From positions 4,280 through 68,279 of the IMG/VR virus record IMGVR_UViG_3300031718_000005: a stretch of DNA of 64,000 bases. One strand, given 5' to 3'. The notes under the pieces were generated by a model, which saw nothing but the letters and a program-made list of their open reading frames with translations, did not search any database and was not told the origin of the DNA. The position numbers were made by a program, and so were the translations under genes. This DNA is from a virus. Of this stretch, positions 1-64,000 are shown piece by piece (positions within the stretch are counted from its first letter, which is position 1; the number at the start of each line of letters is the position of its first letter).

Positions 1-46
1 CAATGGCTGTTGCAACCGCTGGGAAGCAGATGACACACGCGGACAG

Positions 47-118
47 ATGAGCGCCAATCAACTCATGGACAAGCTTCTGCCAAACCGCTCCAGTTATTTC
101 GCGAGCCGCACCAAATGA
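47..118 (+). CDS. tiny ORF (23 aa) wedged between an ORF entering from the left edge and terL
   Basis: The ATG at 47 overlaps the TGA (48-50) of the upstream ORF. Its own TGA (116-118) overlaps the terL ATG (115-117). Below the ORF-track cutoff, read by eye. Confidence 0.25.
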   Translation: MSANQLMDKLLPNRSSYFASRTK

Positions 119-2604
119 CCAAGTACCCACGCGATCCAGCTTCCGGCATTCCCATTCCACCGGAGCCGCAGAAACGCCGCACGCCAAAGGAGCAGCAAAG
201 CACCAGAGCCTTCACTGAACTCATTCGCCTGCACAAAATCTGGATGGATCAGCAGGCTATACTTGGAGCCGAAGAATCGCTTAAAAAGTTCCTCAAGTTG
301 GCGTGGCCCGCGATTGAGCCTGGTTACGAGTATGTGGATGGATGGCATATCGACGCCATCTGCGATCACGTTCAGGCGGTGATGGACGGAGAGATACGGA
401 AACTGCTTATCAACGTCCCGCCGCGTTCAACCAAATCCAGCATCGTCAGCGTTGCTCTGCCCGCATGGAGATGGATAAAAGTTCCCGAGTATCGTTGGCT
501 GTGCTGTTCCTACGATCTAAAATTAGCGAAGGACGATTCCCGCCGGTGTCGTGACCTCATCCGTTCAGACTGGTTCCAGAAAAACTGGGGGGACAAATTC
601 CAGATCGACCGCAACCAGGATGAGAAGCAATTCTTCGCCAATGACCATAAGGGCTGGCGTATCGCAGCCTCAACCGATACAGGTTCTACTGGACGCGGCG
701 GCGACTGCATTATTTACGACGACTTGAACGACGTCAATCAGATGAACTTCGATGCCTACATCGATAATGTAATCAATTTCCATGAACGGGTAACCCCAAG
801 CCGGTTGAACGACCAAAAAACAGGCACGCGCATATCTGTGCAGCAGAGGTCGCACGAACGAGACATCACCGGCCATATTCTCTCCAAGGAGTTCGGCTGG
901 GTACACCTAAACATCCCGATGGAGTACGAGGGGAAACGACCGGCCACAGTACTTGGCTGGACCGATCCCCGCGAAACCGAGGGCGAGTTAATGTGTCCGG
1001 CAAGAACCGGCCCAACCGAAGTTGCCGATTTGAAAGTGTCCCTAGGGCCAATTGCTTACAATGGTCAGTACCAACAACGTCCTTCTCCTGGTGAAGGAGC
1101 GAAGTTCAAACGGGAATGGTGGAGATTCTACAACCCTCCCGGATTCAAGCAAACCGACGAAGCTGGGAACACGCTGCCGGTTCGCCTATCTCTTCCCGAT
1201 GGAAAGATTTTAGAACGGATGCCGGTTGAATGCCCTCCGGCCTTTGAGCAAGTCTTGCAAGCCTGGGACATGGCGTTCAAAGAAGAGAAGGACTCCAACA
1301 ACGTCTGCGGGCAAGCATGGGGGCGCGTAGGGTCGAATGTGTTTCTGTTGTCGCGGGACTGCTCCCGCAAGGACTTTCCCAAAACGATAGCAGCAGTGCG
1401 AAAGATGAGCCAGGAGTTTCCGTGTCCCGAAAAACTGGTGGAAGACAAGGCCAACGGACCGGCTGTCTTGCAAACCTTAAAGAACGAGATTCCGGGGCTA
1501 ATCCCTTCACCGATAATTGGGGGCCTTGAATCGCTGGCAACCGCATCAACTGGTTATGTGGAGGCTGGAAATGTCTATTTGCCCAATCCCGCCGTGGCTC
1601 CTTGGGTCCTCGACTATATCGAACAGTTCGCGGTCTTCCCGCGAGGCAAGACTGATGATGATGTTGCGGCGCAGTCTCACGCTCTAAGGAGGCTGTTTGA
1701 TTCGGTCGCCAATTCCTCCGTCCCAGAGTTTCGGGTTGTTCCTCGACTCAATGAGCCAAAATCAGCTTGCCACGTCGAAGAAAGTTCTGCCTTACTAGCA
1801 AGTCTCGCTCCGCACTGGCGCAGATGGGTATCGCTATCGCCTGGAGCCGCGCTGTGGTTGTGCGAGACACCCACTCGCTCTATTAGGGTTTATCGTGAAC
1901 TGGATCTCGACAAGATTGACGCGCATGAAACCGGGCGGAGAATCGCCCAAGCCTCGATCCAGGACGTAACCGCTTTTACGCGGGCGATTCATGAAACCGC
2001 GAGATGGCACTGCGACATCTTCATGGAGAAGGAATGCTTCGCGGCCATCGAACCAATCGGGTGTTACGCGGAACTGGTAGCCGAAGGCATTCGCACTTAT
2101 GAGCCGGATCAAGGCGACTTATATCAACGTCAGGCCACAAAAGAAGCGTTGGGGCGGATTGCCTTTTCTCCCGAGCTAATCGAAGTAGAGGACGCGGCCT
2201 GGGACCGGTTGAGAGACTTACTACGCTTCGCGCCCGCCGATTTCCAAACTCTCGATTACGACCGCACCGAGGCGATGAATCTCTACCGCAGAGATCCAGA
2301 AGCCTGGAGAAGCTACATGGCCTCCTGCTATGGACAGGTGCATGGCGAATGGCCCAAGATCAAGCTGTCTAGCGATTGCAAATGGACGCTTGCCGCCATG
2401 GGAGCCGCTAACCGCAATGACAAAGCGGTAGTCAATCCGTTCATGCAGGCATTGCTGATCGGAATCACCATTCCCGATTCAGTCGCACAACCCAAACTGC
2501 GAGAAATACCGTGGGTGGGCAACGGAGCGAAAGGCAGGCTGCCGAATCGCGGGGGAGCGCATCGCACTCGGCAAGGGATACGCCGATTCGGCATGGTGGG
2601 ATGA
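115..2604 (+). CDS. terL: terminase large subunit with about 300 aa C-terminal extension
   Basis: 829 aa. Walker A-like PPRSTKSS, Walker B-like GGDCIIYDDLND and a QQRSHERD coupling motif. RNaseH-like nuclease part (AWDMAF, VEDKANG, DDDVAAQSHAL). First gene of the morphogenesis block. Confidence 0.9.
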   Translation: MTKYPRDPASGIPIPPEPQKRRTPKEQQSTRAFTELIRLHKIWMDQQAILGAEESLKKFLKLAWPAIEPGYEYVDGWHIDAICDHVQAVMDGEIRKLLINVPPRSTKSSIVSVALPAWRWIKVPEYRWLCCSYDLKLAKDDSRRCRDLIRSDWFQKNWGDKFQIDRNQDEKQFFANDHKGWRIAASTDTGSTGRGGDCIIYDDLNDVNQMNFDAYIDNVINFHERVTPSRLNDQKTGTRISVQQRSHERDITGHILSKEFGWVHLNIPMEYEGKRPATVLGWTDPRETEGELMCPARTGPTEVADLKVSLGPIAYNGQYQQRPSPGEGAKFKREWWRFYNPPGFKQTDEAGNTLPVRLSLPDGKILERMPVECPPAFEQVLQAWDMAFKEEKDSNNVCGQAWGRVGSNVFLLSRDCSRKDFPKTIAAVRKMSQEFPCPEKLVEDKANGPAVLQTLKNEIPGLIPSPIIGGLESLATASTGYVEAGNVYLPNPAVAPWVLDYIEQFAVFPRGKTDDDVAAQSHALRRLFDSVANSSVPEFRVVPRLNEPKSACHVEESSALLASLAPHWRRWVSLSPGAALWLCETPTRSIRVYRELDLDKIDAHETGRRIAQASIQDVTAFTRAIHETARWHCDIFMEKECFAAIEPIGCYAELVAEGIRTYEPDQGDLYQRQATKEALGRIAFSPELIEVEDAAWDRLRDLLRFAPADFQTLDYDRTEAMNLYRRDPEAWRSYMASCYGQVHGEWPKIKLSSDCKWTLAAMGAANRNDKAVVNPFMQALLIGITIPDSVAQPKLREIPWVGNGAKGRLPNRGGAHRTRQGIRRFGMVG

Positions 2605-2649
2605 TGACAACCGAAGCCAAGGCAAGATTAAAGTAAGACGGTTCATTAA

Positions 2650-2970
2650 ATGATAAACTTGACCATACCAATTGACCAACTTCAGGTGGAAGTCTACACC
2701 ACTAAGCGAGGCCGCAACATGGCCATCGTTATTGGCGACATGACACTGTATCTCGACGCCAAGCAATCACTGGAATTGCTCGATGGCATAACAGCCCATA
2801 TCCAAGAACTTAGTTGGGATGAATATTCAGAAGACGAAGACAACGAAGTGGTAAGACGGCTTAAAGCGCTGGATAAGGAATCTCTCTTGTGCGCGGCTCT
2901 AACGACCCTACGGGGACAAGGCATTTGTGCTGCGGGGTCTGGAAAATATAATGAACAAGCAGAAACTTAA
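2650..2970 (+). CDS. hypothetical protein
   Basis: 106 aa acidic ORF between terL and portal. No motif recognised. Confidence 0.5.
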   Translation: MINLTIPIDQLQVEVYTTKRGRNMAIVIGDMTLYLDAKQSLELLDGITAHIQELSWDEYSEDEDNEVVRRLKALDKESLLCAALTTLRGQGICAAGSGKYNEQAET

Positions 2971-3262
2971 TAGGCGCGGGCTGCTTTCAGTCATCGCGGC
3001 GGCAATAACCGCTCGGAGCGTCCCAAGTCAATCCGCTAACGAATTATCGCCGGAACAGGTTTGGACGGCACGACAACTACAGAAGGCCGACTTATACGGT
3101 TCTCTAGGGCTATCTGATCCAGGAAATATCCTAAAGATACAAGAATGCCTTGAGCTTTCAGCGTCCTCCACCGTCAATGCCATAGTTAATAGTATCGCGA
3201 GGCCCGATATTTTAAAGGAGCACCATGGGAGCACTACTGATCGGAATTGGAAAACGCGGTAA
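2951..3262 (+). CDS. small protein with twin-arginine-like signal peptide
   Basis: Starts at an internal ATG of track ORF 2927..3262. The N-terminus MNKQKLNRRGLLSVIAAAITARSVPSQSA looks like a Tat signal. Confidence 0.45.
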   Translation: MNKQKLNRRGLLSVIAAAITARSVPSQSANELSPEQVWTARQLQKADLYGSLGLSDPGNILKIQECLELSASSTVNAIVNSIARPDILKEHHGSTTDRNWKTR

Positions 3263-3269
3263 GCCGTCG

Positions 3270-3590
3270 ATGCCGCCGCCGGAACGCGAGACGCCTAAGC
3301 CAACGGCTAAAGCAGCGCTGAAGCCCGGTGACGAACCGGATGACGACGATCAGGACGACGACAAGCTCTCACCCGAGAAGGCAATCGTGATTCGCGCTGG
3401 GGACCATTGCGTGTCATGCAAGAACTATCACCCCGATACCGGCGAGTGCGACGAAGTGGAGGGAACGTTTGAGCCAGATGACGCTTGTTGGGCCGCGTTT
3501 AAGCCGATGGGTGGTGGTGACGAACAAGAGCAAGACGCTTCGCCTGCCGCTCCGCCGCAAGCAAATCCAGATTCAGGACCGCCGCGATAA
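3270..3590 (+). CDS. acidic Cys-cluster protein
   Basis: Starts at an internal ATG of ORF 3225..3590. Pro/Asp-rich N-part followed by HCVSCKNYHPDTGEC...DDAC. Confidence 0.5.
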   Translation: MPPPERETPKPTAKAALKPGDEPDDDDQDDDKLSPEKAIVIRAGDHCVSCKNYHPDTGECDEVEGTFEPDDACWAAFKPMGGGDEQEQDASPAAPPQANPDSGPPR

Positions 3591-3994
3591 TGTTCTACTC
3601 CGCGCTTCGTACTCAATTCTCCAGGGCCATGGCCGAACTGGAAGCCCTTCGCGCCCTCTATGAGCAAGAGCGCTCGGCCCGACAACGTTTGGAAGCGTTA
3701 GTACCTGAGCTACGAAAGCAACTGGAAGCCGCCGAAGAACGAGCGGCACGTTTCGAGAAGAATTACGTTGATGCCACGCTCTCTCATTCCCGCACGTTGG
3801 AAGGCGTAATTCTATCCAACGCTGGGATTGAACCGACTTTACCTACGCGTGTAGCCAGTGGCGAACAACGCGAGGTCAAACCGCCGCCTTCGCCGACTAC
3901 TCCGTTTCGCAGATTGCAACACTCGCTCATTCGGGAAGCCGTTAAAGACCTGAAGAACTCCGCTATCAAAGAGATCACCAAAACAGTTCAGTAG
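3590..3994 (+). CDS. coiled-coil protein
   Basis: 134 aa, heptad-rich Glu/Arg/Leu N-half. TAATG junction with the upstream gene. Confidence 0.6.
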   Translation: MFYSALRTQFSRAMAELEALRALYEQERSARQRLEALVPELRKQLEAAEERAARFEKNYVDATLSHSRTLEGVILSNAGIEPTLPTRVASGEQREVKPPPSPTTPFRRLQHSLIREAVKDLKNSAIKEITKTVQ

Positions 3995-3997
3995 ACC

Positions 3998-6460
3998 ATG
4001 GAAGCTATAGCCCCAGCCCCTCCCGCACCATCGGTGGACGAATTAATCGCTCTGCTCGAAAATCCCGTCAAGGACGTGATGCGGACGGAAATGTCGGACG
4101 AAAACGACCCCGACCGCGTATGGATACTGCGCAAGAACTTCAACAACTACATCTACTCCAGGGGCCTTCAGAATTACGCTTCGCTGCTGACCCAATCGAT
4201 TCTGGCTCTGACCTCGCAGGGCGGTCCAGGTGTGGATTTAGGAGCGGACGAGGAGCCGACCGGACTCTACGACTACACCCAAAAGCACTATACCGGGTTC
4301 AAGCGCAAGTTTGTCGCTGTGATCGGAAACCGGCTGGCGAACATGATCGCCGTGCCGAACAATTCCAACGACGAGGAAGGAGTTCGGGCAACACGCTCGG
4401 CAAACCCGGCTGCGCTTTACCTGAGACAGAAGTGCGATCTGGAATCGAAGTTTCTGGATCAGGCGGCACGCATCTTCGACTACGGGACAACGTTCTGGCA
4501 TCTCGATTGGGTTGAGGATGGCGATAAGTACGGTTATCGCGACGAACCACAGCATCAAATTCAGCAGCAGCCCCTCGGAAACGCACGGTTCGATTGTCCG
4601 AACTGCGGAGCTAGTGTCCCGTCAGACGGTAACCCGCAAACTGCACCACCAGTTTGTCCGCAGTGCGGGACACAACTAGGCCCTCAGCACTTCGTTCCGC
4701 CTACGATGGTTCCGACTCCCGTACAGACCGGAACGAAGAAAGTCCCCAAGGGAGCGCTGGAGATCGACCTGAAAGACGCAAACGAAATCTCCGTGCCACT
4801 AGATTCGACTTGTGTTGACGATTGCGATTGGCTCCGATGGGACCGCGAAGAACCAAAAGGGAAATTGCTTCGCAAGTACGGCAGAGACAAATTGAGCGAC
4901 TTTGATGGTAACGATCAAGGGCATGATACGGTGTCATCGCAACTCGGAGAATTCATCCGATCTGCCATGGCCTCGCCGATTGGCTTAGTTCGGCCTAATC
5001 GTCCTAACCGATGGACATGTTCTGACATATGGTGGACGCCCAACCAATATGAATTGGTGCCAGACAAGACGGCCCGCGAAACGCTTAAATCCCAATTTTC
5101 AGATGGGGCCAGATTTTGTTTCGTCAAGGGAAAGTTGGTTGACCTGAAGGCTGAAAAACTTCAGGACCGCTGGCAGGAAACCAAACCTGAACCGGCCCCG
5201 CGAATCATGACCGACGCCTTAGGGGACGAATGGACGGAAACGACCGACATCGCCAACAACGTCATGAACCAGTGCGAGCAGAACGTGGCCCGGAGCAATT
5301 TGCCACTGTTCATGAACAGCAGCAAGGTCGATTCCGACGCTTGGGCTAATAGGAACACGCTTCCTGGCGATGCGTTCTTTATCCTGCCACGTGCTGGTCG
5401 TGCGCTATCGGACGAAATTCATCAACCGCAGTCTTTGATGTTCTCCGAACAAGCCCCGCAATTTCGCGCCGGTGTAATTGAGGACGCGAAGTCCAATACC
5501 GGCCTGGTAGACGCTATCTGGGGCGGTGGTGAACCTGATCCCACGGCGCGTCAGACGTTGCTCAAAACCAATCAGGCTTTGATGCAGTTGGGAACGCACT
5601 GGACGCAGATCCGTAAGTCTCTTGAGAAACTGATGCTGAAGGCGTGTAAGTTGCTTTCCCAGTACTCCGAGGGAGTCATCGAGTTTTCCAAGAAAAACCA
5701 GTTTGGCAGATTTGACACGTTGAGTTTCACCACGGAAGACCTGAGAAGTGATTCCTATCATTTCGAAGCCGACGAAGCCATTCCGGTTAATTGGGGGCAG
5801 CAACGCGATCAGTTGATGTGGCTGTTAGGACAAATCGGCGAGAATCCGCAATTGGCGACAATGATGGGCTTGACCGATCCGTTCAACGTGTTCGAGTTCA
5901 AGCAACTGATCGGTATTCCAGGGATGCACACCCCGCAATTCGACGCCCGCGAGAAGTGCATGGATGTGATCGCCACTCTAATTTCCGACGTATCCGCTGG
6001 GCCAAATGGCGAGCGTCCCAAGCAACAAATGCAACCCGGACCTCCCGGCCCAGATGGTCAACCCGGCCCTCCGCAACCAACCGTACAGCCAGATTGGGAA
6101 GACGATCACGCTTTCTTCTCGATGGCGGTGAAAGCGTACCTGTTGGACAATTCCGACTTGAAAACCAGCAGCCCTGACGCTTACGCCAATATTCAGGCTT
6201 ATGGGCAGGCGCAAGACGCCATGGCCAATCCGCCGCAACCTCCAGCGGAGCCTAAGAAGACCTTCTCGGTGTCACTAAAGGGTTCCGATGTTGGTGTTCA
6301 AGCCGTCCAGGACATGCTGACTAAGGAAGGTATGCTAGACCCGAACACCCCAGTAGAATCGGATGCCGACAAGAAGTTAGCGCAGACAGATCAGATGAAC
6401 CAACAGCAATTGGCCGCGCAAACGGCTATGCCTGCCCCTAACGGTGCAGCGATTCAGTAG
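3998..6460 (+). CDS. portal protein (by size and position)
   Basis: 820 aa, the first large ORF after terL and followed by scaffold-like and capsid-like genes. Contains a CPNCG...CPQCG zinc-ribbon insert. No portal motif verifiable by eye. Confidence 0.7.
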   Translation: MEAIAPAPPAPSVDELIALLENPVKDVMRTEMSDENDPDRVWILRKNFNNYIYSRGLQNYASLLTQSILALTSQGGPGVDLGADEEPTGLYDYTQKHYTGFKRKFVAVIGNRLANMIAVPNNSNDEEGVRATRSANPAALYLRQKCDLESKFLDQAARIFDYGTTFWHLDWVEDGDKYGYRDEPQHQIQQQPLGNARFDCPNCGASVPSDGNPQTAPPVCPQCGTQLGPQHFVPPTMVPTPVQTGTKKVPKGALEIDLKDANEISVPLDSTCVDDCDWLRWDREEPKGKLLRKYGRDKLSDFDGNDQGHDTVSSQLGEFIRSAMASPIGLVRPNRPNRWTCSDIWWTPNQYELVPDKTARETLKSQFSDGARFCFVKGKLVDLKAEKLQDRWQETKPEPAPRIMTDALGDEWTETTDIANNVMNQCEQNVARSNLPLFMNSSKVDSDAWANRNTLPGDAFFILPRAGRALSDEIHQPQSLMFSEQAPQFRAGVIEDAKSNTGLVDAIWGGGEPDPTARQTLLKTNQALMQLGTHWTQIRKSLEKLMLKACKLLSQYSEGVIEFSKKNQFGRFDTLSFTTEDLRSDSYHFEADEAIPVNWGQQRDQLMWLLGQIGENPQLATMMGLTDPFNVFEFKQLIGIPGMHTPQFDAREKCMDVIATLISDVSAGPNGERPKQQMQPGPPGPDGQPGPPQPTVQPDWEDDHAFFSMAVKAYLLDNSDLKTSSPDAYANIQAYGQAQDAMANPPQPPAEPKKTFSVSLKGSDVGVQAVQDMLTKEGMLDPNTPVESDADKKLAQTDQMNQQQLAAQTAMPAPNGAAIQ

Positions 6461-6469
6461 AAAGGATTT

Positions 6470-7783
6470 ATGGAAACAGCATTAGCAACACCCGCAGCAG
6501 CAGAAGCGCCCGTCTCGGCACCAGCGGAGACGATGGACAGCGCCCTTAACGATCTGGCGAACATGATGACCGGCACGGAGGAAACGCCTCCAGGCGAATC
6601 CCCTACCGCTCCACCGCCATCGGGCGAACCAGTTCCCGCGCATCCAGGCGGGGAAGGCCCAAGTTCGGAAGCCTCCCCCGCAGCGCAACCAACCGACGCT
6701 CCTGTCGAATACCAACTCTCCCCAGATGGCAATCACTACCTCGTGCCCAAGGATAAGATCGGCGATGTTGGGCAACTCCCGGCGGTGAGGGAATATTACG
6801 CCAAAGTCCAAGAGAAGTTTCCGACAGTGGGCGATGCTGAGGAAGCCTATAGCCGCGCCTCGCAGTTCGGCCTGATGAACACAGATTTCCTGTACGGCGA
6901 TGATAACGGCATCGACAACTTTCTTGCTTACCTCACAGGCAAAGGGGTTGACCCGGCCTATCCCGATCTGGCGAACCAGTTCAAGGGCAGCTTCGTCAAG
7001 ATGGCCCAGCGGATGCCCGATACCCTTCGTTCGGTAGATCCGCAGGCGCACTACAATTTCACCGATTCGCTCATCAAGCAGGAGATAGACGCTGCCTATT
7101 CTGCCGCCGCTGAATCAGGTAACCCCGAGCATTTTAAGGCCGCGCAATGGCTGGATTACGGCTGGAACGGGAAATACCGCACCGAACTCGGTAAGCCCGA
7201 TCCTGCCGCCCAGCAGACCAATGTACTCACCCAGAGGGAGCAAGGCATACAACAGCGTGAATCGCAATTACTTGAACGAGATTGGACGGCTTTCAATTCA
7301 TCGAAACTGGAAGGCGCGAAGTGGCAAGAGTTCAACGCCGAACTCGACCGAACCTTAGCCCCAGTCAAAGACAAGTACGACGCTACTATCTGGCCGCATG
7401 TGCGCGACGGAATCCGCCGTGACGTATTGGCCAAGATGACCAAGAACGAAGCCTGGGCCGGTCAGCACTCCGGTTCTCTCCGTGGACTGAAGGCCACCTA
7501 CGATCAACTCTGGAAAGCCGGTAAGTCTCCCGATGCGTTGACGACAAGTGCCAGAGCATATATCAACGATTTCATGATCCAAGCTCGCCGTGCGATACCC
7601 GAGGTATCCAAGGCATTACTCTCCAAGACTCCTCCCGCCAAGGCAGGAACTCCGCAGCAAGTCCCGGCAGCAACGGCGCGTCCTAACACGCCCGCCCGCG
7701 CTCCCAATGGGCAATTCGTAGAACAACAGAAAGCAGATTACGAAAAAGAGGTTGAAGCCACCGCCGGGATGCTCGGCTGGTAA
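6470..7783 (+). CDS. scaffolding-like protein
   Basis: 437 aa. Ala/Pro/Glu-rich disordered N-terminus and a helical charged body. Lies between the portal and capsid-size genes. Confidence 0.55.
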   Translation: METALATPAAAEAPVSAPAETMDSALNDLANMMTGTEETPPGESPTAPPPSGEPVPAHPGGEGPSSEASPAAQPTDAPVEYQLSPDGNHYLVPKDKIGDVGQLPAVREYYAKVQEKFPTVGDAEEAYSRASQFGLMNTDFLYGDDNGIDNFLAYLTGKGVDPAYPDLANQFKGSFVKMAQRMPDTLRSVDPQAHYNFTDSLIKQEIDAAYSAAAESGNPEHFKAAQWLDYGWNGKYRTELGKPDPAAQQTNVLTQREQGIQQRESQLLERDWTAFNSSKLEGAKWQEFNAELDRTLAPVKDKYDATIWPHVRDGIRRDVLAKMTKNEAWAGQHSGSLRGLKATYDQLWKAGKSPDALTTSARAYINDFMIQARRAIPEVSKALLSKTPPAKAGTPQQVPAATARPNTPARAPNGQFVEQQKADYEKEVEATAGMLGW

Positions 7784-7814
7784 ACCTCGCAATCTTCCCT
7801 ATTAGGAGTCTCCT

Positions 7815-9176
7815 ATGGCTGTAGGCCAATTTTCTTCACAAGTTGCGGCAACGCAGCTAGAGCAAGTACGCAAACAGTTTGCGAAACTGCTCGCCATGAA
7901 CGAATCCAAGTTCATGAAAATGTTTGTGTCCGCTTCCGAGAAACACCAAGTCTCGGCATGGACGGCGGGCACTGTCGGTTCCGGCGGCGTCGTCGCATGG
8001 CGCATTCCGGTACTCGTATCCATCGGCGGCGATTATCAGGCAGTCTCTTTGGACGCTGGCGACCTCGGTGCCGGTTCGATGATGAACACCAACTTCATGA
8101 CCGTTGGTTATTTCGCCAACGACTTGGCGTACGCTATTCCCGCACTGGCGGCAATGGCTACCAAGAACGCCACCCAGGCCATGAACAACACCCTGAAGTT
8201 CTCGTTGGGCAACGCCTTCAAGGAAATGGCGCTGTACAACGAAATAGGGTTCTTCCAGGATTCGACCGGAGTCTTGGCAACCGCCAATGGAACAGGTTCT
8301 CCGACCGTTGCGGCAGGCAAGGTAACGTACAACCTAGAACCTTCCAACTTCAGTTTCAATCGCCTTCGTTCCACCGGAGCACTGGTAGACGTTTACGATT
8401 CGACCAACACCCAGCGTCAATTGAGTTCCCGTATCCTGAGCACTAACCTGTCGCTCACGGCTCCCACGGTAACTCTCACCGTAACCGGCACCCCCACGGT
8501 CGCCAACACCGATCAAATCGCCTTCGCCGGAATGGGCGGAACAATCGGCACCTCGACCATCGCCGCAGGTTCCTGGAGAAACGGCCTCTACACCTTCTCC
8601 ACCACCAGCTCGAGTGGCAACCTGCTCGGCCTTCCTTACTCCTCGGTCAGCGAACTGATCTGCTGCCAGGTGAACGGAAACAACGGCTTCTACACTCCCT
8701 CCATCGTCTTCAGCGGTGCGGCCCAATTACGGCAACGGCGCGACGAAGAAGCGCTCTCAGGCGTAGTCGGAGTAGGAAGCTTCGCACAGCGCGTCTCCTG
8801 GTACCTCCAGGGACTCACCATCGCCAACCAACACCTTCGTCCAGGTGAAGCGGCAAGCTCGCTCGATCTGGCAGGCCAGGGTCTCAAGTACACCGACACC
8901 TGGGAAGCAGGCGACGTAACTCATCACGTCTCGCGCTACGCCAACAAATCCAGAGTAGACTGGGTCATCCCTAAGAACTACGGCTGGGTCCAACTCGACG
9001 ACATCGACTTCTTCAAAACCCCCGAGGGCCAGAAGATTTTCGTGGGCCGCGTTGCTTCCACCGGGAATCCGGCGGCGGGGTTCCAATTCTACATTTTGAA
9101 CAGTAGAAATTTGTACTGTGTAGATCCCGGAAGTAACGTGAACTACACGGCGCTAGCAATTCCTTCAGGCCAATAG
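7815..9176 (+). CDS. major capsid protein (by position)
   Basis: 453 aa, GGAG-type RBS, follows the scaffold-like gene and is followed by a long hairpin. Confidence 0.65.
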   Translation: MAVGQFSSQVAATQLEQVRKQFAKLLAMNESKFMKMFVSASEKHQVSAWTAGTVGSGGVVAWRIPVLVSIGGDYQAVSLDAGDLGAGSMMNTNFMTVGYFANDLAYAIPALAAMATKNATQAMNNTLKFSLGNAFKEMALYNEIGFFQDSTGVLATANGTGSPTVAAGKVTYNLEPSNFSFNRLRSTGALVDVYDSTNTQRQLSSRILSTNLSLTAPTVTLTVTGTPTVANTDQIAFAGMGGTIGTSTIAAGSWRNGLYTFSTTSSSGNLLGLPYSSVSELICCQVNGNNGFYTPSIVFSGAAQLRQRRDEEALSGVVGVGSFAQRVSWYLQGLTIANQHLRPGEAASSLDLAGQGLKYTDTWEAGDVTHHVSRYANKSRVDWVIPKNYGWVQLDDIDFFKTPEGQKIFVGRVASTGNPAAGFQFYILNSRNLYCVDPGSNVNYTALAIPSGQ

Positions 9177-9204
9177 AATCAACAACATGGAACACTGTTT
9201 GTCT

Positions 9205-9259
9205 CTTGACTGCGTTGGTCCACAAGGCAAGAATAGCATTGTGCCCCAGCGCAGTCAAG
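9205..9259. terminator. long imperfect hairpin between convergent capsid gene and HNH gene
   Basis: CTTGACTGCG (9205-9214) pairs with CGCAGTCAAG (9250-9259), with an inner CACAA/TTGTG pairing. No clean T-tract. Confidence 0.4.
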
Positions 9260-9270
9260 GCAAATAAGTT

Positions 9271-9822
9271 CTAAACAGACTTTGGTATGTGTTTCCACGT
9301 GATCCGATGAACAGCGAAAAATATCGCCGTCGTGTTAACGTTTTTCGAGAGAGCTATGGATCTCATGCTCTCCCTAGCTGCGTGGCGGCGGTCGATGTCC
9401 GGGATGTCTTGGGCGGTTAGCTTCGATTGTGGGAGCTTTTCTCCCCTCGCGGTTCTGCCTTTGGCGTGCCGGTCAGCGTTGTTCGTAACGCGCATTGCGC
9501 CTAGGAAAAAGTGGTGCGGATTGCAGCATTGCCGGTTATCGCAGCGATGGCAAATGTCGCATGGATACGGGTCGCCTCCGTAGAACAGACGGAAAGCGAG
9601 CCGTGAAGCACGTACCGCTCGTAGTTCGGAATTGAGACCAAACTGCCCATAGCGGGATTTTATGTTTAGACTTGCAAGCCACGGCCAACACTCATCTTCG
9701 CCACGAATGTCAACGTATGACCAAAACCTGTCAGCTTGTGCTTGGGTGATGATCGCTGGTAGGCGAATAGTTCTACCGCTGTGGGTAACTCGTCTGTTAG
9801 GTGTAGAATTGTTCTCAGGCAT
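9271..9822 (-). CDS. HNH homing-type endonuclease
   Basis: Motif CDICHRCDNRQCCNPHHFFLGAMRVTNNADR (HNH_3-like). Start moved to the ATG at 9822, which has the RBS GGAGAGGG. Opposite strand inside the structural operon. Confidence 0.8.
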   Translation of the reverse strand: MPENNSTPNRRVTHSGRTIRLPAIITQAQADRFWSYVDIRGEDECWPWLASLNIKSRYGQFGLNSELRAVRASRLAFRLFYGGDPYPCDICHRCDNRQCCNPHHFFLGAMRVTNNADRHAKGRTARGEKLPQSKLTAQDIPDIDRRHAARESMRSIALSKNVNTTAIFFAVHRITWKHIPKSV

Positions 9823-9836
9823 ATCAGCCCTCTCCT
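9808..9836. repeat. 29-bp translation-initiation cassette, copy A
   Basis: ATTGTTCTCAGGCATATCAGCCCTCTCCT matches 10431-10459 at 24 of 29 positions. It covers the RBS, the ATG and codons MP(E/D)NN of two minus-strand genes. Confidence 0.7.
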
Positions 9837-9922
9837 GTAGGGCATTGCTTAGAGCCAATAGAGGCGTGTCTGCGCTTCATTGGCTCGTATCAATTGTAGT
9901 TCTAAACACTACCGTTTGCAAG

Positions 9923-10120
9923 CTATTTGTTGTACAGGTTCCGCTCGTCCTTGGGTGCAGTGTTTTGCATTCCTTCGTACTGCCGTCGCAGCCACTCGCA
10001 GCCCTCGATATGTTTAGCGATGCCATTCAGCGCAGCGTCACAGACCGGGCAACGCGCTTGTTGCGTCATTCGTGCGTACCAGAGTTCAGTTTCCGAAAGA
10101 GGGCGGTCTTCACTTGCCAT
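9923..10120 (-). CDS. small Cys-containing protein
   Basis: 65 aa with CPVCD...EGC. Part of the minus-strand island. Confidence 0.45.
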   Translation of the reverse strand: MASEDRPLSETELWYARMTQQARCPVCDAALNGIAKHIEGCEWLRRQYEGMQNTAPKDERNLYNK

Positions 10121-10289
10121 GGCTGATTCCGATCTTCTGCTCGATGGCGCTCAGTCGCGATTCGATGTGAGCTTCAATGTCGATCAGGCGCAAAGAAATG
10201 TTGATCAGTAGTCCAATGATCCCGCCGACGACCAACATCGCGAATGTGCGCACGGACATCCCAGCTTGTTTAGGCTTATTTTCGGGCAT
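10110..10289 (-). CDS. small single-pass membrane protein (59 aa)
   Basis: Read by eye: MPENKPKQAGMSVRTFAMLVVGGIIGLLINISL... followed by a helical tail. AAGGAG RBS. Below the track cutoff. Confidence 0.4.
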   Translation of the reverse strand: MPENKPKQAGMSVRTFAMLVVGGIIGLLINISLRLIDIEAHIESRLSAIEQKIGISHGK

Positions 10290-10445
10290 CTACTTTACTC
10301 CTTTGCGCGGTATCTGTCGTAGCCAGATGAGCCACTGCAAACCTTCTGGAGTCTTGCTAGGCAGAAACCACAAAATCAAATGCACAAGTTCCACGCAGAT
10401 GCAAAAGCGTAGTTCCGTTAGGATGGTACGATTGTTGTCAGGCAT
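10290..10445 (-). CDS. small hydrophobic protein (51 aa)
   Basis: Starts at an internal ATG of ORF 10290..10520 with RBS AAGGAGACGG. Begins MPDNN like the HNH gene. Confidence 0.35.
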   Translation of the reverse strand: MPDNNRTILTELRFCICVELVHLILWFLPSKTPEGLQWLIWLRQIPRKGVK

Positions 10446-10459
10446 GCTAGCCGTCTCCT
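10431..10459. repeat. 29-bp translation-initiation cassette, copy B
   Basis: ATTGTTGTCAGGCATGCTAGCCGTCTCCT, see 9808-9836. Confidence 0.7.
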
Positions 10460-10561
10460 TTACGGCAATCTTGCTCAGGGCCGGTCGTGGGTTGCTCACT
10501 CCGCGACCGGTTCGTCCCATCTTACACCAAAGTCCGTTCGTTGTGTTCCTTCATTCCTCCA

Positions 10562-10590
10562 CGGGGCGGCTTCTCTGCCCCGCCTTTTTC
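10562..10590 (+). terminator. GC hairpin plus T-run
   Basis: CGGGGC-GGCTTCT-GCCCCG followed by CCTTTTTC, 10 nt before the ATG at 10600. Confidence 0.4.
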
Positions 10591-10599
10591 TGAGGTTCT

Positions 10600-11316
10600 A
10601 TGCGCTGGTCCGTTAAAGCACTAAACGATCTCTTGGCCCAGGAGATGGGCCGCAACATCTACGGAGAACCGATCTTCCGTTGGGAGTGGTCAGAGACGTT
10701 GTTCTGGCCTGCCACGGCCACCGGTCGCCTCGTTGATACTCCGGTCACCGGCTATCTGATCGGCGGCGGCATCGACAAGATCATGGTGCCGAAACCGGAG
10801 TACAAGCGGTCGCGGATGTGCATCAACCATCGTAATCAGTGGGTGGTGACCAAATGGCTGAACCCGGCGGAACTGGTTGGGCTGGTATTGGACTACCGCC
10901 ATGGCGACATGCCGCGAGAGATCGACTACCCACGCGAGATGATTCTTGACCGCTGGCTCAGGAGATTTCCGGGGGCCGATTATCCAGAGCGTGGATTGCA
11001 TGTCATCACGGACTACTACTGTAAACCGGGGATGACGCCGTTCTACGAGGACACCAAGTTTTTGATCGCTCAGTTACGCGAACAGCGTTCCGGTATGAAT
11101 TTCGGCGAACGTCAACGAGACATGCTGGAAGACCGCCAAGCCAAGCTGGACCGTACTCAGCGTCTTACCGAGGACATCGTGGAAGACTGTTTCACGGCGT
11201 ACCTCAATCCCGAACCAGGATCGCGTGGTTACTTCGTCAACTTCCCCGATCCCAAAGCCAAACCGACTTTAGATTTTACCAGCATCAAGTCAGAGCCTAT
11301 TCAAAAGGAGCAATAA
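10600..11316 (+). CDS. virion-module hypothetical protein
   Basis: 238 aa, the first plus-strand gene after the island. No motif recognised. Confidence 0.65.
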   Translation: MRWSVKALNDLLAQEMGRNIYGEPIFRWEWSETLFWPATATGRLVDTPVTGYLIGGGIDKIMVPKPEYKRSRMCINHRNQWVVTKWLNPAELVGLVLDYRHGDMPREIDYPREMILDRWLRRFPGADYPERGLHVITDYYCKPGMTPFYEDTKFLIAQLREQRSGMNFGERQRDMLEDRQAKLDRTQRLTEDIVEDCFTAYLNPEPGSRGYFVNFPDPKAKPTLDFTSIKSEPIQKEQ

Positions 11317-11319
11317 CCC

Positions 11320-11991
11320 ATGGGTCAATTCAAACCCAATTCCCTGTACATCGCTTCCATCTACCCCGGCAGACGCGAACGCATCATTAAGCCTTTTGGT
11401 CCGACGATGCACCGCTCGGATGGAACCTCGACCTCGTTCGAGTTGAAGCCGGTAAAGAAGGGCGGAAAGCCTTACGTGATCGAAGTGCCGGACATGTTCC
11501 AGCACTCCAAAGATCCGCTGAAGACGGCGAATCAAGGGAAACAGGCGTTCTCGCTTGATCCGGTGCCTTGCGAGGAGATCGCGGCGGAACTGGTGAGAGT
11601 GTGGGGCGAGAACATTCCCGATCTGCCGTTTGGGGCGGGTCCCGGCATCATGATTCTGATCGGCACGACGCCGCAGCAACACGAAGTCGAAACCATGAAG
11701 GCCATGCTTCAAGCGTACTGCGAGCACTATTTCCTCGATGGAGAACGCATCGCCCGCGACGTGGGAATGCACGGCATCAACGCCGAGCACAAGCTCGCGG
11801 CGGATTATCTGGAACGTCCGCGCAATTGGTCGCATCCCGGACGCGCGTTGGAGATGATCCCCTGCCCGCTGTGTAAGAAGGCGATTGCGGCGGATTCGAT
11901 CATCTGCGGCGAATGCGGCACCAGACTGAAGGAAGTTCCCAAGCAGTATGCAGATTTGAATCCACAACTGGCCCAGCCGGTGGAGGCGTAA
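11320..11991 (+). CDS. virion-module protein with C-terminal zinc ribbon
   Basis: 223 aa with CPLCKK...CGECG near the C-terminus. Confidence 0.65.
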   Translation: MGQFKPNSLYIASIYPGRRERIIKPFGPTMHRSDGTSTSFELKPVKKGGKPYVIEVPDMFQHSKDPLKTANQGKQAFSLDPVPCEEIAAELVRVWGENIPDLPFGAGPGIMILIGTTPQQHEVETMKAMLQAYCEHYFLDGERIARDVGMHGINAEHKLAADYLERPRNWSHPGRALEMIPCPLCKKAIAADSIICGECGTRLKEVPKQYADLNPQLAQPVEA

Positions 11992-11992
11992 C

Positions 11993-12376
11993 ATGCAATG
12001 TCCACTTTGTACTCATCCCAGTTCCGCGCACCTCAAGCCGCACATGAGCACCATGATGCAGGACGGCGTGCGCGTCTACAAATGCGGCGGCTGCGGGTAT
12101 GTTCAGCCGGTCGATGAAGCACCGACGCCGGATCTTGGCGAGCAGGCGGCGGCTAAATTGGATGAGCCGTCCGTCGAAAGCATAGAAACAAACAGGCTGC
12201 TCTATCACTCTGAACGAGCTATGAAGGAAGCTCTGTACAAAAGGGTGGAGCAGCTGGAAAAAGACAATGCCGCCATGAGCAACATCATTGCTGGGATGGA
12301 CAAGCCCGCGTCCCCACCTCCTGCGGAAGAACCGCCAGCACCAGAACAACCGCCAACGTCGGCCCCACAAACTTAG
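11993..12376 (+). CDS. small zinc-ribbon protein with Pro-rich tail
   Basis: 127 aa with CPLC...CGGCG, a helical middle and a PPPAEEPPAPEQPP tail. Confidence 0.6.
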   Translation: MQCPLCTHPSSAHLKPHMSTMMQDGVRVYKCGGCGYVQPVDEAPTPDLGEQAAAKLDEPSVESIETNRLLYHSERAMKEALYKRVEQLEKDNAAMSNIIAGMDKPASPPPAEEPPAPEQPPTSAPQT

Positions 12377-12624
12377 TGATGTATCACGATCCAGAGCAAA
12401 TCAAGCGGTGCGTAGAGAGCGGTGATATCAACTTCAACGGCTCTGTTGTTGATCTTGCCGGTCTAGAGCTTATCTGGACGGTTCTATCGCAACGCGGCGA
12501 AATCACGATACTGGGTGTCGGGGGTGTTATTCCGCTAACGATGCTCGGTGCGTATTTGATCGGGATCGTCAAGGACGCTCCAGAAATACAGAAGATGCTT
12601 CGGGAACACTTCCCAGAAACCTAG
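12376..12624 (+). CDS. hypothetical protein
   Basis: 82 aa, tightly packed in the operon, with a hydrophobic C-half. Confidence 0.55.
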   Translation: MMYHDPEQIKRCVESGDINFNGSVVDLAGLELIWTVLSQRGEITILGVGGVIPLTMLGAYLIGIVKDAPEIQKMLREHFPET

Positions 12625-13590
12625 ATGGCGCTCGCGACCCTACAGATGGCATACGATACCGCTCGTGGCTATCTCCACGACACCCAAGTACCTGGCGGCG
12701 AGACGGCAACCAATGCCGCGCTCGCTACCCACTTTGGAGAAGCGTGGCGCAGAATGTGGCGGGCGCTGGCGCAGAACTCCAAGCGGGCGCAGAAGTTTGT
12801 CTATATCAATTTCCCGGCGGATACCACGGTCCTGATCCCGTCAACGTACAACATGACCGACTTCGCCGAGCCGGAGTTGATTGAAGAACGACTGGCAACG
12901 GCATCACTTCCTATCGTTTCTTCCGACACGTCTACTCCGATCCGGCTAACAATCACCGCCCATGGCTTGGGCGCTAACGGCGTGATCGGTGGACCGGCCA
13001 TGGTTTCCGGAATTGCGAACACAACCGCTCCCTGGGGGCAGTGGTTCTACACCATCATCGACGCGAACACGATCTCGCTCAACGGTTCGGTGTCGGATGG
13101 AATCGTCGGAGGTTCAGGGGGAATATTCAGCCTTTCAAGTACGAACCGATGGACGGAAGTTTTACCCGCTGATCTAGCAGGACAGTGTATCGACGGAAAC
13201 ATTCAGCAGGTCTTGGGTTGCTATCTCTGGCAGAACGAGCAGTTGATTTTTCGCGGCTCGAACAACGTCCAGCAATTACGCATCACCTATTGGTCGAGTG
13301 GATCTCCTCCGACGCTCGTGAACGCCAACCTGGGGATTGACGACTGTATCGACTTCGTGGCTTGTGTCACAGCGGCCAACTTCGCCAATGCCCAAGGATG
13401 GACGGTTATGGCCGATCGGCTGAACACCAAGGCATTCGGATCTTCGGAGCAACCGGATGAACCCGGCGGATTGCTTTTGGAATTCTTGAATCTTCAGGTC
13501 AAGACCCAACAGAGAGGTCCACAGCGCAGAAGGGGACCGTTCCGCACGATTAGGCATCGCTGGGGAACGAGCGGCGTTTACGGCCAATGA
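12625..13590 (+). CDS. virion protein carrying the recurrent about 60-aa beta module
   Basis: 321 aa. Segment IRLTITAHGLGANGV...FYTIIDANTISLNG resembles modules in four other genes. Confidence 0.65.
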   Translation: MALATLQMAYDTARGYLHDTQVPGGETATNAALATHFGEAWRRMWRALAQNSKRAQKFVYINFPADTTVLIPSTYNMTDFAEPELIEERLATASLPIVSSDTSTPIRLTITAHGLGANGVIGGPAMVSGIANTTAPWGQWFYTIIDANTISLNGSVSDGIVGGSGGIFSLSSTNRWTEVLPADLAGQCIDGNIQQVLGCYLWQNEQLIFRGSNNVQQLRITYWSSGSPPTLVNANLGIDDCIDFVACVTAANFANAQGWTVMADRLNTKAFGSSEQPDEPGGLLLEFLNLQVKTQQRGPQRRRGPFRTIRHRWGTSGVYGQ

Positions 13591-13655
13591 TTTTCGTTAG
13601 TGGGGCTACGGCCCTAAAAGAACACCACGCCTTTTAAGGCAAAAGGAGCAACACC

Positions 13656-14984
13656 ATGGCACGCAGTACTTTCAAGGACATTGGATCGGTACTTCGGTAC
13701 TACCTCCAAAAGAGGTTCGCTCTCACGGTAGCGGGAGCGGATCACGATTTCGATAACAATTCACCTTTCACCGCTTCTGACGCAGGAGATACGTTCTCCA
13801 TACCGTTCATCGGCGTCGATTCAGACAACCGCATTGAAGTAGACCAAGCGGCTCTACTAGGCGCAAGACAGACGCAAAACTTTTACTTCCCGACGGCCGG
13901 AGGTCTGCTAACCCAGACCTTCTTCATCGCCACTCGCCCGATGACCATCACCAGCATCCGGGAACTGCACTCCACCGCTGAAACGGCAACCGGAACCGCA
14001 ACGCTAGCGGTATTCAAGGACACGGGTACCGCAGCACCGGGAGGCGGCACAACCACAATGGTCGGCACCTTCAACCTGAAGGCGACTGCGAATACCGTGC
14101 AGGCCGCAACTCTGTTGGCTGTTGACGGAAGCGGCAACCAGAACACCGGGATTCAACTCGCCGCTGGCGACCGGCTTTCCATCGTGGTCGGAGGGACGGC
14201 AACGATCACTGCTTTAGCTGGAGTGACGCTCTGTGTTCAATCGGCACCCGGCTTCAAGGAAACGGACGCCGTTTATTTCGTTCAGGCGAATGGAAGCATT
14301 GCAACCAACCAGACGTTTTTCCTCGCAAACAATGATTACGTCATCACCGGCGTACAGGCGATATGGTCGGTCAAGGGAACCAGCCCGACGATTGACATCA
14401 CCCAGGAATCCGGGACCACGGCATCGGGATCGGGCACGACAATCCTATCCGCCACCATTGCTGGATCTGGCACAGCCAACACCGTAAACGCAGGGGCACT
14501 GACGGCCACGGCTGCGAACCTCATCGTCCGCGCCGGGAATCGCTTGAGTCTGAAACTCGGTGGCACCAAGGGAGCATTGGCCGGGTTGGTCATTGTGGTT
14601 CAGATGGAAGCTATCGGTACAATCAACTATGTCGGCCAAGTGGATCTTTGCTGGGCTAATACCACGGTCGCCACAGAAGGCTTCTTCATTGCTGACCGCC
14701 TGTACGAAGTAGTTGACGTCTCAGGTATTTGGGGCACGGCGTCGGGTGCTGCTGGCACGCTTGATCTCACCATCGACAAGGGGGTCGTGGTTCCAGGGGC
14801 AGGCGCAACGGTACTATCTGGAACGCTGGATATTTCAGGGACGGCGGCTACTGTCAATGTGGCCGGACTGTCAACCTCGCGCAGGGCAAGGTTACTCAAT
14901 CAGGGTGATCTTCTAAGCGTGAAGATTGGCTCTCCTTCGGCCACCGCCAATGTTGCCGTTGCTGTCACCTTGATTCCGAAATAG
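13656..14984 (+). CDS. virion protein built from three tandem homologous domains
   Basis: 442 aa. Three segments each contain G-(G/S)GTT...TANTV...L...GD(R/L)LS.K.GG...AG(V/L). Confidence 0.7.
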   Translation: MARSTFKDIGSVLRYYLQKRFALTVAGADHDFDNNSPFTASDAGDTFSIPFIGVDSDNRIEVDQAALLGARQTQNFYFPTAGGLLTQTFFIATRPMTITSIRELHSTAETATGTATLAVFKDTGTAAPGGGTTTMVGTFNLKATANTVQAATLLAVDGSGNQNTGIQLAAGDRLSIVVGGTATITALAGVTLCVQSAPGFKETDAVYFVQANGSIATNQTFFLANNDYVITGVQAIWSVKGTSPTIDITQESGTTASGSGTTILSATIAGSGTANTVNAGALTATAANLIVRAGNRLSLKLGGTKGALAGLVIVVQMEAIGTINYVGQVDLCWANTTVATEGFFIADRLYEVVDVSGIWGTASGAAGTLDLTIDKGVVVPGAGATVLSGTLDISGTAATVNVAGLSTSRRARLLNQGDLLSVKIGSPSATANVAVAVTLIPK

Positions 14985-17107
14985 TGTTATACGCAGGTAT
15001 CAGCGAGGTTGAGGCATCGGCTTTCGGCGGGGCCGTTACCCGCCTAGAGCCTTACTCTGTCCCTCAGTCGAAGGCTCTCTACGCGCAGAACATTCAATTT
15101 CTGCGCGGAGAGGCCGAGACTCGCTACGGCCACACACCTAAATTCCAATTGGTGGACGGAGCTATCACTTCGCTCGCCAATTGGTTCTTTGTATTCGGCG
15201 GGACTCCTGTCTCGGTGATCGCTTACTATGCGCCTTCAGTCGGAGTCCGGGTGCTGAATCAACTCGGTCCAACGCTGAATACCATCATGACCGTTACGGG
15301 CGCGGCGGGAGCCATGCTGATCCCGAATGCCGAAAGATTATACGTGGCCTTCTACGATTCAACTGGAAGGCTGGGAGCAGCGGGAGGACGGGTCTACGGT
15401 TGGGACCTTGGGGACGATCCGTTATTCGCGGCTCCTATTCAAAACGCGGTGACGGCGGTTGAAACCGGTCCTGGTTTCTGCACTGCTGGGGATCATCGCA
15501 TCGGTTATCTGACAACGACTCGAAACGGCTACACTGGGACGCTTCAACCAGTGGATATTTCGGGAGTGTTCACCCCGTTGACCTTCAATGCCGCCGGGGA
15601 CAGCACAATTCAAGTGACGATCTCGGGAACTTTACCTTCCTACCTTATTGGTGGGCTGATTCAGATCGTCATGACCACGGCGTCGAATCCGAACCAGTAT
15701 TTCGCGGTTCCGGGAGCTACAAGCCTACCGGCCAATCCGACTGTCATCAACGTTTCGATTTCCGATGACGATTTAGCGGCCACGGGAACAGACGTGACGG
15801 ATCATCTGAGCATTCTCACCTCCAGCGTGGGTGGGGTTCCTCCGTTCTTTCCGTCCGCCATCTGGTCGTATTCTTCTCGGCTTTGCTATGCCGCTTTGAC
15901 TGCCGATGGGTTCCCTGTAGTCTACATTTCCGATCCAAACGACTACCAGTTTTTAACTCTCGATCAGCATGCAGTTTCGGTCGAAGGCCAACAGCAAGTA
16001 GTGGCCGGTTTTAGTCTGCGTGGTGTGAATTATATGGCCTGTACTTCGGGCTTTTACGACAACGAAGACAACGGGAATGTCCCGGTAACTTGGACGCCAC
16101 CCCAAAGGGTGGATGGGTCTATCGGTATTTTATCGGCCACGTGTGTGTACGCTAATCCTTCGGCGGGCTATGCGCTGGTCGCTTCTGAGCGCGGCTTCTA
16201 CCTATTCCAAGGTGGTCTGTTTCCTCCATTGCCTCTTTCCTGGTATGTCGATTCCGATTGGTCGCGGATCAACTGGATGGTGCCGACACAAGTACAGATT
16301 GCCGAGGACACCAATATTAAGGAGTTCATCGTCATCGCGCCGTTGACAACCACCGTGCTTGCGGTCACAGGATCGGGACCGTACACCGTTACGACCTCGA
16401 ATAACCCGCATCTTTATCCCTCGGGCTTGGTGGTCAAGATCGACGGCGTGAGTGGCACTCCCGCGATCACGGTTACAGGAGACAAAACCTTCACCATTCC
16501 CGGAGGTGCGGGCGCTCCCACGGTGGGTGGAATGATATATCCGCAGACAGCTTCGCACCGGATGAAATTCAATTACGCGGAGGGTGATACCCCAGAGACA
16601 ATCGGGTACTCCATCGACTCCTTCACGTCCTACCGGGCAGCGGCGGTAGCGGTCATCCGTACGTTGTCTACCTTGTTGCCGGAGGTTTATTACGCTCCCG
16701 CCGCGAATGGTTTCTTGATCCGCAAAAACGACGGCTCAGAAGCGAATCCGTGGAGGGATTGTGATTTGGCCGGGAATCCAGCGGCGATCAACTGTTTGTA
16801 TGAGACGGCATTGTTCCCCAATCCCAAAGTAGCGGGAATGACGGTTCACGATTACCACGGAGCGCATCTTGATGTCAGTGGGTCGGGATTGCTGACTTTG
16901 TTGGCGAAGGGACTACGCGGAGGCATTGTGGTAACTCCGGTCGCTTCCCCTATCGCGCTCGAAGCGGCTCCTTCCAAGGAAACGCTCGTTCGCTGGTTTT
17001 TACGTAACGAACGCCAGTCAATACGATTCGGAACCAACGCTATCGACCACCACTTTATTTTGAGTCTGGCGCGGATCTACTACACCGACGCCTTCGCGCA
17101 GCGCTGA
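14984..17107 (+). CDS. large virion protein (tail or baseplate size class)
   Basis: 707 aa. Its GTG start overlaps the upstream TAG stop (tAGTG). Carries one copy of the beta module near 16348-16530. Confidence 0.7.
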   Translation: MLYAGISEVEASAFGGAVTRLEPYSVPQSKALYAQNIQFLRGEAETRYGHTPKFQLVDGAITSLANWFFVFGGTPVSVIAYYAPSVGVRVLNQLGPTLNTIMTVTGAAGAMLIPNAERLYVAFYDSTGRLGAAGGRVYGWDLGDDPLFAAPIQNAVTAVETGPGFCTAGDHRIGYLTTTRNGYTGTLQPVDISGVFTPLTFNAAGDSTIQVTISGTLPSYLIGGLIQIVMTTASNPNQYFAVPGATSLPANPTVINVSISDDDLAATGTDVTDHLSILTSSVGGVPPFFPSAIWSYSSRLCYAALTADGFPVVYISDPNDYQFLTLDQHAVSVEGQQQVVAGFSLRGVNYMACTSGFYDNEDNGNVPVTWTPPQRVDGSIGILSATCVYANPSAGYALVASERGFYLFQGGLFPPLPLSWYVDSDWSRINWMVPTQVQIAEDTNIKEFIVIAPLTTTVLAVTGSGPYTVTTSNNPHLYPSGLVVKIDGVSGTPAITVTGDKTFTIPGGAGAPTVGGMIYPQTASHRMKFNYAEGDTPETIGYSIDSFTSYRAAAVAVIRTLSTLLPEVYYAPAANGFLIRKNDGSEANPWRDCDLAGNPAAINCLYETALFPNPKVAGMTVHDYHGAHLDVSGSGLLTLLAKGLRGGIVVTPVASPIALEAAPSKETLVRWFLRNERQSIRFGTNAIDHHFILSLARIYYTDAFAQR

Positions 17108-17110
17108 TGA

Positions 17111-17926
17111 ATGCCCACTACCCCGCTATCGAAACTAACCGTTCCCCGGTTGAACGCCATCGGCAACCTGATCGACGGTATCAGGTCCAAGGGGAAGCAG
17201 GTCAACGTCGCCATGTTCGCGGAGTTGACTGCGGAAGCTCTCAGGAGAATCGCCGACTTTCTGAATCAGTTGGTCAATTTCCTGAACTCGTTGCTTCGGG
17301 ATATTCAGAACATCAGTACGACGGGAAAACTTCCTCCCGTAGCAGTATTTGTGTTCGACATGACCAAGATTGGGTTAGTTCAGGGGGACTCAACCAACTT
17401 GGACATCGAGCGCGATCCGGTTCTGTTGACCTCATGGGAAGCAGTAGCAGAGGTAGCGAGCGCGGGAGCGGATATTCTCATCGACATCATCATTCGGGGC
17501 GGGAACTCGATCTTCGGGGCGGGAAACATTGTCATCACCAACGTGACAATCGCGGGAACAACAGTGACGGTCACTACTTCAGCCCCGATTACCCTACCGG
17601 CGGGAATCCAGATCTACATCACTGGAGTCTTGGGAATGACCGGAATAAACGGGTTTCAGACCATTGCCACGGTATCGGGGCTAACCTTCACCTTCACGGC
17701 GACAGCCTCGGGTACTTACGCCGGTGGCGGGAAATTTGGCGGATCGGTAATCACCATTCCAGCGGGTTCGACGGCTTTGCAGATCGGAGCGAACTTCGCG
17801 CCCACCGTTCCTCTTTTGTTGGCCAAGGACACATTGCTACAGGGAATCGTGAAGCAGGTTGGAACCGACTTCCCAGGAAAACGAGTGCAAGTCAAACTGT
17901 ACGGAATACCACCACCTACTAAATGA
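17111..17926 (+). CDS. virion protein with beta module
   Basis: 271 aa. Has a protein-like composition, unlike the co-open frame 17107..17922. Module: TVTVTTSAPITLPAGIQIYITGVLGMTGINGFQTIATVSGLTFTFTATASG. Confidence 0.65.
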   Translation: MPTTPLSKLTVPRLNAIGNLIDGIRSKGKQVNVAMFAELTAEALRRIADFLNQLVNFLNSLLRDIQNISTTGKLPPVAVFVFDMTKIGLVQGDSTNLDIERDPVLLTSWEAVAEVASAGADILIDIIIRGGNSIFGAGNIVITNVTIAGTTVTVTTSAPITLPAGIQIYITGVLGMTGINGFQTIATVSGLTFTFTATASGTYAGGGKFGGSVITIPAGSTALQIGANFAPTVPLLLAKDTLLQGIVKQVGTDFPGKRVQVKLYGIPPPTK

Positions 17927-19302
17927 TCGTCTTTCCCCCACTCATTCAGCACACGCAGTTCAACTGTACCGACGTACCTACGATGGCTAACGCGATCAAG
18001 GCTGGAGATTTGGCGGTGGGTTGGACAAGCACCGATACTTTCCAGACGGGGGTCATTACGTTTTTCGGCCAGCCGTTCGATGGCCAGACCATGACGATTA
18101 ACGCCACAACGTTTACTTGGCGGAATACGGTTGTGTTCGCGACCGACATCGGAATCGGGGGAACAATCGCGATCACGGCCACTAATACGGCGGGTGTGTT
18201 GAACGCTAACTTGGCAACTCAGATCGTGGCGACCGCGACCGCGACCACGACGGTTATCCGAGCGATCAATGGCGGCTTCAATGCGAACTCAACTTTCAGC
18301 CAAAGCGGACTTCCGTTCGGAAATTTGAACTTCGCGTTCGCCACGGCCAGGGGCTATCGGTTGTTGAGTGTCGCAACTGGAGATGGGCTAAGAATGGCGA
18401 CTTCGCTCTGGGATGGAAATACGTTTGGCAGAGGCAACAAACTATATCTGACCGTGGAATCAACCGATGGTATTGTCAACAGCGATAACCCAGGAGTATT
18501 TTCGTTTGAACTGGACGTGTCTCCCGGACGGACATTGGAGATGCGAGCGCACGCTTATGGCTATATGACATGGCTGGCGAACAACTCCGGAACTCCTGGT
18601 TGTCAGTTCGGCTGTCTTACCCCGCACCTTCATGCCGGTCAAATACCAGTGGTCATCACTGGCATTTCGATTTCAGGCACGACGGTGACCGTGACCACTT
18701 CCACTCCGCTCGGACTCATCCCTGGCACGGATATTTTCATCTCCGAGGCCGATGGTACTACCGGTGTGAACGGATTCCACACGATCGCGACCATCAGCGG
18801 AACGACGTTTACCTTCACCGCCACGGCGTCGGGGAGCTATACCGGATCAGGAGCAAGGGTGGGAGGGACGAATACCCTCTCTCGATGTTTTATTGGGTGG
18901 GGCGACACAGATGGGAGTGGTTATCAGAACACCTTCCGTAATCAATTCGGGCTGTCTCATTACTTCGCATGCGCCAACCAATATTCCTTTGCGGCGGGAA
19001 GTTTCGGAAGCGGTGGAAATCGCGCCCAACTTTGCACGCTGCGCACGGACACGCCACAAGACTACTATTTCTGGGGGAACTTCTCAACATTGACCGAGCC
19101 GATGCTCGGTTGGCCGTCTACGGCTTTAGGTTCGGTGTTCAATGTCATGGGCCAAGACTGGGGATCGTTCTGTGTTACTACCGATCAACCCCCACTCGAT
19201 TCCGTTCGGTTGGCTTTCCAAGGACACGACTGGTTGAATTTTACGGCTCCTCCAGGTGGTTCGGGAAACCCGCACGGGACTTATTGGATTGCTCTAAACT
19301 AA
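17923..19302 (+). CDS. virion protein with beta module
   Basis: 459 aa, ATGA overlap with the upstream gene. Module TVTVTTSTPLGLIPGTDIFISEADGTTGVNGFHTIATISGTTFTFTATASG is paralogous to the one in 17111..17926. Confidence 0.65.
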   Translation: MIVFPPLIQHTQFNCTDVPTMANAIKAGDLAVGWTSTDTFQTGVITFFGQPFDGQTMTINATTFTWRNTVVFATDIGIGGTIAITATNTAGVLNANLATQIVATATATTTVIRAINGGFNANSTFSQSGLPFGNLNFAFATARGYRLLSVATGDGLRMATSLWDGNTFGRGNKLYLTVESTDGIVNSDNPGVFSFELDVSPGRTLEMRAHAYGYMTWLANNSGTPGCQFGCLTPHLHAGQIPVVITGISISGTTVTVTTSTPLGLIPGTDIFISEADGTTGVNGFHTIATISGTTFTFTATASGSYTGSGARVGGTNTLSRCFIGWGDTDGSGYQNTFRNQFGLSHYFACANQYSFAAGSFGSGGNRAQLCTLRTDTPQDYYFWGNFSTLTEPMLGWPSTALGSVFNVMGQDWGSFCVTTDQPPLDSVRLAFQGHDWLNFTAPPGGSGNPHGTYWIALN

Positions 19303-19303
19303 C

Positions 19304-19552
19304 ATGGCAGCCGATTCCCCATTTGCTCTTGTAGTCCCGAATTGGGATTTTGCGCTCGAAAACCCGGCGCTGGAGGACACTCCGCCTTGGAGCACGATTC
19401 TATTCGATTACCCCGATGGGGTCGCGGCGGCGGCAATTCCTCAGTCCAGTTTTCTAGGGTATGTGAAAGTGGAACGTGACGCTATTCCACTAAATGCTTG
19501 CGAGTTCCCGGGGCCTCCGGTCGGAGCGGTGACGGTAAACGTAGCTTATTGA
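19304..19552 (+). CDS. hypothetical protein
   Basis: 82 aa, operon-packed. Confidence 0.55.
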   Translation: MAADSPFALVVPNWDFALENPALEDTPPWSTILFDYPDGVAAAAIPQSSFLGYVKVERDAIPLNACEFPGPPVGAVTVNVAY

Positions 19553-19565
19553 AGGAGACAACTTT

Positions 19566-20237
19566 ATGGGTCCAGTACAAGACAATTTAGCCATTCGTTC
19601 CCCCAGAATGAGAATGGGAGCGCAAATGCCTCCCCCTGGTATGCCTCCAACCGCTCAGGCGCAGACCGACACGCCGCAATTGCCACAGTCACAGGTCCGT
19701 GTTGGTGCCGACATGCCGGGGCCAGCGCAGCTTGCTCCCGATTCGCAGGGTGTGGCTCCTGTGGCTCCTGGTTCGGATATGCCGCCTCCGGTTAATGCTC
19801 CAGGCCCAGCGCAGATGGCTCCCCCTGGAGGAGATATGCCTACTGTTTCAACTGGGCCACAGTTAGGTTCTCCCGACACACCTGGACCGACTGGACCTGA
19901 ACGGCCTGGTGGTGCTCAGTTAGCTCAACCTCCACAGGCTCCTACGCCTCCGATGGGGCAACCATCTCCTGCCCCAATGGGAGGGGGAATGGGAGCAAAT
20001 GGCGGCGTGTCTGCCATGCGGTCACAGTTCCAAGGACAGAATCAACCGCCCCAACAACCTCAGGGCCGCGATTCATTCGTGCAACGCCCAGGAAGAAGCC
20101 CCGATGATTCGATGGGCAGTAATCCGGGGCAAGGACAGCGTTCGGCCTGGGGCGGGGGTGGATTCAGGCCGCGCCGTCCATCCATGGGTCCTCCAGGCGG
20201 TGGACCGCCCAGTCAAGGGCAGATGAACACGCAGTAG
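19566..20237 (+). CDS. Pro/Gly/Gln-rich low-complexity protein
   Basis: 223 aa with GGAG RBS. Recurrent MPxP motif (4 DMPxP, 6 MPxP overall) and no predicted globular core. Confidence 0.55.
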   Translation: MGPVQDNLAIRSPRMRMGAQMPPPGMPPTAQAQTDTPQLPQSQVRVGADMPGPAQLAPDSQGVAPVAPGSDMPPPVNAPGPAQMAPPGGDMPTVSTGPQLGSPDTPGPTGPERPGGAQLAQPPQAPTPPMGQPSPAPMGGGMGANGGVSAMRSQFQGQNQPPQQPQGRDSFVQRPGRSPDDSMGSNPGQGQRSAWGGGGFRPRRPSMGPPGGGPPSQGQMNTQ

Positions 20238-20247
20238 GAGGTTTCCG

Positions 20248-22035
20248 ATGGCTACTCAACCTTACCCTGCTTATCAACAACGCTACATCGACCCCAACAA
20301 CCCGTTTGCCGATCCGGCGTTTGATCCGAATGCACCAGGAAACGCGCAGGGCGCTGCTCCAGATCCATCGGCTAATCCTATCTACGGCGCTCCGGGGGGA
20401 GCTTTGCCGACGCCCAATCCGGACCCGGAAGCCCCGATTCACAACATGTTCTATGACGATCAGGGGCGGCTGATCGCAGGGGCGAACCAGATCAACGCCG
20501 AAGCTCAGTCGCAGTTGGGATATTACGGCCCTCGCCAAGCGGCATATGGAGCCGCGACCGATACCGCACTCGCGAATCTCAACGCCACACCAGGGTTTAA
20601 CCAGGACGAAGCATCTAAGATCGGGATCGATTACGGCCAGTACCGAACCAGCGCCGATGACATGAACAAGCAGTTTCTCACGGGCGACGAACAATCAGCC
20701 ATCAAGGGTGATCCCAACGATCCACGCAACGTCATGAACGCAGGTACGGCTGCCGAAGGAGCGATGCTGAATCAGTATCAAGCCAACCAGGGAGCGCAGG
20801 TCGGCCAATTAGCGTCTAACGTCGGCGGGCAGATGAACCAGTATCAGTCTAACGTCGGCGATCAGATGGGCAAGTACGAATCCGGTGTCGGAACGGGTGT
20901 AAGCAACCTCGACACGATGTTGCAAGGCTCTCAGGACAAATTTGGGAAGCTGGATACGGCAGTGGGTAATCCGGGGTTAGCCTTCGATCCCAACGCCACC
21001 GAAAAGCAGATGACCGACGCCGATGTGCAGGCCATCAAGACGGCAGCGGGGGAACGAATCGGAAATCAATACCGCTCAGCGGAAGACACTTTGAATCGGC
21101 AAGCGGCGGCAGCTGGCAATACATCTCCCTTAGCCATTGAAGCGGCAAGAGCGCGGTTAGAGAACCAGTCCGCAGCGGGACAAGGAAGCGCGGAGTATCA
21201 AGCCGACATAGCCGCTCGACAAGCTCAGTATGACCGTGCTGCGGGAATTGAAGGACAGCGCGAGGGAGCGGTTAAAACTCAGGTTGGATTCCAAGCTGGC
21301 GCAGCGACTCAGGAACAAGCCCAAGCCCAGGCGGCAGCGGGATTAGCGGGAACATCGGGAATCGCGGCGGCAGAGAACGTAGGCCAAGCGGATCTTTCGG
21401 CTGCGGAGAATGTGGGGGCGGCGGGGGTATCGGCGGCTGAGAACGTGGGACAGGCGGGAATTAACGCCGCGAACACCTACGGGCAGTTCTCAACACAAAC
21501 GGCTTCTAATATGGCGAATCAGGGCTACGGTGCCGCGCAGACAGCAGAGCAGGAAGCGGCTGCCCGCGCCGCGATGCTCGGTGCAAATCGGCAGAACACC
21601 CAAGCGAACGTAAACAACGCGACCTACACCCAGGGCATGAATACAGGCCAAGCCACGTCCGCAGGTCAGCAAACGCTTGGCGGGGCGCGTATGCAAGGTC
21701 AGGCGGCTTACCGGTCAGGTCTGGCTCAACAAGAGGGCATGGCGCAACAAGGCGGTCAGAACGCCATGCAGCAACAAGGGCAGACTCTTCAGACCACGAC
21801 TTCAGGATTGAATCAGTCCACAGCGAACCGGGCTAACTACGAGAATACGGGGCCAGGGGGATTAGGCAAAGCTGGCAGTCAAATCTTCGGGGCGGGAATG
21901 AAGTTACTGGGAGCAGACGAAGGCGGCGTCTTCACCGAGCCGACCTTGGCGATTGTCGGAGAAAAACGCCCGGAAATGGTAGTCAAGGTTCCGCAACGCT
22001 ATGGGTACCGGAGTGACAACGGGAAGGCGGCCTAA
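20248..22035 (+). CDS. Gln/Ala/Asn-rich virion protein with tape-measure-like C-terminal motif
   Basis: 595 aa. AAENVG(Q/A)AG x3 tandem repeat. C-terminal motif TLAIVGEKRPEMVV. Confidence 0.6.
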   Translation: MATQPYPAYQQRYIDPNNPFADPAFDPNAPGNAQGAAPDPSANPIYGAPGGALPTPNPDPEAPIHNMFYDDQGRLIAGANQINAEAQSQLGYYGPRQAAYGAATDTALANLNATPGFNQDEASKIGIDYGQYRTSADDMNKQFLTGDEQSAIKGDPNDPRNVMNAGTAAEGAMLNQYQANQGAQVGQLASNVGGQMNQYQSNVGDQMGKYESGVGTGVSNLDTMLQGSQDKFGKLDTAVGNPGLAFDPNATEKQMTDADVQAIKTAAGERIGNQYRSAEDTLNRQAAAAGNTSPLAIEAARARLENQSAAGQGSAEYQADIAARQAQYDRAAGIEGQREGAVKTQVGFQAGAATQEQAQAQAAAGLAGTSGIAAAENVGQADLSAAENVGAAGVSAAENVGQAGINAANTYGQFSTQTASNMANQGYGAAQTAEQEAAARAAMLGANRQNTQANVNNATYTQGMNTGQATSAGQQTLGGARMQGQAAYRSGLAQQEGMAQQGGQNAMQQQGQTLQTTTSGLNQSTANRANYENTGPGGLGKAGSQIFGAGMKLLGADEGGVFTEPTLAIVGEKRPEMVVKVPQRYGYRSDNGKAA

Positions 22036-22037
22036 CG

Positions 22038-22517
22038 ATGGGCGGATTCTGGTCGAGTCTAGGGCAAGGTTTAGCGGACTACGGCAAGTCACGCTTGCAG
22101 AAGAGTCCGCTAGGCGGCCTGTATGACGCTTTCTCCGGCGGAGACCAAGGTTTCACCTCGGATCAAATGCCGATGGATACCCAAATGGCGACTGATCCTA
22201 CGGTGCGCTCTACCGCTCGTAATGCTGACCCCAACGCTGCGCTCTCGGATGCAATCTCTGGTGCCGAGCCGATGGCTGGAGGAAAACTTGTTACTTCACC
22301 AACGGTTGCGATGTTGGCAGAACATGGTCAGCCGGAGGCCGTCATTCCCCTCGATTCAATGCCAGGCCAGAAGATGTCCGCAAGCATGATGGGCGGTCTT
22401 CCGGGCGGATTACCTGTCCGCAGTAGGTACCGCAGGCCCAGCGGCGCAAACGCGGCAAAACTGCAAGCTCCGATTCGATCAGATATCCCGCTCGGCGCAA
22501 ATCGATTTTTCAGGTAG
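22038..22517 (+). CDS. virion protein with second copy of the VGE-PE motif
   Basis: 159 aa with the motif TVAMLAEHGQPEAVIPL. Confidence 0.55.
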   Translation: MGGFWSSLGQGLADYGKSRLQKSPLGGLYDAFSGGDQGFTSDQMPMDTQMATDPTVRSTARNADPNAALSDAISGAEPMAGGKLVTSPTVAMLAEHGQPEAVIPLDSMPGQKMSASMMGGLPGGLPVRSRYRRPSGANAAKLQAPIRSDIPLGANRFFR

Positions 22518-22520
22518 GCA

Positions 22521-24557
22521 ATGCCAACAATAGGCCTTCCAGCACGGTATCGTAGTCCTTACGGCACCCGTAGTGTGCTCACGCCGCCAGATAGCGCACC
22601 GCCGGGATTTAATCCTGACGATCCGAACGATGGCATGGATGGGCAGAACGTGGACTATACCGGATCTGCGATGCCGGGGCCTGCCGCAATTCCGCAATCG
22701 GCCACGAACGGCGCGGCACCAGGGACAAGCAACACCGTCTCGCTCGCATCCCCAGCACTGAATGGTAAACCGGAGAGCATGCGAAAGTTTCGACTTGCGA
22801 GTGCGGCTCCATCCATGCCACCGCCGGAAGCGATGGAACCGCCTCCACAGCCCACTGGGACTTCAACACCTGCACCTTCCCCCGCCGCCAACGCAACAAC
22901 ACCCATCAGCGCCGGTCCTGCACCAGAAACAGCATCCATCGGCATGATGGACAGGACTCCTGCGGGGATTACGCCACCTCCGAGCGGAGGGGTGGTTGCG
23001 CCCACTCCCCCTACCACCTCTGATGAACGACGGGCGGCGATTGACGCAGAACGACCTCAAGCATTTCACGATAACTGGGCGCAGCGATTCGGGCGAGCTA
23101 TTCTTTCACTCACCAAGTTTGCACCCGCAGCCAACATGCTCATGCACCCGAAGTGGTCTGAGCAGGAAGCAGCGTATCAGCGGGACATGGCGAACGAAGC
23201 GCAGCGGGAGCAGTTGGAACAAACTCAGGCTGGGACCGAGGCCCTTGGAGAACAGCGGGCGGCGCAGGCCGCTTATCGTACCGCCCAGGCCGAACAGCAA
23301 GGCGCACTCGCCGACACTCGTAAGCGAGGGCAAGAAGAGAAAACGTATAAGGACTTCGTTGATTCTCTCGGCAAGGGAGCGCAGCAGATCCCGGCAACAC
23401 AGGAAATTCCGGAAGGCTTCTACTCTGTGGCCGATCCGCGTAATCCGAGCACGCAGTGGGTTCTCCGCACACCGTTCGTTACGGTTCCAGATTCAATGCT
23501 CGATATGTTCCCTGGACAGAAGAGTGGTTTCAAGGCAACCGTCAACGAATTCGATCAAGCGCTGAAAGATAAACGCGATCAGATGAAGGAAGACCAGAAG
23601 GCTGGAAATAGGCCAGACAAAACGATGACGCCGCAGCAGCGGATGGCCGCTATTGCCGCAGGAGTTCCGGCTAATAAATCCATCGATGAATTGACGCAAC
23701 CTGAAGCGCAACGGTTAAATGCTGAGTTGGCAAAACAGGCCCAAGCCACTCACATCACGAACAATACCATCATCCCCGGAATGCCTCCAGCGCCAGGGCC
23801 AGGACAAATGACGGGCGGCGAGGACTATCTCAAGACCCTTCCGGTAGGAGTCGCCGCACAGGTCAAAGCTATCGCCGAAGGCCGTGCGGCACTTCCGTCA
23901 GGAGCTACGCGGAGTCAGGCAGCCCAACAACTCCGCAACGCCGTGTTCACCTACGATCCGCTGTACAGCGATCAACGAGCACAGATTCGCAAGTCTTTCG
24001 CGACTGGGCCAGATGGGAGAAATATCGGTTCTCTCAATACGGCTACCGTTCACTTGGATCAGTTGGGCGATGCGGCGGAAGCGTTAAAGAACGGCACGTT
24101 TACCCCAGGCAACGCCGCTTACAACTATTTCGCCAGTATGTTTGGCGGTGCCGCGCCGAGTAATTTCGAGTCTCTGAAATCGGCGGTCGCGGGAGAATTG
24201 GCAAACGCGCTGAAGGGTCAAGCGACCGATATTGAGATCCGCACAATTGGCAACAATATTATGTCGGCAAAATCGCCGGAGCAATTGGGTGGAGCGGTGG
24301 ACACGAACCTGCATATTCTCGGGGCGAAGCTGAAGACTTACCAAGAGCGCTATCAGCAGCAGATACCGAATGACCCGGCGTGGAGTCCAGTTCTTCCATC
24401 GGCGCGGCGAATTTATCAAAAACATGGATTCGATCCAACTGGTGAAACTGGCGGTGGGAAAGTTAGGATGCTACGCCCTGGCGGAGCAACTCCGGTAGAA
24501 GTCGATGCAAGTCAAGTGGAACATTACAAAAAGCTAGGCGCTAAGGTTGTTCAATAA
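22521..24557 (+). CDS. large virion-module protein
   Basis: 678 aa. Pro/Ala-rich N third and a helical Gln/Glu/Ala-rich body. Confidence 0.65.
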   Translation: MPTIGLPARYRSPYGTRSVLTPPDSAPPGFNPDDPNDGMDGQNVDYTGSAMPGPAAIPQSATNGAAPGTSNTVSLASPALNGKPESMRKFRLASAAPSMPPPEAMEPPPQPTGTSTPAPSPAANATTPISAGPAPETASIGMMDRTPAGITPPPSGGVVAPTPPTTSDERRAAIDAERPQAFHDNWAQRFGRAILSLTKFAPAANMLMHPKWSEQEAAYQRDMANEAQREQLEQTQAGTEALGEQRAAQAAYRTAQAEQQGALADTRKRGQEEKTYKDFVDSLGKGAQQIPATQEIPEGFYSVADPRNPSTQWVLRTPFVTVPDSMLDMFPGQKSGFKATVNEFDQALKDKRDQMKEDQKAGNRPDKTMTPQQRMAAIAAGVPANKSIDELTQPEAQRLNAELAKQAQATHITNNTIIPGMPPAPGPGQMTGGEDYLKTLPVGVAAQVKAIAEGRAALPSGATRSQAAQQLRNAVFTYDPLYSDQRAQIRKSFATGPDGRNIGSLNTATVHLDQLGDAAEALKNGTFTPGNAAYNYFASMFGGAAPSNFESLKSAVAGELANALKGQATDIEIRTIGNNIMSAKSPEQLGGAVDTNLHILGAKLKTYQERYQQQIPNDPAWSPVLPSARRIYQKHGFDPTGETGGGKVRMLRPGGATPVEVDASQVEHYKKLGAKVVQ

Positions 24558-26101
24558 TGCCTGACGATTCCGATTGGTTCAAGCAAAACGCTCCACTGAC
24601 GGCATCGCCACAAGTGCAATCTGACGCCGACTGGTTCAGACAAAATTCTCCTGCCGGGAACGTGAATCTCAATGCTCCTGGCGGATTTGGTCAGGGCATG
24701 ACGGACATACTAAATCCTGTTCCGGCTGTAAAGACGGTCGCGACGGCTATGTTCGGTGACCCTAAGGCGCAAGCAGAAGCAAAGGCCAATCTTCGCGACG
24801 CTACCATTGGCGCAACACAACGACAGGCACAGCTTACAAAAGAGGCGGCAAATGCGGGACGGTATAGCGAAGCTGTTGGGCACGGCCTTGCTACCGCTAT
24901 TCCGATAATCGGCCCAGCAGCAGCAGAAGCCGCTGAAACGATTGGCGGCGTAAGCGATATGCCACCGAGTCAGACGATGCCCAGCGAGGGACCACCTAGA
25001 GCACCGCAGGTAGCCCGTGGATTAGGGCAGGCAACCGCGCTTGTAACTCCCAGCGTGGCATCGTCGCTGGCGCGGGCCGTCAGGAATTCATCAATAGGCG
25101 CTGGTGCCGCTGGCATCCTGGAAGACTCCTCCTCTAAGAATTATGCTCGTGTACTTGGCGCAACGACGAATCAAAACAAAAACATCACCGCTAGAATAGC
25201 GCCAGAGTTGGCTGATCGTGGAGTGTGGGCGGCAACTCGCAAGGGGTTGCGTAATACAGCAGAACAGCAAATACAGTCCTTCGGGCAGCAGATTGGCGAT
25301 GCTTTCGACGCTCTCCACCCGGACACAAATCATCCATTGCAGCCGATTCTAGATTCCATTGATTCTGCGGCTAAAAACAGTTTTCAGATTCCCACCAGCA
25401 GGGGGCTAATGCCAAAAGGCCCAACCGCAGAAACCGGCTTATCCCACATTCAGGATCTAAAGAAAGCTCTGACTAATGTGTCCGAGGTGGACCCATCCAC
25501 GGGCGAAGCAGTAATTCCAGTAGATAGGCTAAGGGCAATGCGTCAGTACTTCGATGGCATCGCAGCCAAAGCTGGCCGGTATGGGGGAATTGACCTTGCG
25601 AACGAAAGTCTTGCGGAGGCGCACGGGATGGCCGCTGACGCGATTCGCGAGGAGTTAGCAGGCGCGTATCCAGACATCGCAAAAATAAACAAAGAATACT
25701 CGTTCTGGAAAAGTGTGCATGGAGTCGTGGATTCGACCATTAAACGTACACAATCACAGGCCACGCCACTTGGAGAACAACTTGCTACGGCTGCTGGTGC
25801 TGCTGCCAAAATCGGAGCACATGGAACTATTGGCGGTGCTGCGCTAACAGCCACGGGAGCTAAACTGCTCGTGAAGTTCGTCCGTAGTCCTGCATGGCAA
25901 ACCACGTCCGCTATCACCAAAAGCAGGCTTGCCGATCTTCTAGCTGCTGGAAATTCCGATGGAGTCGCAGAGCTAATTGGTCGTGCGACTGGAAGTCCTT
26001 GGACATACAGACTTCCTGAGACTACGGTTATGGCGGGTACGCCACAGAATCGGCAAACTACTTCTCGCGGCACTCCAGTAACGATGCCGCCACCTGAATA
26101 A
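24557..26101 (+). CDS. large virion-module protein
   Basis: 514 aa, ATAATG junction with the upstream gene. Duplicated N-terminal motif DSDWFKQNAP / DADWFRQNSP. Confidence 0.65.
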   Translation: MPDDSDWFKQNAPLTASPQVQSDADWFRQNSPAGNVNLNAPGGFGQGMTDILNPVPAVKTVATAMFGDPKAQAEAKANLRDATIGATQRQAQLTKEAANAGRYSEAVGHGLATAIPIIGPAAAEAAETIGGVSDMPPSQTMPSEGPPRAPQVARGLGQATALVTPSVASSLARAVRNSSIGAGAAGILEDSSSKNYARVLGATTNQNKNITARIAPELADRGVWAATRKGLRNTAEQQIQSFGQQIGDAFDALHPDTNHPLQPILDSIDSAAKNSFQIPTSRGLMPKGPTAETGLSHIQDLKKALTNVSEVDPSTGEAVIPVDRLRAMRQYFDGIAAKAGRYGGIDLANESLAEAHGMAADAIREELAGAYPDIAKINKEYSFWKSVHGVVDSTIKRTQSQATPLGEQLATAAGAAAKIGAHGTIGGAALTATGAKLLVKFVRSPAWQTTSAITKSRLADLLAAGNSDGVAELIGRATGSPWTYRLPETTVMAGTPQNRQTTSRGTPVTMPPPE

Positions 26102-26102
26102 T

Positions 26103-27239
26103 ATGGCATCAATCAAGCGCGGAAAATGGGAAAGAGCTGCGGCGAAGAGAGCCGCCGCCGATCCCGCCGCTATTCCGCCCTCACCACCGCCCGATCAACA
26201 AATCGCGATGGTCAAGAGCGGCATCGACATAAACCGTGGCAACGCGAACCAAATTCCTTTATCGGACGTAGGACACTCGGAAGCCCAGCAACGTGCCGAT
26301 CAGTTCGCAGCTAAAGGCGGAGTAGATCAAGTTGTCATCCCAACTAGTGAACGGGCCAAGGAATCAGCGGCACCGATTATCGCGGCGAATCCCCAAGCCC
26401 AGGTAAAGAGCGATCCAAATCTCGAAGCGCATGCCCAAGGCAACCTGGAAGGCCAGCCCATGGACATGGTGAAGGGCCAACTGAGGGATCTGATGAAGAA
26501 CAATCCCCAGCGGATCATTCCCGGCCAAGGTGCGCTGTCGTCACGCAAAGGTGAATCCTTCGACCAAGCTAGATTGCGGATTCTCCCGGCGATCCGGGGA
26601 GTCATGCAGCAACTCGCGGAGGGAATGCAGAAGAATCCAGACCACAAGATCGTAGTACCAATTCACTCCTCGGTCATCAAGCTAACGAAGGCGTGGCTAG
26701 CCAACGGAGCGCCTGACGATTTTTCGGTGAACCCGTCCGTGATGGACAAGGAAACGTCGGAGACTCCTGGTGGGGTAGACCATCTCTTCCCGAACAAGAG
26801 GGGTGAGTGGGAAACGAACGAAGTCAACATGCGCGATCCGCAACAACTGGGAGCGGGCATCTATCTTCTCCGCCACGCTCCGACGCCGATTAATAAAGAG
26901 ACTTACGAGCAAGGCGCAGCCCAGCAACAAGCCTTAGCGCAGATGCACAAACACATTCAGTCGGGCGATTTCAGACGAGCCAAGAGCTTTGCTGAACAAG
27001 CTTCCAAAGCCGGAATGAGCGATCAGGACATTGAGAAGTACGTGGATAACGCCATTCCAGACCGCGACACCGTTTCGCAGTATCCCATGCCTCGGTTACT
27101 TGCAACCATCGCCGCCGCAGGGCCGCAGAAGAAACAAGAACTCGCCCCGCTGTTACAAAGCCACTTTGGAAACATCGACCAATTACCGGAGGACGTGCGT
27201 GGTCCGTTCGCCGAGCACCTAGCCCAGATCGCTTCCTGA
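26103..27239 (+). CDS. virion-module protein with degenerate histidine-phosphatase (PGAM)-like domain
   Basis: 378 aa. The order of PLSDVGHSEAQ, VVIPTSERAKESA, NLEG, KGESFDQARLR and VVPIHSSVIK mimics the PGAM fold. KSG replaces the RHG motif. Confidence 0.4.
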   Translation: MASIKRGKWERAAAKRAAADPAAIPPSPPPDQQIAMVKSGIDINRGNANQIPLSDVGHSEAQQRADQFAAKGGVDQVVIPTSERAKESAAPIIAANPQAQVKSDPNLEAHAQGNLEGQPMDMVKGQLRDLMKNNPQRIIPGQGALSSRKGESFDQARLRILPAIRGVMQQLAEGMQKNPDHKIVVPIHSSVIKLTKAWLANGAPDDFSVNPSVMDKETSETPGGVDHLFPNKRGEWETNEVNMRDPQQLGAGIYLLRHAPTPINKETYEQGAAQQQALAQMHKHIQSGDFRRAKSFAEQASKAGMSDQDIEKYVDNAIPDRDTVSQYPMPRLLATIAAAGPQKKQELAPLLQSHFGNIDQLPEDVRGPFAEHLAQIAS

Positions 27240-27250
27240 AGGAGAATTTC

Positions 27251-27805
27251 ATGAGACTAATACTTTCGCTGTTGTTTACCATGGTGCTCTACGCCCAAGG
27301 GCCGGAGGTGTCTATCTCCCAACTTCCGCCCCTAAATCCAGGGCAACTGATTTACGGTTATTCGGGCACGAACCTGATTTACACCTGCTACGCACATTCG
27401 GGGTCTTCCACTCCTTCCGGGCCAAACGCGATCTCCGGTGTATCGAAGGCGAACCCGGCTATCGTGACTTCATCGGGGCATGGATTCAACGTCAACTCCC
27501 GGCCCAAGGTTACGATCTCCGGGGCCACGGGAACGGGATGGACGGCGATAAACGCGACTTGGACCGCGACGATTCTCGATGCCAACACGTTCTCGATTCC
27601 GATTGACTCCACTGGATTCGGGACGCTTGCGGGAACAGTAATTTTCACGACTACGGCTCCGCAGACCAATCAGCCGGTATGGGCCGTCAAGCTCTATACT
27701 TATGATGGTTCTAATAATTTAATTTTCTCGGCGTGGCTCAACGGATCGTTGAGCTTTACCTCGAAGTGTTCCGATGCCACGTCGTCAACGTTGAACGCAC
27801 AGTAA
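27251..27805 (+). CDS. beta-module protein with Sec-like N-terminus
   Basis: 184 aa. Starts MRLILSLLFTMVLYAQGP. Module: AIVTSSGHGFNVNSRPKVTISGATGTGWTAINATWTATILDANTFSI. Confidence 0.65.
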   Translation: MRLILSLLFTMVLYAQGPEVSISQLPPLNPGQLIYGYSGTNLIYTCYAHSGSSTPSGPNAISGVSKANPAIVTSSGHGFNVNSRPKVTISGATGTGWTAINATWTATILDANTFSIPIDSTGFGTLAGTVIFTTTAPQTNQPVWAVKLYTYDGSNNLIFSAWLNGSLSFTSKCSDATSSTLNAQ

Positions 27806-27860
27806 TCCTTCAGATCACCCTTGCTATCATTCCAACGTTCAAAGTAGAAAGGTAAATTCA

Positions 27861-28460
27861 ATGAAACTTGTAGGCTCACTCCTGCTAGCAACGGCGCTTC
27901 TGTTCGGACAAGCTGTTGACAAAGTTGACGCGTCTGGTCGAGCGTCGGCGTCCGTAGGGCGTAATCGGAAGATCACCGAAGGGACGCGGCGTTCCAACGT
28001 TGTGCATGTCTTGGCTCGACACCCCAAGCCTGGCTGCGCTGATACCGCCGTATGCGGGACGATCTTCTACGAGACTACCACCCATAACCTCGTCACCAAC
28101 GCCGGGCTGAACTGGCTCGCCGATATCATGGCGAACACGTCAACGCCAGCGGTGAATACCCAGTGCAACTTCATTGCTCTGACAAACACCGCGATCACTC
28201 CCGGTGCGACCGATACCACGCTTTCTGGTGAAATTGTTGCCAACGGCCTGAGCCGCGCTCAGGGGACGTACACGCACAGCTCGAACGCGACCACGTTCAC
28301 CATCGCCAAGACGTTCACGGCCACTGGTGCTCAGTCGGCCCAAGCTGGCGCTGTCTTTACGGCGTCAAGCGCTGGCACCATGTGCTATGAGGACACGTTC
28401 ACCAGCGCTACGCTCGCGACTAACGACACACTCAGCGTAACTTGGACAATTACTATATAG
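27861..28460 (+). CDS. fibre-region protein with Sec-like N-terminus
   Basis: 199 aa. Starts MKLVGSLLLATALLFGQA. The C-domain pattern resembles that of 30308..30754. Confidence 0.65.
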   Translation: MKLVGSLLLATALLFGQAVDKVDASGRASASVGRNRKITEGTRRSNVVHVLARHPKPGCADTAVCGTIFYETTTHNLVTNAGLNWLADIMANTSTPAVNTQCNFIALTNTAITPGATDTTLSGEIVANGLSRAQGTYTHSSNATTFTIAKTFTATGAQSAQAGAVFTASSAGTMCYEDTFTSATLATNDTLSVTWTITI

Positions 28461-28475
28461 CTGATAACAAAGGAC

Positions 28476-30059
28476 TTGCTTATTTTAAGGTATGTACTAA
28501 TCATTGCCCTACCGGGAATTGTTTGTGCGAGCAAATGGATTCCGTCAAAAGCCGCCTCGGATCTGACGACAGTGCAAACCTGTAATGCAGTCAGTACACA
28601 GAACACCTTCGCTCCGCAGAAACTTGAGAACTCAACGGCCACGACAGGCTCCTGGGCATTCTCGCAGGTCAAGAGCAGCACACAGAACTTTGAGCTTTAC
28701 ACGAACGCGAACTTTCCCAACAACACGTCTTGGGCATCTGGAACATGGACCATTCAAATCGACGTGACCATAGCAGCGTCGGCCAATATGACCTGGGAGG
28801 ACACCTGTGTTATCCGGGTGAACTCATCGGGCGTGGCGCAAACGACTGAAGGCTCAACGACGGCGCAGGCGATTAGTCTCAACACGACCGGAACCAAGAG
28901 CATGAACGTCACGCAATCGGCGACCGACAGCAGCGCATCGGCTACAGACCGTATCGTGATCGTGATGAACTTCAAGAACGCCTCATCAACGACTACGCGG
29001 ACGTTCACATTGGACGCTGGGGTTGTTGCCAACGAATTTGTAACGGCTCCTACAGTGGCTAAATTGACTGGTACGGCAACAGACGGCACGCTCTCAGAAA
29101 GTATGGCCCGCGTTCATGGATGGGTTCGCACCGATTCAGATACAGCATTGTCAGCAGAGTCTCCTGCGCGAGTTTTTGGCGCGGTGCGGTCTGACTCCGA
29201 TACGACCTTATCCGCTGAATCCGATGCGCGTGTGTTTGGGGCCGTCCGTTCTGGTTCTGACGGGACGCTATCGGAAACTGCGGCTCGATCTGCAATTGCT
29301 TTCGCCCGAACTGGTTCGGATGCCGGCGTATTAACAGAAACGGCTTCGCGAGCAAGTATTGCCTTCACGCGCACAGATGCGGATTCGGCGTTCTCATCTG
29401 AAACTGGAGCACGATCCGCGATTGCATTTAATCGCAGTGGTGCAGACGCGGCACTCTCGTCCGAATCGGCATTGCGGGGCACGATTGCCTTTCTGCGTTC
29501 TAGTTCTGACGGCACCGTGGTGGAATCCATGGTACGGCAACCGCTTGCATTTATACGCATCGGAGCGGACGGTAGCGTTACCGAGACAGTAGCCAGACAG
29601 CGGAATGTGCCGATCACAATATCGGATGGAACGCTCTCGGCGTCGGTTGGACGAACAGCGGCCTCGTTCCGCACCGCATCCGATGGCACGCTTTCCGAAT
29701 CAGTCAATCGCGGTTCGCTCGTATTGGCGCGTACTACGTCAGACGGATCGCTTTCCGAAACGCTCGCCACTAACAGCGCATATGTGCGGACTGTTGTTGC
29801 GGATGGAAGCACAACGGAGTCAGTCGTTCGGCTGGCGGCATCGCTACGCAATCTATCCGATGGATCGTTGGCTGAATCCATAATATCGAATGGGGCCTTT
29901 TCTCGGGCTATGTTCGATGGAAGTTTGGGAGAGTCGCTTGCGACGGTTTCGTCGGGCGGTCATTCGTCCATTTATAAAACGCTGTGTCCTGAGTTGCACA
30001 TCACTCCAGCAGTTTGGAAAGCGAATATTGGTCTATGGCCGCTCTGTTCGATCAAATAG
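28476..30059 (+). CDS. repeat-rich fibre-like protein with hydrophobic N-terminus
   Basis: 527 aa with a TTG start. About 15 tandem repeats of 19-20 aa of the type SDGTLSES..R......R. Confidence 0.6.
   Translation: MLILRYVLIIALPGIVCASKWIPSKAASDLTTVQTCNAVSTQNTFAPQKLENSTATTGSWAFSQVKSSTQNFELYTNANFPNNTSWASGTWTIQIDVTIAASANMTWEDTCVIRVNSSGVAQTTEGSTTAQAISLNTTGTKSMNVTQSATDSSASATDRIVIVMNFKNASSTTTRTFTLDAGVVANEFVTAPTVAKLTGTATDGTLSESMARVHGWVRTDSDTALSAESPARVFGAVRSDSDTTLSAESDARVFGAVRSGSDGTLSETAARSAIAFARTGSDAGVLTETASRASIAFTRTDADSAFSSETGARSAIAFNRSGADAALSSESALRGTIAFLRSSSDGTVVESMVRQPLAFIRIGADGSVTETVARQRNVPITISDGTLSASVGRTAASFRTASDGTLSESVNRGSLVLARTTSDGSLSETLATNSAYVRTVVADGSTTESVVRLAASLRNLSDGSLAESIISNGAFSRAMFDGSLGESLATVSSGGHSSIYKTLCPELHITPAVWKANIGLWPLCSIK
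29067..29960 (+). repeat. tandem coding repeats of about 57-60 bp
   Basis: Protein periodicity (S/A)D(G/S/T)(T/A)LS(A/E)(E/S)xxR is seen from about aa 198 to 495. The antisense frame stays open as a by-product. Confidence 0.7.
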
Positions 30060-30292
30060 TCGGTGAAGTAGTTCCCTACGAGCAAGACGTGGAAGGGGAC
30101 ACGATTGCCTCGGTTGCGTGGTCCGTTTCCCCCACCGGCCCAACCGTCACTCCACTGGCAAATACCGGAACATCGGCGACAGCTAACTTCACTAGCTCGG
30201 TAGTCGGAACGTTCGTTTTGCAATGCGTTCTAACACTAACCACCAACGGCCAAATCCGCAAGGGCCGCGCAACAATCTCAGTAGATCCCTAA
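30035..30292 (+). CDS. small Ig-like protein
   Basis: Starts at an internal ATG of ORF 30014..30292. Beta-rich sequence TIASVAWSVSPTGPTVTPL...FVLQCVLTLTTNG. Confidence 0.5.
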   Translation: MAALFDQIVGEVVPYEQDVEGDTIASVAWSVSPTGPTVTPLANTGTSATANFTSSVVGTFVLQCVLTLTTNGQIRKGRATISVDP

Positions 30293-30307
30293 AGGAGACA
30301 TAAAACT

Positions 30308-30754
30308 ATGGGGCCGGGTCCATGGACGCTATACAACGATGCCAAGCTGAACTTCTTCAAGAAGCTCATGGATCTTGGCGGAGACACATTTAAGGTCGCG
30401 CTCGTTACGTCATCCTCTAATGGACTCGTCGCGACGTTAACGCCGGGAACCTATGGCACCTTGACCGGCGAACTTACAACAGCCAACGGGTACACGGCGG
30501 GCGGGGCTACGGCTGGATCACCCACGTTAACAGGTGGTGGCGCGACAGCCACTATCACATGGAACACCAATGACGTGTCATGGACTGCCTCTGGGGCCGG
30601 GTTTACGGCGCGTGGGGCGGTGATGTATGATTCGACGGCGGGAGATTTGATTGCCTTCTTCCTGCTCGACTCCACGCCCGCCGATGTGACGATAGCGGCT
30701 GGAAATACATTGACCATCTCCATCGCCAGCCCGAAGGTATTCACCGCGACTTAA
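30308..30754 (+). CDS. fibre-region protein
   Basis: 148 aa with GGAGA RBS. Pattern FKVALVTS...GYTAGG...WTASGAGFTARGAVMYD is shared with 27861..28460. Confidence 0.65.
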   Translation: MGPGPWTLYNDAKLNFFKKLMDLGGDTFKVALVTSSSNGLVATLTPGTYGTLTGELTTANGYTAGGATAGSPTLTGGGATATITWNTNDVSWTASGAGFTARGAVMYDSTAGDLIAFFLLDSTPADVTIAAGNTLTISIASPKVFTAT

Positions 30755-30758
30755 TAAA

Positions 30759-32261
30759 ATGGCATTCGCCACCTCACGCTCGCTCACTATCGACCACACC
30801 AAGGTATCGGGATCGGATCAGTCCAATTTCCCGGTCTTGGTGAAGATCGTCAACGGTTCGTTCGCCACGGTAGCAAACAGCGGACTGATTCAGCACACAG
30901 TAACTCAATCCGGGGGCAACCCAATCACCATGCCCGCTGATCTTATCTTTACCTCGGATTCGGGCGGGGCAACAAAGATACCGTGGGAATTTGAATCATA
31001 CGACGGGACGACTGGAACACTTTACGCCTGGGTGTTGATCGCCACCGTCTCACACACAGTAGATACTGTCTTCTATGTTTTCTACGGGGATGCGACGGTT
31101 TCGACTCAGCAAAACACCGGTAGCTTCTCTGTGGCTAACGTCTGGGACGCGAACTTCAAGGGAGTCTACCATTTCCCCGATGGCACGACGCTGAACGCGA
31201 AAGATTCTACCGGCAACGCCAACAACGGGACTCTTACTGGTTCGAGTTTGGCTACAGCCGGGAAAGTCGATGGATGTTTCGACGTTCATCCTAATCCTGA
31301 CTACGCATCGGTCGGAACCCTGGGACTGACTACTACCTTTACCTTCAGTTTGTGGATCAAACCGGCAGATTTGAGATTTGGTGGATTGATCGCCCAGCAA
31401 GCACATGGTGGGGTAGAGTTCCGAACCAACAACGACAACACTCTTAGCCTACTTAGTGCTCAAGTATCCAATCTAGCCACTTCGAGCGGGACGGTGACTA
31501 CTGGGGCTTTCCATTATGTCGTGCTCACCTACGATGGGTCCACCGCCAAATTCTACATTGATGGGGCGGCATCTGGAAGTACGAGCGTTTCGTTCACGTT
31601 CGGATCGGGTATATACGATATCGGTCGCAGTGGAGGGGCGGGAGACTTTTTTTCCGGTCCTCTTGATGAAGCGCGGATATCGAGTACAATCCGATCCGCC
31701 GACTGGATCACCACTGAGTTCAACAATCAGAACTCACCCAACACGTTCATCACACTGGGCGGGGCATTAACCACACTCGCTCCAAGTGCCGCGTCGTTTA
31801 CGTTTACCGACCTGACGCCCGCGCTGACGCGGAAACTCCAGCCCGCTTCAGCGTCCCTCACATTCACTGGCGCAACCCCGAGCGAAAGACAAACGCTTCA
31901 CCCTGCTGCTGGTAGTCTTACATTTACAGGCGAAACTCCAGTAACCGGCGGTGTTCTACGGCCATCTGCGGCAACATTGGCTTTCGCTGGACGAACCCCA
32001 ACACTGAAGACCGGGCTACGGCCAAACGCCGCAAGTTTCGTCTTGACGGGCGATGGTCCGCACTTACGGTTAACGCTTCACCCTACTCCCGCAGTGATTA
32101 TGTTCCATGGCTTGATGCCATCGCTTACGGGAGCTTCCTTTGCCAATGCGCGAAGATTTACACCGATAGACGCCGATCCCCGAGCATTGGCTGCGGTCGA
32201 TGCCGTGAACCGTAAACTCAAACCGCTGAATTCCTCACCACGTTCTATGGAGAAAGTATGA
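30759..32261 (+). CDS. LamG/concanavalin-like (DUF2341-type) fibre protein
   Basis: 500 aa. FYIDGAASGS and DEARISSTIRSADWITTEFNNQNSP are typical of Laminin_G_3/DUF2341 proteins. The C-terminus has about six 20-aa repeats. Confidence 0.75.
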   Translation: MAFATSRSLTIDHTKVSGSDQSNFPVLVKIVNGSFATVANSGLIQHTVTQSGGNPITMPADLIFTSDSGGATKIPWEFESYDGTTGTLYAWVLIATVSHTVDTVFYVFYGDATVSTQQNTGSFSVANVWDANFKGVYHFPDGTTLNAKDSTGNANNGTLTGSSLATAGKVDGCFDVHPNPDYASVGTLGLTTTFTFSLWIKPADLRFGGLIAQQAHGGVEFRTNNDNTLSLLSAQVSNLATSSGTVTTGAFHYVVLTYDGSTAKFYIDGAASGSTSVSFTFGSGIYDIGRSGGAGDFFSGPLDEARISSTIRSADWITTEFNNQNSPNTFITLGGALTTLAPSAASFTFTDLTPALTRKLQPASASLTFTGATPSERQTLHPAAGSLTFTGETPVTGGVLRPSAATLAFAGRTPTLKTGLRPNAASFVLTGDGPHLRLTLHPTPAVIMFHGLMPSLTGASFANARRFTPIDADPRALAAVDAVNRKLKPLNSSPRSMEKV

Positions 32262-33973
32262 AAATAATTGCCCTGCTTCTTTTAGTGTTCGCACCGCTGA
32301 TGGCCCAATATGTCCCTACTCCAAATCCAGGGGACCCGATCAAGATCGCTGCTGGTGGTGGCGGCGGCTCCGGAACGGTAACTAGCGTAACCATCAATGG
32401 CACCGCGAGCCAAATTACGGCCACTGGCACCTGCACTGGCACGACGACGATCACTTGCACGCTGTCCCTGCCTAGCGCACTGGTGCTTCCTGGCACGATT
32501 GACGGCCTGACGATCACCACCACAACAGGCACTCTGACTATCGCTGCGGCTAAGGTGTTCACAGTTAACAACACGGTCACGATAACGGGAACGGACGGCA
32601 GCACGCTTAACATCGGCGCGGGCGGAACGCTTGGATCGAATGCGTTCAACAGTACCGCGTTCGTGCCGACGACCACGACCGTGGCGGGCCATGCTTTGAG
32701 CAGTAACGTCTCCATCGCCTGTGCGGATTTGACCAACGCATCTGCTGCATGTAGCAGTTTGAATAATTTATCGCTAACCGGAACACCAACCGCTCCTACC
32801 CCAGCGGCAACCGACAACAGCACTACGATCCCCACCACTGCTTATGTCACCACGGCTATCACGAATGCGGTAAATGCTGCTGCTGGACGCGATCTAGTGC
32901 AGGCAGCTACGGCGGCGGTGTTGCCCAACACTCCGACGTTCACGCATGTCGATGCAGGCGTCGGTTCGTTCTTTACCTCAAGCACTAATTCCGTGTTGGT
33001 AGTAGACGGCTACACGCCTCTACTGCTGGACAGGATTCTGGTGAAGAACCAGGCGACGGCGGCGAACAATGGCATCTATTCGGTCACTCAGCTTGGCGTG
33101 GCTGCTGTGACACCGTGGATCTTGACGCGCACGCTCGATTACGATCAACCTTCGGATATGAACAACACGATTGTTCCGGTAGCGAACAATGGAACCACTA
33201 ATCCTAAGAGTTCCTGGATCATGACTTCGGTTGTGGCGACCGTCGATACTGATGCGGTTAATTTTGCGCCCTTCACTCCAAACGGGGCCAATATTGTTAC
33301 TGCATCGTCACCAGGAGTCGGGCTGTGCCATTTCGCCGGGGGCACGCAGGCGTGTACTAGTTCGGCAGTGGTTAATGCCGACATCGCTAATTCTACTATT
33401 GATCTGACTACTAAAGTAACCGGAGTACTGCCATTAGCCAATGGAGGTGGAATCACGCTTACCTCTTATCCAGTAGGGGTAAATATAAGTGCTGGCATTC
33501 ATGCACCAACTAGCAATGCAACTATCGCATGGTCGTTTGATATTTTATCACCTGTATCATTCTCCAAGATACTTCTGGTAATACACGGTGCAGACACGAA
33601 CGCCGGATCGTTTAATTGTCCAAATTTATCTGGTGTTAACCAAACCTCCGTGCAGTGCTATGATTGGGGAATTGCCGACTCTTCCGGTGTACTAAAGGCG
33701 GATGTCGGACCTCACCAAGTAAATTCTCCGACCGTTGCCGACTTATCAATAGCACAAGGAACCGTGACTATTTCTCCAGGTAGGTATTTCTTTATCATCA
33801 CAGGCACAGCAGCTTCAGCAGACTTGTACTTCACTGGCCCCAGCCTATATTTCTCCGGGGCGTGCGGAATAAATGAGAGCCAAGCTACATCTGGAGGGCA
33901 ATTAGTGTCATTCACTCCGGCATCTCTGTCGTGGGGACAATGCGATTGGCCACTGATACAGTTACACCAATAG
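32258..33973 (+). CDS. tail fibre protein with Sec-like N-terminus
   Basis: 571 aa. Starts MKIIALLLLVFAPLMAQ. Contains the fibre motif LTGTPTAPTPAATDNSTTIPTTAYV. ATGA overlap with the upstream gene. Confidence 0.7.
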   Translation: MKIIALLLLVFAPLMAQYVPTPNPGDPIKIAAGGGGGSGTVTSVTINGTASQITATGTCTGTTTITCTLSLPSALVLPGTIDGLTITTTTGTLTIAAAKVFTVNNTVTITGTDGSTLNIGAGGTLGSNAFNSTAFVPTTTTVAGHALSSNVSIACADLTNASAACSSLNNLSLTGTPTAPTPAATDNSTTIPTTAYVTTAITNAVNAAAGRDLVQAATAAVLPNTPTFTHVDAGVGSFFTSSTNSVLVVDGYTPLLLDRILVKNQATAANNGIYSVTQLGVAAVTPWILTRTLDYDQPSDMNNTIVPVANNGTTNPKSSWIMTSVVATVDTDAVNFAPFTPNGANIVTASSPGVGLCHFAGGTQACTSSAVVNADIANSTIDLTTKVTGVLPLANGGGITLTSYPVGVNISAGIHAPTSNATIAWSFDILSPVSFSKILLVIHGADTNAGSFNCPNLSGVNQTSVQCYDWGIADSSGVLKADVGPHQVNSPTVADLSIAQGTVTISPGRYFFIITGTAASADLYFTGPSLYFSGACGINESQATSGGQLVSFTPASLSWGQCDWPLIQLHQ

Positions 33974-34006
33974 GAACGTCAGATCAGGTAACACCTAACT
34001 TTTAGT

Positions 34007-34402
34007 ATGTCACACTGCAATAATATTTCAGGATTAGGATTATACCCGGTGGAGAGGACGGCTTCCATCAACACCTCGAATTCCCTCGCCCGGCGGCAGG
34101 CGGTGTTGCCACAAAAGAGGATACGTAGTCGTTGTTTGGCTTGCCGCCGGATGCTAGACAATACATATCGAAAGAAGACGAGGAAGCACTGTAGCACGAG
34201 ATGTCGCTGGATTTACAATAAGCGAATGTCTCGATTCCGTAAAACCGGACGGTTGGCGGGCATAGTCCGCTGCGAAAATATGGACTGCGGGAAATTGTTC
34301 AGACAAAAGAGAATTAGCCACCGCTACTGTTGTGACTTTTGCCGCTGGCGAGACTATTTCGTTATTAGCTCCGATTACCATCCAAGAAAGAAGGCGGCGT
34401 GA
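34007..34402 (+). CDS. basic protein with two CxxC...CxxxC zinc-ribbon units
   Basis: 131 aa, Arg/Lys-rich. Contains CLAC...CSTRC and CENMDC...CCDFC. Preceded by a locally AT-rich leader. Confidence 0.55.
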   Translation: MSHCNNISGLGLYPVERTASINTSNSLARRQAVLPQKRIRSRCLACRRMLDNTYRKKTRKHCSTRCRWIYNKRMSRFRKTGRLAGIVRCENMDCGKLFRQKRISHRYCCDFCRWRDYFVISSDYHPRKKAA

Positions 34403-35010
34403 GGCTTTTGTTAGCGATTCTTCTACTTGCGAATTCAGTCCGCGCTGAATCCTTTTGGAGTCGCATTGCGAACTTCTTCGCGCCCAACGCGCCACTTACG
34501 ATCACTACTACGGCTTTACCAATCGGCCAAACCGGAACGGCTTACAGTACCACGTTAACAGCCTCGGGCGGCAAGACACCTTACCGCTGGTCGATCCAGC
34601 CTTTAGCCACATTGCAGGCCGCAAACCTTACTCTTTCAGGTGCTACGCTATCGGGCGCATCTTCAGTCGTGGTCAACGGGACAGCGCTCAATATATACGT
34701 GTTGGACAAGACCGGGAGGCAAGCTTTTGTGTCACTGCCTCTCGCGATTTGCGCTCCATTCTTGGTGGCTAATGCCTCGCCACTCCCGCAAGGATCGCTT
34801 GGACAGCCTTACAAAGTTCAATTCATCACGTCCGGCGGGTTCAAAGCTCCTGGATTGACATGGAGCGTTTCAGGTACGCTTCCAACTGGTTTGACGCTAG
34901 ATTCCGCCACTGGAATCTTGAGCGGAGTTCCGACTACCGCAGGATCTTTCAGCATTACCGCAACCGCGAGCGATGGAGCGGCAAGCAATCCTCCGTCCTG
35001 TAACCCCTGA
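34399..35010 (+). CDS. secreted-type protein with two putative Ig (He_PIG-like) domains
   Basis: 203 aa. Starts MRLLLAILLLANSVRAE. Contains LPIGQTGTAYSTTLTASGGKTPYRWS and GTLPTGLTLDSATGILSGVPTTAGSFSITATASD. Confidence 0.65.
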   Translation: MRLLLAILLLANSVRAESFWSRIANFFAPNAPLTITTTALPIGQTGTAYSTTLTASGGKTPYRWSIQPLATLQAANLTLSGATLSGASSVVVNGTALNIYVLDKTGRQAFVSLPLAICAPFLVANASPLPQGSLGQPYKVQFITSGGFKAPGLTWSVSGTLPTGLTLDSATGILSGVPTTAGSFSITATASDGAASNPPSCNP

Positions 35011-35023
35011 TTTATAAGCGCAT

Positions 35024-35386
35024 ATGCGTAACCAAATGAAATCTCTTGTAGTTTCGTTCTTGTTTCTCAGTCAAGCCATCGGGCAGACCGCCCACGTCGC
35101 CACCTTGCAGTGGACCGACTCCATCAATCCACCGGGAACGCTCTACAACGTGTACCGAGTCGTTGGTACTTGCCCGCCCGCAACGCCAAGTCCGCCAATA
35201 AATGCAGTGTTCACTCGCATAGCCAGTATGCTTGGTGCTCTGACTTATCAAGATAAGACGATCACCACGGGGACTTTTTGTTTTGCCGTGAGCGCAATTT
35301 CAAATGGCGGCGAGAGCGGTCTATCAAACGTGGTGCAAGTAACCGTGATATCTGCTCCTACTGGTTTGACGGTGGTGATTCAGTGA
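35024..35386 (+). CDS. FN3-like protein with Sec-like N-terminus
   Basis: 120 aa. Starts MRNQMKSLVVSFLFLSQAIGQ. Contains ATLQWTDS...YNVYR.... Confidence 0.65.
   Translation: MRNQMKSLVVSFLFLSQAIGQTAHVATLQWTDSINPPGTLYNVYRVVGTCPPATPSPPINAVFTRIASMLGALTYQDKTITTGTFCFAVSAISNGGESGLSNVVQVTVISAPTGLTVVIQ
35306..35386 (+). repeat. 81-bp gene-end segment, copy 1
   Basis: Encodes GGESGLSNVVQVTVISAPTGLTVVIQ plus stop. Paralogous to 35854-35934. Confidence 0.8.
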
Positions 35387-35934
35387 AAAGATGTCCTGGT
35401 TGTAAAGAAACCAAACAAGCAGCAGACTTCCACAAGGGTAGAGACAATAAGGATGGACTGCAAACACGGTGTAAATTGTGCAAGGCTTCGGCGCGTAAGA
35501 AGTTTAGAGAGCAGTATCCCGAAAGAGTTAAAGCTCGGGAGAGTAGGGCATATGCGCGGTTGGTGGCTGAAGGAAAGGCCAACACACACTACCTGAGGCA
35601 CTTCGAGAGGTATCGCGACGAGTGGCTCACGAGGCGCTATGGAATAACCTACGCCGATTACCAGAGAATGTTAGAACTTCAGAAGGGTCTATGTGCGATC
35701 TGCAATAGGTCCGCAAAACTGGACGTTGACCACAACCACGAAACAGGCCGAGTCCGTGGGCTGCTTTGTAGAAAGTGTAATCTAGGGATAGGTTATCTTA
35801 AGGATGACCACGGGCTGTTGCTGAAGGCATACCGGTATCTAGTTGCATTCGACGGCGGCGAGAGCGCTCAGTCCAACACGGCGCAAGCAGTTCTGATTTC
35901 GCCGCCAACGGGACTTACGGTGGTGGTACAATGA
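35383..35934 (+). CDS. endonuclease VII-family homing-type nuclease fused to a duplicated FN3 tail
   Basis: Motif CAICNRSAKLDVDHNHETGRVRGLLCRKCNLGIGYLKDD. The GTG at 35383 overlaps the FN3 stop (GTGA). The last 26 aa repeat the upstream gene's C-terminus. Confidence 0.8.
   Translation: MKRCPGCKETKQAADFHKGRDNKDGLQTRCKLCKASARKKFREQYPERVKARESRAYARLVAEGKANTHYLRHFERYRDEWLTRRYGITYADYQRMLELQKGLCAICNRSAKLDVDHNHETGRVRGLLCRKCNLGIGYLKDDHGLLLKAYRYLVAFDGGESAQSNTAQAVLISPPTGLTVVVQ
35854..35934 (+). repeat. 81-bp gene-end segment, copy 2
   Basis: Encodes GGESAQSNTAQAVLISPPTGLTVVVQ plus stop. Same length as copy 1, with 16 of 26 aa identical. Confidence 0.8.
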
Positions 35935-36001
35935 ACACTACTGTCACGGCGCTCGCCGGGGCACCCACATTTTGGAACGGTTCTCTCGCTAGAGCCGGGG
36001 G

Positions 36002-36238
36002 GTGCCCCGGTTCCGAGACGGTGGTGTGGTGAAATACCTCGCACTCACCGTCGCACTCTTGCAGTCGCCTCCGTCCAACCTGCAAGTATTCGTGGGCAGG
36101 CAATTCTGCATTGCCGATAACAACTGCTACACGCTAGTCTACGTCCCGATTCCATGGATAGACCCGAAGGACATCAAGCCAGAGTACGACGAAATGGTTA
36201 TCGATGGCGTGGTGTGGGGCTGGGGGCACTTGCCTTGA
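36002..36238 (+). CDS. hypothetical protein
   Basis: 78 aa with a non-ATG start. No motif recognised. Confidence 0.3.
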   Translation: MPRFRDGGVVKYLALTVALLQSPPSNLQVFVGRQFCIADNNCYTLVYVPIPWIDPKDIKPEYDEMVIDGVVWGWGHLP

Positions 36239-36465
36239 AAGCGAACTATTTTCGGGACTACGCGCGGAAGTGGCGTGCTCAGAACCGCGAAAGGTACAAC
36301 GCACAAGCGCGGGAGTACAACCGCCGGTGGCGCATCATGAACAGGGAAAGATACAACGCTTGGGCAAGAGAATATCAGCGTGACCGAAGGACCAATGGCC
36401 GCAAATGGGCGTATCAAGGATTGGGCCAAGTAGCCATCGAGATCCTGAATTCGCTGGGGACATGA
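36235..36465 (+). CDS. Arg/Tyr/Asn-repeat protein, possible remnant of a second endonuclease gene
   Basis: The TTG start overlaps the upstream TGA. RERYNAQAREYNRRW / RERYNAWAREYQRDR resembles the N-terminal region of the Endo VII gene (KFREQYPERVKARESRAYARL). No nuclease motif is present. Confidence 0.4.
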   Translation: MKANYFRDYARKWRAQNRERYNAQAREYNRRWRIMNRERYNAWAREYQRDRRTNGRKWAYQGLGQVAIEILNSLGT

Positions 36466-36469
36466 ACTG

Positions 36470-36940
36470 ATGGACCCAGCCGTCGTGCCTGTCAGTGAAC
36501 TTCTGAAACTCGGAGCAGCCCACGTGCAGATTCCGTCTGATGCGTTACCGGCGTTCATGCTGTCTGGGGGTGACGAGCAGCTATCCGCAAACATGCTAGG
36601 CCTTACGGTGGGACAGTTATTGGCGGCGCAGTTCGGAATGCACATCACGACCCGAGACTCACGGTTTGAAGATGTGCGGCATGACCAAAACGGCTGGCAT
36701 CGGGACGAACACCCCAAGAACTTCAGCGCGGATGCCTTCGCTAAGATGGTCCTTCCGTTTCCGATCGAATTGAATCCGCCAACCGTGGTGAGGCTTTTTA
36801 GTGGCCATAAAGTTCAAGCTCCTACTGGATTCGTAACATTGCTGCTTTGTCATCCTCGGGCTGTCTGGCACCGGGCAGATAACATTGGGGCGGAGAGGCG
36901 CACGGTTCTAACGCAAGGGTTCGATCTGAAGAGAATATGA
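36470..36940 (+). CDS. possible minimal 2OG-Fe(II)/PhyH-like oxygenase
   Basis: 156 aa. Has WHRDEH (HxD), a distal VWHRADN His about 50 aa later, and ERR after that. Confidence 0.35.
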   Translation: MDPAVVPVSELLKLGAAHVQIPSDALPAFMLSGGDEQLSANMLGLTVGQLLAAQFGMHITTRDSRFEDVRHDQNGWHRDEHPKNFSADAFAKMVLPFPIELNPPTVVRLFSGHKVQAPTGFVTLLLCHPRAVWHRADNIGAERRTVLTQGFDLKRI

Positions 36941-37299
36941 ATCTACCCGCAAACCTAGGCACGCTTGATTGGTCGAACTGGCTGCGAGGCGTTATTGGTG
37001 GCTTCATCGGTGGTGGGGCTGGCGCGTTCGGAGCTGGTAGTTCTGCCATGTTGTTCCTCGATCCCGCTTACCTTGCCAGCCATGGAACCGGGATTGTGCT
37101 AAAACTCATGAGTGGAACCTTCCTAATCAGCGGCATCACCGGTATGATGCTATTCCTTGCCAAAGAGCCGATCCCATCAAAGATCAAGACAGTCGAAACA
37201 ACGAAGGAGACCACCCAAGTGGGCACAAAGGCTCCGACTGTTGTCGAGACCGTCAAGGAAACTGTCGTTCAATCGGTGCCAACAGAGCCGAAGTCATGA
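36937..37299 (+). CDS. membrane protein (holin-size)
   Basis: 120 aa, Gly-rich. Two or three hydrophobic spans and a Thr/Lys/Glu tail. ATGA overlap with the upstream gene. Confidence 0.55.
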   Translation: MNLPANLGTLDWSNWLRGVIGGFIGGGAGAFGAGSSAMLFLDPAYLASHGTGIVLKLMSGTFLISGITGMMLFLAKEPIPSKIKTVETTKETTQVGTKAPTVVETVKETVVQSVPTEPKS

Positions 37300-37430
37300 G
37301 ACGCGATCCGCTCCTGGTGGTCATCGTTGCCGCTGCCCTACTCGCCTTCCTCTATGCTTTGAGCATCATCGCCTATAACAGGCTCAAGGGCTGGCGGAAC
37401 AGGCGACACTTCAGGCAGGGGAACGAATGA
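37296..37430 (+). CDS. 44-aa single-pass membrane protein
   Basis: Read by eye: MRRDPLLVVIVAAALLAFLYALSIIAYNRLKGWRNRRHFRQGNE. ATGA overlap with the upstream gene. Confidence 0.45.
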   Translation: MRRDPLLVVIVAAALLAFLYALSIIAYNRLKGWRNRRHFRQGNE

Positions 37431-37433
37431 CCC

Positions 37434-37772
37434 ATGGGAAAAATATCAGACGTAGAATCCCTACGCCGGGAAATTGCCATTTTGAAGGAAATGGCCCAGG
37501 TCAAGTGGGACAGCCACTTCCGGGAGCACAGTATTGAACGTGAGGCCGTTCAACTTGCCCATGCGGATATGGACCGGCGGCTGAACGAAATGAACAGGCT
37601 GAAAGAACAAATGGCGGCTTCGGATGCGAAGTACATCCCGCGTCCCGAATACGACGCAAACCATAAGACTTTGGAGGTTCGGGTTGACTCCTTGGCCAAG
37701 CTGGTTTACATCGGTCTAGGCGGCGTGATGGTGATCTCGGGATTTTTTAGTTGGTTTTTCAGTAAGCATTGA
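37434..37772 (+). CDS. coiled-coil protein with C-terminal membrane anchor
   Basis: 112 aa with C-terminal LVYIGLGGVMVISGFFSWFF. Confidence 0.55.
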   Translation: MGKISDVESLRREIAILKEMAQVKWDSHFREHSIEREAVQLAHADMDRRLNEMNRLKEQMAASDAKYIPRPEYDANHKTLEVRVDSLAKLVYIGLGGVMVISGFFSWFFSKH

Positions 37773-37806
37773 AATATAAGGGTTTTAGGTTACACTTGAA
37801 CTTCAA

Positions 37807-38118
37807 ATGAACAACACGCCGCCAACGGTCGAGGATTTTCCGTGGCGAATCGTTGCATTCCTGGGTAGCCTCTTTGCGTTCACGCCGTTGATACGCTACG
37901 TAGCTGGCTACCTCCGCGAAGCCAGAATGAAAGAATTGCGGGAATGGTTTCGCACCGAAGACGGTAAGGCTTTTATGGTGCAGTTGTTTTTGGACACGCT
38001 TGAGGACGAGGACCGTTACATGCGTGACTACCTAGAGGACTGGTGGTGTAACCGCCACAACCGAGACAGGAGCAGACCAAGTGAAGAACCTCGCAAATTG
38101 GATCGACCGGGCAATTGA
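37807..38118 (+). CDS. N-terminally anchored charged protein
   Basis: 103 aa. WRIVAFLGSLFAFTPLIRYVAGYL followed by an Arg/Glu/Asp-rich tail. Confidence 0.5.
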   Translation: MNNTPPTVEDFPWRIVAFLGSLFAFTPLIRYVAGYLREARMKELREWFRTEDGKAFMVQLFLDTLEDEDRYMRDYLEDWWCNRHNRDRSRPSEEPRKLDRPGN

Positions 38119-38266
38119 ATCAGCCACGCCGGAAACACTTCCAGTCGTACTGAATCGTATTCAGTGGGAGATAAACAAGGCCCTGGAGGACGCTGGCGAC
38201 ACGCGGACAGAGTATATGGCAGACTCACCACCTCCACAGTGTCCGACATGCCCTCCGACGCCATAG
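38081..38266 (+). CDS. hypothetical protein
   Basis: 61 aa with a GTG start. Overlaps the upstream gene by 38 nt. Confidence 0.35.
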   Translation: MKNLANWIDRAIESATPETLPVVLNRIQWEINKALEDAGDTRTEYMADSPPPQCPTCPPTP

Positions 38267-38269
38267 AAC

Positions 38270-38965
38270 GTGAATACAGACGTGACCGCAACCAATGCGC
38301 TTTGGCTGTCCGCTGACGTGGCGGAAGCCTGCTTAATGGTTTACTTCTGGATCAAGCTACGCCGGTTGTTTCCCTGGTTCATCATGTACGTCGCCTTGGA
38401 CATCGGTTGCGCCTTGTTCTTAGCCGGTGTGCTTCTAGCGAATAGCCGCCTCTACAGCGATGTGTGGATCGCCCACGAATGGCTGTTGGCGTTGCTGGAA
38501 TTAGTAGTTTCCATCGAAGCGCTCCGGCGCATGAATCAGGTCGCGGCGTACAGTCCCAGGAACCTGCTCTTTGTCGGTTCACTCTCAGCAGTGCTAATCC
38601 TTGTCGGCTCGTGTCTGTTCACTTCGTCCCCGCGTTGGCCGGGGGACGTGCTGGAGCCTATCAATTTCGTGCGTGGCGGGTTCCAAGCGTGGCTCGGCAT
38701 TACACTGTGGTATCTGTGGGCTATTCCCTGTCGCCAAGGGCAGCGTTGGAGCGTCCAAGGGCGTCAGATGCTCATGCTGTCCATCTACATGCTAGCGGCA
38801 AGCGTAGAGGCGTTCTCAGAGAATCACCTATGGACAGAAGGGAAGCCGATACCGGGTGATATCATCATGGGGATATCGCTGGGGATTTTCCTTCTATGGG
38901 CGCTCGTCATGTGGTTTAGGCCTTCACGACTTCCTCGCACCATTCAGCAGCACGATCAACAATAA
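38270..38965 (+). CDS. polytopic membrane protein
   Basis: 231 aa with about six hydrophobic spans. Last gene of the plus-strand block. Confidence 0.6.
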   Translation: MNTDVTATNALWLSADVAEACLMVYFWIKLRRLFPWFIMYVALDIGCALFLAGVLLANSRLYSDVWIAHEWLLALLELVVSIEALRRMNQVAAYSPRNLLFVGSLSAVLILVGSCLFTSSPRWPGDVLEPINFVRGGFQAWLGITLWYLWAIPCRQGQRWSVQGRQMLMLSIYMLAASVEAFSENHLWTEGKPIPGDIIMGISLGIFLLWALVMWFRPSRLPRTIQQHDQQ

Positions 38966-39000
38966 AGCGCAGGCCAGCATCAGGGCCACGGGTAGAGCGG

Positions 39001-39276
39001 TCATCGCTTCACCAGCCTTGCCGGAACTTTCAGCATGAAGGAGAAGGGGCGCATATCGCGACGACAAGTGTTATCGAAGTCCTCAATGAATGTGCATGCT
39101 TTATTCGAGAGCGCCAGCCACATTTGCCCGATGCGTACACATGACGTAGTAACGTACGGAGGTCGCGTTACTCTTCTAGTAATAGCGCGCGCAACAGGGC
39201 ATGTATCGCATCGACCTTTGGCACCATCACGGATGTCCCTCGCCGTCACGTTGACGCGGATCGTGCTCAGTTTCAT
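39001..39276 (-). CDS. hypothetical protein
   Basis: Start placed at the ATG at 39276, behind AAGGAGG. Sequence MKLSTIRVNVTARDIRDGAKGRCDTCPVARAI... Confidence 0.6.
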   Translation of the reverse strand: MKLSTIRVNVTARDIRDGAKGRCDTCPVARAITRRVTRPPYVTTSCVRIGQMWLALSNKACTFIEDFDNTCRRDMRPFSFMLKVPARLVKR

Positions 39277-39443
39277 TTTCCCTCCTTCAGCGGCGGATAG
39301 ATCAGCCACAGCGGGTCGCCGAGGAGCATTCCGGCGTGATGATTGAGGTTATACGTTAGTAGCGCGCCGATCTTGGCGTCTTCCTCGCATACGTTGAATA
39401 CCGCTCCGGTTCCGTCCGTTGCGACTGCGCGGGTCCCGTTCCT

Positions 39444-39686
39444 TCATGGCCGTATTATTCTACTTCTGATCGCTTCACCTGAAACTGCCATACGTTCAAG
39501 CGTGCTGATAATAACGGCACTCTTGTGTTTGCATACAAGGCTCGGGAGTTTCTCAACAATCTCGCGAACCGTTAATGGGTTTCGTGCGGCTTTAAGAATG
39601 CGGCGAACGTCCTCGGTTAAGCCCTCTTGTTTGGGAGTAACTCCATACCGCCATACGTATTTCGTTCGCGCCATGTTATCGTTCAT
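39444..39686 (-). CDS. small winged-helix-like protein (terminated by an in-frame TGA)
   Basis: 80 aa with RRILKAARNPLTVREIVEKL. The 56 codons after its TGA stay open in frame and look coding. Confidence 0.55.
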   Translation of the reverse strand: MNDNMARTKYVWRYGVTPKQEGLTEDVRRILKAARNPLTVREIVEKLPSLVCKHKSAVIISTLERMAVSGEAIRSRIIRP

Positions 39687-40030
39687 GGCTCACCGCCGTG
39701 CATGACATCTTCTGCCAGCTTCTCGCGGGATCGCTGGGCGCTGGGAAGCGAATCAAGAGCGGCACGCAATTCCAATACCGGGCATGTGCTTTCGTGCTGA
39801 ACCTCGTCTGGCGTTGCTTCATCCGTCCTGCCACAGTATTCGCAGTGTAGAAAGTTTCCGTGCGCGTCGGCCTCGTTTGAACCTTGCCAGCCGATCATCG
39901 GGCGCAATCTCTTCAACACGCCTTCCAGTTTCACGATGCGTCGTTTAGCCGCTTCGGCGTTGTTATTGGCAAGTTTCAGATAGCTTTCCTGGAAGTATTT
40001 CTTGCCGTCTTTTTCGATCCAGTCGCTCAT
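39683..40030 (-). CDS. hypothetical protein
   Basis: 115 aa, ATGA-coupled, with a CEYCGR...H..CP Cys/His cluster. Confidence 0.55.
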   Translation of the reverse strand: MSDWIEKDGKKYFQESYLKLANNNAEAAKRRIVKLEGVLKRLRPMIGWQGSNEADAHGNFLHCEYCGRTDEATPDEVQHESTCPVLELRAALDSLPSAQRSREKLAEDVMHGGEP

Positions 40031-40542
40031 GCCGATTTGCGCTCCTTCTTGTCGTTAGGATCAACGCCTTCGGGATACCAACCCCAGTGATCGGAGTGGG
40101 AGTCGTATCGCTTCGATGGAGTTCCGTCAGCATTGAGAATCCGCACTACAAATTCTCCTGGTTTAGCCATCGAGTAACTGGAGATGTTCTTAGGGTGAAC
40201 CATACCGACAGTCGCAGCTTCGTAGATTCCCTTTTCCTTTGGATCATAAATGTTTGTCCAGCGGCGAGTTTCCCATTTAACCAGTTTTGTTCCAATAGGC
40301 CACTTACCGCCTTCGCCGGTCAATGCGATACGCTCTCGCTCTGCGGTAGTAGCTGCGCTGGCCGCTACAAATGCTTCATGCAGCCGCTTCAGTTCCGCAC
40401 CATAGGTTTCGTTAAGGTCGTATTCGATCTCGGCATATGCCTTTGAGCGCCGGTCAGTGCGCTCCTGCTCAACCGAGTACTTCAAGTTTTGATAGTCTGC
40501 TCCGGATTCGCGTTCGATCTTTTCCAGTTGCTTCAGCGTCAT
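40027..40542 (-). CDS. hypothetical protein
   Basis: 171 aa, the first gene downstream of the 467-nt spacer. Confidence 0.6.
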   Translation of the reverse strand: MTLKQLEKIERESGADYQNLKYSVEQERTDRRSKAYAEIEYDLNETYGAELKRLHEAFVAASAATTAERERIALTGEGGKWPIGTKLVKWETRRWTNIYDPKEKGIYEAATVGMVHPKNISSYSMAKPGEFVVRILNADGTPSKRYDSHSDHWGWYPEGVDPNDKKERKSA

Positions 40543-41009
40543 GGTTTCTCACTTCTTCGGAACCGCTGTGGACCCTATTGAAAGAACAGATTGGAGGCTC
40601 TGTCCTTCCCCCTCTAGATCCCAACGGCTCCGAAGAAGCGCCCTCGTGAGAAGGCCGGGGACTCCAGGGTTCGTGGATCAGGAGTCCTAAAAGGCTGGTC
40701 ATCCCGAGAACCGACCATCCCCATTACCACAGGGACTAAGGCTTATCAATTTTGAAAGGAGAGCGGTCCCCGTTCCCCCGAGATTACCCGCTCTCCCCAA
40801 TTGCTAACTTTCGGGATCTTCGCCCGTGCAGGGATCTTGGCCCAAGCCAGCAAGACTACTTGCTGGGCGGTAGAAAGGAGCCGGTGCGAAAGCACCGCGC
40901 GGCATTACCCGCACACGCCCAGCAAGCTGGATGGAGGCTGACAGCTTTAAAGTCTGCTATGGATCGAAAGGCTACGCATCCGACAGCCCCCATAAACCGC
41001 ACAAGTTCG
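40543..41009. ncRNA. ORF-free hairpin-dense spacer, candidate structured RNA
   Basis: Contains several perfect 6-9 bp stems, a GAAA-capped hairpin and a 13 of 14 bp long-range stem. The only ORF is Pro/Arg-rich and implausible. Confidence 0.3.
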
Positions 41010-41531
41010 TTACGTCGGACTTCCCTCTCTCCGTTGCAGTTCGGCGATTAGCTCGTCACTGGTGAACTTCGCGAGTTGTTCCTGGATCGACTGCGTCTCC
41101 TGCTGTGGCGGAAAGAGCGGCTCCGGCATTGCTCCACTGTCCGCTTGGGTTACTTCTCCGGTCAGGGCGTTGATCCAGGAACCGTCCGGTTGTAGAAGCT
41201 CCGCCTCTACCTTGCCTTCAAAAGGGCCATCGAGACCCTGGAAGTCCTGGTGATCTGCCAACGAGCGACCGAGCAGATACTTCTCCATGCCGTCGATGTC
41301 GCTGGTCTGTATTGATGCTTGGGGCGCGTTTCCAGGATCGTCTTTGCGCCGGGGAAGATAGTGCCCCGCCGCCACGTCCACAGCGTCACGATCTCGTGAC
41401 ACGACGCGGAAAAAGTCTGTTATGTTCGCCTGGAACTTCACGAGCGCAGTGCGGAAACCGTCCGCGTCAATCGAACGAGCATCTAGTTGTTTCAGCGCTG
41501 CCAGTTTCATTTGTTTCACATCATCAGCCAT
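41010..41531 (-). CDS. hypothetical protein
   Basis: 173 aa acidic protein. Confidence 0.55.
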   Translation of the reverse strand: MADDVKQMKLAALKQLDARSIDADGFRTALVKFQANITDFFRVVSRDRDAVDVAAGHYLPRRKDDPGNAPQASIQTSDIDGMEKYLLGRSLADHQDFQGLDGPFEGKVEAELLQPDGSWINALTGEVTQADSGAMPEPLFPPQQETQSIQEQLAKFTSDELIAELQRREGSPT

Positions 41532-41589
41532 TTAGTTCTCCTTCTGGTTTAGTAGTGCGTTTCTGTGTTGGCCCCCGCATGGAAGCATA

Positions 41590-41853
41590 TTACCGTAATT
41601 TGTTCTCCATCTCCCGCATGCGCTTGTGTTTGAGGTTGGAGACGTATTTCTCTAAAGCATTGCGCAGTTCGTGTGTATCTGACTTGTAGAAGAATTTGAC
41701 GCCAACACGGATAACATACCTGGACTGCACTGGGTTCATCGGCATGTAGCCAGCGTAGTCCATGAAATACTTCTCCAACTCTTTACCGTCCATTGCAAGA
41801 ACGTCATCAACCGACTTACCAGCGATCACGGCAGCAACCCCCACCATCTCCAC
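41590..41853 (-). CDS. hypothetical protein
   Basis: 87 aa. Confidence 0.5.
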   Translation of the reverse strand: MEMVGVAAVIAGKSVDDVLAMDGKELEKYFMDYAGYMPMNPVQSRYVIRVGVKFFYKSDTHELRNALEKYVSNLKHKRMREMENKLR

Positions 41854-42317
41854 TTCACCACTGGCGTCTGAGGCATTAACGCCGCAACCTGCCCCTGAAG
41901 ATTCACTATCGCGAGCTTCTGTATCTCGATCTGCCGGTCGCGTTCGACGATCTCGTAGCTCAGTTCGTTGATGCGCTGGCAGTAGATTTTCTCTACTTCG
42001 GCGAAGTAGTTGCCCTGCGTCTCCGGGCCGTGCTCGTTGAAGCGCTTCACGAAGGCTTGGCGGTCGCCTACGTTCAGGCTCTCTAGGTGCGCTAGTTCCA
42101 TGCGACAGAGGGCGCTGCGGACTTCGGTGTCGTCGGGTGTCATGCTATTTCCCCTTTCCTCGCGAATCGCTGAGCGGAGCCAGCTTGCAGCCACCTGATT
42201 GAGAATGCTTTGCAGTTCCATCGCCGTAAGATCGAAGACTTGCACTATCTGCACAACGCTCTCAGCTAGCTTCAGGTGCGCTTCGCTGACTTGACGCTGT
42301 CTCTCGTGCATCTTCAT
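41826..42317 (-). CDS. coiled-coil protein
   Basis: 163 aa, helical, ATGA-coupled to the upstream gene. Confidence 0.55.
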   Translation of the reverse strand: MKMHERQRQVSEAHLKLAESVVQIVQVFDLTAMELQSILNQVAASWLRSAIREERGNSMTPDDTEVRSALCRMELAHLESLNVGDRQAFVKRFNEHGPETQGNYFAEVEKIYCQRINELSYEIVERDRQIEIQKLAIVNLQGQVAALMPQTPVVKWRWWGLLP

Positions 42318-42685
42318 TTGCCCTTCTTCCTCTCTGCCAAAGCTGGCCTCAGATACACGCGTTCGAGTGAGTTGGCGATCTCGCTAAATGGTACTCCTGA
42401 ATCATTGAGGCTTGCGGCGGTATCGGGATATTCCAGTAGGGGATTTGTTTTTCTGATCCCAAGCCAAATCTGCACTGGACCGGGCAACGTGGATGACTCA
42501 CGAAAATCATCAATAATAAATACCCCGGCTCTCCAGCGACCCAGTCCTGTCGTTCGCCGGAAGACCTCGCACGCCACGCCTAAGCAGCAAAACTTGCGGT
42601 CATCGCGTAGCTGGTTTTGTGCCTGCCTGAACTCGCCGCTACGGAGCGCTTTGAGCCATAGCTTCATGTGGGATATGTTAATCAT
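42314..42685 (-). CDS. hypothetical protein (WLKALRSG...CCLGV type)
   Basis: 123 aa. The motif pattern is common in phage early genes. Function unknown. Confidence 0.6.
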   Translation of the reverse strand: MINISHMKLWLKALRSGEFRQAQNQLRDDRKFCCLGVACEVFRRTTGLGRWRAGVFIIDDFRESSTLPGPVQIWLGIRKTNPLLEYPDTAASLNDSGVPFSEIANSLERVYLRPALAERKKGK

Positions 42686-42894
42686 TTGGCCTTTTTCCGT
42701 CTCGCGTCCTTCTCCAGCCTCACCAGCGCACGGCGGAGGAACTGGCGGAGCTTGGGGCTATTCGTGCCGCCACCCCACCAATTGGCGGGAGACGGGGAAT
42801 GCCAAGTCAAGTACATGCCTCTAATACCCGAATTATCTTCCGGCAACAAGCGGAGATGGCTACCGTTCTCGGATACGAACTCTAGGTCCTTCAT
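42682..42894 (-). CDS. hypothetical protein
   Basis: 70 aa, ATGA-coupled on both sides. Confidence 0.5.
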   Translation of the reverse strand: MKDLEFVSENGSHLRLLPEDNSGIRGMYLTWHSPSPANWWGGGTNSPKLRQFLRRALVRLEKDARRKKAK

Positions 42895-43244
42895 TTGCCA
42901 TTCTCCCGCTTGGGCCGCTTCAAGAACTGCGACCCTTTCGCTCTTTCCCTCAGGCGCTTGACGGCTTCCTCTGCTAACTCCTGCGCCATGTGGTGCCCAT
43001 TGCCGTGAATCAACCCAGCGCCTTCAGCACGCTCAAACCATAATGCGGCCCGGTATACGTCATTACCCAAGTCTTCTTCAATAGACGCGAGAGTGAGAAC
43101 CTTCTTCTTCCGAAGCTCCGGCTTTGGCAAAAACGCCCGCAGCGCCTGCTCGGTAATCGCGTGCATCTTTAAGCCGGTATGAGCGCTGTATTCCTTTACC
43201 GCATCCCTGATCTCGTCAGAAACGAGCATGTTCAATCCAGGCAT
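42891..43244 (-). CDS. ribbon-helix-helix-like regulator, first gene of leftward early operon
   Basis: Start moved to the ATG at 43244. MLVSDEIRDAVKEYSAHTGLKMHAITEQALRAFL fits a beta-alpha-alpha RHH pattern. Confidence 0.5.
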   Translation of the reverse strand: MPGLNMLVSDEIRDAVKEYSAHTGLKMHAITEQALRAFLPKPELRKKKVLTLASIEEDLGNDVYRAALWFERAEGAGLIHGNGHHMAQELAEEAVKRLRERAKGSQFLKRPKRENGK

Positions 43245-43250
43245 GAGAAG

Positions 43251-43279
43251 AGGATAACACAGGGAAAACTGGATTGCAA
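43251..43279 (-). promoter_or_regulatory. sigma70-like promoter, leftward
   Basis: TTGCAA, 17 nt, TATCCT, then 6 nt to the ATG at 43244. Confidence 0.45.
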
Positions 43280-43309
43280 CAATAATTTTCAACTGACAAC
43301 AAAAATGTC

Positions 43310-43338
43310 TTGACTTCGCCCTGTGGCTGGTTTACGAT
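43310..43338 (+). promoter_or_regulatory. sigma70-like promoter, rightward
   Basis: TTGACT, 17 nt, TACGAT, then 6 nt to the ATG at 43345. Confidence 0.5.
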
Positions 43339-43344
43339 TGGTTC

Positions 43345-43500
43345 ATGAGCATCGACCGCAACCTCGAAAGCAGCATGGGGAAAGTGCCAACATCCTCCGA
43401 ACTAGCGGCTGAGCGGCGTATTTGGGGCGCAGAGCCGGTGGAGCAAAGCGCTGGCGACCCATTCGATGAAACGGATTGGTATGAGGAGGAATCGGAATGA
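43345..43500 (+). CDS. 51-aa acidic ORF, first cistron of rightward early operon
   Basis: Read by eye: MSIDRNLESSMGKVPTSSELAAERRIWGAEPVEQSAGDPFDETDWYEEESE. Its TGA overlaps the ATG at 43497. Confidence 0.4.
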   Translation: MSIDRNLESSMGKVPTSSELAAERRIWGAEPVEQSAGDPFDETDWYEEESE

Positions 43501-43727
43501 GCGTCTGGTACGAAACCTGCATTGAGCAGAAGGGTGAGATCCGCGATGTAATCGTGCGCGGCAATCTAGAAGGGGCGAAACGAGCTATAGACCAACTGAA
43601 AGTTGATTGGCCGAAATTCGACATGATCTTTGTCCGGCAACACGGCAAGCGTAAACGCGGCGAAACCTCTCAGGACAGTTTTCGCGTCCTCCAGAAACTT
43701 ACGATTAAACCCGAGGTAGCAGCATGA
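43497..43727 (+). CDS. hypothetical protein
   Basis: 76 aa with GAGGAGG RBS. Confidence 0.55.
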   Translation: MSVWYETCIEQKGEIRDVIVRGNLEGAKRAIDQLKVDWPKFDMIFVRQHGKRKRGETSQDSFRVLQKLTIKPEVAA

Positions 43728-43954
43728 GCCACTACCCAGTAGGTTGCAGCGCTTCGGACGTAGACCGCTCCTCGAATGGCGATGCGGAATATGTTGACGA
43801 ACTCGACGAGCTTTGCGTATTGGACTGCGGACACTCAGGAACGATTCGCAACGCTGAAGAAGCGGCAGGCCAGTTGATCTGTGAACCTTGTTTCATTGCA
43901 CGGAAAGCGTTCATCACCGAGTTGATGGGCGGGTTGAGGAGCTTGGCGCAATGA
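43724..43954 (+). CDS. hypothetical Cys-containing protein
   Basis: 76 aa, ATGA-coupled. Confidence 0.55.
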   Translation: MSHYPVGCSASDVDRSSNGDAEYVDELDELCVLDCGHSGTIRNAEEAAGQLICEPCFIARKAFITELMGGLRSLAQ

Positions 43955-44145
43955 TGCACCCTATTGAGATTCGCGAGCAACACGCCAATTTACTAGCAGA
44001 GATTCAGGAATTGCTTGGATTCTGCCAAGATTTAATGCTGGTGGTTACCGGCGGTGCACCACAGGAACAACTTAACAGTGTGCGTGGGAATATGATTCAC
44101 TGTTGCGAACGCATCGGCAATATTGCCGCCAGGATCGGAAGGTGA
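43951..44145 (+). CDS. hypothetical protein
   Basis: 64 aa from an internal ATG, ATGA-coupled to the upstream stop. Confidence 0.5.
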   Translation: MMHPIEIREQHANLLAEIQELLGFCQDLMLVVTGGAPQEQLNSVRGNMIHCCERIGNIAARIGR

Positions 44146-44164
44146 TGGGCGGGTTGAGGAATCT

Positions 44165-44782
44165 ATGCCAGTAAAATCTACAATTAACGCTCTTGATCCA
44201 GTCTCGAACGATGCCGAAGTTGACATCCTCGCAGGCCAACCATACACCGTGTGCGCGACAGTCGTCGGCACTGCGCCGATTCTATTTCACCGTTGGAGCG
44301 TGGAAGGCGTGGCCGAGAAAGCCAAGGCTGCGAAGGGCAGTAAGGCCAAGAAGGAAGACAATCTCGAAAGCTACGTCTACCGTGATCAGCGCGGGCACAT
44401 AGCGATTCCGGCTGAGTACTTTCGTATGGCGATTATCACGGCTGCAAAGTTCAAACAAGACCCGCGTTCGCCACGGAAATCAGCAATGGACCTTTTCAAG
44501 GCTGGGATCGCAATTGGCGAAGAGTACTGCTCTTTGGGCAAGAGCGAATGGGATTATGTTGACCAACGGCGTGTGGCGGTCCAGCGCAACGGTATTACGC
44601 GCTGTCGGCCAGCAATGCAGACCGGCTGGAAAACTGACGTGATCCTGTCGGTTCTCTTACCGGAATACATCAACGTTGAACTTCTCAATGAAGTCATGCA
44701 GAGTGCGGGTCGGCTGATCGGCGTGGGCGATTTTCGACCGTCATACGGGCGCTTTCAGATCATTGGTTTCTCGGTAGTGTGA
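44165..44782 (+). CDS. hypothetical protein
   Basis: 205 aa from the ATG behind GAGGA. No motif recognised. Confidence 0.6.
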   Translation: MPVKSTINALDPVSNDAEVDILAGQPYTVCATVVGTAPILFHRWSVEGVAEKAKAAKGSKAKKEDNLESYVYRDQRGHIAIPAEYFRMAIITAAKFKQDPRSPRKSAMDLFKAGIAIGEEYCSLGKSEWDYVDQRRVAVQRNGITRCRPAMQTGWKTDVILSVLLPEYINVELLNEVMQSAGRLIGVGDFRPSYGRFQIIGFSVV

Positions 44783-45090
44783 GCCGAGGCTAGGCGAGAT
44801 CTGGCGAGGTATGGCGTGGATGGGTCAGGCGTGGTTTCGGAAAGGCGTGACACGGTATGGTTAGGCTGGGCCCGGTGAGGCGCGGTAGTGTTTGGTGTGG
44901 CGCGTTCGGGCTGGGCACGGTTCCCTATGGTGTAGTTTGGAGCGGTTAGCCGAGGCGAGGCGGTGTCAGGTTCGGCAGGATGCGGTATGGCGTGGCACGC
45001 TCAGGAGCGGTATGGTGCGTTCAGACGGGCCATGGTCTGGTTCAGCATGGTCGGGACAGGTCAGGTCAGCTAAGGCATGGATTATTAAAA
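44772..45090 (+). repeat. G+T-rich, C-poor array of same-strand CGGTA(T/G)(G/T)G octamers
   Basis: CGGTATGG at 44853, 44983 and 45008. CGGTAGTG at 44772 and 44883. AGGTATGG at 44807. The 12-mer GGTATGGCGTGG occurs at 44808 and 44984. AGCCGAGGC-AGGCG occurs at 44782 and 44947. Confidence 0.6.
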
Positions 45091-45291
45091 ATGGAAAACA
45101 TCACAGAAGAACAGGTTTTGAAGTGGTTCGAGACTGCCGAATTACAAGACGCCATCGTCATCAACGCTACGGCTGCTGGCGTTATTCGGATGAGGCAGCA
45201 GCAGAACGGGCGGAAACGCCGCAGTGACGCGGGCCAGAAGCGGAAGGCTGAGGAGCCGGTGTTGAATTTCGATCCAAAGGACAGGCCATAA
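45091..45291 (+). CDS. hypothetical protein
   Basis: 66 aa from an internal ATG of ORF 44980..45291, with a basic C-terminus. Confidence 0.5.
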   Translation: MENITEEQVLKWFETAELQDAIVINATAAGVIRMRQQQNGRKRRSDAGQKRKAEEPVLNFDPKDRP

Positions 45292-46182
45292 ATGTTTGAC
45301 ATCATCAATCGATATACGCAAGCTGTGCTTTACCACAGCGAGACTGCCACTACCGTCAAAGAAGCTGTCGTGGCGGCTGTCGCTACTAAAGCCAACCTGC
45401 GCGATGCCGACCTGGGCGGTGCCTACCTGCGCGGTGCCAACCTGCGCGATGCCGACCTGGGCGGTGCCAACCTGGGCGGTGCCTACCTGCGCGGTGCCAA
45501 CCTGCGCGATGCCGACCTGGGCGATGCCGACCTGGGCGGTGCCGACCTGCGCGATGCCAACCTGGGCGGTGCCAACCTGGGCGGTGCCGACCTGCGCGGT
45601 GCCAACCTGCGCGGTGCCAACCTGCGCGATGCCAACCTGGGCGGTGCCAACCTGGGCGGTGCCTACCTGCGCGGTGCCGACCTGCGCGATGCCAACCTGG
45701 GCGGTGCCGACCTGGGCGGTGCCTACCTGCGCGGTGCCAACCTGCGCGATGCCGACCTGGGCGGTGCCAACCTGCGCGATGCCAACCTGGGCGGTGCCGA
45801 CCTGGGCGAATTCAGGACCGATCTAATTGCTGAGATTCTGAAACTGCCTGATGAGCTTGAAAATCTTCGCGATCAGTTGATTGCCGGTAAAATCAGCGGC
45901 TCGACCTATACCGGCGAGTGTGCTTGTTTGGCTGGGACAATCGCTAAGCATCGTGGGCTCACTACAATCTCAAGCGGAGACGTAATGTCGGACAATGCCG
46001 TAAAGTTCCAGGTTGACAGCTCTTCGCCTCGTGAAAAATGGTTCCTGAATGTCCAGAAGGGCGACACGCCGGAAACAAGCCAGATCGCCAAGATCACGCT
46101 CGGCTGGATTGAGGAGGCGATTGCGATACGCGATCACATCCGAGCAGTACCGGCGAAGCTGCTGGAGGAGATAAAGCGATGA
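45292..46182 (+). CDS. pentapeptide-repeat protein with distinct C-terminal domain
   Basis: 296 aa. 28 consecutive A(N/D/Y)L(R/G)(G/D) pentapeptides, then a roughly 120-aa Cys-containing domain. Confidence 0.85.
   Translation: MFDIINRYTQAVLYHSETATTVKEAVVAAVATKANLRDADLGGAYLRGANLRDADLGGANLGGAYLRGANLRDADLGDADLGGADLRDANLGGANLGGADLRGANLRGANLRDANLGGANLGGAYLRGADLRDANLGGADLGGAYLRGANLRDADLGGANLRDANLGGADLGEFRTDLIAEILKLPDELENLRDQLIAGKISGSTYTGECACLAGTIAKHRGLTTISSGDVMSDNAVKFQVDSSSPREKWFLNVQKGDTPETSQIAKITLGWIEEAIAIRDHIRAVPAKLLEEIKR
45391..45810 (+). repeat. 28 tandem 15-bp units
   Basis: Every unit reads GCC-(A/G/T)AC-CTG-(C/G)GC-G(G/A)(T/A). Only four positions vary. Confidence 0.95.
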
Positions 46183-46376
46183 CGAACCTTGACTTGATTC
46201 GTGAATTGCGCGGGAATGTCTGTCGATGCGGCAAGCCCAAACAACCGAAACAAACATTCTGTCGGAAGTGTTACTTCTCGCTTCCAGAGGAAAAACGGCA
46301 AGCGCTTTACAGTCGCGTTGGCGAAGGATACGCCGAAGCCTACGAGGACGCAATTTGCGAACTGGACGCAAGGTAA
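46179..46376 (+). CDS. small zinc-ribbon-like protein
   Basis: 65 aa with CRCGKPKQPKQTFCRKC, ATGA-coupled. Confidence 0.5.
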   Translation: MTNLDLIRELRGNVCRCGKPKQPKQTFCRKCYFSLPEEKRQALYSRVGEGYAEAYEDAICELDAR

Positions 46377-46403
46377 CGGTACTTCAGAAGGATTTAAGCC
46401 CGC

Positions 46404-46698
46404 AACTAGCGTGGTGAGAATGTTTGTAGCTGGCGTCGGAGTGGAAAGACACTCAGGCAGGGGTGCTGGATAAGCGAACCCAGGCAGGTTTCAGCAGATT
46501 AAGTTCGTAGCGCTGCCGATCAACTTCATAGCCGGTGAAAAACGGCACGCCAGCAAAGTAACTAGCGGGGTGAGAACTGAGTTAGTCTGATTTCACCTAG
46601 GAGCCGGAACGCGCACAGGTTGAAGGTTTTGGTGAACTGCGCAATTGGGTCAACCGCGATTGCGTAGCGGCTCCGAATGAAGGCAGATTGGTGAACTG
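46404..46698 (+). promoter_or_regulatory. iteron-like repeats in a 390-bp ORF-poor spacer
   Basis: AACTAGCG(T/G)GGTGAGAA at 46404 and 46560. TTGGTGAACTG at 46629 and 46688. Inverted GGAGCCG/CGGCTCC at 46601 and 46669. Confidence 0.35.
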
Positions 46699-46765
46699 AA
46701 GGCCCTTTTCCCTAGGCGGATCTAGACCGCTGTATGGCTTAACAGCGTACCAGGGGAGAGGGGCC

Positions 46766-47011
46766 TTGAGTTCATGGGAGGTTCTATTGGCTGAGCAATT
46801 GGTTGAGGATCGCATCGCGGCGGCGAGACTGGCTCGGGCGAGAGCTTTGGCGGTCTTGGTAAAGAACGATTGCATTCGGCTCTTGATCGGGTTGACCGAC
46901 GACGAATGGCAAAACATGGCGGTTCAGGCCAAGATCAACGCTCAGAAGCCGCCTAGCGAAGAGACGCGGCAGATGTTACTGGATATCGTGAAAGGGTGGA
47001 AGTGCGAATGA
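46766..47011 (+). CDS. hypothetical protein
   Basis: 81 aa with a non-ATG start. Its stop overlaps the erf ATG. Confidence 0.4.
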   Translation: MSSWEVLLAEQLVEDRIAAARLARARALAVLVKNDCIRLLIGLTDDEWQNMAVQAKINAQKPPSEETRQMLLDIVKGWKCE

Positions 47012-47784
47012 GCGAACAGCAAAACCTTGTGGTGCAGGACGAGCCGAAGGCAGTAGTTCCGATCACCATCTACGAGATATTCGCGCAACTAGCCCGCGAT
47101 CCTAACGTTGACCCAGTTCGCATTCAACAGTTGATGGAACTGCAAGAGCGGGCTGAGGCACGGCAAGCCGAGAAGGAGTTCATTGCCGCCATGAACCGCT
47201 TGCAGCCGAAACTGCCACGGATCACAAAACAGGGCAAGATCGCATTTGAGTCTCAGCGTACTGGCCAATCGCAGAACACGCCCTATGCTCGGTTCGAGGA
47301 CATCGACGCCAAGATCCGACCATTGCTGCATGACGAGGGGTTCTCAATCAGTTTCGGCACGGCTGCGCTAGAGAAGGGCGGCATTCTCATTACAGCCACA
47401 TTGAGCCACGCGGCGGGGCACAGTCGCACAGAGTCCATGCCGTTGCCGTTTGACACCAGCGGCAGCAAGAACAGCATACAGGCCGTGGGAAGCACAATGG
47501 CGTACGGGAAACGGTATTTAATTTGCGCCATGCTGAACATCATCACCGTGGGTGAAGATGACGACGGCAACGCTGTCTCGTTCATCGACCAACAGCAACT
47601 CAACAGCATCATGGACCTGATTATCGCTTCCGAGATGGACGAAACTTCTCAGGCCGCGTTTCGCAAGCTGATGAACGTGGAGCGGATTGAGGATATCCGC
47701 AAATCTAACTATCCGAAGGCCATGTCCGCGCTGCACGCCAAGTTCAAGAAGTGGCGGCAAGAACATCCCGAGGTTTCTGTGTGA
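47008..47784 (+). CDS. erf: Erf-family single-strand annealing protein
   Basis: TPYARFEDIDAKIRPLLHDEGFSISF and AVGSTMAYGKRYLICAMLNI fit the ERF family pattern. Paired with an exonuclease. Confidence 0.75.
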   Translation: MSEQQNLVVQDEPKAVVPITIYEIFAQLARDPNVDPVRIQQLMELQERAEARQAEKEFIAAMNRLQPKLPRITKQGKIAFESQRTGQSQNTPYARFEDIDAKIRPLLHDEGFSISFGTAALEKGGILITATLSHAAGHSRTESMPLPFDTSGSKNSIQAVGSTMAYGKRYLICAMLNIITVGEDDDGNAVSFIDQQQLNSIMDLIIASEMDETSQAAFRKLMNVERIEDIRKSNYPKAMSALHAKFKKWRQEHPEVSV

Positions 47785-48494
47785 AGTATTTACCCTACGA
47801 ACAGAGAAGTCGCGAGTGGTTCGCTGCCAGGTTGGGAATTCCTTGCTCCTCGGAGTTCCACAAGATTATCACTCCGAAGACTATGAAGGTATCCAGCCAG
47901 GCACCGGCCTACGCTCATCGTCTGCTCGCAGAGTGGGTGAGCGGAGCGCAGTTAGACGCTTACGAATCCCCACACATGATGCGGGGTCAAGAGCTTGAAG
48001 CGGATGCGATAGCGGCATACGAACTTCTAACCGAAACCGAAACCACTCCGGGTAACTTCGTCACCACCGATGACGGAATGTTGGGTTGCTCGCCGGACAG
48101 GTTGATCGGCGAGGTAGGCGACCTCGAATTGAAATGCCCAGCTTTGCAAACTCAGATCGGCTTCGCCATCGACGGCTTAGACGATGAGTACAAGTGCCAG
48201 GTGCAGGGTCGCATGCTGATCCACGGCCGAGAATTCTGCGACCTGTTCTCTTACCATCCGCTCGTATCCATCCCGCCGATTCGCCTACATCGCGACGAGA
48301 AGTTTATCGGTGCTATGCGCCCAGTGCTCGATACATTCGTTGAGCAACTACTGAAGGCACGGGAACTACTAGAGCAGCGCTACGGTCCATTCACGCGCAA
48401 CGAACCGAAACCAGCAGCGGCCGACATGCTAGGGGTGAGCGACAAGGATTTGCAGGATATTCTCAAGGCCAGGGAGATTGTAGAAAAATGGTGA
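47781..48494 (+). CDS. YqaJ-like (lambda Exo-type) recombination exonuclease
   Basis: RSREWFAARLGIPCSSEFHKI, GCSPDRL and DLELKCP give a PD-(D/E)xK signature. The GTG at 47781 overlaps the erf TGA. Confidence 0.75.
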   Translation: MKYLPYEQRSREWFAARLGIPCSSEFHKIITPKTMKVSSQAPAYAHRLLAEWVSGAQLDAYESPHMMRGQELEADAIAAYELLTETETTPGNFVTTDDGMLGCSPDRLIGEVGDLELKCPALQTQIGFAIDGLDDEYKCQVQGRMLIHGREFCDLFSYHPLVSIPPIRLHRDEKFIGAMRPVLDTFVEQLLKARELLEQRYGPFTRNEPKPAAADMLGVSDKDLQDILKAREIVEKW

Positions 48495-48862
48495 GAGAAA
48501 CCCAAGACGATGATTTTGGCGTAGAGATAACACAGCCCGAGTTGGTGCCGCACAATCTCCAAAAATACAGCATCACGCTTGACGCGGAAACCTGGGGCGA
48601 ACTTGTCAGCGCGTTGCTCCATCACGGTTACCAGGATCTCGCGAGCGTGCTAACTGCGGATCACGCGACTCCGACACCAATTAAGAGCGAGATAGCCAAA
48701 GTCCTGAAATCCTCCGAGAAGTGCCCGAAGTGCAACGGTGTCGGAGCGCCCTGGAATAATTCCTCATCGGTGCCCTGCGACCAGTGCGGCGGCTCAGGAC
48801 GCATAGCGGGTGCTGTCCCAGGTTGCCGATTGGTGGCTGGCGTGCGGTTAGAGGTGCGATGA
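48488..48862 (+). CDS. protein with DnaJ-type CxxCxGxG zinc finger
   Basis: 124 aa with CPKCNGVG...CDQCGGSG. Confidence 0.55.
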   Translation: MVRETQDDDFGVEITQPELVPHNLQKYSITLDAETWGELVSALLHHGYQDLASVLTADHATPTPIKSEIAKVLKSSEKCPKCNGVGAPWNNSSSVPCDQCGGSGRIAGAVPGCRLVAGVRLEVR

Positions 48863-49062
48863 AGCACGAATGGAAGATGCGCAGGATTACCGCCGACGAG
48901 CATCCTCAGTTGTGGCACTTGGAGGTGGACAGGCGCAACGGATATTACATCACAGCTTGCGGCTTACGCTTCGGTGCTGCCGGGAGTTGTTCTAGGAAAT
49001 ATGTCCCAGCCGGTGCATGCGTTAAATGCTTAAAGGCAAACACTAGGCTAGAGGTGAAATAG
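48859..49062 (+). CDS. hypothetical protein
   Basis: 67 aa from an internal ATG, ATGA-coupled. Confidence 0.5.
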   Translation: MKHEWKMRRITADEHPQLWHLEVDRRNGYYITACGLRFGAAGSCSRKYVPAGACVKCLKANTRLEVK

Positions 49063-49299
49063 ATGGCTCAAGAGAAATTGCGGCGTGTTCAGCTTCTTAC
49101 CGGCTGCGAAGATGATATGCACCGTCCGCTCTATGGTCTGTTCGAGGTGCTGATCAACGATGAGCAGCTTCGTCGGCAGATGCTCCGGGCCTATAAGAAT
49201 AGTGGTCGCAAATCGACGAATGGAGCGCTTGTTGTCAGGTATCAACCAGCAACGCAGGCGCAAGCAGAAAACATGGTCAAGCACCAAAACGCCCAATGA
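49063..49299 (+). CDS. hypothetical protein
   Basis: 78 aa. Confidence 0.5.
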   Translation: MAQEKLRRVQLLTGCEDDMHRPLYGLFEVLINDEQLRRQMLRAYKNSGRKSTNGALVVRYQPATQAQAENMVKHQNAQ

Positions 49300-49673
49300 A
49301 ACGCAGCCCAGTAAGGAAACGACGTCCTGGTGGACCGCGTAGAGGTCCGATGAGATGCGACGAATACCGCCTGTGGGTCGCTCTTCACGGCTGCTATATC
49401 TGCTATTTCGTTGTTCCGTTAAATGGGCAGTATGTTGAACGAGATGGTTTTCCTGGCGCTAAACACGCCGAGGCTGTCTCACAAGCGTGTCACACGGAAA
49501 ACAACGGCACAAGCTCTAAAGGTCCGGACAGTTCATGCGTTCCGCTTTGTCCGCATCACCACGCGGTTTACGATCAAGGGCGCAAATCATTCGAGTGGTT
49601 TTTCAAAGTGGACATGAAAGCCATCGCAGCGCAGTACTATGCTGCTTGGCTCGCAGAGGGCAATAAACCGTGA
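49296..49673 (+). CDS. DUF968/Ref-like HNH-type nuclease candidate
   Basis: 125 aa. Basic N-terminus, then CYIC...ACHTENNG...VPLCPHHHAVYDQG. Confidence 0.45.
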   Translation: MKRSPVRKRRPGGPRRGPMRCDEYRLWVALHGCYICYFVVPLNGQYVERDGFPGAKHAEAVSQACHTENNGTSSKGPDSSCVPLCPHHHAVYDQGRKSFEWFFKVDMKAIAAQYYAAWLAEGNKP

Positions 49674-49861
49674 AGATTGTAACAGTAAGCACGCAAGTGG
49701 AAATACCGCGAATCCCAAACTTCCTGAGGACCGCCGCCGGAATGCTGCCGCTAACCGCGTTTTCGGATGAGGGCTTGCGGGAAATCGGCGAGCAGTGGAT
49801 TGAGAATCTGCTGGAGAGGCGCAAAGAGCAAGCGGAGGATTCCAAAAACAATGACATCTGA
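49670..49861 (+). CDS. hypothetical protein
   Basis: 63 aa, coupled by a GTGA overlap (GTG start). Confidence 0.45.
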   Translation: MKIVTVSTQVEIPRIPNFLRTAAGMLPLTAFSDEGLREIGEQWIENLLERRKEQAEDSKNNDI

Positions 49862-50054
49862 AACCTTCGAGCTATACCACAAAAGCGGGGTAAGGCGCAC
49901 GATCCGGCTGAAGGCGTGGGGCTTCGCCACCAAAAGCGGCGTGTTGCGGCTTCATTCCTTACGTACCGGATCGCGGAAGCATGCGCTTCTAGTAAAGGGG
50001 CCGCGCGAGAAGTTGGTTGAGTTGGAAGTAACGATCAAAGCGAAGACTGGATAA
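49851..50054 (+). CDS. hypothetical protein
   Basis: 67 aa from an internal ATG. Confidence 0.45.
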   Translation: MTSETFELYHKSGVRRTIRLKAWGFATKSGVLRLHSLRTGSRKHALLVKGPREKLVELEVTIKAKTG

Positions 50055-50056
50055 CC

Positions 50057-50257
50057 ATGACAAAAGAATTGGCACTTCGGAATTGTAGGATGCTGGCCCT
50101 GAGGGAACTGCGTAGGCACGATACAGGTAGATCTGACACGGTGCTGACATATGCAGCCTGGAAACACATCCTGCGTTTCTGCGAAGAGGCCGGGGTAAGA
50201 GGCTCAATTCTTCGAGATGACATAACGACCAAGGGAACGAAAGCGAAGACTGGGTAA
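50057..50257 (+). CDS. hypothetical protein
   Basis: 66 aa. Confidence 0.45.
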   Translation: MTKELALRNCRMLALRELRRHDTGRSDTVLTYAAWKHILRFCEEAGVRGSILRDDITTKGTKAKTG

Positions 50258-50271
50258 AGGGAGAATCATCC

Positions 50272-50628
50272 ATGTTTCTGACTTTGCGCGGTCACGTGCC
50301 AGGAAAGAAAAATGCTTGGACTCGTTCAGCCAAAGGCGGGATGCACCTGCCTGCCGGAGTGAAGGCTGAGATTGACGGGCTGATCCTGCAAGCGAAGTCT
50401 CAGCGGCCAGAGCGCCCGATCAACATCGCGACCGTTTCCGCTACATTCTTCGTTAGTAATTTCAAGTCCGATCTGGACGGGAAACTCACTACGCTACTTG
50501 ATGTGCTGGTGAAAGCATCGGTGCTGCGGAATGACTCAATGGCGCACGTTCAGGCTCTCAAGGCTTACATGGTTCTCAATGTTCCGTTCGGGGACAAAAC
50601 CGATATCGAGGTGCGAGATATAGAATGA
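50272..50628 (+). CDS. rusA: RusA-family Holliday junction resolvase
   Basis: 118 aa. GHVPGKKNAW and SDLDGKLTTLLDVLVKASVLRNDS fit the RusA pattern. Confidence 0.7.
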   Translation: MFLTLRGHVPGKKNAWTRSAKGGMHLPAGVKAEIDGLILQAKSQRPERPINIATVSATFFVSNFKSDLDGKLTTLLDVLVKASVLRNDSMAHVQALKAYMVLNVPFGDKTDIEVRDIE

Positions 50629-50816
50629 AGATCCTGACTCCCTGGACGTACACCTGCCCGTTGAACAGCCCGTTGTGCAAGCGCGATAAACCGTGTATCG
50701 GATGCTGGAAGCTCGGGGTAGCGGAAGCGCAGCGCGATTTAGCGAAACCGCGCATGACGGCTCCAAGGTTGAAAGTGAAACCAGAGAAGCCAGTACTGCT
50801 GAGGAAACGGAAATGA
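50625..50816 (+). CDS. small Cys-containing protein
   Basis: 63 aa, ATGA-coupled. Confidence 0.45.
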   Translation: MKILTPWTYTCPLNSPLCKRDKPCIGCWKLGVAEAQRDLAKPRMTAPRLKVKPEKPVLLRKRK

Positions 50817-52025
50817 GTGCCGGCCGTGCGTTGGAGAAATGGCTTGGCGCAAGCTCTTAAAGCTCCGTTTCCCTGGTTTGGCGGCAAGTCTCGAGTCGCA
50901 CGCCTGGTTTGGGATCGTTTTGGAAATTGTGACAATTTCGTAGAGCCTTTCGCCGGTTCCCTCGCGGTTCTGTTGGGTCGTCCCCATGCTCCTCAAACCG
51001 AAACCGTCAACGATCTGGATTGCTACCTAGCCAACTTCTGGCGAGCTCTCAGCAAAGACCCCGTTGAATTAGCCGAGCACGCCGATTGGCCGGTAAACGA
51101 AGCCGATCTCCACGCCCGTCATCTGTGGCTCGTGAATCAGACTGAATTCCGGGAGCGCATGAAGACGGATCCAGACTTCTACGATGTCAAGATAGCGGGC
51201 TGGTGGGTATGGGGAATCTCTCAATGGATCGGTTCAGGATGGTGCTCGAGGCCGGAATGGACCGGGCGCACCAATGCAGGGCGAGTTAACCGAGGTGTTC
51301 ATCGCAACGTCAACGCTGAGATTCGTCCGTTTCTTTCAAATGGCGGCATGGGCGTCCATCGGCAACTTCCGCAGCTCTCAGGCGACTCAACCGCACAAGG
51401 CCGTGGCGTCTTCAGTAACGACGTACTGGACCGCAAGCGTCCGATGATCCACGGAACACATATCGGCAAGGGCGTCCATGCGAAGCGTGCCAACCTTTCA
51501 GGGCGGGTAAACGGCGTCGGAGTGCATGCTGACCGCTGCAACGCGCTCCTCGAGTACTTCTACGCCTTAGCCGACCGATTACGACGCGTCCGGGTATGCT
51601 GTGGCGACTGGACTCGAGTACTCGGGCCGTCAGTCATGGTCAAGCACGGTGTCTGTGGAATCTTCCTTGACCCACCGTACGACATGCGCATTGTTTCAAA
51701 CGCGGGATCCGGGCGAGACGGCGCGGCGCCTTCAGACGGATTATATTCAGAACACGATAACGAACTATCGGCAGAGGTAAGGAAATGGGCACTCGAGAAC
51801 GGCAATAACCCACTCCTGAGAATCGCCCTCTGCGGATATCAGGAGGAACACGACATGCCGGAAGAATGGGAATGTGTCGCCTGGAAAGCGCAAGGCGGGT
51901 ACGGAAACCAGGGTACCGAGACGAACGGGCGAAAGAACGCCGGCCGGGAGCGAATCTGGTTCAGCCCCCACTGCCTGAAACTGGGATTATTCGGCTTAGT
52001 GGAATTTGAAAGTGCGAACGTCTGA
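50817..52025 (+). CDS. Dam-like (D12 class) N6-adenine DNA methyltransferase with large insert
   Basis: PFPWFGGKSRV, FVEPFAGSLAV and IFLDPPY motifs. A roughly 100-aa insert carries four GVH(R/A) motifs. Confidence 0.8.
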   Translation: MPAVRWRNGLAQALKAPFPWFGGKSRVARLVWDRFGNCDNFVEPFAGSLAVLLGRPHAPQTETVNDLDCYLANFWRALSKDPVELAEHADWPVNEADLHARHLWLVNQTEFRERMKTDPDFYDVKIAGWWVWGISQWIGSGWCSRPEWTGRTNAGRVNRGVHRNVNAEIRPFLSNGGMGVHRQLPQLSGDSTAQGRGVFSNDVLDRKRPMIHGTHIGKGVHAKRANLSGRVNGVGVHADRCNALLEYFYALADRLRRVRVCCGDWTRVLGPSVMVKHGVCGIFLDPPYDMRIVSNAGSGRDGAAPSDGLYSEHDNELSAEVRKWALENGNNPLLRIALCGYQEEHDMPEEWECVAWKAQGGYGNQGTETNGRKNAGRERIWFSPHCLKLGLFGLVEFESANV

Positions 52026-52129
52026 GAGCTTCTATGCCCCTGGTGATTAACCGTGGTTTGCTATTATGTTCGTGCTCTTCTCGACTTTGGTTCATCGGTA
52101 GCAGTGCACAAACGTTCGCACTTTGAAGC

Positions 52130-52747
52130 ATGCTAAAGGCACTTGATCTGTTCTGTGGGGCGGGAGGCGCAACAAAGGGCTTGCAGCGTGCCGGGTTCCA
52201 CGTCACAGGTGTCGATATCAATCCGCAGCCGCGCTATTGCGGGGATGAGTTTCACCAGGCCGATGCACTCACGTTTCCGCTGGAAGGGTTCAATTTCATT
52301 TGGGCCAGTCCGCCTTGCCTTAAATACACCACAGCGACGGCCAGGTATCGCAAAGCCGGTAAAGTTTATCCGCAATTGATCGAGCCGATGCGGGCACGGC
52401 TAACCGGTTGCGGTGTTTTGTGGGTAATTGAAAACGTTCCGCTCGCTCCGGTTCGCCGTGATCTGACTTTGTGTGGTTCGCAATTTGGCTTGCCAATTGT
52501 ACGACATAGGGTATTCGAATTTAGTTGCCCGATTGGCGTGTTGCTTCCCTCGTGTGCGCACGTAAAGAATCCGATTACGGTATGCGGAGACGGGATGTGC
52601 TCAACGACGCGGGCACGAAGACGCAAACAGGGACTTCCGCCCGACGTGCGTATTGCTGAAAAAAGAGCCGCCATGGCAATTCCGCCAGCCTACAGCGAGT
52701 TCATCGGCAGGCAGGTAATGGAAATACTTCGGGAGGGCGCACGGTAG
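52130..52747 (+). CDS. short DNA cytosine-5 methyltransferase-like protein
   Basis: LDLFCGAGGATKG (motif I), ASPPCLKY (PC motif), VIENV and QFGLPIVRHRVF. Only 205 aa. Confidence 0.7.
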   Translation: MLKALDLFCGAGGATKGLQRAGFHVTGVDINPQPRYCGDEFHQADALTFPLEGFNFIWASPPCLKYTTATARYRKAGKVYPQLIEPMRARLTGCGVLWVIENVPLAPVRRDLTLCGSQFGLPIVRHRVFEFSCPIGVLLPSCAHVKNPITVCGDGMCSTTRARRRKQGLPPDVRIAEKRAAMAIPPAYSEFIGRQVMEILREGAR

Positions 52748-52930
52748 AAACTCTCTACCGCTGCGTTGAGCGATGAGAAAAGCCCCAAACTCAAATGGTG
52801 AGGGGTTGAAACTGGGTGAGGCCGTAAAAACGAGCAAGCTGGGCCATTGCAAAGTTGCCTTAGAAAGTGATACCATTGGTTCAGTCGTTAGCAATCACCG
52901 AACCTCCGTCTTTCGGACCGGTTCACGACC

Positions 52931-52965
52931 GACCCACCCCCTAGGTGGGTTTTGTCGTTTTTTTA
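52931..52965 (+). terminator. rho-independent terminator
   Basis: Stem CCCACC / GGTGGG with a 5-nt loop, followed by TTTTGTCGTTTTTTT. Confidence 0.6.
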
Positions 52966-53509
52966 CTTCCGCTGGCGGTTCCAGGTTTTGGTTTTCGAGA
53001 CCCTGTATCCTGGAACCGCTTTCGACCTATTGCGGTTTAATCCGGTTCTGTGGTACTCTTGGGGCGTAGTTCTGTAGTCCTCCGGCCAGAGGTGAACTGC
53101 ACGGAAACGGGTGCCTGACTCATCGCAGGCACCCACGGTTACGATGAGATTCTCAGCACATCTCGCAGTAATAATCAAAACATCACAAAGTCCCGTTTCT
53201 TCCTTGGCCTCACTACGTCTGGGCGGGACACATCTACGCTGGCGGGCTTAGGAAACCAACGCGCTACCAGGGGATTCACCCGAGCGCGGATGCGGTGGGC
53301 GAAACGGATGACCGTGGGTGAGACGGCTGTTGGCCGTTCAAAGCACCGGATCTGGCGAGTCAACAGGTGAGCCAGAGCCGATCAATGGGACCCATACGGG
53401 AACTTCAAAGATTCGGTTAGCCTAGCTTTCTCTGCGGAGCGAGCTAGGCAGGACTCTGCCTCTCTTGCCCACCGTATTCTTAAAGATTCCCCCCTCGGTA
53501 GGCAGTTTT

Positions 53510-53815
53510 ATGAGAAAAGCACGAACACGAAAGCAGCGACGGCGAATCCTCTACGAAGCCTTGATGAGGTTGGAGGGGATTGACCCCAACCCGAAGTGGA
53601 CAGCACAGTACCGCGTCTATCTGAAGTCGGAAGGGTGGCGAAAGTTCGCCGCCAAGATTCGTGCTGATCGGGAAAAGTGCGAACGATGCGGCTCAACGCA
53701 AAGTCTGCAAGTTCACCATCTGACGTATTACCGATTGGGCCGCGAGCACCCGCAAGACGTGCAACTGTTGTGTAAATCATGCCACGAGGACGTTCATGGG
53801 AGGAAGTTCGAGTGA
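53510..53815 (+). CDS. HNH endonuclease
   Basis: Motif CERCGSTQSLQVHHLTY...LLCKSCHEDVH. Start placed at an internal ATG. Confidence 0.8.
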   Translation: MRKARTRKQRRRILYEALMRLEGIDPNPKWTAQYRVYLKSEGWRKFAAKIRADREKCERCGSTQSLQVHHLTYYRLGREHPQDVQLLCKSCHEDVHGRKFE

Positions 53816-53862
53816 TTCGGGAAGCCCCACGAAGCCTGCCGCCGATTCCTTTCACTTTTCCC

Positions 53863-53892
53863 TTGACTCCTGTTTTGTCTTAGGACTATAGT
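53863..53892 (+). promoter_or_regulatory. sigma70-like promoter with flanking TAGGAC direct repeats
   Basis: TTGACT, 18 nt, TATAGT, then 5 nt to the ATG at 53898. TAGGAC occurs at 53881 and 53892. Confidence 0.45.
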
Positions 53893-53897
53893 AGGAC

Positions 53898-54062
53898 ATG
53901 GCAGGAGCAAACAATCCAGAGATTCACGTGTACATGACGCCAGCGCTTTATAAGCGGGTTAAGGCGGCGGCGAAAGAGGACCGGAGAAGCCTAACCACAT
54001 TCATAGTTATGGCCCTGGAAGAAAAGTTGGCGCGAGTGCCGAAAGGTAAGCAAGCGGCATGA
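53898..54062 (+). CDS. 54-aa ribbon-helix-helix (CopG/Arc-like) protein
   Basis: Read by eye: MAGANNPEIHVYMTPALYKRVKAAAKEDRRSLTTFIVMALEEKLARV.... ATGA-coupled to the next gene. Confidence 0.5.
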   Translation: MAGANNPEIHVYMTPALYKRVKAAAKEDRRSLTTFIVMALEEKLARVPKGKQAA

Positions 54063-54271
54063 TGAAGATCGAACCGGGCAAAGCAGTACGGATCACGATG
54101 AAGCGCGGCAAGATTAGCAAGAAGTTGCTGGTAACTGAAGTGGTTATTCCGTGCGTCGGCGACGAAGTGACTTGGGATGGCGATAGCTGGTTTATCACCA
54201 AGGCCAAGGAAGAGAAGATTCTAGCTGCGTTTCGGCCTGTAGGCAAGAAACTTAAGCAGGTATTCCCATAA
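54059..54271 (+). CDS. hypothetical protein
   Basis: 70 aa. Confidence 0.5.
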   Translation: MMKIEPGKAVRITMKRGKISKKLLVTEVVIPCVGDEVTWDGDSWFITKAKEEKILAAFRPVGKKLKQVFP

Positions 54272-54272
54272 G

Positions 54273-54560
54273 ATGAGTTCCTGCCTCTGCGAACGCTACC
54301 AAGACCTGCTGGCCCAATGGCCGAAAGAGGACCGGCGCGGCGTAGACCTCGGAGCACGCACTTGGATCTCGCTGATCGACATCGGCGAGATAACAGAAGA
54401 GAACATCGGTGAAGTGTTTGAAGGGCTGGAGCGCTGGAAAGGCTCGGAGCAGTGGCGCAAGGGCTATATTCCGGCGATCAGCAACATGGACGGCAAGGGC
54501 TGGTTGCAGTTGAGGGCGTGGAAGGATTGGCCGAAGCAGGCGGAAAAGGAGCGATGGTGA
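54273..54560 (+). CDS. hypothetical Trp-rich protein
   Basis: 95 aa. Confidence 0.5.
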   Translation: MSSCLCERYQDLLAQWPKEDRRGVDLGARTWISLIDIGEITEENIGEVFEGLERWKGSEQWRKGYIPAISNMDGKGWLQLRAWKDWPKQAEKERW

Positions 54561-54883
54561 TGCCGAAACGAATTCAGCGCAAGCGCTTGAAAGGCTATAG
54601 AATGCCGGAAGGTGCGGTATACGTAGGTCGCCCGACAAAATGGGGCAATCCATTCAGGGTAGGATTGCTGGCTTGTTTTTGCCGCTCTGCCGGGGAATGC
54701 CAACACAATGCACTTAGACGCGAAACGGCGGCTGAGGCGGCGCAGTCATACCGTGAACTTCCGCGCAGTCGCTTTAGGCTGGAAGAGATTCGCCGGGAGC
54801 TTCGCGGCAAAGACCTCGCCTGTTGGTGCCCACTGGATGAGCCTTGTCATGCGGATGTGCTGCTGGAAATCGCCAATGGCTGA
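54560..54883 (+). CDS. DUF4326-family protein
   Basis: VYVGRPTKWGNPF and LRGKDLACWCPLDEPCHADVLLEIAN match the DUF4326 signature as recalled. Confidence 0.7.
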   Translation: MPKRIQRKRLKGYRMPEGAVYVGRPTKWGNPFRVGLLACFCRSAGECQHNALRRETAAEAAQSYRELPRSRFRLEEIRRELRGKDLACWCPLDEPCHADVLLEIANG

Positions 54884-55256
54884 CAAACTCACCCAAGCGC
54901 ACCTGAAGAAGCAGGTAGCACGCCTGAAGGTTCTGCCGCGTGGCGATGAGAGGCCCTGGGGGACCGATAAAGAACCAGGGTTGCGCGAGGAGCTTCTGCG
55001 GGTGCTTTGGCAACAGGCGGCATCGGACGAACACGCCACTAGAATCATCGACCACCTGATGGACGGTGCGGAGTTTTGCCCTACGCCTGCGGAGCTAATG
55101 GCGGCGGCTCAGGAGGTTCCCGAACGGCTGGGGATGCTGAGAGAGGCAGACGCCCAGTGCGTCAACTGTGGCGGCTCGGGATGGAAGAGAACGCAGGTGG
55201 GAAGCTATAGCGGAGTTAAGCGGTGCGAATGCACGTTAAAGGAGGTATCTCAATGA
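54876..55256 (+). CDS. hypothetical protein with C-terminal CxxCGGSG...CEC
   Basis: 126 aa from an internal ATG. Confidence 0.5.
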   Translation: MADKLTQAHLKKQVARLKVLPRGDERPWGTDKEPGLREELLRVLWQQAASDEHATRIIDHLMDGAEFCPTPAELMAAAQEVPERLGMLREADAQCVNCGGSGWKRTQVGSYSGVKRCECTLKEVSQ

Positions 55257-55672
55257 GCAGAATCAATATTACCTACGACGAGGATTATCCAGGGCAGTTT
55301 GAATTATGGCAGGCCAACTGTCGGCGCTCTCTGCAAGGAAAGACGGGCCAAAAGGAACTCCGCGCTTTGCGGGATGCGCTACTAGCTTTGCCCGACAAGC
55401 GGCTTATCCACGGTTCGCTAGTGGATGAAGACGGCGAAGTGTGCGCGGTCGGAGCCTATGCGCGGCATAAGGGTCTTGACCTGCAAAAGTTCGATCCAGA
55501 AGACAATACCGATGACGTAGGCATCGAAGCGGGGATGCCCACGCTGGTTGCTTGGAAAGTTGTAGAGATGAACGACGACTATTTGTCGCGCCATCTGACG
55601 CCGGAGCAGCGATACGAGAAGATGCTGGAATGGGTGAATGGCCAAATTTCGTCTGAGGTTGTGGCTGGATGA
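55253..55672 (+). CDS. hypothetical protein
   Basis: 139 aa with AAAGGAGG RBS, ATGA-coupled. Confidence 0.6.
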   Translation: MSRINITYDEDYPGQFELWQANCRRSLQGKTGQKELRALRDALLALPDKRLIHGSLVDEDGEVCAVGAYARHKGLDLQKFDPEDNTDDVGIEAGMPTLVAWKVVEMNDDYLSRHLTPEQRYEKMLEWVNGQISSEVVAG

Positions 55673-55685
55673 TTAACCGAGGGGA

Positions 55686-55925
55686 ATGCTCTCTGAAGAA
55701 AGCGGTATACCGATGAGTGCCGATTTAGACGCGCGTAGGTTTCGGTGGGTAGAGAATCGTAAAGCGCTATGTGAATGGAAACATTCTATTCAGCATCCGG
55801 ACGGTAGTTCTTTTCCGGGCTGCATTGTCGCTACCGAAACGGGCGCGGCTGCCGGTCCAACGCTGAGGGCGGCAATAGACCGGGCGATGCGCGAAATACC
55901 GACTCCGGAAGCGTTTGAATTGTAG
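55686..55925 (+). CDS. hypothetical protein
   Basis: 79 aa. Confidence 0.45.
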   Translation: MLSEESGIPMSADLDARRFRWVENRKALCEWKHSIQHPDGSSFPGCIVATETGAAAGPTLRAAIDRAMREIPTPEAFEL

Positions 55926-55966
55926 ATGGCCGCGATACACACTGAAGACGAGAAAGCGGTGCAGCG

Positions 55967-56200
55967 ATGAGCGAAACAGATCTACTAGACCGCGCCGAGC
56001 GGCTGCTGGATTCGTATTCCTTCATGACTCAGATTAAAGCGCGGGATGTTCGCATCAAGACCTTAGAGAACACGCTACAGAAGATAATCGAACACGAGCA
56101 TGCCCTTGCTTGCAAATATTCAGTAGGAGAGCAATCATGGATGGAAGCGGCACGCCGTGCTCACGGTGGCTACGCCGCCCTGGACAAGAAAGCCAAGTGA
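55967..56200 (+). CDS. hypothetical helical protein
   Basis: 77 aa, the last confident gene of the rightward operon. Confidence 0.5.
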   Translation: MSETDLLDRAERLLDSYSFMTQIKARDVRIKTLENTLQKIIEHEHALACKYSVGEQSWMEAARRAHGGYAALDKKAK

Positions 56201-56437
56201 AACAAGAACTGGAAGAACATGCACGAGAGATGCGGTCACGCCCAGGTGGAACAAAGCAGGGCCGAAGGCTAGATCCGCGCATCTACCGGCGCGAAATACA
56301 ACCTACAGTTTATCGCTGTGGATTCGACCCAAATGGCAAAAGCCTGAAAACTGTAGTGGATCACTGGGAACATTGCCACTCGCGCCAATGTCGTGAGTCC
56401 AACGCAAACTACAAGCGGTTTAAATTTCAGATCAAGC

Positions 56438-56656
56438 TCAAGTACGGGAATTTAGTTTCTCGCGGCGTGCTTCGAGTGCGGCTAGCTTCATGCCAGCTTC
56501 AATCACAGCCAAGTATGGCACGGCGAATGCGGTACGACGCCCCTTCTGTCGGATTAGGAGCTCGTATGGTTCAAGCGTGACGATCAGCGGTTTCCCACGG
56601 TAGACGGCGCTGGTTTCGGCACGGGATACGGTTTTTCTTTCAGCTAGGCGAGTCAT
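56438..56656 (-). CDS. hypothetical protein
   Basis: 72 aa from an internal ATG, ATGA-coupled. Confidence 0.5.
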   Translation of the reverse strand: MTRLAERKTVSRAETSAVYRGKPLIVTLEPYELLIRQKGRRTAFAVPYLAVIEAGMKLAALEARREKLNSRT

Positions 56657-56868
56657 GATTGCACCTCGCATGCTGGGCATGGCCTGCCGTTTGGTGCTTC
56701 GATAATCGTCTCAGGTGTGTACGGAACACCAGCGGTAGACTCGCGCATTCTACGGATGACAATGTGGCCGCAACCCGTGCGAACCTTGTATGGCTGCGTG
56801 GAACCGACCATAAAAGTATCGGCCAACAGTTCGCGCATGAAGCGGTCAGAAGGTAGGTTGTCAGGCAT
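56653..56868 (-). CDS. hypothetical protein
   Basis: 71 aa with a CGH...CPAC cluster. Confidence 0.5.
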   Translation of the reverse strand: MPDNLPSDRFMRELLADTFMVGSTQPYKVRTGCGHIVIRRMRESTAGVPYTPETIIEAPNGRPCPACEVQS

Positions 56869-57187
56869 GTTGGTTTACCCTCATCGTGCCGAGAGTCGTA
56901 TACAGCCCGGTAACGTCGGTAAAAAAGCGCTGGAGATCGTCAAAGTACACATCATCGAGCGTACGCACTGGAACCGCTTCCATGTTGCGGCAGCGGAGGA
57001 ATTCCATTGTGTAGGTGTCGGACGGCTCCAGCGTGATTCGCAAGTGTGAAGCTCCGGCACTATTGCGCCTGAGTTTCATGGTTAGCGCATTCTCCGAGCC
57101 GATCAGGTTGTAACTTCCGGTCATTGCGAGAAAACGCCTTCCGCCTAACTGTTCCAGAATCGTATTAGCAACTTGTAGATCAGCCAT
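56861..57187 (-). CDS. hypothetical protein (ILEQLGG..F..MTG type)
   Basis: 108 aa from the ATG behind GGAGGTG. I associate this pattern with plasmid and phage accessory genes. Confidence 0.55.
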   Translation of the reverse strand: MADLQVANTILEQLGGRRFLAMTGSYNLIGSENALTMKLRRNSAGASHLRITLEPSDTYTMEFLRCRNMEAVPVRTLDDVYFDDLQRFFTDVTGLYTTLGTMRVNQHA

Positions 57188-57189
57188 GT

Positions 57190-58002
57190 TTAGTTCACCT
57201 CCACTTCGCCAGCTAGTTCTTGAGCCTTGGCGATTGTGCCGGAGTTGCGGTAGGCCTGCCACGCGCCGATAGTTGGCGACCAGCGGAAGCCGGAAGACTT
57301 TAGCGAAGTACGAACCTCGGCAGATGGCTTGCCGGGGAAGAACAGCCTTACGCGGTTATCAGCGGGGCAATCCTCAAGGCGTGCGTTGCTCCGCTCGGTA
57401 ACTGTTTCTTCCGTGGCTTGATTGCGCGAGACTCCCTCTAGCCGTAGCTTCATGCGCCGAATGTTCGCGTTGTTGTTGATTAGCTCGTAATCGGCAAAGC
57501 CAATGCGTCCGCAGAAGTCAGGCTCTAACAGTTTGCGTGCGATCGCGTCCGGTAGGCCAAAGGCCATTATTGCGGTGACTTGAGCCTCGATTCCAGCGGC
57601 CTTATGCTTGCGAATAGCCGCGTTTACACCGCGCATTTGCTCCTGGTGCTTTTCGGCCTTGGAGATCTTTTCGCGCAAGCGCTGCGTTGCGTCCGAGTCG
57701 CCCGACATGATCGGCCTGAGTTCGGGATGCAGCGCCTTACGCATCGCTGCTTTGGCACGTCCCAAGAAATCCAACAGGTCTTCCCGGCGCTTATCAACAA
57801 CCCTATTACGTTTCTCCATCCGTCGCGATGGGAAGTTTGAAGGACCGGCAATTATGACACTGTAGGTTCGCGACTGGCTCGCGAGATAAGCCCGATACCG
57901 CTTGGCGTACCCATCGCGGAAACGTGCGAACTCTTCATTAAGCGTGGCCTGTTTCTCTGGTGTGGTCGCATCGGCTAGAAGCTCGGCATAGATCCCGACC
58001 AT
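57190..58002 (-). CDS. DUF3560-like protein
   Basis: 270 aa. C-terminal LFFPGKPSAEVRTSLKSSGFRWSPTIGAWQAY resembles the DUF3560 module as recalled. Confidence 0.45.
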   Translation of the reverse strand: MVGIYAELLADATTPEKQATLNEEFARFRDGYAKRYRAYLASQSRTYSVIIAGPSNFPSRRMEKRNRVVDKRREDLLDFLGRAKAAMRKALHPELRPIMSGDSDATQRLREKISKAEKHQEQMRGVNAAIRKHKAAGIEAQVTAIMAFGLPDAIARKLLEPDFCGRIGFADYELINNNANIRRMKLRLEGVSRNQATEETVTERSNARLEDCPADNRVRLFFPGKPSAEVRTSLKSSGFRWSPTIGAWQAYRNSGTIAKAQELAGEVEVN

Positions 58003-58035
58003 AGTTTCAGCGTATCCAGCACGCGAAATCGTTCA

Positions 58036-58151
58036 TAATGAGAGTAGACATTAAAAGCTCCATTCTTTGAGTGGTTACGGGCCTGTGTTGGCGCTAACCA
58101 GCACTCGCCCGGTGTTTACCGGTTTAGGCTTTCGCCAAAGTCTTACGGTTC
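58036..58151. repeat. gene-junction segment, copy 1
   Basis: 58109-58151 matches 60164-60206 at 39 of 43 positions. AGTAGACATT.A.A..CTCCA at 58047-58066 matches 60091-60110. Confidence 0.75.
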
Positions 58152-58321
58152 TCCACGAGCCGCGAGGCTTCGATCCACACTTGACCGCAACCGGCGACTG
58201 GCTCGACAAGCAGGCGGAAGCGCCCGTAGCTCGTCTTAGTCTCGATTACCTTGCAGTCGATTATGAATACTCCAGCTTTCACCAACACCAGATCGCCAGC
58301 GGTGTGTTGTGTGTTGCTCAT
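58124..58321 (-). CDS. hypothetical protein ending LVENRKTLAKA
   Basis: 65 aa, ATGA-coupled. Its C-terminal 11 aa are shared with the T5orf172 protein. Confidence 0.5.
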   Translation of the reverse strand: MSNTQHTAGDLVLVKAGVFIIDCKVIETKTSYGRFRLLVEPVAGCGQVWIEASRLVENRKTLAKA

Positions 58322-58458
58322 AGAAGCGGCTCCGCAAGTTTGTTAAGCTTGTAGCAGGCACGGGTAACGTCGGCAATGATAAAGTCGCGCATGGAGCGGT
58401 TACCGGCATCTGTAGCGGCGGCGTGGACTAGGCGGTATGTTGGTTTGATCGTGTTCAT
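58318..58458 (-). CDS. 46-aa ORF
   Basis: Read by eye: MNTIKPTYRLVHAAATDAGNRSMRDFIIADVTRACYKLNKLAEPLL. ATGA overlaps at both ends. Confidence 0.4.
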   Translation of the reverse strand: MNTIKPTYRLVHAAATDAGNRSMRDFIIADVTRACYKLNKLAEPLL

Positions 58459-58862
58459 GCGGACACCTCGACCACGGCAACCAAGCTCTTGATATTATTC
58501 AATTCTCTTTTGGCCAAGCGCATGACGGCCTTAATTGCGCTCTGTGGAGTCCTTCCGTCACCAACCCACCTGCCGCCAGGAAAATCTCTGGATTCACTCA
58601 AGAAAGCGTGGTAGCCCAAACCGCATGGATCGAGCGGGTAAACCTTGAGGTGGCCGGTTGAGTCGGTAGCGCCGTAGTGCCAGCCAATATTTTCCCACAC
58701 ACGCGCTACCCAACCTTTGCCCAGCGATTTAACCAACGCGGCGGCATCGGCACTGGCCTGCTGGTATTCAGCCCATGTACAGTCACCACCGCAAGCGGGA
58801 GCGCAGTAAATCTTGCCTCGCCTGACAGCGTTCCAGGATAACTCTGTTCGTTTGCTTTTCAT
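58455..58862 (-). CDS. hypothetical protein
   Basis: 135 aa, Trp/Gly-rich, with CAPACGGDC. Confidence 0.55.
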   Translation of the reverse strand: MKSKRTELSWNAVRRGKIYCAPACGGDCTWAEYQQASADAAALVKSLGKGWVARVWENIGWHYGATDSTGHLKVYPLDPCGLGYHAFLSESRDFPGGRWVGDGRTPQSAIKAVMRLAKRELNNIKSLVAVVEVSA

Positions 58863-58903
58863 CTCAGTTTCCTTTCGTTAGTTGATTAGTGCTCTGCTTG
58901 CCT

Positions 58904-59827
58904 TCATAAATTCCTTACGATCTCATCCCAGTTATCCGAAACCTGTTCGAGTCGTGCCTTGGCGTCGTTCTCGCGCTCCACGGCTGCTTCCCAAGCCTCT
59001 ACGTCGCGCAGGGCGAACACCTCGTCACGAATCAGCGTGTTCAGCACAGAAGGTTCCAGGGCGTCTAGTTCCCACGATTCGTCGCCATACTCGTTGATGT
59101 ACCCAGCAGCGCGGCTATCGGTGATCTTCGCCGGATTCGGCGGCGGTTCGTACTCGCGCACCTGGTTCATGTTGAGCGCGATACGGTTGATGACCTTGCC
59201 AACCTTGCGCGGGCTGATACCGTTCAGGTGATGACGAATGAACAGCGAAACGCGATCCTCAATATCGCGCGTCATGTCGATGCCGCTAGGATCGTGGTCG
59301 CCAAGGTGGATGATATTAACCCGCTTGCCTTGCTGTACTTTCTTCAGCAGGCGCATACCGGCGACCCACATTTCAGATTGCGAAGTGTAGCCACGGCAGG
59401 AGAAGTACGGAACGTCGAGCGGTTCGCAGGCGACTTGCAGCACGCCCACAAGCGCATCTTTTTCAACCCACACCTCGACGTAGTTGGTTTGCGTGCTCCA
59501 CTTGTCATGCTGGAACTGCGAAGCGCAGGCGGCAACAATATCTTTCGGCGAATCCCAATGAGCGTTCTTACGCAGGTTTCGCGTACGGTCTGTGATGTGG
59601 TCCCAATCAACCAATCCGGCGAGACGCGCATCGTTGATGGTCGAACCGAGACGCTTATACTCAGAGTCTTTGTTGGCAATCAACCCACGGCTGACGAACT
59701 GGTAGTAAAGCTGACGAAGCGTCAGGTCGTAGCCTTGCGCTGCGTACTCTTCGAGAATGCGGTTCGCCGTCTCAATCGTTTTGAGCGATGCCGCGTTAAA
59801 AGCGTGCTCAATGTAGCAGATTTTCAT
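58904..59827 (-). CDS. stand-alone Topo VI subunit A / Spo11-like protein (Mini-A type)
   Basis: 307 aa. LTLRQLYYQF (5Y-CAP Tyr motif), VWVEKDAL (Toprim Glu) and LGDHDPSGIDM (Toprim DxD). Confidence 0.6.
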   Translation of the reverse strand: MKICYIEHAFNAASLKTIETANRILEEYAAQGYDLTLRQLYYQFVSRGLIANKDSEYKRLGSTINDARLAGLVDWDHITDRTRNLRKNAHWDSPKDIVAACASQFQHDKWSTQTNYVEVWVEKDALVGVLQVACEPLDVPYFSCRGYTSQSEMWVAGMRLLKKVQQGKRVNIIHLGDHDPSGIDMTRDIEDRVSLFIRHHLNGISPRKVGKVINRIALNMNQVREYEPPPNPAKITDSRAAGYINEYGDESWELDALEPSVLNTLIRDEVFALRDVEAWEAAVERENDAKARLEQVSDNWDEIVRNL

Positions 59828-59854
59828 ACTACCTCCCCAGCTTTGAGAATCTTG

Positions 59855-60099
59855 TCAGCAGCACAACTGGATGGCCTTCTCGCCCTTCTTGACGAATCGC
59901 CCTAATTCCTTCCAGTGCATGAAAGTGCCGATAGGTCCGAGCGGGATGTTTCGCGCATCACATTGCGTCAATGGCTAAGACTTGGTTACCAAAGCTGTAA
60001 TTGTGAAACCGCGCATACGCCGCTGACAGCTTGCCGGGTTCGCTGACGACTTGCTCTAGCAATTTTTGTCCAATTCGAGTTAGTATTTTCAGTAGACAT
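59855..60099 (-). pseudogene. frameshifted, truncated ArdC-N-like (ssDNA-binding antirestriction domain) remnant
   Basis: Two frames together read ...FHNYSFGNQVLAI / QCDARNIPLGPIGTFMHWKELGRFVKKGEKAIQLCC-stop. The ATG frame stops after 37 aa. Confidence 0.45.
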
Positions 60100-60206
60100 T
60101 GAATCCTCCATCGATTCGTGTTAAGGAACTAGCTCCGGTGCGACCCGCGAGTCAGTTCCGGTTACGGTTTAGGCTTTCGCCAAAGTCTTGCTGTTCTCCA
60201 CGAGCC
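60085..60206. repeat. gene-junction segment, copy 2
   Basis: See 58036-58151. Confidence 0.75.
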
Positions 60207-60657
60207 AGTTTCTAAAGAACACGTCTCGATCATCGGCGATACGAACGCCGTCGATAAATTTCTTAACTGCGCCTTCGATGCGAAACCATTCGCCAACAGC
60301 GCAATACGAGGAAAAGACGCGGTGTACTTTGCCTTCATCGGCTGAGGAAGCGGCACACCACATGAGATCACTAAAGCGCAGCGGGGAAGGCAATTCCTTG
60401 GGAATTTTGCCCAAAGACAAGGAACCTAACCGCTTTGCCGGATCGTTGCTGAATCCGATCTTAACGAATGGTCCAGAGGTAGCGAAGTACACGAAACCTT
60501 CGCGAATCTTAGGCTTTCTTCCGTCCTTATTCCAGTATGGTGAGCCACACCGAGGACAACGCAACGGCTCGACGGCTTCGCGCAACATCCAAACGTGTTG
60601 GCAGCGCAAACAGGTACGCTTCAGGGTTTCTAGGGCGCTTGTGAGGGATTCAGTCAT
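60169..60657 (-). CDS. T5orf172 (GIY-YIG-related) domain protein with N-terminal zinc ribbon
   Basis: CLRCQH...CPRCGSPYW, then GFVYFATSGPFVKIGFSNDPAKRLGSL. Confidence 0.65.
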   Translation of the reverse strand: MTESLTSALETLKRTCLRCQHVWMLREAVEPLRCPRCGSPYWNKDGRKPKIREGFVYFATSGPFVKIGFSNDPAKRLGSLSLGKIPKELPSPLRFSDLMWCAASSADEGKVHRVFSSYCAVGEWFRIEGAVKKFIDGVRIADDRDVFFRNWLVENSKTLAKA

Positions 60658-60850
60658 ACCTCACAAAGCTCCAAAGCTCCAAACTAGCGATTACACGCCT
60701 GGCAGCTACGCATTCACGCATATCGACCGCAACGCTGTAAACACCACTCGCGCCGCGCGTATCGGTCTTTGTAACAAAACCGGCAACCGATAGAGCGTTA
60801 ACCACCCGGAGCACCACGAGCCAGCGACCGTCTGAGAATATTGTCTTCAT
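60650..60850 (-). CDS. hypothetical protein, first cistron of the operon
   Basis: 66 aa. The ATG lies 6 nt after a -10-like hexamer. Confidence 0.45.
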   Translation of the reverse strand: MKTIFSDGRWLVVLRVVNALSVAGFVTKTDTRGASGVYSVAVDMRECVAARRVIASLELWSFVRYD

Positions 60851-60856
60851 ATATAC

Positions 60857-60885
60857 ACCTTATCATTACGCTGTAACACTGTCAA
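60857..60885 (-). promoter_or_regulatory. sigma70-like promoter
   Basis: Minus strand: TTGACA, 17 nt, TAAGGT, then 6 nt to the ATG at 60850. Confidence 0.45.
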
Positions 60886-61423
60886 GCACAATCTCGCATA
60901 AATATCGCTGCGCGCCACCAAACCGCTGATTACAAACCAAATATAGTTTCAAATAGCCGCAAACCGCGTGTTTCGAGCGCGCCACGCAAGTAATTCTACT
61001 TGACACCACCACTAAACGTAATGAATACTAAGGCGTTACCACGCACACACGCCGCGCGTCACGGTTGCACCACTGGCGTCCAGCGCAGCAATCCCGCGCA
61101 TCACTCCCACCTGTGTCCCAAAACCAACTGACAGCCACTCTTAGCGTTACAGCGGTCCCGGTACGTATACTTTCCCGCACTAACCAGCTCCTCAGCAAAA
61201 TATCGCCACGTCACGCACTCGAGCTGGCAATACGCTATCCAGGGCGTTACGAATGGGGCGGCAATAAACGTCGTGTCCGCTATATGCGCGACCGGCTCGA
61301 TACTTCCCCAGTCTGCCTTGCCATTCGTGACGACTCCTGCTGGCGTTCGTCTCAAGCTGCTGTCTGCGCACCAGGTCCAGGATATTACGAGTCTCGCCTG
61401 TCGCAAGCCAGCGTCTAAAGCGT

Positions 61424-62104
61424 ATGCCTCAACTCCTCAACCCTCGCCACGAAGCTTTCGCCCAGCATGTCGCTATGGGCCTACCATACACGCAAGCTGC
61501 TAAACGCGCTGGTTACGCCCAATCAGTTGCTCACAACTCCGGTTCCCGCGTTCACAAGAATCCCAAGGTGCAAGCCCGCATCGAGGAGCTTAAAGCTTCC
61601 AAGTTCGCTATCGTCACTGGCACTGGCATCCGTACCAACATGGCCCGTGTTATCGCCATTGAGGACCGCTGGGCGCGTATGCGTATGATTATAAAGGAAC
61701 GCGCTGAGCATCCGTCCATGGAAGACGTGCCAGGTGGGCGCTCAGGGTTGCTCTGTGTAGACTACAAGACAGTTGGCTCAGGCGACATGGCGGTAATCAA
61801 GACTGTCTACAAGCTTGATGCTGCATTACTTAAGGCGTTACTTGAGCATGAAGAGAGAGCAGCAATCGAGTTAGGACAGCAGTCGATCCGTCACGAGACA
61901 TTCTCCAGTTCCGTGAGCCTGCGAGCGAATGGCAAGGAACTACACGGCACGATCGCCAGCCATCTTGACCAGTTGACCGAGGAACAGCGCAAGCTAGCGG
62001 CGCAGTTGATGCCGGGGTTGAAAGTGATGCTGAATGGCCACGGTGAGCCTACTGATAACAGCGATGTGATCGAAGCATCTGTTGAAAGCAAAGAAGATGA
62101 GTAG
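61424..62104 (+). CDS. terS: terminase small subunit (Terminase_2/P27-like)
   Basis: N-terminus LNPRHEAFAQHVAMGLPYTQAAKRAGYAQSVAHNSGSRVHKNPKVQARIEEL. Confidence 0.75.
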   Translation: MPQLLNPRHEAFAQHVAMGLPYTQAAKRAGYAQSVAHNSGSRVHKNPKVQARIEELKASKFAIVTGTGIRTNMARVIAIEDRWARMRMIIKERAEHPSMEDVPGGRSGLLCVDYKTVGSGDMAVIKTVYKLDAALLKALLEHEERAAIELGQQSIRHETFSSSVSLRANGKELHGTIASHLDQLTEEQRKLAAQLMPGLKVMLNGHGEPTDNSDVIEASVESKEDE

Positions 62105-62125
62105 CTTTGTTTGGCAGAGTTGACA

Positions 62126-62156
62126 GAATACATGTTGTCGGAAGTGAATACATGTT
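62126..62156 (+). promoter_or_regulatory. two GAATACATGTT repeats 20 bp apart
   Basis: Copies at 62126-62136 and 62146-62156, each with an ACATGT palindromic core. TTGACA at 62120. Begins 22 nt after the terS stop. Confidence 0.4.
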
Positions 62157-62463
62157 ATCGCTGAAAGCAAACGACTTACACCTTCACATTCGCGTTATTG
62201 ATACAAGCAGCGACGGTACACACGCGCTTAGTGGCTTGTGTCTATACGCACACACTGGCATGGCTCCTGGCTGGTGCATGCACGCTGGCACTGCCTCTAC
62301 AATAGCCCACAGTGACGCAGCCAGCCCCGTGGTGAGGTCGAAGGACGGTCAGGGGACGGTCAGGGGGTCTCAGGAGAGGGGGTACCCCTCGAATTCAAAA
62401 GCGATGAGCCGAGCCAAACCCGATTAGGTGCAAGAAGCATCCCTGGTATGAAACGGTTTTAGG

Positions 62464-62631
62464 ATGGCTCACCAACGAGCGATAGGGGCTTACGTAACCG
62501 ACTCGATGTGCCTGGGACGGTGCGAGTACGTGGATGGGGTGTGTCCTGAATGCGGGAGCCACGAAGTTGTGTCGGTGGGCGAGGACGCAGCATGCGATGT
62601 GGAGTGCGAGGAGTTGAATGCTTGTGATTGA
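62464..62631 (+). CDS. 55-aa Cys-rich ORF
   Basis: Read by eye: MAHQRAIGAYVTDSMCLGRCEYVDGVCPECGSHEVV.... Weak RBS. Confidence 0.35.
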   Translation: MAHQRAIGAYVTDSMCLGRCEYVDGVCPECGSHEVVSVGEDAACDVECEELNACD

Positions 62632-62800
62632 GAAGGGGAAGCGGGCGCGGGCGATCTGCCGGGAGTGTAGGGCGCTGCATGGGCCTAAGTCTTGTCCGAA
62701 GCGTAATAAGCAGTTGACTCTACGGCAAGCTGCCGAGCGACACGCCGACCGGGTTTTCAAGTACCTGATGAGTTTGCCGGAACGTGGGAAGAGTGCTTAG
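62618..62800 (+). CDS. small basic Cys-containing protein
   Basis: 60 aa with CRECRALHGPKSCPKR. Confidence 0.4.
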   Translation: MLVIEKGKRARAICRECRALHGPKSCPKRNKQLTLRQAAERHADRVFKYLMSLPERGKSA

Positions 62801-62818
62801 CGTGGTTACTTCTATACG

Positions 62819-62862
62819 TGATTCACTATGCTGAATCACTCTGATTCACCAGCATGAATCAC
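62819..62862 (+). promoter_or_regulatory. four TGA(A/T)TCAC sites, operator or iteron array
   Basis: Sites at 62819, 62832, 62842 and 62855, the last overlapping the ATG at 62854. A fifth full palindrome, GTGATTCAC, lies at 63086. Confidence 0.55.
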
Positions 62863-63276
62863 TTTCCAAAGCGAGAAAGGCACGCGAGATTGCCGGACTC
62901 GGTGCTCCTACACCCGGCGCTAAGTGCTGAATCGAAACTGGTTTACGCGGCGATAGCGCGGCACGCTTTTAATGGTTCCGAGGTCTACATCGGGCAGCGT
63001 AAGATAGCGGAATTACTCGGAATGAGTCAATCTTCTGTATCTCGTAGAATCCAAGAGCTTTTGGAATTAAAACACATTGAAATAAGTGATTCACGGCATG
63101 GGAAGCGTTCTGGCTACCATCTCCTGTCGAATGTGTTTGTTAAACGAGAATCGCAAAAAGGTGTAAATACTCACCAAGGCGTCAGTTCGACCGTTCGCAA
63201 GGCGCGGGCGTTCGCGCAGACTAACTCCAATCCACACGCGGCGTTGGATGATATTTTCGGGAAGGCCACGGCGTGA
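62854..63276 (+). CDS. helix-turn-helix protein (replication-initiator/DnaD-N-like or regulator)
   Basis: 140 aa with SKLVYAAIARHA...IGQRKIAELLGMSQSSVSRRIQELLELKHI. Confidence 0.6.
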   Translation: MNHFPKRERHARLPDSVLLHPALSAESKLVYAAIARHAFNGSEVYIGQRKIAELLGMSQSSVSRRIQELLELKHIEISDSRHGKRSGYHLLSNVFVKRESQKGVNTHQGVSSTVRKARAFAQTNSNPHAALDDIFGKATA

Positions 63277-63458
63277 TCGACGAGTGCAAGTGGAAGCCGC
63301 CGACCGAGCCGTTAACCAGATCACAGCGGGCCGTATTGCTTCTGCGTAAGCGACAGTTATTGAAGCACTTTGGCATTAAATCAGCCCCAATTGTGCCGAC
63401 GAGAAAAGACTGGTCGTGGGAGACTAGTAACATGGTACGGTCTAAATCGTTGTACTGA
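63273..63458 (+). CDS. hypothetical protein
   Basis: 61 aa, GTGA-coupled. Confidence 0.45.
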   Translation: MIDECKWKPPTEPLTRSQRAVLLLRKRQLLKHFGIKSAPIVPTRKDWSWETSNMVRSKSLY

Positions 63459-63525
63459 TTCAACTTAAGTAGCCGTGGAACATATCCATCGACTACCATG
63501 TTACTTTGTGCGACTATGTTACCTG

Positions 63526-63729
63526 ATGCCAAAGAAGAATCTGTGGAAGCTAACCGTTTTGAGAATCGATTCCACACTGGCCCAGCGCCTGAAGGTCGCC
63601 GCCGCGAATGAGCGCAAGAGCATGAAGGCGCTGGCCGAGGAGTACATCTCGCGGGGGTTGGTGCAAGCAGTTCATCAGAAGGCCGTCGATTGTATGCGAC
63701 CAGCTTCCGATAGTTGGAGTCAATCGTGA
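63526..63729 (+). CDS. ribbon-helix-helix-like protein
   Basis: Starts at an internal ATG. KLTVLRIDSTLAQRLKVAAANERKSMKALAEEYISRGL fits an RHH pattern. Confidence 0.45.
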   Translation: MPKKNLWKLTVLRIDSTLAQRLKVAAANERKSMKALAEEYISRGLVQAVHQKAVDCMRPASDSWSQS

Positions 63730-64000
63730 CTAGCACCGAAATGGCTCGTGCCGCTTCGACACGTTGGCCGGTTACCTTGTTAGCGATGGCTTTGAAACAG
63801 GACCATCCCTCCGCTACTCACTGGGTGTCGAGCAATAAATTCTTTACCGCGTTTCTAAGCGAAGGTATCGTTAGGGAGTTAAAGCCTGTGGAGATTCCGC
63901 CAGACGGATTCACTGCGCGGTACGAGAAAACCATGGCTAACCTGCCGGTTATCGTAACCCACCATGTGCCTATCGGCGAAGCGTGGCTCATGAGAGCGGA
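63726..64000 (+). CDS. hypothetical protein, 3-prime partial at window edge
   Basis: The GTG overlaps the upstream TGA. The frame stays open to the last base of the window. Confidence 0.4.
   Translation, partial: MTSTEMARAASTRWPVTLLAMALKQDHPSATHWVSSNKFFTAFLSEGIVRELKPVEIPPDGFTARYEKTMANLPVIVTHHVPIGEAWLMRA

Follow-up and report, generated by a model that had tools for sequence, protein, structure and literature searches.

Six proteins encoded in the fibre region of a tailed phage of about 68 kb begin with N-termini of the Sec/signal-peptidase-I type. Their assignment as export signals is well supported, and export and cleavage would be the expected outcome. The genes lie at positions 27251-35386 of the window, the whole 64,000-nucleotide stretch of DNA that was analysed, and the proteins appear to be of the tail-fibre class by sequence or fold. 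To our knowledge, tailed-phage assembly is cytoplasmic in every studied case, and no published description of tail-fibre-region proteins with export signals was found; the initial annotation judged rightly that exported fibres are unexpected. The explanation put forward here, to which an even chance is given, is that these fibre-class proteins are exported by Sec, matured in the periplasm and joined to the particles at lysis, so that incorporation into the virion would come after export.

The fibre region and its genes

The six open reading frames and their N-termini were confirmed exactly as first quoted. All are on the + strand, shared with the terminase and structural genes; they follow the presumed internal virion proteins, show tight coupling to structural genes and are interleaved with a Gp77-like adaptor. 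Immediately upstream, six consecutive large virion-module proteins (19566..27239, + strand; 2,547 aa in total) without signal peptides and with zero Cys form a contrast set, presumed to be internal or tail proteins that assemble in the cytoplasm. The presumed internal virion proteins upstream of the fibre region gave no family match.

The first signal-bearing gene encodes a 184-aa protein (27251..27805) with a predicted signal peptide at residues 1-15 (27251-27295) and predicted cleavage at LYA↓QG, followed by a 199-aa member of phrog_5417 (27861..28460; predicted signal peptide at residues 1-16, 27861-27908; cleavage LFG↓QA). The third, with a TTG start, encodes a 527-aa protein (28476..30059; predicted signal peptide at residues 1-18, 28476-28529; site VCA↓S), in which the signal is followed by a conserved AASDLTxxQTCN motif and then by a long, degenerate repeat region rich in Ser, Asp and Thr. 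Three genes without signal peptides come next on the same strand. The Gp77-like fibre-tail adaptor (30014..30292) matches Pfam PF23148 just under the gathering score (E = 1.5e-5), a hit that is also on record for the source contig, and its presence makes a short tail probable. A 148-aa minor-tail-like protein without Cys (30308..30754; phrog_644, E = 4e-21) is about 42% identical to proteins in 218 mycobacteriophage records, which are mostly labelled hypothetical and in some cases minor tail protein. The third is a 500-aa LamG/DUF2341 fibre-like protein with one Cys (30759..32261; Pfam Laminin_G_3, E = 6.5e-21).

The start of the 571-aa tail-fibre gene (32258..33973, + strand) overlaps the preceding stop (ATGA); the predicted signal peptide covers residues 1-16 (32258-32305), with cleavage at LMA↓QY. 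It is followed by a gene for a 131-aa zinc-ribbon-like protein (34007..34402, + strand; phrog_2308) with 10 Cys and no signal peptide. The codon usage of this gene is atypical (coding score -0.17), and it is probably a mobile insertion and not a member of the fibre set. The 203-aa Ig-like (He_PIG) protein (34399..35010) has a GTG start overlapping the stop of the preceding gene, two Cys and a predicted signal peptide at residues 1-16 (34399-34446; cleavage VRA↓ES). Among cultured phages, its best-covering match is gp245 of Tunturi_5, a phage of Tunturiibacter (Acidobacteriota). The last of the six, of 120 aa (35024..35386), has a predicted signal peptide at residues 1-16 or 1-20 (35024-35083; cleavage LS↓Q or AIG↓Q) and two Cys, at positions 50 and 86; it gave no family match and looks, from its sequence, like an FN3/Ig-type beta-sandwich. 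An endonuclease VII/HNH homing-endonuclease-like gene (35386..35934, + strand; Pfam E = 1.6e-21; PHROG endonuclease VII) is inserted after it, flanked by an 82-nt direct repeat (35306-35387 and 35854-35935), and a second copy of the 3' end of the 120-aa gene lies downstream of the HNH gene. The window yielded no identifiable lysis genes.

Architecture of the N-termini

Signal calls come from a rule set of our own combined with comparative evidence and are not trained-predictor scores. Each of the six N-termini has K or R at positions 2-6, an uncharged h-region of 9-17 residues (mean Kyte-Doolittle 2.0-3.4) and at least one site with small residues at -3/-1, and in four of them Gln comes right after the predicted cleavage site. 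Rule-set positives amount to 6 of about 10 genes in 27251-35386 versus 2 of about 86 elsewhere, both doubtful (Fisher p = 5.9e-6), and to 5 of 330 overlapping non-coding ORFs; the earlier observation of six Sec-type signal-like N-termini in this region thus holds. A lipobox, [LVI][ASTVI][GAS]C with Cys at +1, was not found across the six N-termini. The 527-aa protein alone has a Cys near the site (GIVC↓AS), which is a poor lipobox fit and is not conserved in homologues. The RR motif of Tat signals is absent from all six, Pfam and NCBIfam gave no hit to a sorting domain for the outer membrane or the surface (T9SS C-terminal domain, PEP-CTERM), the C-termini lack a PEP motif with a membrane span, and none of the six proteins has a muralytic domain.

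Such a pattern could in principle be an artefact of misassigned start codons, or of hydrophobic stretches that arise by chance when ORFs are called from the first start. One gene starts with TTG and another with GTG, and the gene caller of the source assembly omitted the 527-aa ORF, choosing antisense ORFs. A Shine-Dalgarno-like purine run stands upstream of five of the six genes, the exception being the 120-aa gene. Against an artefact stand the strength of the enrichment, the start codons that overlap preceding stops in the usual coupled fashion and the coding potential, which backs the frames and, together with codon usage, favours the + strand at the 527-aa ORF over the antisense ORFs. Moreover, independent homologues on hundreds of contigs begin with the same type of sequence. 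An artefact is extremely improbable, and the comparative data effectively refute it.

Conservation and cysteine content

The signal is kept in all four families checked against metagenomic homologues (184, 199, 527 and 571 aa). In the 184-aa family, 106-112 of 120 homologues are signal-bearing (106 by the rule set), [AGS]Q occurs close to where cleavage is expected in 109 of 120 and Q is the last residue in 118 of 120. In 93/93 members K or R is found by residue 8, the median length of the h-region is 13 (range 10-20), A is at -1 in 76% and Q at +1 (Q16) in 99%. The top-residue frequency is 0.37 in the h-region, the lowest in the protein, versus 0.67 in the mature domain. About 84 of 120 homologues of the 571-aa protein have a signal, at least 62 of those with Q at +1, and their alignment reveals a mosaic architecture. 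The nearest homologues of the 527-aa protein have a signal ahead of the same AASDLTxxQTCN motif, and distant ones begin at the domain. In the 199-aa family, the signal is found in 70 of 120 homologues and the closest ones keep the A↓Q signal, some members carry a longer N-terminal membrane anchor instead, and the homologue in Chlorobiaceae phage CV-1-33 has no signal. One homologue was found in an archaeal chromosome, and a prophage homologue sits between the portal gene and a Gp77 adaptor gene.

The mature parts have an even number of Cys in all six signal-bearing proteins, versus zero in the six upstream virion proteins. In the 571-aa protein, the 10 Cys form five close pairs, and the count is even in 73 of 81 signal-bearing homologues (p = 1.5e-14). 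Full-length homologue alignments of the 184-aa family show C46 and C173 to be 99% conserved or invariant, with an even count in 101/101 homologues. Cys density among the fibre homologues is 1.66 per 100 aa with a signal versus 0.70 without. The even counts point to mature parts that fold in an oxidising compartment.

These data bear on whether the hydrophobic N-termini are instead cytoplasmic assembly elements that resemble signal peptides by compositional chance and imply no export. Such elements could be helices for trimerisation or tail anchoring, or transient tethers to the inner membrane, and a phage protease might remove them later. The assembly of virions in the cytoplasm by all studied tailed phages, the longer, anchor-like hydrophobic N-termini of some 199-aa homologues and the fact that predictors are known to call signal peptides on some capsid-protein N-termini (PMC10367356) speak for such elements. 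However, co-evolution and conservation would be expected of a docking helix, and in the 184-aa family no part varies as much as the h-region, with the basic residues and Gln at +1 retained around it. The h-regions of 9-17 residues are too short to span a membrane, even and conserved Cys counts occur only in the signal-bearing proteins and not in the neighbouring virion proteins, and the same architecture is found on unrelated proteins of unrelated phages. The assembly or anchoring helix proposed in the initial annotation is thus argued against by the variable h-region, the conserved Gln and the paired cysteines, and is considered improbable.

Tail-fibre class of the proteins

The 571-aa protein has hits in six PHROG families that carry the annotation tail fibre protein (best E = 6e-8), and in tblastn searches annotated tail-fibre genes were hit in 8 of 9 cultured-phage records (Pelagibacter, Synechococcus, Methylophilales and Bacillus phages). 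Its motif LTGTPTAPTPAATDNSTTIPTTAYV lies inside the stretch that matches the tail-fibre PHROGs and the annotated tail fibres of cultured phages, in agreement with the initial annotation, which had taken at least one of the six for a bona fide tail fibre. The protein combines a poly-Gly/SGTVTSV N-terminal module with a central fibre domain that is conserved (residues ~170-380) and a C-terminal domain that varies.

The other five signal-bearing proteins gave no sequence match to established tail-fibre families. In the AF2 model of the 184-aa protein (pLDDT 91), the mature part folds as a beta-sandwich that includes an E1-FCCH-like beta-barrel, and the fold weakly resembles domains of phage tail fibre and baseplate proteins (TM only ~0.4). 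The top-ranking PDB entries for the 199-aa model (pLDDT 83) are without exception tail, baseplate or connector proteins of virions, and are likewise weak matches; the fold matches of the two models reach TM of only 0.37-0.44.

The same fibre domains occur without signals in many other phages, including phages of Bacteroidota and other Acidobacteriota phages, so export is not needed for their folding, which counts against the main explanation. Distant homologues of the 571-aa central domain, found in many phyla, also lack signals. The mature N-termini past the Gln are alike between different fibres (QYVPTPNPGDPIK in the window, QFVPTPNPGDPIR in the related genome L047), and a QCxxxxNPxTxxxDC mature N-terminus recurs in several fibres. 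Such conserved mature N-termini are what docking modules would be expected to show.

Related phages and the host

Two to six adjacent signal-bearing genes of the fibre or tailspike type form a run at the end of the structural module in relatives of 68-72 kb, in unrelated metagenomic phages and in the cultured phage Tunturi 1. The comparison with fibre genes of related phages, suggested in the initial annotation, thus showed that signal-bearing runs recur. All four related genomes examined, L047, L049 and L051 among them, have the 184-aa gene at a matching position. Signals are present on most of the large genes of fibre- or tailspike-like type that follow the core structural genes in L003, L051 and Tunturi 1; in L003 and Tunturi 1 the run finishes at or near the lysis cassette. 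Signal-bearing fibre-type proteins reach 1,349 aa and occupy about 10-15% of the genome.

A close relative encodes an endolysin with GH108 and PG_binding_3 domains, and in L003 a lipobox protein beside an M15 endolysin is read as a candidate spanin; together these indicate diderm hosts. Tunturi 1 was grown on Tunturiibacter, an Acidobacteriota host (PMC11924767). As judged from these comparisons, the present phage most likely infects a soil-dwelling diderm of the Acidobacteriota.

Tunturi 1 (PP887698) is a podovirus of Acidobacteriota with a genome of 63 kb and 55% GC. Its gp12-gp17 segment encodes five adjacent large proteins, placed between the tail protein and the lysis cassette, that begin with K/R, a hydrophobic core and A↓Q. 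They carry 10-32 Cys, and among them are a protein annotated as tail spike and a 'virion structural protein' with a beta-helix; gp17 has beta-helix and CHB_HEX_C domains. No sequence similarity was detectable between Tunturi 1 and the window proteins, and the Tunturi 1 publication makes no mention of signal peptides (PMC11924767).

Comparison with known systems

Canonical fibres and tailspikes (T7 gp17, P22 gp9, T4 long fibres) are alike in gene position and in combining a conserved attachment part with a variable distal part, but they have no signal peptide, fold in the cytoplasm and contain few Cys. For P22 and T4, finished particles are known to acquire fibres or spikes late and spontaneously in vitro. 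Phage proteins that use Sec include the coat proteins of filamentous phages, which are membrane-assembled and tailless, secreted and SAR endolysins, o-spanins and exclusion lipoproteins (T5 Llp, Cor). Like the proteins described here, they are phage-encoded and use the host Sec machinery; unlike them, those not from filamentous phages are small lysis or exclusion factors or lipoproteins, and none of the whole set is a fibre-class structural protein.

The Q-rule of Bacteroidetes refers to Sec/SPI substrates with Gln at +1, which is cyclised to pyroglutamate; it is described as exclusive to this group, where about 71% of the exported proteins follow it (PMC5837995, PMC10653852). The frequency of Gln at +1 in the present set (4/6 window proteins, nearly all of the 184-aa family and most other homologues) equals or surpasses this value. 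On the other hand, the GC content of the signal-fibre contigs is 54-60% throughout, similar to that of the Tunturi phages, and Tunturi 1, the sole cultured phage with these signals, infects Acidobacteriota. The tail proteins of the cultured Bacteroidota phages B40-8 and phi38:1 are without signals.

Prophages of Porphyromonas gingivalis (Nixviridae) encode Sec/SPI Q-rule proteins, called striking by the authors; they are the products of five genes of unknown function, interpreted as secreted modifiers of the host surface (PMC10367356). This nearest published case counts against the main explanation (PMC10367356). Compared by description, the window proteins differ from that set in being of the fibre class, in forming runs inside the structural module and in having conserved disulfide cysteines.

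Possible roles: exported virion parts or secreted effectors

The signal and disulfide evidence is identical for a second reading, possible though less probable, in which the proteins are exported yet are no part of the virion: they would be soluble derivatives of fibres, periplasmic or secreted, with the infected cell's envelope as their target. Such proteins could destroy or mask receptors (superinfection exclusion, or less loss of progeny on debris), serve as polysaccharide depolymerases released before lysis or act as decoys, and the small conserved 184-aa protein could be a chaperone of other exported proteins. The P. gingivalis phage proteins are interpreted likewise (PMC10367356), and homologues contain enzyme-like domains (those of Tunturi 1 gp17; K1-lyase_C and NHL in signal-bearing homologues of L003). 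The occurrence of membrane-anchored and archaeal chromosomal homologues of the 199-aa protein points the same way. In addition, the window holds a separate signal-less set, and the adaptor, the 148-aa protein and the 500-aa LamG protein could be the whole receptor-binding apparatus, which counts against a virion role. On the other hand, the sizes and genome share of the signal-bearing proteins are far above those of known exclusion factors, and few or no receptor-binding candidates would remain in L003, L051 and Tunturi 1. The 184-aa gene is syntenic inside the structural operon, unlike sporadic accessory genes, conserved mature N-terminal modules with variable C-terminal domains are a signature of virion-attached fibres, and no outer-membrane sorting signal was seen by which the cell surface would be reached.

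The initial annotation had proposed both secreted non-virion proteins and fibre maturation involving the envelope. The evidence cannot separate the two, and leans to envelope-dependent maturation because of the gene position, the homology to virion proteins, the synteny of the 184-aa gene in the relatives and the mostly signal-bearing fibre-gene runs.

In envelope-dependent maturation, the proteins would be made late, together with the remaining structural module, exported by Sec and then cleaved just ahead of the conserved Gln, which, once exposed, may cyclise to pyroglutamate. Folding would take place in the periplasm with formation of disulfide bonds, and the proteins would be retained there, since they have no outer-membrane sorting signal. 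Upon the breach of the inner membrane at lysis, they would dock onto fibre-less particles assembled in the cytoplasm, probably via signal-less adaptors such as the Gp77-like protein. A broader proposal, somewhat short of an even chance, is that soil phages of one group, a cultured Acidobacteria podovirus among them, split virion construction between two compartments. Heads and tails would form in the cytoplasm, and the receptor-binding fibres or spikes with their accessory proteins would be exported by Sec, given a pyroglutamate N-terminus and disulfide bonds in the periplasm, and attached only once lysis breaches the inner membrane.

Implications

If the fibres truly pass through Sec, they would be an exception to the textbook view of the cytoplasm as the site where virions of tailed phages are finished, and would define a new morphogenetic route for Caudoviricetes that borrows the host machinery for hardening extracytoplasmic proteins. 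Sec, signal peptidase, Dsb and glutaminyl cyclase would then become host factors and possible resistance determinants, and disulfide-bonded, N-terminally blocked fibres could account for the robustness of the particles in soil. Annotation pipelines in which a signal peptide counts against a virion role would assign receptor-binding proteins to the wrong class, and the A↓Q cleavage signature could aid host prediction. This signature would also suggest that the Q-rule extends beyond Bacteroidota. Since Tunturi 1 and its host are cultured, direct testing is possible.

Predicted signal peptides in the fibre region

The initial annotation described six fibre-region proteins with Sec-type signal-like N-termini, and their coordinates and sequences were confirmed exactly. 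All are encoded on the plus strand and contain 184 (27251-27805), 199 (27861-28460), 527 (28476-30059), 571 (32258-33973), 203 (34399-35010) and 120 (35024-35386) residues. They were evaluated with our own rule set, which demands K or R in the n-region, no acidic residue ahead of the core, an uncharged core of at least nine residues with high Kyte-Doolittle hydropathy, and small residues at -3/-1 nearby. All six pass, with cores of 9-17 residues, and none of the six N-termini contains a twin-arginine motif or a credible lipobox. In a greedy gene set spanning the window, the rules are passed by 6 of about 10 genes between 27251 and 35386, versus 2 of about 86 outside this region, both doubtful (Fisher p = 5.9e-6); among overlapping, presumably non-coding ORFs the count is 5 of 330.

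The start sites of the six ORFs are plausible, two overlapping the upstream stop codon and five carrying purine-rich SD-like motifs. The weakest case is the 527-residue ORF, which has a TTG start and was missed by the source gene caller, two antisense ORFs (28754-29089 and 29114-29881) being called in its place. Codon usage nevertheless favours the plus strand. The protein includes a long run of degenerate Ser/Asp/Thr-rich repeats of about 17 residues (..SDGTLSES..AR..), which Tandem Repeats Finder did not detect in the DNA. An NCBIfam search of the six proteins added nothing; an annotation artefact is ruled out by the homologues.

The phage and its structural module

The window makes up 64 kb of a metagenomic contig that is 67.8 kb long (SRR8558719, Logan assembly), with a GC content of 54.8%, and a search for tRNA genes in it found none. 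Judged by its gene content the virus is a tailed phage, since the large terminase (829 residues, 115-2604; phrog_38, E = 2e-81) is followed by same-strand genes for almost 40 kb. The terminase match comprises residues 41-538 only, the C-terminal 290 or so residues being without a family match. Most structural proteins of the window also have no family match. A weak match at 30014-30292 to Gp77, the fibre-tail adaptor of podophage GP4, suggests a short-tailed virion.

Six large virion-module proteins (223, 595, 159, 678, 514 and 378 residues) are encoded in a row at 19566-27239 and are presumed to be internal or ejection proteins. Several have Pro/Gly/Gln-rich N-termini, and the last (26103-27239) includes a histidine-phosphatase region (His_Phos_1), unusual within a structural module. 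IMG/VR scans with the 184-residue protein and a 459-residue structural protein (17923-19302) returned no close relatives. Likewise, tblastn against cultured phages gave no matches for a 707-residue structural protein (14984-17107), the 184-residue protein or a Bacteroidota-looking homologue (P0059).

The 571-residue protein is a mosaic of a signal, a short Pro-rich linker, a poly-Gly and SGTVTSV module, a highly conserved central domain (approximately residues 170-380) and a variable C-terminal domain. Its central part matches tail-fibre PHROGs, in agreement with the earlier claim that at least one of the six is a true tail-fibre protein, as well as annotated tail-fibre genes of Pelagibacter, Synechococcus, Methylophilales and Bacillus phages. 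The model of the 184-residue protein (pLDDT 91) is a beta-sandwich with an E1-FCCH-like barrel, a domain that recurs in phage tail-fibre and baseplate proteins, the TM score being only about 0.4. For the 199-residue protein (pLDDT 83) the top PDB matches are weak and all of them are virion tail, baseplate or connector components, namely the HFTV1 tail, the Bas63 connector, A511 gp105, the phi812 baseplate arm and the GP4 fibre/adaptor. A bacterial contig of 777 kb carries a prophage in which one of its homologues lies between the portal and a Gp77 adaptor. The 203-residue protein contains a He_PIG Ig-like domain (Pfam). The 120-residue protein has no family match in Pfam or PHROG and, judged by its sequence, is a putative FN3/Ig-type beta-sandwich. 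Interleaved with these genes are three whose products have no signal: the Gp77-like adaptor, a 148-residue protein (30308-30754) with approximately 42% identity to mycobacteriophage proteins, a few of which carry a minor-tail annotation, and a 500-residue LamG protein (30759-32261).

The fibre region also contains apparent insertions. The Pfam and PHROG search for lysis genes at 35.4-39.7 kb matched an HNH gene alone. This endonuclease VII/HNH gene (35386-35934) is flanked by an 82-nt direct repeat (35306-35387 and 35854-35935, 71% identity), so that the last 26 codons of the 120-residue gene (..PTGLTVVIQ*) come back in frame at the 3' terminus of the HNH ORF (..PTGLTVVVQ*). The segment 35306-35935 thus resembles an insertion by a homing endonuclease whose target has been duplicated and has diverged. 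A 131-residue protein encoded amid the fibre genes (34007-34402, phrog_2308) has 10 Cys in zinc-ribbon-like pairs, and the codon usage of its gene is clearly atypical (score -0.17 versus +0.07 to +0.2 in the neighbours); it probably represents another mobile insertion.

Conservation of the signal and cysteine content

The comparison with homologues called for in the annotation revealed a conserved signal in all four families tested. The 184-residue family comprises 120 homologues (P0122-P0241), mostly full-length and 45-66% identical, with a signal at the start of 106-112 of them. Conservation in the alignment is lowest in the hydrophobic core, with a top-residue frequency of 0.37 versus 0.67 in the mature domain, while the n-region has K/R in 93 of 93 sequences, Ala occupies -1 in 76% and Gln +1 in 99%. 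This pattern fits a functional signal peptide and not a conserved docking helix. The C-terminal residue, an invariant alignment column, is Gln in 118 of the 120; with Gln at +1, the mature protein would start and finish with this residue. In the 571-residue fibre family approximately 84 of 120 homologues have the signal, with Gln at +1 in at least 62. In GTDB the central fibre domain occurs in genomes from many phyla, and a signal accompanies it only very rarely. Among homologues of the 199-residue protein, the closest carry A|Q signals and a second group a longer membrane anchor at the N-terminus; the one of the Chlorobiaceae phage CV-1-33 has neither. The nearest homologues of the 527-residue protein have the signal followed by a shared conserved AASDLTxxQTCN motif, and the distant ones start straight at the domain.

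The mature parts of the six proteins all have even numbers of cysteines (2, 4, 4, 10, 2 and 2), the ten of the 571-residue fibre forming five close pairs. Cys counts in the three neighbours without a signal are 0-1, and the six large virion proteins upstream have none in 2,547 residues. In the 184-residue family, conservation of C46 and C173 reaches 99%, and the mature part has an even count in 101 of 101 homologues. Signal-bearing fibre homologues have even counts in 73 of 81 cases (p = 1.5e-14) and 1.66 Cys per 100 residues, compared with 0.70 and mixed parity in the signal-less ones. Together with the signals, the cysteine pattern is strong indirect evidence that the proteins fold in an oxidising compartment. 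The annotation had also considered that the hydrophobic helix might be an assembly or anchoring element; the conservation pattern of the signal region and the cysteine data both make a purely cytoplasmic assembly helix unlikely. The six proteins are very probably exported via their predicted signals.

Occurrence in other phages

The related contigs (L047, L049/L050 and L051/L052) are 68-72 kb long, have a GC content of 57.5-59% and encode the 184-residue protein at the identical place. It is preceded by 3-4 large signal-less proteins, often with a 4-nt overlap, and followed by 3-5 large proteins with a similar signal. The mature N-termini just past the Gln are conserved between different fibres, as in QYVPTPNPGDPIK of the window and QFVPTPNPGDPIR of a 1,012-residue protein of L047, and in a QCxxxxNPxTxxxDC loop of several others. 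Such a pattern is what modular virion-attachment elements would show. Two phage contigs of different gene content and order, L003 and L004, nonetheless encode signal-bearing proteins, five in a row in L003 (468-1,075 residues) and two in L004.

The Tunturi phages, which were the first to be isolated on Acidobacteriota (PMC11924767), came up through a tblastn match of the 203-residue Ig-like protein. One of them, the podovirus Tunturi 1, has 63 kb with 55% GC and grows on Tunturiibacter psychrotolerans; the paper describing these phages nowhere mentions signal peptides (PMC11924767). Between its tail protein and lysis cassette (PP887698, 10371-23028) are encoded five adjacent signal-bearing proteins: gp12 (1,190 residues, ..AAASAQ|T), gp13 (675, ..AGFAQ|T), gp14 (919, annotated tail spike), gp16 (149, ..LANAQ|W) and gp17 (1,184, ..LAGAQ|T, annotated virion structural protein). 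Cysteines number 10-32 in the four large proteins and 2 in gp16; in gp17, Pfam identifies a CHB_HEX_C domain and a right-handed beta-helix. No sequence similarity was found between Tunturi 1 and window proteins, and the trait therefore recurs in unrelated phages. It is not general to phages of Q-rule or Acidobacteriota hosts, given that tail-protein signals are absent from Tunturi 3 (podovirus), Tunturi 4 (siphovirus), Tunturi 5 (jumbo myovirus), Bacteroides phage B40-8 and Cellulophaga phage phi38:1.

Host of the phage

The occurrence of Gln at +1, the Q-rule, was published as exclusive to Bacteroidetes (PMC5837995, PMC10653852). The A|Q signals of Tunturi 1 suggest that it may also hold in Acidobacteriota. 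This result and the GC content of every signal-fibre contig (54-60%) make a host from Acidobacteriota more likely. That assignment is inferred, since the GTDB prophage search for a host returned only distant matches of the central fibre domain (30-45% identity), in many phyla and nearly all signal-less. The terminase relatives gave no information on the host, and the flanking genes of the fetched loci encode too few proteins for a count of Gln at +1 by phylum to be meaningful. The endolysins of relatives, GH108 with PG_binding_3 in one case and M15 in L003, the latter encoded three genes past the signal-bearing run next to a lipobox protein (candidate spanin), indicate probable diderm, periplasm-bearing hosts. 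A thaumarchaeal host was considered because the Nitrososphaera chromosome has 199-residue homologues, and was rejected on account of the peptidoglycan-binding GH108 endolysin of a relative and the L003 M15 endolysin adjoining the candidate spanin. The thaumarchaeal homologues are 51-57% identical and have a hydrophobic N-terminus. In Candidatus Nitrososphaera evergladensis SR1 (CP007174.1, 1185766-1206332; L054) the homologue lies two genes from a weak match to Gp80 of podophage GP4, near giant PKD/HemolysinCabind proteins, and the locus may represent a module of viral origin that either resides in the archaeon or has been domesticated there.

Proposed role of the fibre-region proteins

A virion role of the exported proteins is the favoured reading. 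They belong to the fibre class and are located where fibres are, the 184-residue gene has an identical position in 4 of 4 related genomes examined, conserved N-terminal modules are joined to variable distal domains, and in several phages few or no large fibre-like genes past the core structural genes lack a signal. Under the chief alternative the exported proteins would never enter the virion and would serve as receptor-masking or receptor-destroying factors, free depolymerases, decoys or periplasmic chaperones. It is kept in play by the signal-less fibre set that the window also encodes and by the reading given to the proteins of Porphyromonas gingivalis phages (PMC10367356).

Should the exported proteins be virion components, the fibres would mature in the periplasm and, once the inner membrane is breached at lysis, would dock onto finished, fibre-less particles. 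Tail assembly of a short-tailed virion can begin without fibres, and in P22 and T4 tailspikes and fibres attach late and spontaneously to finished particles in vitro. Possible benefits would be disulfide stabilisation and an aminopeptidase-resistant pyroGlu N-terminus. Such an N-terminus stabilises Q-rule proteins (PMC10653852).

Full-text literature searches yielded no paper that describes tail fibres or tailspikes with Sec signals; the nearest published case is that of five proteins of P. gingivalis phages that obey the Q-rule and whose function is unknown (PMC10367356). The observation joins two known kinds, tail fibres and Sec-exported phage proteins, and there is a substantial probability that it represents a new assembly route with two compartments.

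Follow-up and report, generated by a model that had tools for sequence, protein, structure and literature searches.

Divergent promoters directly upstream of two proposed leaderless first cistrons in the apparent early control region of an uncharacterised tailed phage

A divergent control region with two promoters abutting the first codons

Two predicted promoters were found back to back within the 100-nt gap between two divergent first genes in the window, that is, the whole 64,000-nt stretch of viral DNA analysed here. The reading that fits the region best is that of an early control region, in an uncharacterised tailed phage of ~68 kb. We consider it probable, with appreciable room for doubt, that these are divergent sigma-70-like promoters, each starting on the ATG of a leaderless first cistron, and that the leftward cistron encodes an RHH-like autorepressor. 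According to this model, the leftward and rightward promoters (P_L and P_R), both of host type, would share a 30-bp A+T-rich block, which we take to be placed like an UP element for both. Each transcript would begin at the A of its operon's first ATG, so that the first cistron would be read from a leaderless mRNA, and later cistrons would use Shine-Dalgarno (SD) sequences or ATGA-type coupling. The 117-aa RHH-like protein would most likely repress P_L, and possibly P_R, through short repeats overlapping the -35 region. The RHH-like gene, together with P_L and its leaderless start, would form a portable cassette common to at least two other phages.

The features of the region are collected in Table 1. 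An original prediction of this arrangement, as a compact divergent switch with an inverted heptamer in both promoter spacers, had every base and coordinate right for the two promoters, their spacers, both ATGs, and the heptamers. The sigma-70-like promoter type is an assumption, as neither TerL nor a topoisomerase-like protein assigned a host to the phage. Comparison of the region with known phages by blastn returned a pentapeptide-repeat gene as the sole match, and Rfam returned none. Elsewhere in the window, positions 40543-41009 form a strongly structured RNA candidate of 467 nt.

Table 1. Features of the divergent control region, in coordinates of the window
Feature	Position	Strand	Remarks
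First leftward cistron, 117 aa	42891..43244	-	ATG 43244 is the proposed +1; RHH-like N-terminus and helical C-terminal domain
5'-terminal 18 nt, ATGCCTGGATTGAACATG	43227..43244	-	Identical in all three loci
P_L extended -10, TGtTATCCT	43251..43259	-	TG at 43259-43258, hexamer at 43256-43251; TGnTATCnT kept in L006 and L009
Heptamer CCCTGTG in P_L spacer	43258..43264	-	CACAGGG on plus strand; shares its TG with the extended -10
P_L -35, TTGCAA (4/6)	43274..43279	-	TTG invariant in three homologous loci
Two TTGTTG boxes, direct repeats 20 bp apart	43277..43302	-	Each CAACAA on the plus strand: 43277-43282, 43297-43302
A+T-rich block of 30 bp separating the -35 hexamers	43280..43309	both	Composition seen in the sequence
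P_R -35, TTGACT (5/6)	43310..43315	+	Also listed by promoter scan
Heptamer CCCTGTG in P_R spacer	43319..43325	+	3 nt after the -35
P_R -10, TACGAT (4/6)	43333..43338	+	17 nt after the -35; 6 nt before ATG 43345
First rightward cistron, acidic 51-aa ORF, proposed leaderless	43345..43500	+	TGA overlaps ATG 43497
Second rightward cistron, 76 aa	43497..43727	+	GAGGAGG Shine-Dalgarno; ATGA overlap

Conservation of the leftward promoter and signature of leaderless genes

On the minus strand, P_L reads TTGCAA, a 17-nt spacer, TATCCT, 6 nt, and the ATG at 43244; a TG upstream of the hexamer, overlooked in the original prediction, turns its -10 into an extended -10. The comparison set comprised three independent sequences only, namely the window and the homologous loci of two metagenomic phages, L006 and L009. 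Upstream of the homologous gene, L006 carries TTGCAT, 17 nt, TGcTATCGT, 6 nt, and ATG, and L009 carries TTGACA, 17 nt, TGcTATCGT, 6 nt, and ATG (10/12 plus the TG in a promoter scan). Common to all three loci, then, are a -35 TTG, 17 nt, TGnTATCnT, 6 nt, and ATG. The spacers have diverged among the three, and the functional promoter positions have been kept. At the DNA level, the window and L006 are homologous only over 42946-43283, which is the gene and its promoter up to -39. With its geometry kept in two independent homologous loci, the predicted P_L is well supported. L006 also has a divergent promoter (TTGACA, 18 nt, TACAAT; 11/12), followed after 8 nt by an in-frame ATG.

Leaderless genes in bacteria have as a signature a TANNNT box whose first base lies about 12 nt before the start codon (PMC3160421). 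Both TATCCT and TACGAT start at -12, as does the corresponding box in L006 and L009. For each promoter of the window, 6 nt separate the -10 from the ATG; the base at -1 is C, and the modal start at +1 (7 nt after the -10) coincides with the A of the ATG. Both first genes have an AUG start without clear SD pairing: the calculated energy of pairing to the 16S rRNA 3' end was +0.9 kcal/mol for the RHH-like ATG and -4.0 kcal/mol for the 51-aa ATG, against a median of about -6 kcal/mol for internal genes, about one-quarter of which are as weak as these two. The original prediction had set the missing SD at the two first ATGs against its presence before internal genes. The latter was borne out (AAGGAGG before 39276 and AAAGGAGG before 55253), and the absence at the two first ATGs, judged from the pairing energies, appears real yet not unique to them. 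When the first 50 nt were folded, z-scores ranged from -0.9 to +1.2, the 5' ends being no more open than shuffles. A third instance of the promoter-ATG layout in the window, TTGACT, 18 nt, TATAGT, 5 nt, and ATG at 53898, opens a second RHH-like gene.

The rightward promoter and its 51-aa ORF

The proposal of two leaderless first cistrons fared differently on the two sides. The leftward one gains from the geometry kept in two homologous loci and from the need for the first ATG to complete a beta strand (see below). The rightward leaderless start would be the weaker, and it is plausible on account of the coding score and ATGA coupling of its ORF, for which no homologues were found. The 51-aa ORF has 14 acidic and 4 basic residues and a codon log-likelihood ratio of +0.18, as in true genes, a value reached by 1.2% of spurious ORFs. 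The overlap of its TGA with ATG 43497 agrees with the coupling to the rightward operon originally described. The 51-aa, 70-aa, and 76-aa proteins received no function from PHROGs, Pfam, or NCBIfam, and family profile searches detected no DNA-binding domain in the 51-aa protein. The public gene call omitted this ORF on a 68,293-bp contig; on another contig, it has been annotated as a protein.

An alternative that we regard as possible, albeit unlikely, is that P_R is real and gives rise to an untranslated leader of 152 nt, with the 76-aa gene the first to be translated and the 51-aa ORF either untranslated or read from ATG 43375. The want of homologues and the omission from the 68,293-bp contig would suit such a leader, as would the strong SD at the 76-aa gene (-12.3 kcal/mol). 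Against it stand the gene-like codon score, matched by so few spurious ORFs, and the ATGA coupling to the next gene. Moreover, ATG 43375 is likewise without SD (-1.0 kcal/mol), and a -10 placed as it is before 43345 arose in just 0.5% of trials in which the gap was shuffled with the ATGs fixed. Separately, TTGACT was considered as a phage-specific -35 and rejected, with 27 copies found against 27 expected.

The first leftward gene and its start codon

In the 117-aa product of the first leftward gene, residues 1-40 make up an RHH-like domain; the C-terminal domain, WFERAEGAGLIHGNGHHMAQEL, is helical and conserved. RHH proteins dimerise via an antiparallel beta ribbon and bind repeated operator subsites. 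Their pattern, in which some 40-45 residues span a strand, helix A, a G-x turn, and helix B, was found in the N-terminus: AlphaFold2 monomer models (pLDDT ~65-75) gave a coil at 1-9, a helix at 10-23, a turn at G24-L25-K26, and a helix at 27-38, and L4, M6, and V8 provide an alternating hydrophobic register in the putative strand. Alignment to CopG by hhalign (probability 10%) placed L4-S9 on the beta strand and both helices in register. The best Pfam match, Omega_Repress (PF07764), was sub-threshold (E=0.008; 16.9 bits versus a cut-off of 33.3), and neither NCBIfam nor a PDB sequence search returned anything significant. Foldseek searches with two low-confidence models were likewise without a significant result; the top match was the VapB chain of the Mycobacterium tuberculosis VapBC structure 5x3t (E=6), an antitoxin that we take to be an RHH protein. 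As none of these searches (Pfam, NCBIfam, PDB, Foldseek, hhalign) reached significance against a curated RHH profile or a solved RHH structure, "RHH-like" is used here as a weak assignment drawn from sub-threshold matches only.

An exhaustive phmmer search of 1.84 billion representative proteins with the 48-aa N-terminus recovered P0002 and four apparently spurious matches (proteins of >1,000 aa), and two scans of 185,579 GTDB reference genomes revealed no relatives. In further scans of viral contigs, all that emerged were spurious matches and proteins that carry the C-terminal domain but no RHH-like part; this domain, of ~70 aa, occurs by itself in other phage proteins.

The public gene call for the window protein, P0001, is of 112 aa and starts at the second ATG (43229), and P0002 is called from the equivalent Met. 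If translation did begin there, the 15 nt ahead of that codon would form a short leader, itself conserved, and the nucleotide invariance described below would also be compatible with a non-coding element. We nevertheless find this start improbable. The first ATG is in frame, MPGLN is encoded in 3/3 loci, P0003 is called from the MPGLN Met, and the second ATG is itself without SD (-3.1 kcal/mol). Residues before the second Met are also required by the RHH beta strand; as modelled, a full-length RHH-like strand needs five residues that only the first ATG would supply. A 5'-terminal AUG is, in addition, a strong initiation signal by itself. Initiation at the first ATG, on what would be a leaderless mRNA, is the reading that we retain for the leftward gene.

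An invariant 18-nt block at the 5' end

The 18 nt that open the leftward cistron showed no synonymous change in codons 2-5 (4/4 unchanged versus 13/55 elsewhere; p=0.005), and synonymous constraint extended over codons 2-20 (9/11 versus 8/48; p=8e-5). Synonymous sites outside the 18-nt block have diverged among the three loci. A scan for the exact 18-mer gave 1 viral and 28 metagenome matches, none of which encodes an RHH-like homologue. The block, ATGCCTGGATTGAACATG, together with the TTG/TGnTATCnT promoter, could form a portable cassette in which the 18 nt are themselves a cis element, either an operator for the gene's own product or an enhancer of leaderless initiation, in a design used at least three times (43244, 43345, and 53898). 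We hold this to be rather unlikely; were it true, the phage would express its first regulators before host-dependent signals are needed.

Operator candidates

The original prediction had the RHH-like protein bind CCCTGTG, present in inverted orientation in both spacers, and thereby shut both promoters. Three copies of the heptamer occur in the 64 kb (7.6 expected), and 2/3 lie in this gap, one per spacer. An inverted 7-mer shared by both spacers in this way arose in 2.3% of shuffles, and a looping tetramer is conceivable across the 61 bp between the two centres. These points favour the proposal, but an inverted repeat of at least 7 nt arose somewhere in the gap in 18% of shuffles, leaving the heptamer only mildly unusual. 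It is also absent upstream of the L006 and L009 homologues, despite the nearly identical beta strands of the three RHH-like proteins, and its position differs between the promoters, adjoining the -10 in P_L and the -35 in P_R. Part of the P_L copy, moreover, is the TG of the extended -10, and each promoter has only one such 7-bp site, fewer than the two or more adjacent subsites on which RHH repressors usually depend. We therefore did not carry the shared operator forward, and its use by the RHH-like protein to close both promoters seems doubtful.

Of all 5-mers, TGTTG alone has two or more copies upstream of each of the three RHH-like genes. In the window, the first TTGTTG box (43277-43282) overlaps the -35 of P_L, the only -35 that the boxes overlap; in L006, a CAACA-caat-TGTTG palindrome spans both -35 hexamers. 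By these comparisons, the TGTTG boxes would be a slightly better operator candidate than CCCTGTG for the proposed autorepression. An 8-nt inverted repeat around P_L (CAATCCAG/CTGGATTG) was rejected as a conserved element, as it was not seen upstream of the L006 and L009 genes.

Chance placement of the promoters and the question of lysogeny

With the ATGs fixed and the 100-nt gap shuffled, the placement of the left promoter arose in 1.4% of trials and the joint placement of both promoters in 4.5e-5 of trials. The promoter-ATG pattern alone is weak evidence, because a promoter followed by an ATG within 5-8 nt occurred 6 times in the whole window versus 8.4 +/- 3.1 in shuffles, and a divergent promoter-ATG pair within 300 nt appeared in 12/200 shuffles. 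That the hexamers are coincidental, with transcription coming from elsewhere or from a polymerase or sigma factor using another promoter type, would accord with this chance-level count and with the lack of an assigned host, but it is most improbable given the joint placement, the conservation at exactly the functional promoter positions in three loci with diverged spacers, and a scan of window ORFs in which no phage RNA polymerase was detected.

The two promoters, as a back-to-back divergent pair in a short intergenic region, have the layout of a temperate switch. Two antagonistic DNA-binding regulators as first genes were not found, the right one being the acidic 51-aa protein without a family match. 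No integrase or partition/protelomerase gene was detected, either within the window or in the remaining ~4-6 kb of genome, in a scan that covered nearly all ORFs of at least 300 aa and, less than exhaustively, small ORFs. In L039, which covers the stretch of genome lying beyond the window, genes between TerS and TerL are all of at most 154 aa. With no integrase found, nothing points to a lysis/lysogeny switch, and in that sense the word "switch" of the original prediction was dropped.

Comparison with known systems

The arrangement bears on how such genes are annotated. Leaderless first cistrons are under-annotated; here, of the two proposed, the public gene caller shortened one and skipped the other, and start-codon choice for small phage regulators should weigh a -10 box 6 nt upstream. 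A promoter, an ATG at +1, and the invariant 18 nt would make a compact, testable leaderless regulatory cassette in uncultured phages.

In the immB region of the telomere phage PY54, the divergent cI and cro genes are transcribed as single leaderless mRNAs, mapped by RACE, from strong promoters immediately upstream (PMC4488713). The window resembles it in having two divergent first genes with promoters directly upstream, here predicted from sequence. PY54, however, is temperate, both products (CI and Cro) bind DNA, and its palindromic operators are defined; the window instead has an RHH-like protein on the left and an acidic 51-aa protein without homologues on the right, and no lysogeny genes were found. 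Controller (C) proteins of restriction-modification systems, such as that of AhdI, are small DNA-binding autoregulators; on DNA that has just entered a cell, they are made from a leaderless transcript as the product of their operon's first gene (PMC2275141). They are, however, helix-turn-helix proteins in another genetic context.

The case of P_L also recalls that of phage lambda. There, transcription of cI from P_RM begins at the A of its AUG, back to back with an early rightward promoter, and is autoregulated; the likeness lies in a regulator gene with its +1 on the AUG (here proposed) and a divergent early promoter. Lambda differs in that cro, read from P_R, has both an SD and a leader, CI belongs to the helix-turn-helix proteins, three operators are shared, and a lysogeny module is present.

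For one RHH protein acting on two promoters, the closest functional analogue is immI of P22, in which the small RHH repressors Arc and Mnt regulate compact promoters of divergent or overlapping layout and early Arc shuts both. The window protein has no sequence similarity to Arc or Mnt past the fold pattern, an antirepressor gene was not found here, and the operators are candidates only; to our knowledge, the immI genes are not leaderless. The Omega repressor (pSM19035) and CopG (pMV158) bind short repeated subsites overlapping promoters, and the likeness to them consists in the best Pfam match and the hhalign register, both with scores below curated cut-offs. Unlike either, the window protein has an extra C-terminal domain of ~70 aa.

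Taken as a whole, the arrangement is already known from other phages, PY54 having mapped leaderless cI and cro mRNAs from divergent promoters. Because PY54 and lambda provide precedent, the picture of phage switches is unchanged.

Genomic setting of the divergent gap

The gap between the start codons at 43244 and 43345 is the sole divergent gene junction in the early region of an approximately 68-kb phage genome, most of which is represented by the window (Table). The leftward operon, which starts at 43244 and reaches about 39000, comprises ten small genes plus a gene-free stretch of 467 nt; the rightward operon, which includes recombination and methylation genes, extends from 43345 to about 56 kb. 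The window further encodes two DNA methyltransferases together with primase-like and topoisomerase-like proteins. Identical copies of window proteins are recorded for ENA and Logan contigs (68,293 and 67,794 bp) and for another of 68,279 bp. INPHARED contained no close phage, no known TerL exceeded 37% identity to that of the window, and no relative, prophage or otherwise, was found among 185,579 reference genomes. DNA matches of the 41500-45500 interval to known phages were confined to the pentapeptide-repeat gene (P22-like Salmonella phages and Edwardsiella phages); this gene consists of highly repetitive DNA, and the 68,293-bp contig stops within it.

Table. Coordinates of features in the window
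Feature	Position	Strand	Elements
TerL	115-2604		
Inverted repeat	9205-9259		CTTGACTGCG ... CGCAGTCAAG, 10-nt arms, 35-nt loop
Promoter-like site	37769-37809	plus	TTGAAA, 16 nt, TACACT, ending 10 nt before ATG 37807
Structural genes	up to about 38 kb	plus	
Gene-free stretch	40543-41009		
C-terminal domain of leftward protein	42894-43100	minus	WFERAEGAGLIHGNGHHMAQEL
P_L (leftward promoter)	43279-43244	minus	TTGCAA 43279-43274, 17 nt, TATCCT 43256-43251, 6 nt, ATG 43244
P_R (rightward promoter)	43310-43345	plus	TTGACT 43310-43315, 17 nt, TACGAT 43333-43338, 6 nt, ATG 43345
Pentapeptide-repeat protein	45292-46182		
Erf	46996-47784		
YqaJ exonuclease	47751-48494		
Third promoter-plus-ATG site	53863-54062 (with its ORF)	plus	TTGACT 53863-53868, 18 nt, TATAGT 53887-53892, 5 nt, ATG 53898
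TerS	61424-62104		

Promoter geometry at the two start codons

A TANNNT box lying about 12 nt ahead of the start codon is accepted as the computational signature of leaderless genes (PMC3160421). Every promoter element and coordinate of the original prediction was present on both strands, P_R being returned by a tool promoter scan as well; overlooked at that stage was a TG at 43259-43258, which makes the -10 of P_L an extended -10. Both ATGs are preceded by C, so that the A of each lies 7 nt past the -10, with a pyrimidine at -1 and a purine at +1, which is the modal start position for sigma-70. Across the whole window, promoters followed by an ATG were not enriched (6 seen versus 8.4 +/- 3.1 in shuffles), and a divergent pair of such patterns arose in 6% of window shuffles. 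When the 100-nt gap was shuffled with both ORF-initial ATGs held in place, a promoter fell correctly before the right-hand ATG in 0.5% of shuffles and before the left-hand one in 1.4%; both were correctly placed in a fraction of 4.5e-5. At only 3 of the 35 promoter-like sites in the window, namely P_L, P_R and the site at 53863, does an ATG within 5-6 nt begin an ORF of 50 aa or more.

Conservation of the leftward promoter and gene

Among 5.8 billion proteins, the leftward protein had only two full-length relatives, P0002 (80% identity) and P0003 (68%). Their loci, L006-L008 and L009, come from two other metagenomic phages. Upstream of the homologous gene, L006 reads TTGCAT, 17 nt, TGcTATCGT, 6 nt, ATG, and L009 reads TTGACA, 17 nt, TGcTATCGT, 6 nt, ATG (scan score 10/12, with TG). 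The -35 TTG, the TG, TATCnT and the start region were invariant in the three-way alignment; the spacer was conserved at 5 of 17 positions, two of them the TG. DNA homology between the window and L006 was confined to 42946-43283, that is, to the gene and its promoter as far as -39, and the unit therefore behaves as a portable cassette. The first 18 nt of the gene, ATGCCTGGATTGAACATG, were identical in all three loci. In a synonymous test restricted to codons of conserved residues, codons 2-5 were identical throughout, versus 13 of 55 elsewhere (p=0.005), and codons 2-20 were identical in 9 of 11 cases, versus 8 of 48 elsewhere (p=8e-5). Together, the 18-nt identity and the codon invariance indicate a nucleotide-level constraint on the 5' end that exceeds coding requirements.

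Start codons of the two first genes

The public gene call on the 68,293-bp contig begins the regulator at a second ATG, 43229, giving a protein of 112 aa. Several features favor the first ATG. Neither candidate start has a Shine-Dalgarno (SD) sequence. All three loci encode MPGLN in frame, and the call for P0003 begins there. The structural pattern of the protein also calls for these residues. Its predicted model comprises a coil (residues 1-9), a helix (10-23), a G-L-K turn and a second helix (27-38); hhalign against CopG placed L4-S9 on the CopG beta strand, and a start at M6 would cost the protein half of this strand.

On the right, the predicted ATGA coupling of the 51-aa ORF to its operon was borne out by the overlap of its TGA with ATG 43497, upstream of which lies GAGGAGG. 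No homologue of the ORF was found. Its per-codon log-likelihood ratio was +0.18 (true gene segments average 0.19), a score reached by 1.2% of spurious ORFs, and its five other frames were all negative. No in-frame start precedes 43345, and the ATG inside the ORF, at 43375, lacks an SD sequence, as does 43345 itself. The divergent promoter of L006 (5902-5942, minus strand; TTGACA, 18 nt, TACAAT; 11/12) stops 8 nt short of an ATG from which a called Cys-rich 53-aa gene can be extended in frame by 24 codons, none of them a stop; the called start of that gene has its own GAGG. This promoter offers an analogy for the rightward start, not a homologue. On balance, we lean toward a leaderless start at 43345. 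The public calls on the 68,293-bp contig omit the 51-aa ORF too, the protein being on record from the 68,279-bp contig; this omission and the 112-aa call are an annotation problem typical of leaderless starts.

Nature of the leftward protein

The N terminus is probably a ribbon-helix-helix (RHH)-like DNA-binding domain. Pfam Omega_Repress matched the protein at E=0.008 and 16.9 bits, under the 33.3-bit cut-off, and Foldseek matched the N-terminal model only to chains of 5x3t, the VapBC structure of M. tuberculosis, which includes an RHH antitoxin (E=6). No match was found in the PDB or NCBIfam, and exhaustive phmmer searching with the N terminus returned no relatives apart from P0002. The C-terminal ~70 residues occur in other phage proteins that lack the N-terminal domain (loci L001, L002, L003 and L041; proteins P0004-P0008) and matched no Pfam, PHROG or NCBIfam family.

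Candidate operators

The heptamer CCCTGTG, originally proposed as an operator common to both promoters, is a rare sequence in the window: it occurs three times, twice within the gap. An inverted 7-mer with one arm per spacer arose in 2.3% of gap shuffles, but one anywhere in the gap arose in 18%; the heptamer adjoins the -10 of P_L and takes in the TG of that extended element, but adjoins the -35 of P_R; and it is not present upstream of the L006 or L009 genes, despite a nearly identical putative DNA-reading strand (PGLNM[L/T]VS) in the three loci. A shared operator role for it is not supported. TGTTG/CAACA was the only 5-mer occurring at least twice in all three upstream regions (2, 3 and 3 copies), an outcome that some 5-mer reached in 1.2% of shuffles. 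One copy lies at -37, overlapping the -35, in all three loci, and in L006 a palindrome, CAACA-caat-TGTTG, bridges both -35 hexamers, which are only 8 bp apart. In the window, two TTGTTG boxes at 43277-43282 and 43297-43302, 20 bp apart, coincide partly with the P_L -35 and are situated upstream of the P_R -35; judged on the window alone, this repeat is unremarkable. The A+T-rich block holding these boxes may serve as an UP element. Both candidate operators are therefore weak, the conserved TGTTG being the better lead; a third possibility is the invariant +1 to +18 block.

A perfect 8-nt inverted repeat, CAATCCAG/CTGGATTG (43233-43240 and 43269-43276), flanks the P_L core, with one arm in codons 2-4 and the other beside the -35; it was not seen in L006 or L009 and is thus probably due to chance.

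Other sites in the window

The ATG at 53898 begins a 54-aa RHH-like ORF (MAGANNPEIHVYMTPALYKRVKAAAKEDRRSLTTFIVMALEEKL...) with only subthreshold matches to HicB, NikA, RelB-like and YlcI families. Its codon score resembles that of a gene, it has neither an SD sequence nor homologues, and it is ATGA-coupled to an ORF at 54059-54271; the -10 is flanked by TAGGAC direct repeats (53881-53886 and 53892-53897). At 37807, which begins a 103-aa ORF, the promoter-like site would leave a leader of only about 3 nt. Just past a gene ending at 9176, the inverted repeat yields two face-to-face, overlapping promoter-like matches (TTGACT, both strands).

The gene-free stretch of the leftward operon is a candidate new structured phage RNA: on the minus strand, from which it is transcribed, its minimum free energy was -213.3, versus -177.4 +/- 6.6 when shuffled (z=-5.4); the plus strand gave only z=-1.4. 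GGGTAAT motifs recur within it, the third CCCTGTG copy lies there too, and it had no match in Rfam, in known phages by blastn or in L006.

A probable early control region and its precedents

An early divergent control region is a better description of this stretch than a lysis/lysogeny switch, given the lack of prophage relatives, of lysogeny genes (integrase, recombinase, partition protein or protelomerase) in the scanned large ORFs and of a DNA-binding signature in the right first gene. On L039, which spans the part of the genome outside the window, all genes between TerS and TerL were at most 154 aa. The leftward protein would probably act as autoregulator of the region, which would then function in the manner of P22 Arc or lambda P_RM-cI. 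Among phage regulators, lambda cI is the classic leaderless case. Telomere phage PY54 has divergent cI and cro genes, both mapped by RACE as leaderless, their mRNAs starting at the AUG (PMC4488713), and restriction-modification controller proteins provide a further leaderless example (PMC2275141). With these precedents, the arrangement is already known in kind; its distinctive features are an RHH-like two-domain regulator, a portable promoter-plus-gene cassette, a 5' end invariant at the nucleotide level and repeated use of the layout in one phage.

Follow-up and report, generated by a model that had tools for sequence, protein, structure and literature searches.

A Mini-A gene in an uncultured phage genome

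The analyzed window, a 64,000-nucleotide stretch of viral DNA (IMGVR_UViG_3300031718_000005:4280-68279), represents most of an uncultured phage genome of ~68 kb. After the gene for the large terminase (TerL) comes a long series of structural genes, most of which could not be annotated and which include those for a tail-fiber-like protein and a Laminin_G_3 protein, and genes for an Erf protein, an exonuclease and the small terminase (TerS) lie in the last third of the window (Table 1). Two DNA methyltransferases are also encoded. The presence of TerL, TerS, the tail-fiber-like protein, Erf and the exonuclease on the same contig agrees with the phage setting proposed in an earlier note on this DNA. 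No polymerase, primase or helicase was detectable in the window, whose many unannotated open reading frames (ORFs) might conceal a replication protein, and no close relative could be found among cultured phages or E. coli genomes. A search for tRNA genes found none and thus gave no clue to the host.

The gene of interest belongs to a block of minus-strand genes (56438-60850), divergent from the small-terminase gene on one side and convergent with plus-strand genes on the other. Translation of the window yielded an uninterrupted ATG-to-stop ORF of 307 codons, and a canonical Shine-Dalgarno (SD) site, read directly from the upstream sequence, ends 3 nt before the ATG, so that this is plainly a real gene. 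The SD site contradicts the leaderless-promoter operon assumed in the earlier note. A scan for promoters and terminators returned no more candidates than shuffled sequence did, and none of them was a sigma-70-like promoter on the minus strand; since this leaves the timing of transcription inaccessible from sequence, the description of the operon as early found no support either.

The translation contained the three motifs that had been recognized previously, in the same order, and placed them on the minus strand, which the earlier note had not given: LTLRQLYYQF with R38 and Y42, VWVEKDAL with the Toprim glutamate E122, and LGDHDPSGIDM with D177, D179 and G182. A fourth signature, ESWELDAL (residues 250 to 257), had not been quoted before. 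Such a set of motifs goes far beyond what chance would produce. In an AF2 model of the protein (pLDDT, 94.9; pTM, 0.85), a winged helix is followed by a canonical Toprim fold, with E122 closing Toprim beta1 and the DxD motif following beta3. The winged helix, which begins at residue 12, is made up of helices 12-30, 37-46 and 54-69 and a wing, as assigned by DSSP, and Tyr42 is only 42 residues away from the N terminus. The C-terminal extension consists of three helices (259-273, 276-298 and 300-306) that were modeled with a pLDDT above 95, and it is possible that they serve as a dimerization element.

Table 1. Positions of genes and sequence features in the window
Feature	Position	Strand	Details and basis
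Large terminase TerL	115-2604		PHROGs
Erf	46996-47784		
Exonuclease	47751-48494		
270-aa ORF after downstream repeat	57190..58002	minus	matches phrog_6744 and phrog_19458
Direct repeat, downstream copy	58043..58161	minus	repeat search; alignment
135-aa ORF directly downstream of Mini-A	58455..58862	minus	no PHROG or Pfam match
Mini-A gene	58904..59827, including stop codon	minus	307 aa; ORF list, translation, PHROG match, AF2 model
C-terminal helical extension, residues 259-306	58910..59053	minus	AF2 model
WELDAL (T2BI) box	59057-59074	minus	W252-E-L-D-A-L257
Toprim domain, residues 112-257	59057..59494	minus	model topology, invariant columns, hhalign, inteins in homologues
Toprim catalytic codons	Glu122, 59462-59464; D177-x-D179, 59291-59299	minus	
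N-terminal winged-helix (5Y-CAP-like) domain, residues 1-110	59498..59827	minus	DSSP of AF2 model, alignments, hhalign
RxxYY motif, in winged-helix domain	Tyr42 codon, 59702-59704; Arg38 codon, 59714-59716	minus	
Shine-Dalgarno site GGGGAGGT	59831..59838	minus	3 nt between its end and the Mini-A ATG; upstream sequence read directly
ArdC-N-like pseudogene stub, directly upstream of Mini-A	59855..60099	minus	two frameshifts; three-frame translation
Direct repeat (~115 nt), upstream copy	60091..60206	minus	repeat search families D1 and D5; alignment
GIY-YIG-type (MUG113/T5orf172) gene, upstream	60169..60657	minus	Pfam PF13455 at 32.7 bits and PF10544
Small terminase TerS	61424-62104		

A repeat-bounded cassette beside a decayed gene

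The seemingly intergenic region of 340 nt upstream of the Mini-A gene turned out to be a decayed gene with a fragment of an ArdC N-terminal domain, whose frameshift-corrected peptide matched the Pfam family ArdcN (PF08401) with 32.1 bits against a cutoff of 22.6. The earlier note had described nuclease-like and antirestriction-like neighbors. The former is present in the form of the upstream GIY-YIG-type gene, a probable homing-endonuclease-like nuclease with a homologue that also flanks Mini-A in another of the compared loci (L013); the latter is a frameshifted pseudogene and not an intact gene.

Two copies of a direct repeat, 2045 nt apart, bracket the ArdC-N stub, the Mini-A gene and ORFs of 135, 46 and 65 aa. 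Each repeat is composed of the end of the preceding ORF (...VENSKTLAKA and its stop), a spacer, an SD site and a start reading ATGTCTACT ("MST"). The downstream copy leads into a dead start (MSTLIMNDFACWIR and a stop) and then into a 270-aa ORF that has no SD site of its own and probably has a damaged 5' end. A homologue of this ORF was found upstream of Mini-A in a further locus (L040), and its suspected kinship to a DUF3560 protein encoded in front of Mini-A on a Streptomyces plasmid received no support from tblastn. No relative of the 135-aa ORF was detected beside Mini-A by tblastn in 98 related loci. The sequence of the cassette block and of the ArdC-N stub was identical in an independent Logan assembly. 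Taken together, the repeats and the stub look like a recombination scar, left when a Mini-A cassette was acquired into or beside an ArdC-N-containing gene.

Conservation and gene context of the Mini-A family

Mini-A proteins have been defined as virus-encoded proteins of ~300 residues without a B subunit, in which the 5Y-CAP domain has no N-terminal B-binding part and which carry an RxxY/FY motif, a Toprim Glu and DxDxxG, and a discriminating C-terminal box, xWELDAL (Takahashi et al. 2020, PMC7671362). Each of these features is present in the protein or at the locus described here. PHROG 6247, "DNA topoisomerase," was matched over the full length of the protein (residues 1 to 303; E = 2.7e-115), and tblastn revealed 45 to 50% identity over at least 96% of the length to proteins of Listeria phage LWP01, of Pseudomonas phages JG054 and NP1, and of Brevundimonas, Roseobacter (RDJL), Xylella/Xanthomonas, Salmonella (SPN19), Microbacterium, Curtobacterium and Pseudanabaena phages, with many of the cultured-phage matches being annotated as DNA topoisomerases. 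Judged by its sequence, the protein is thus a bona fide and typical Mini-A member, and its identification in the earlier note as a stand-alone topoisomerase VI-A-like protein of this class was right.

The family is large and already known, having been described in 2019-2020, included in PHROGs and annotated in GenBank. At least 8000 homologues could be retrieved from the databases (best nonidentical match, E = 5e-146), and an exhaustive search with a limit of E ≤ 1e-3 yielded 7,563 clusters (50% identity), of which 1,201 had E ≤ 1e-30. An identical protein (P0001) is present on contigs of ~68 kb in JGI, ENA and Logan assemblies; otherwise, the identity of this copy does not exceed 74% for any protein in the databases or 50% for any protein of a cultured phage. 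Members occur in phages of Proteobacteria, Firmicutes, Actinobacteria, Bacteroidetes and Cyanobacteria, in archaeal viruses and on Streptomyces plasmids.

In an alignment of 75 members (A2), the invariant columns included R38, Y42, E122, K123, D177, H178, D179, P180, G182 and E253-L254-D255. When eight divergent members with 17 to 35% identity were added (from Bacteroides, Cellulophaga and Chryseobacterium phages, a haloarchaeal virus, and Rubrobacter and Streptomyces plasmids), R38, Y42, E122, G146, S149, D177 and G182 were still invariant in all 83 sequences, down to 17% identity. Four homologues contained Hint and LAGLIDADG inteins, inserted 1 to 3 residues before E122 at no fewer than two distinct points. 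Since inteins are known to favor the active sites of important DNA enzymes, their positions mark the Toprim glutamate motif independently of the alignments.

We compared the surroundings of Mini-A in 80 loci from IMG/VR as well as in cultured phages, plasmids and metagenomes, calling neighbor ORFs within 4 kb and clustering 1,096 such ORFs from 86 loci, which correspond to 51 dereplicated lineages. No conserved partner ("Mini-B") emerged, no neighbor family being present in more than 7 of the 51 lineages, and no SMC-type or JetABC genes were found next to Mini-A in these loci. Recurrent neighbors were an XRE-type HTH protein and helicases of the SNF2, UvrD and DEAD types; in annotated cultured phages, Mini-A lies among genes for ligase, a RecA-like AAA_24 ATPase, RecB, helicases, DNA polymerase, ThyX and RNR. 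When crude probes were applied to the surrounding 6 kb, 13 lineages proved to have a helicase and 5 a polymerase or primase. We also considered whether Mini-A tracks DNA-hypermodification genes (ThyX, QueE, FolE) and rejected this idea, since such genes were nearby in only 3 of the 51 lineages. The closest relatives (56 to 67% identity) have essentially the Mini-A gene alone in common with this phage, indicating that Mini-A travels on its own. Because its gene context is so heterogeneous, it argues only weakly for any specific role.

Probable kinship with Top6A/Spo11 and candidate activity

The relationship of Mini-A to the A subunit of topoisomerase VI (Top6A) and to Spo11 lies below the reach of standard searches. 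The single protein had no match in Pfam (none at E ≤ 10), in NCBIfam or, by phmmer, in the PDB, and it does not reach the gathering thresholds of TP6A_N (PF04406) and TOP6A-Spo11_Toprim (PF21180); HMM profiles built from two Mini-A alignments (A2 and A5) gave no match to PDB sequences. The sub-threshold Pfam matches among the 75 members were to DUF2399, the JetD Toprim family (10 members), TP6A_N (7), DUF7281 (4), DUF4177 (3) and TOP6A-Spo11_Toprim (2), every other family being matched by a single member; the window protein itself had no DUF2399 match. Foldseek comparison of the AF2 model to the PDB gave nothing at E ≤ 1e-3 and neither Top6A, Spo11 nor JetD among the top 50, with generic Toprim proteins (2fcj and 1nui) as the only matches. 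Since in BFVD, too, Foldseek returned matches at noise level only and missed obvious phage homologues, its silence is uninformative about a link to Top6A.

We then turned to profile-profile comparison. The Top6A/Spo11 profile was built from 53 fragments and authentic Spo11 and Top6A sequences taken from PDB alignments; the Top6A database sequences were fragments of 95 to 229 aa, and the profile is one of the Toprim half, with the CAP half represented by two fragments and yeast Spo11. Using hhalign, a narrow Mini-A profile matched it with E = 3.4e-3, and a widened one did so with E = 1.8e-4 (probability, 48%; 147 columns), while a second profile-profile run gave E = 5.2e-4 over 201 columns; across runs, the probabilities ranged from 10 to 48%. 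E122 and the DxD motif were in register with the Top6A Toprim in every alignment, and in a relaxed alignment TLRQLYYQ of Mini-A was paired with TKRDAYYQ of Top6A, such that the tyrosine, the glutamate and DxD were all colinear. The best of the control comparisons (2 reversed and 30 column-permuted profiles) reached E = 0.009 and a score of 25.2, compared to 36.4 for the unaltered profiles. With a single Spo11 sequence as the target, the Mini-A profile aligned at the DxD motif alone, and this match was not significant.

Because the profile-profile score lay above all 32 controls, the relationship to Top6A/Spo11 is, on the strength of these sequence comparisons, probably real but remote, in keeping with the literature. 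Membership in Top6A/Spo11 proper is not claimed, since the Pfam thresholds were not reached and no B subunit was found. It is highly unlikely, in our assessment, that the resemblance is convergent and that Mini-A merely combines a generic winged helix with a generic Toprim domain without being a type IIB relative. The generic Foldseek matches, the failure of all HMM-to-sequence searches and the modest hhalign probabilities would fit such convergence, but it is opposed by the control comparisons, by the improvement in E value from 3.4e-3 to 1.8e-4 as the Mini-A profile was diversified, by the colinearity and similar spacing of RxxYY, Glu and DxD, and by the presence of both TP6A_N and TOP6A-Spo11_Toprim among the few Pfam families matched by more than one member. 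Profile and structure searches thus did not place the protein in another family, as the earlier note had allowed they might; with Foldseek silent and Pfam below threshold, however, only the controlled profile-profile comparison supports Top6A.

In comparison with Top6A/Spo11 structures (PDB 1D3Y, 2Q2E, 2ZBK and 8URQ), Mini-A has the same order and a similar spacing of the RxxYY tyrosine, the Toprim Glu and DxD, but it is ~100 residues shorter, has neither the B-binding N-terminal CAP segment nor a detectable GHKL partner, and has the WELDAL box and the helical C-terminal tail as features of its own. Topo VIII, a plasmid-borne type IIB enzyme, resembles Mini-A in being encoded by a mobile element and in having a truncated 5Y-CAP; it differs in its RVELNAM box and in having a B moiety (GHKL-transducer) that is either fused or split (PMC7671362), while the 307-aa protein analyzed here has no B moiety, and its box reads WELDAL. 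From known Mini-A proteins (PMC7671362; PHROG 6247), this copy does not differ in any essential way.

We consider it likely, with a probability of roughly 0.6, that Mini-A is a homodimeric, Mg-dependent, tyrosine-linked enzyme which breaks and rejoins DNA in the service of phage replication or recombination. We infer the probable catalytic chemistry from the invariant residues and the biological role from gene context only. Tyr42 in the winged helix would act as the nucleophile, positioned by Arg38, and Glu122 and Asp177/Asp179 of the Toprim domain would bind Mg2+. By analogy with Top6A/Spo11, two protomers would assemble on duplex DNA, where each strand would be cut by the tyrosine of one protomer acting together with the Toprim metal site of the second, which would create 5'-phosphotyrosyl links, and the break would then be either resealed or passed on to recombination enzymes. 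An ATPase gate being absent, Mini-A should not be capable of ATP-dependent strand passage, and its activity is most likely an ATP-independent breakage and rejoining that could take the form of nicking or of double-strand cleavage with possible relaxation.

The Toprim nuclease JetD/MksG (DUF2399) of the Wadjet system offers another comparison, since it likewise combines a CAP-like and a Toprim domain and has no ATPase domain of its own. Mini-A might be a purely hydrolytic nuclease of this kind, or like those of the OLD family, which would work without a covalent tyrosine intermediate, for example in degrading host or competitor DNA or in processing DNA ends. DUF2399 is indeed the commonest sub-threshold Pfam match (10 of 75 members; best E = 0.0029), there is neither an ATPase nor a religation-coupled gate, and a GIY-YIG nuclease gene is adjacent. 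JetD, however, is not known to have a catalytic tyrosine, whereas R38 and Y42 are invariant in the 83 Mini-A sequences, which is hard to reconcile with a dispensable tyrosine. Moreover, JetD works together with the JetABC SMC complex in host defense, while Mini-A is phage borne and shows no association with SMC/JetABC genes. A hydrolytic nuclease is for these reasons an unlikely reading.

A tyrosine-linked enzyme might still be only half of a true type II topoisomerase. Top6A and Spo11 require B-type partners in vivo, many ORFs of the window are unannotated, and in phage JG054 Mini-A has its 3' end within an overlapping AAA_24 ATPase gene, so that the partner could be imagined as an unrecognized "Mini-B" with its gene at another site in the phage or as an ATPase of the host. 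Yet the AAA_24 probe matched one lineage only, and the neighbor families, as described above, are confined to 7 lineages or fewer, with Mini-A being essentially the only gene that the closest relatives share with this phage. Furthermore, the absence of a B-subunit gene asserted in the earlier note was borne out: a Pfam scan of ~30 ORFs of the window, a set that comprised all ORFs of at least 400 aa except the large terminase (PHROGs only) and a 402-aa methyltransferase (precomputed Pfam), revealed no GHKL, HATPase_c or Top6B-type domain, nor did the precomputed Pfam labels on the native contig include a GHKL domain. Since Mini-A also has no N-terminal CAP segment of the kind that binds Top6B (PMC7671362), we regard a hidden partner as very unlikely.

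For a self-sufficient breaking and rejoining enzyme in this phage, the likely recipient of breaks or ends would be the Erf/exonuclease recombination module, because no replication protein is recognizable. The combination of Erf and exonuclease with no detectable polymerase, primase or helicase fits break-initiated, recombination-dependent replication, or else an initiator role of the type proposed for skuldviruses of Asgard archaea (bioRxiv 10.1101/2021.07.29.453957). As such an initiator, Mini-A would nick the origin site specifically and stay 5' linked to it, in the manner of an HUH rolling-circle Rep. Apart from the skuldvirus proposal, this is favored by the fact that the window, like those viruses, has no recognizable replication gene. 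Against it, a repeat search found no origin-like array adjoining Mini-A, and many of the phages with Mini-A have a polymerase, a primase-helicase or both in their own genomes, which means that Mini-A is not generally the sole replication protein; we accordingly give the initiator role a low probability, on a level with the hidden partner.

A bolder version of the preferred reading, which we consider improbable, is that Mini-A acts as a self-sufficient viral "Spo11," whose homodimer would make protein-linked double-strand breaks without a B subunit or ATP, with the exonuclease resecting the ends and Erf annealing them to start recombination-dependent replication in a phage that would have neither an initiator nor a polymerase, primase or helicase of its own. 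Mini-A would, if this were true, have preserved the type IIB/Spo11 cleavage core in its ancestral, stand-alone form.

The gene described here is an unremarkable further member of a known family and not a new kind of object. What it adds is supporting detail, namely, invariant catalytic residues, inteins at the Toprim Glu, the absence of a conserved partner, mobility as a single-gene cassette, and residence in a phage without recognizable replication genes. The question of function belongs to the family and not to this locus: Mini-A is among the largest phage protein families that have a clear catalytic signature and no known function, our literature searches found no experimental study of any member, and its function was termed unexplored in reviews up to December 2024 (PMC7671362 among the sources). 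That function bears on two questions: by what means phages can break and rejoin their DNA when no ATP-driven topoisomerase takes part, and whether a stand-alone viral enzyme was the origin of the Spo11/Top6A cleavage core. The members from cultured phages, such as Pseudomonas phages NP1 and JG054, Listeria phage LWP01 and Salmonella phage SPN19, are better experimental systems than the present copy. Finally, distant homologues are encoded near the ends of Streptomyces linear plasmids, where they might act at the telomeres as 5'-linked proteins.

Mini-A cassette and its upstream pseudogene

The gene for Mini-A, the 307-aa Topo VI-A/Spo11-like protein, lies with three small ORFs in a 2,045-nt cassette that is flanked by two copies of a direct repeat of ~115 nt, with a 42-nt core showing 95% identity between the copies. 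Each copy takes in the end of an ORF (...VEN[RS]KTLAKA*) and, after a spacer, an SD site with its 'MST' start codon, and it is because of this repeat that the 65-aa and 162-aa ORFs have their 10 C-terminal residues in common. The direct repeat around the cassette resembles a scar left by recombination or insertion.

The seemingly intergenic stretch upstream of Mini-A is a pseudogene, in which an ArdC N-terminal domain (ssDNA-binding, antirestriction-type) is interrupted by two frameshifts. Once these were corrected, the resulting peptide exceeded the Pfam threshold for this domain.

A GC-rich 22-nt motif, CAC(T/A)C(G/A)CGCCGCGCGT(A/C)(T/A)CGGT, recurs with 82% identity within and next to the region where the Mini-A block and the small-terminase gene diverge (60745-60766 and 61044-61065); a third copy, at 58102-58123, reaches 73%. 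This motif may act as an operator or other regulatory element.

Coordinates of features in the phage window
Feature	Position	Strand	Remark
His_Phos_1 (histidine-phosphatase-superfamily) domain protein	26103-27239		inside structural-gene block
Laminin_G_3/ConA-like lectin domain protein	30759-32261		inside structural-gene block
Pentapeptide-repeat protein gene	45292-46182		
Direct repeat, two copies	58043-58161; 60091-60206		
ArdC-N pseudogene	59855-60099	minus	Pfam PF08401 on corrected peptide
GC-rich 22-nt motif	60745-60766; 61044-61065; 58102-58123		third copy weaker

Remaining phage genome

The pentapeptide-repeat gene shares 84-90% nucleotide identity over ~350-400 nt with Salmonella and Edwardsiella P22-like phages (epsilon34, g341c and others). 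Beyond this gene, the 24-kb stretch searched (40000-64000) had no nucleotide-level similarity to cultured phages. No DNA polymerase, primase, helicase or replication initiator was recognisable window-wide, and ~7 kb with roughly 20 small ORFs separate the small-terminase from the large-terminase gene (61424-64000; 1-2604).

Mini-A relatives and their loci

Foldseek searches with the high-confidence Mini-A model retrieved neither the phage Mini-A homologues from BFVD nor Top6A from PDB, and the Top6A/Spo11 sequences obtained from the large protein database were fragments only (95-229 aa); the negative results from all of these sources should not be over-read.

Distant Mini-A-like genes (26-30% identity; plasmid matches H33-H45, loci L097 and L098) are often carried by Streptomyces plasmids, in one case with a giant DUF3560 protein encoded directly upstream. 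Several of these plasmids are linear replicons in which the gene lies 0.5-15 kb from the record end, and a telomere-related or end-related role of the plasmid genes is conceivable.

Inteins combining Hint with LAGLIDADG were found in four Mini-A homologues (P0149, P0170, P0199 and P0244). They occupy at least two different insertion points, at positions 118-120 of the query Mini-A, 1-3 residues ahead of the invariant Toprim Glu.

At the locus of the homologue P0004 (67% identity; L008/L009), a protein-tyrosine-phosphatase-like gene (6103-6567) comes after Mini-A; the product of this gene has PTP and DSPc matches in Pfam. Such a neighbour appears curious, given the phosphotyrosyl-DNA links that would be expected of Mini-A.
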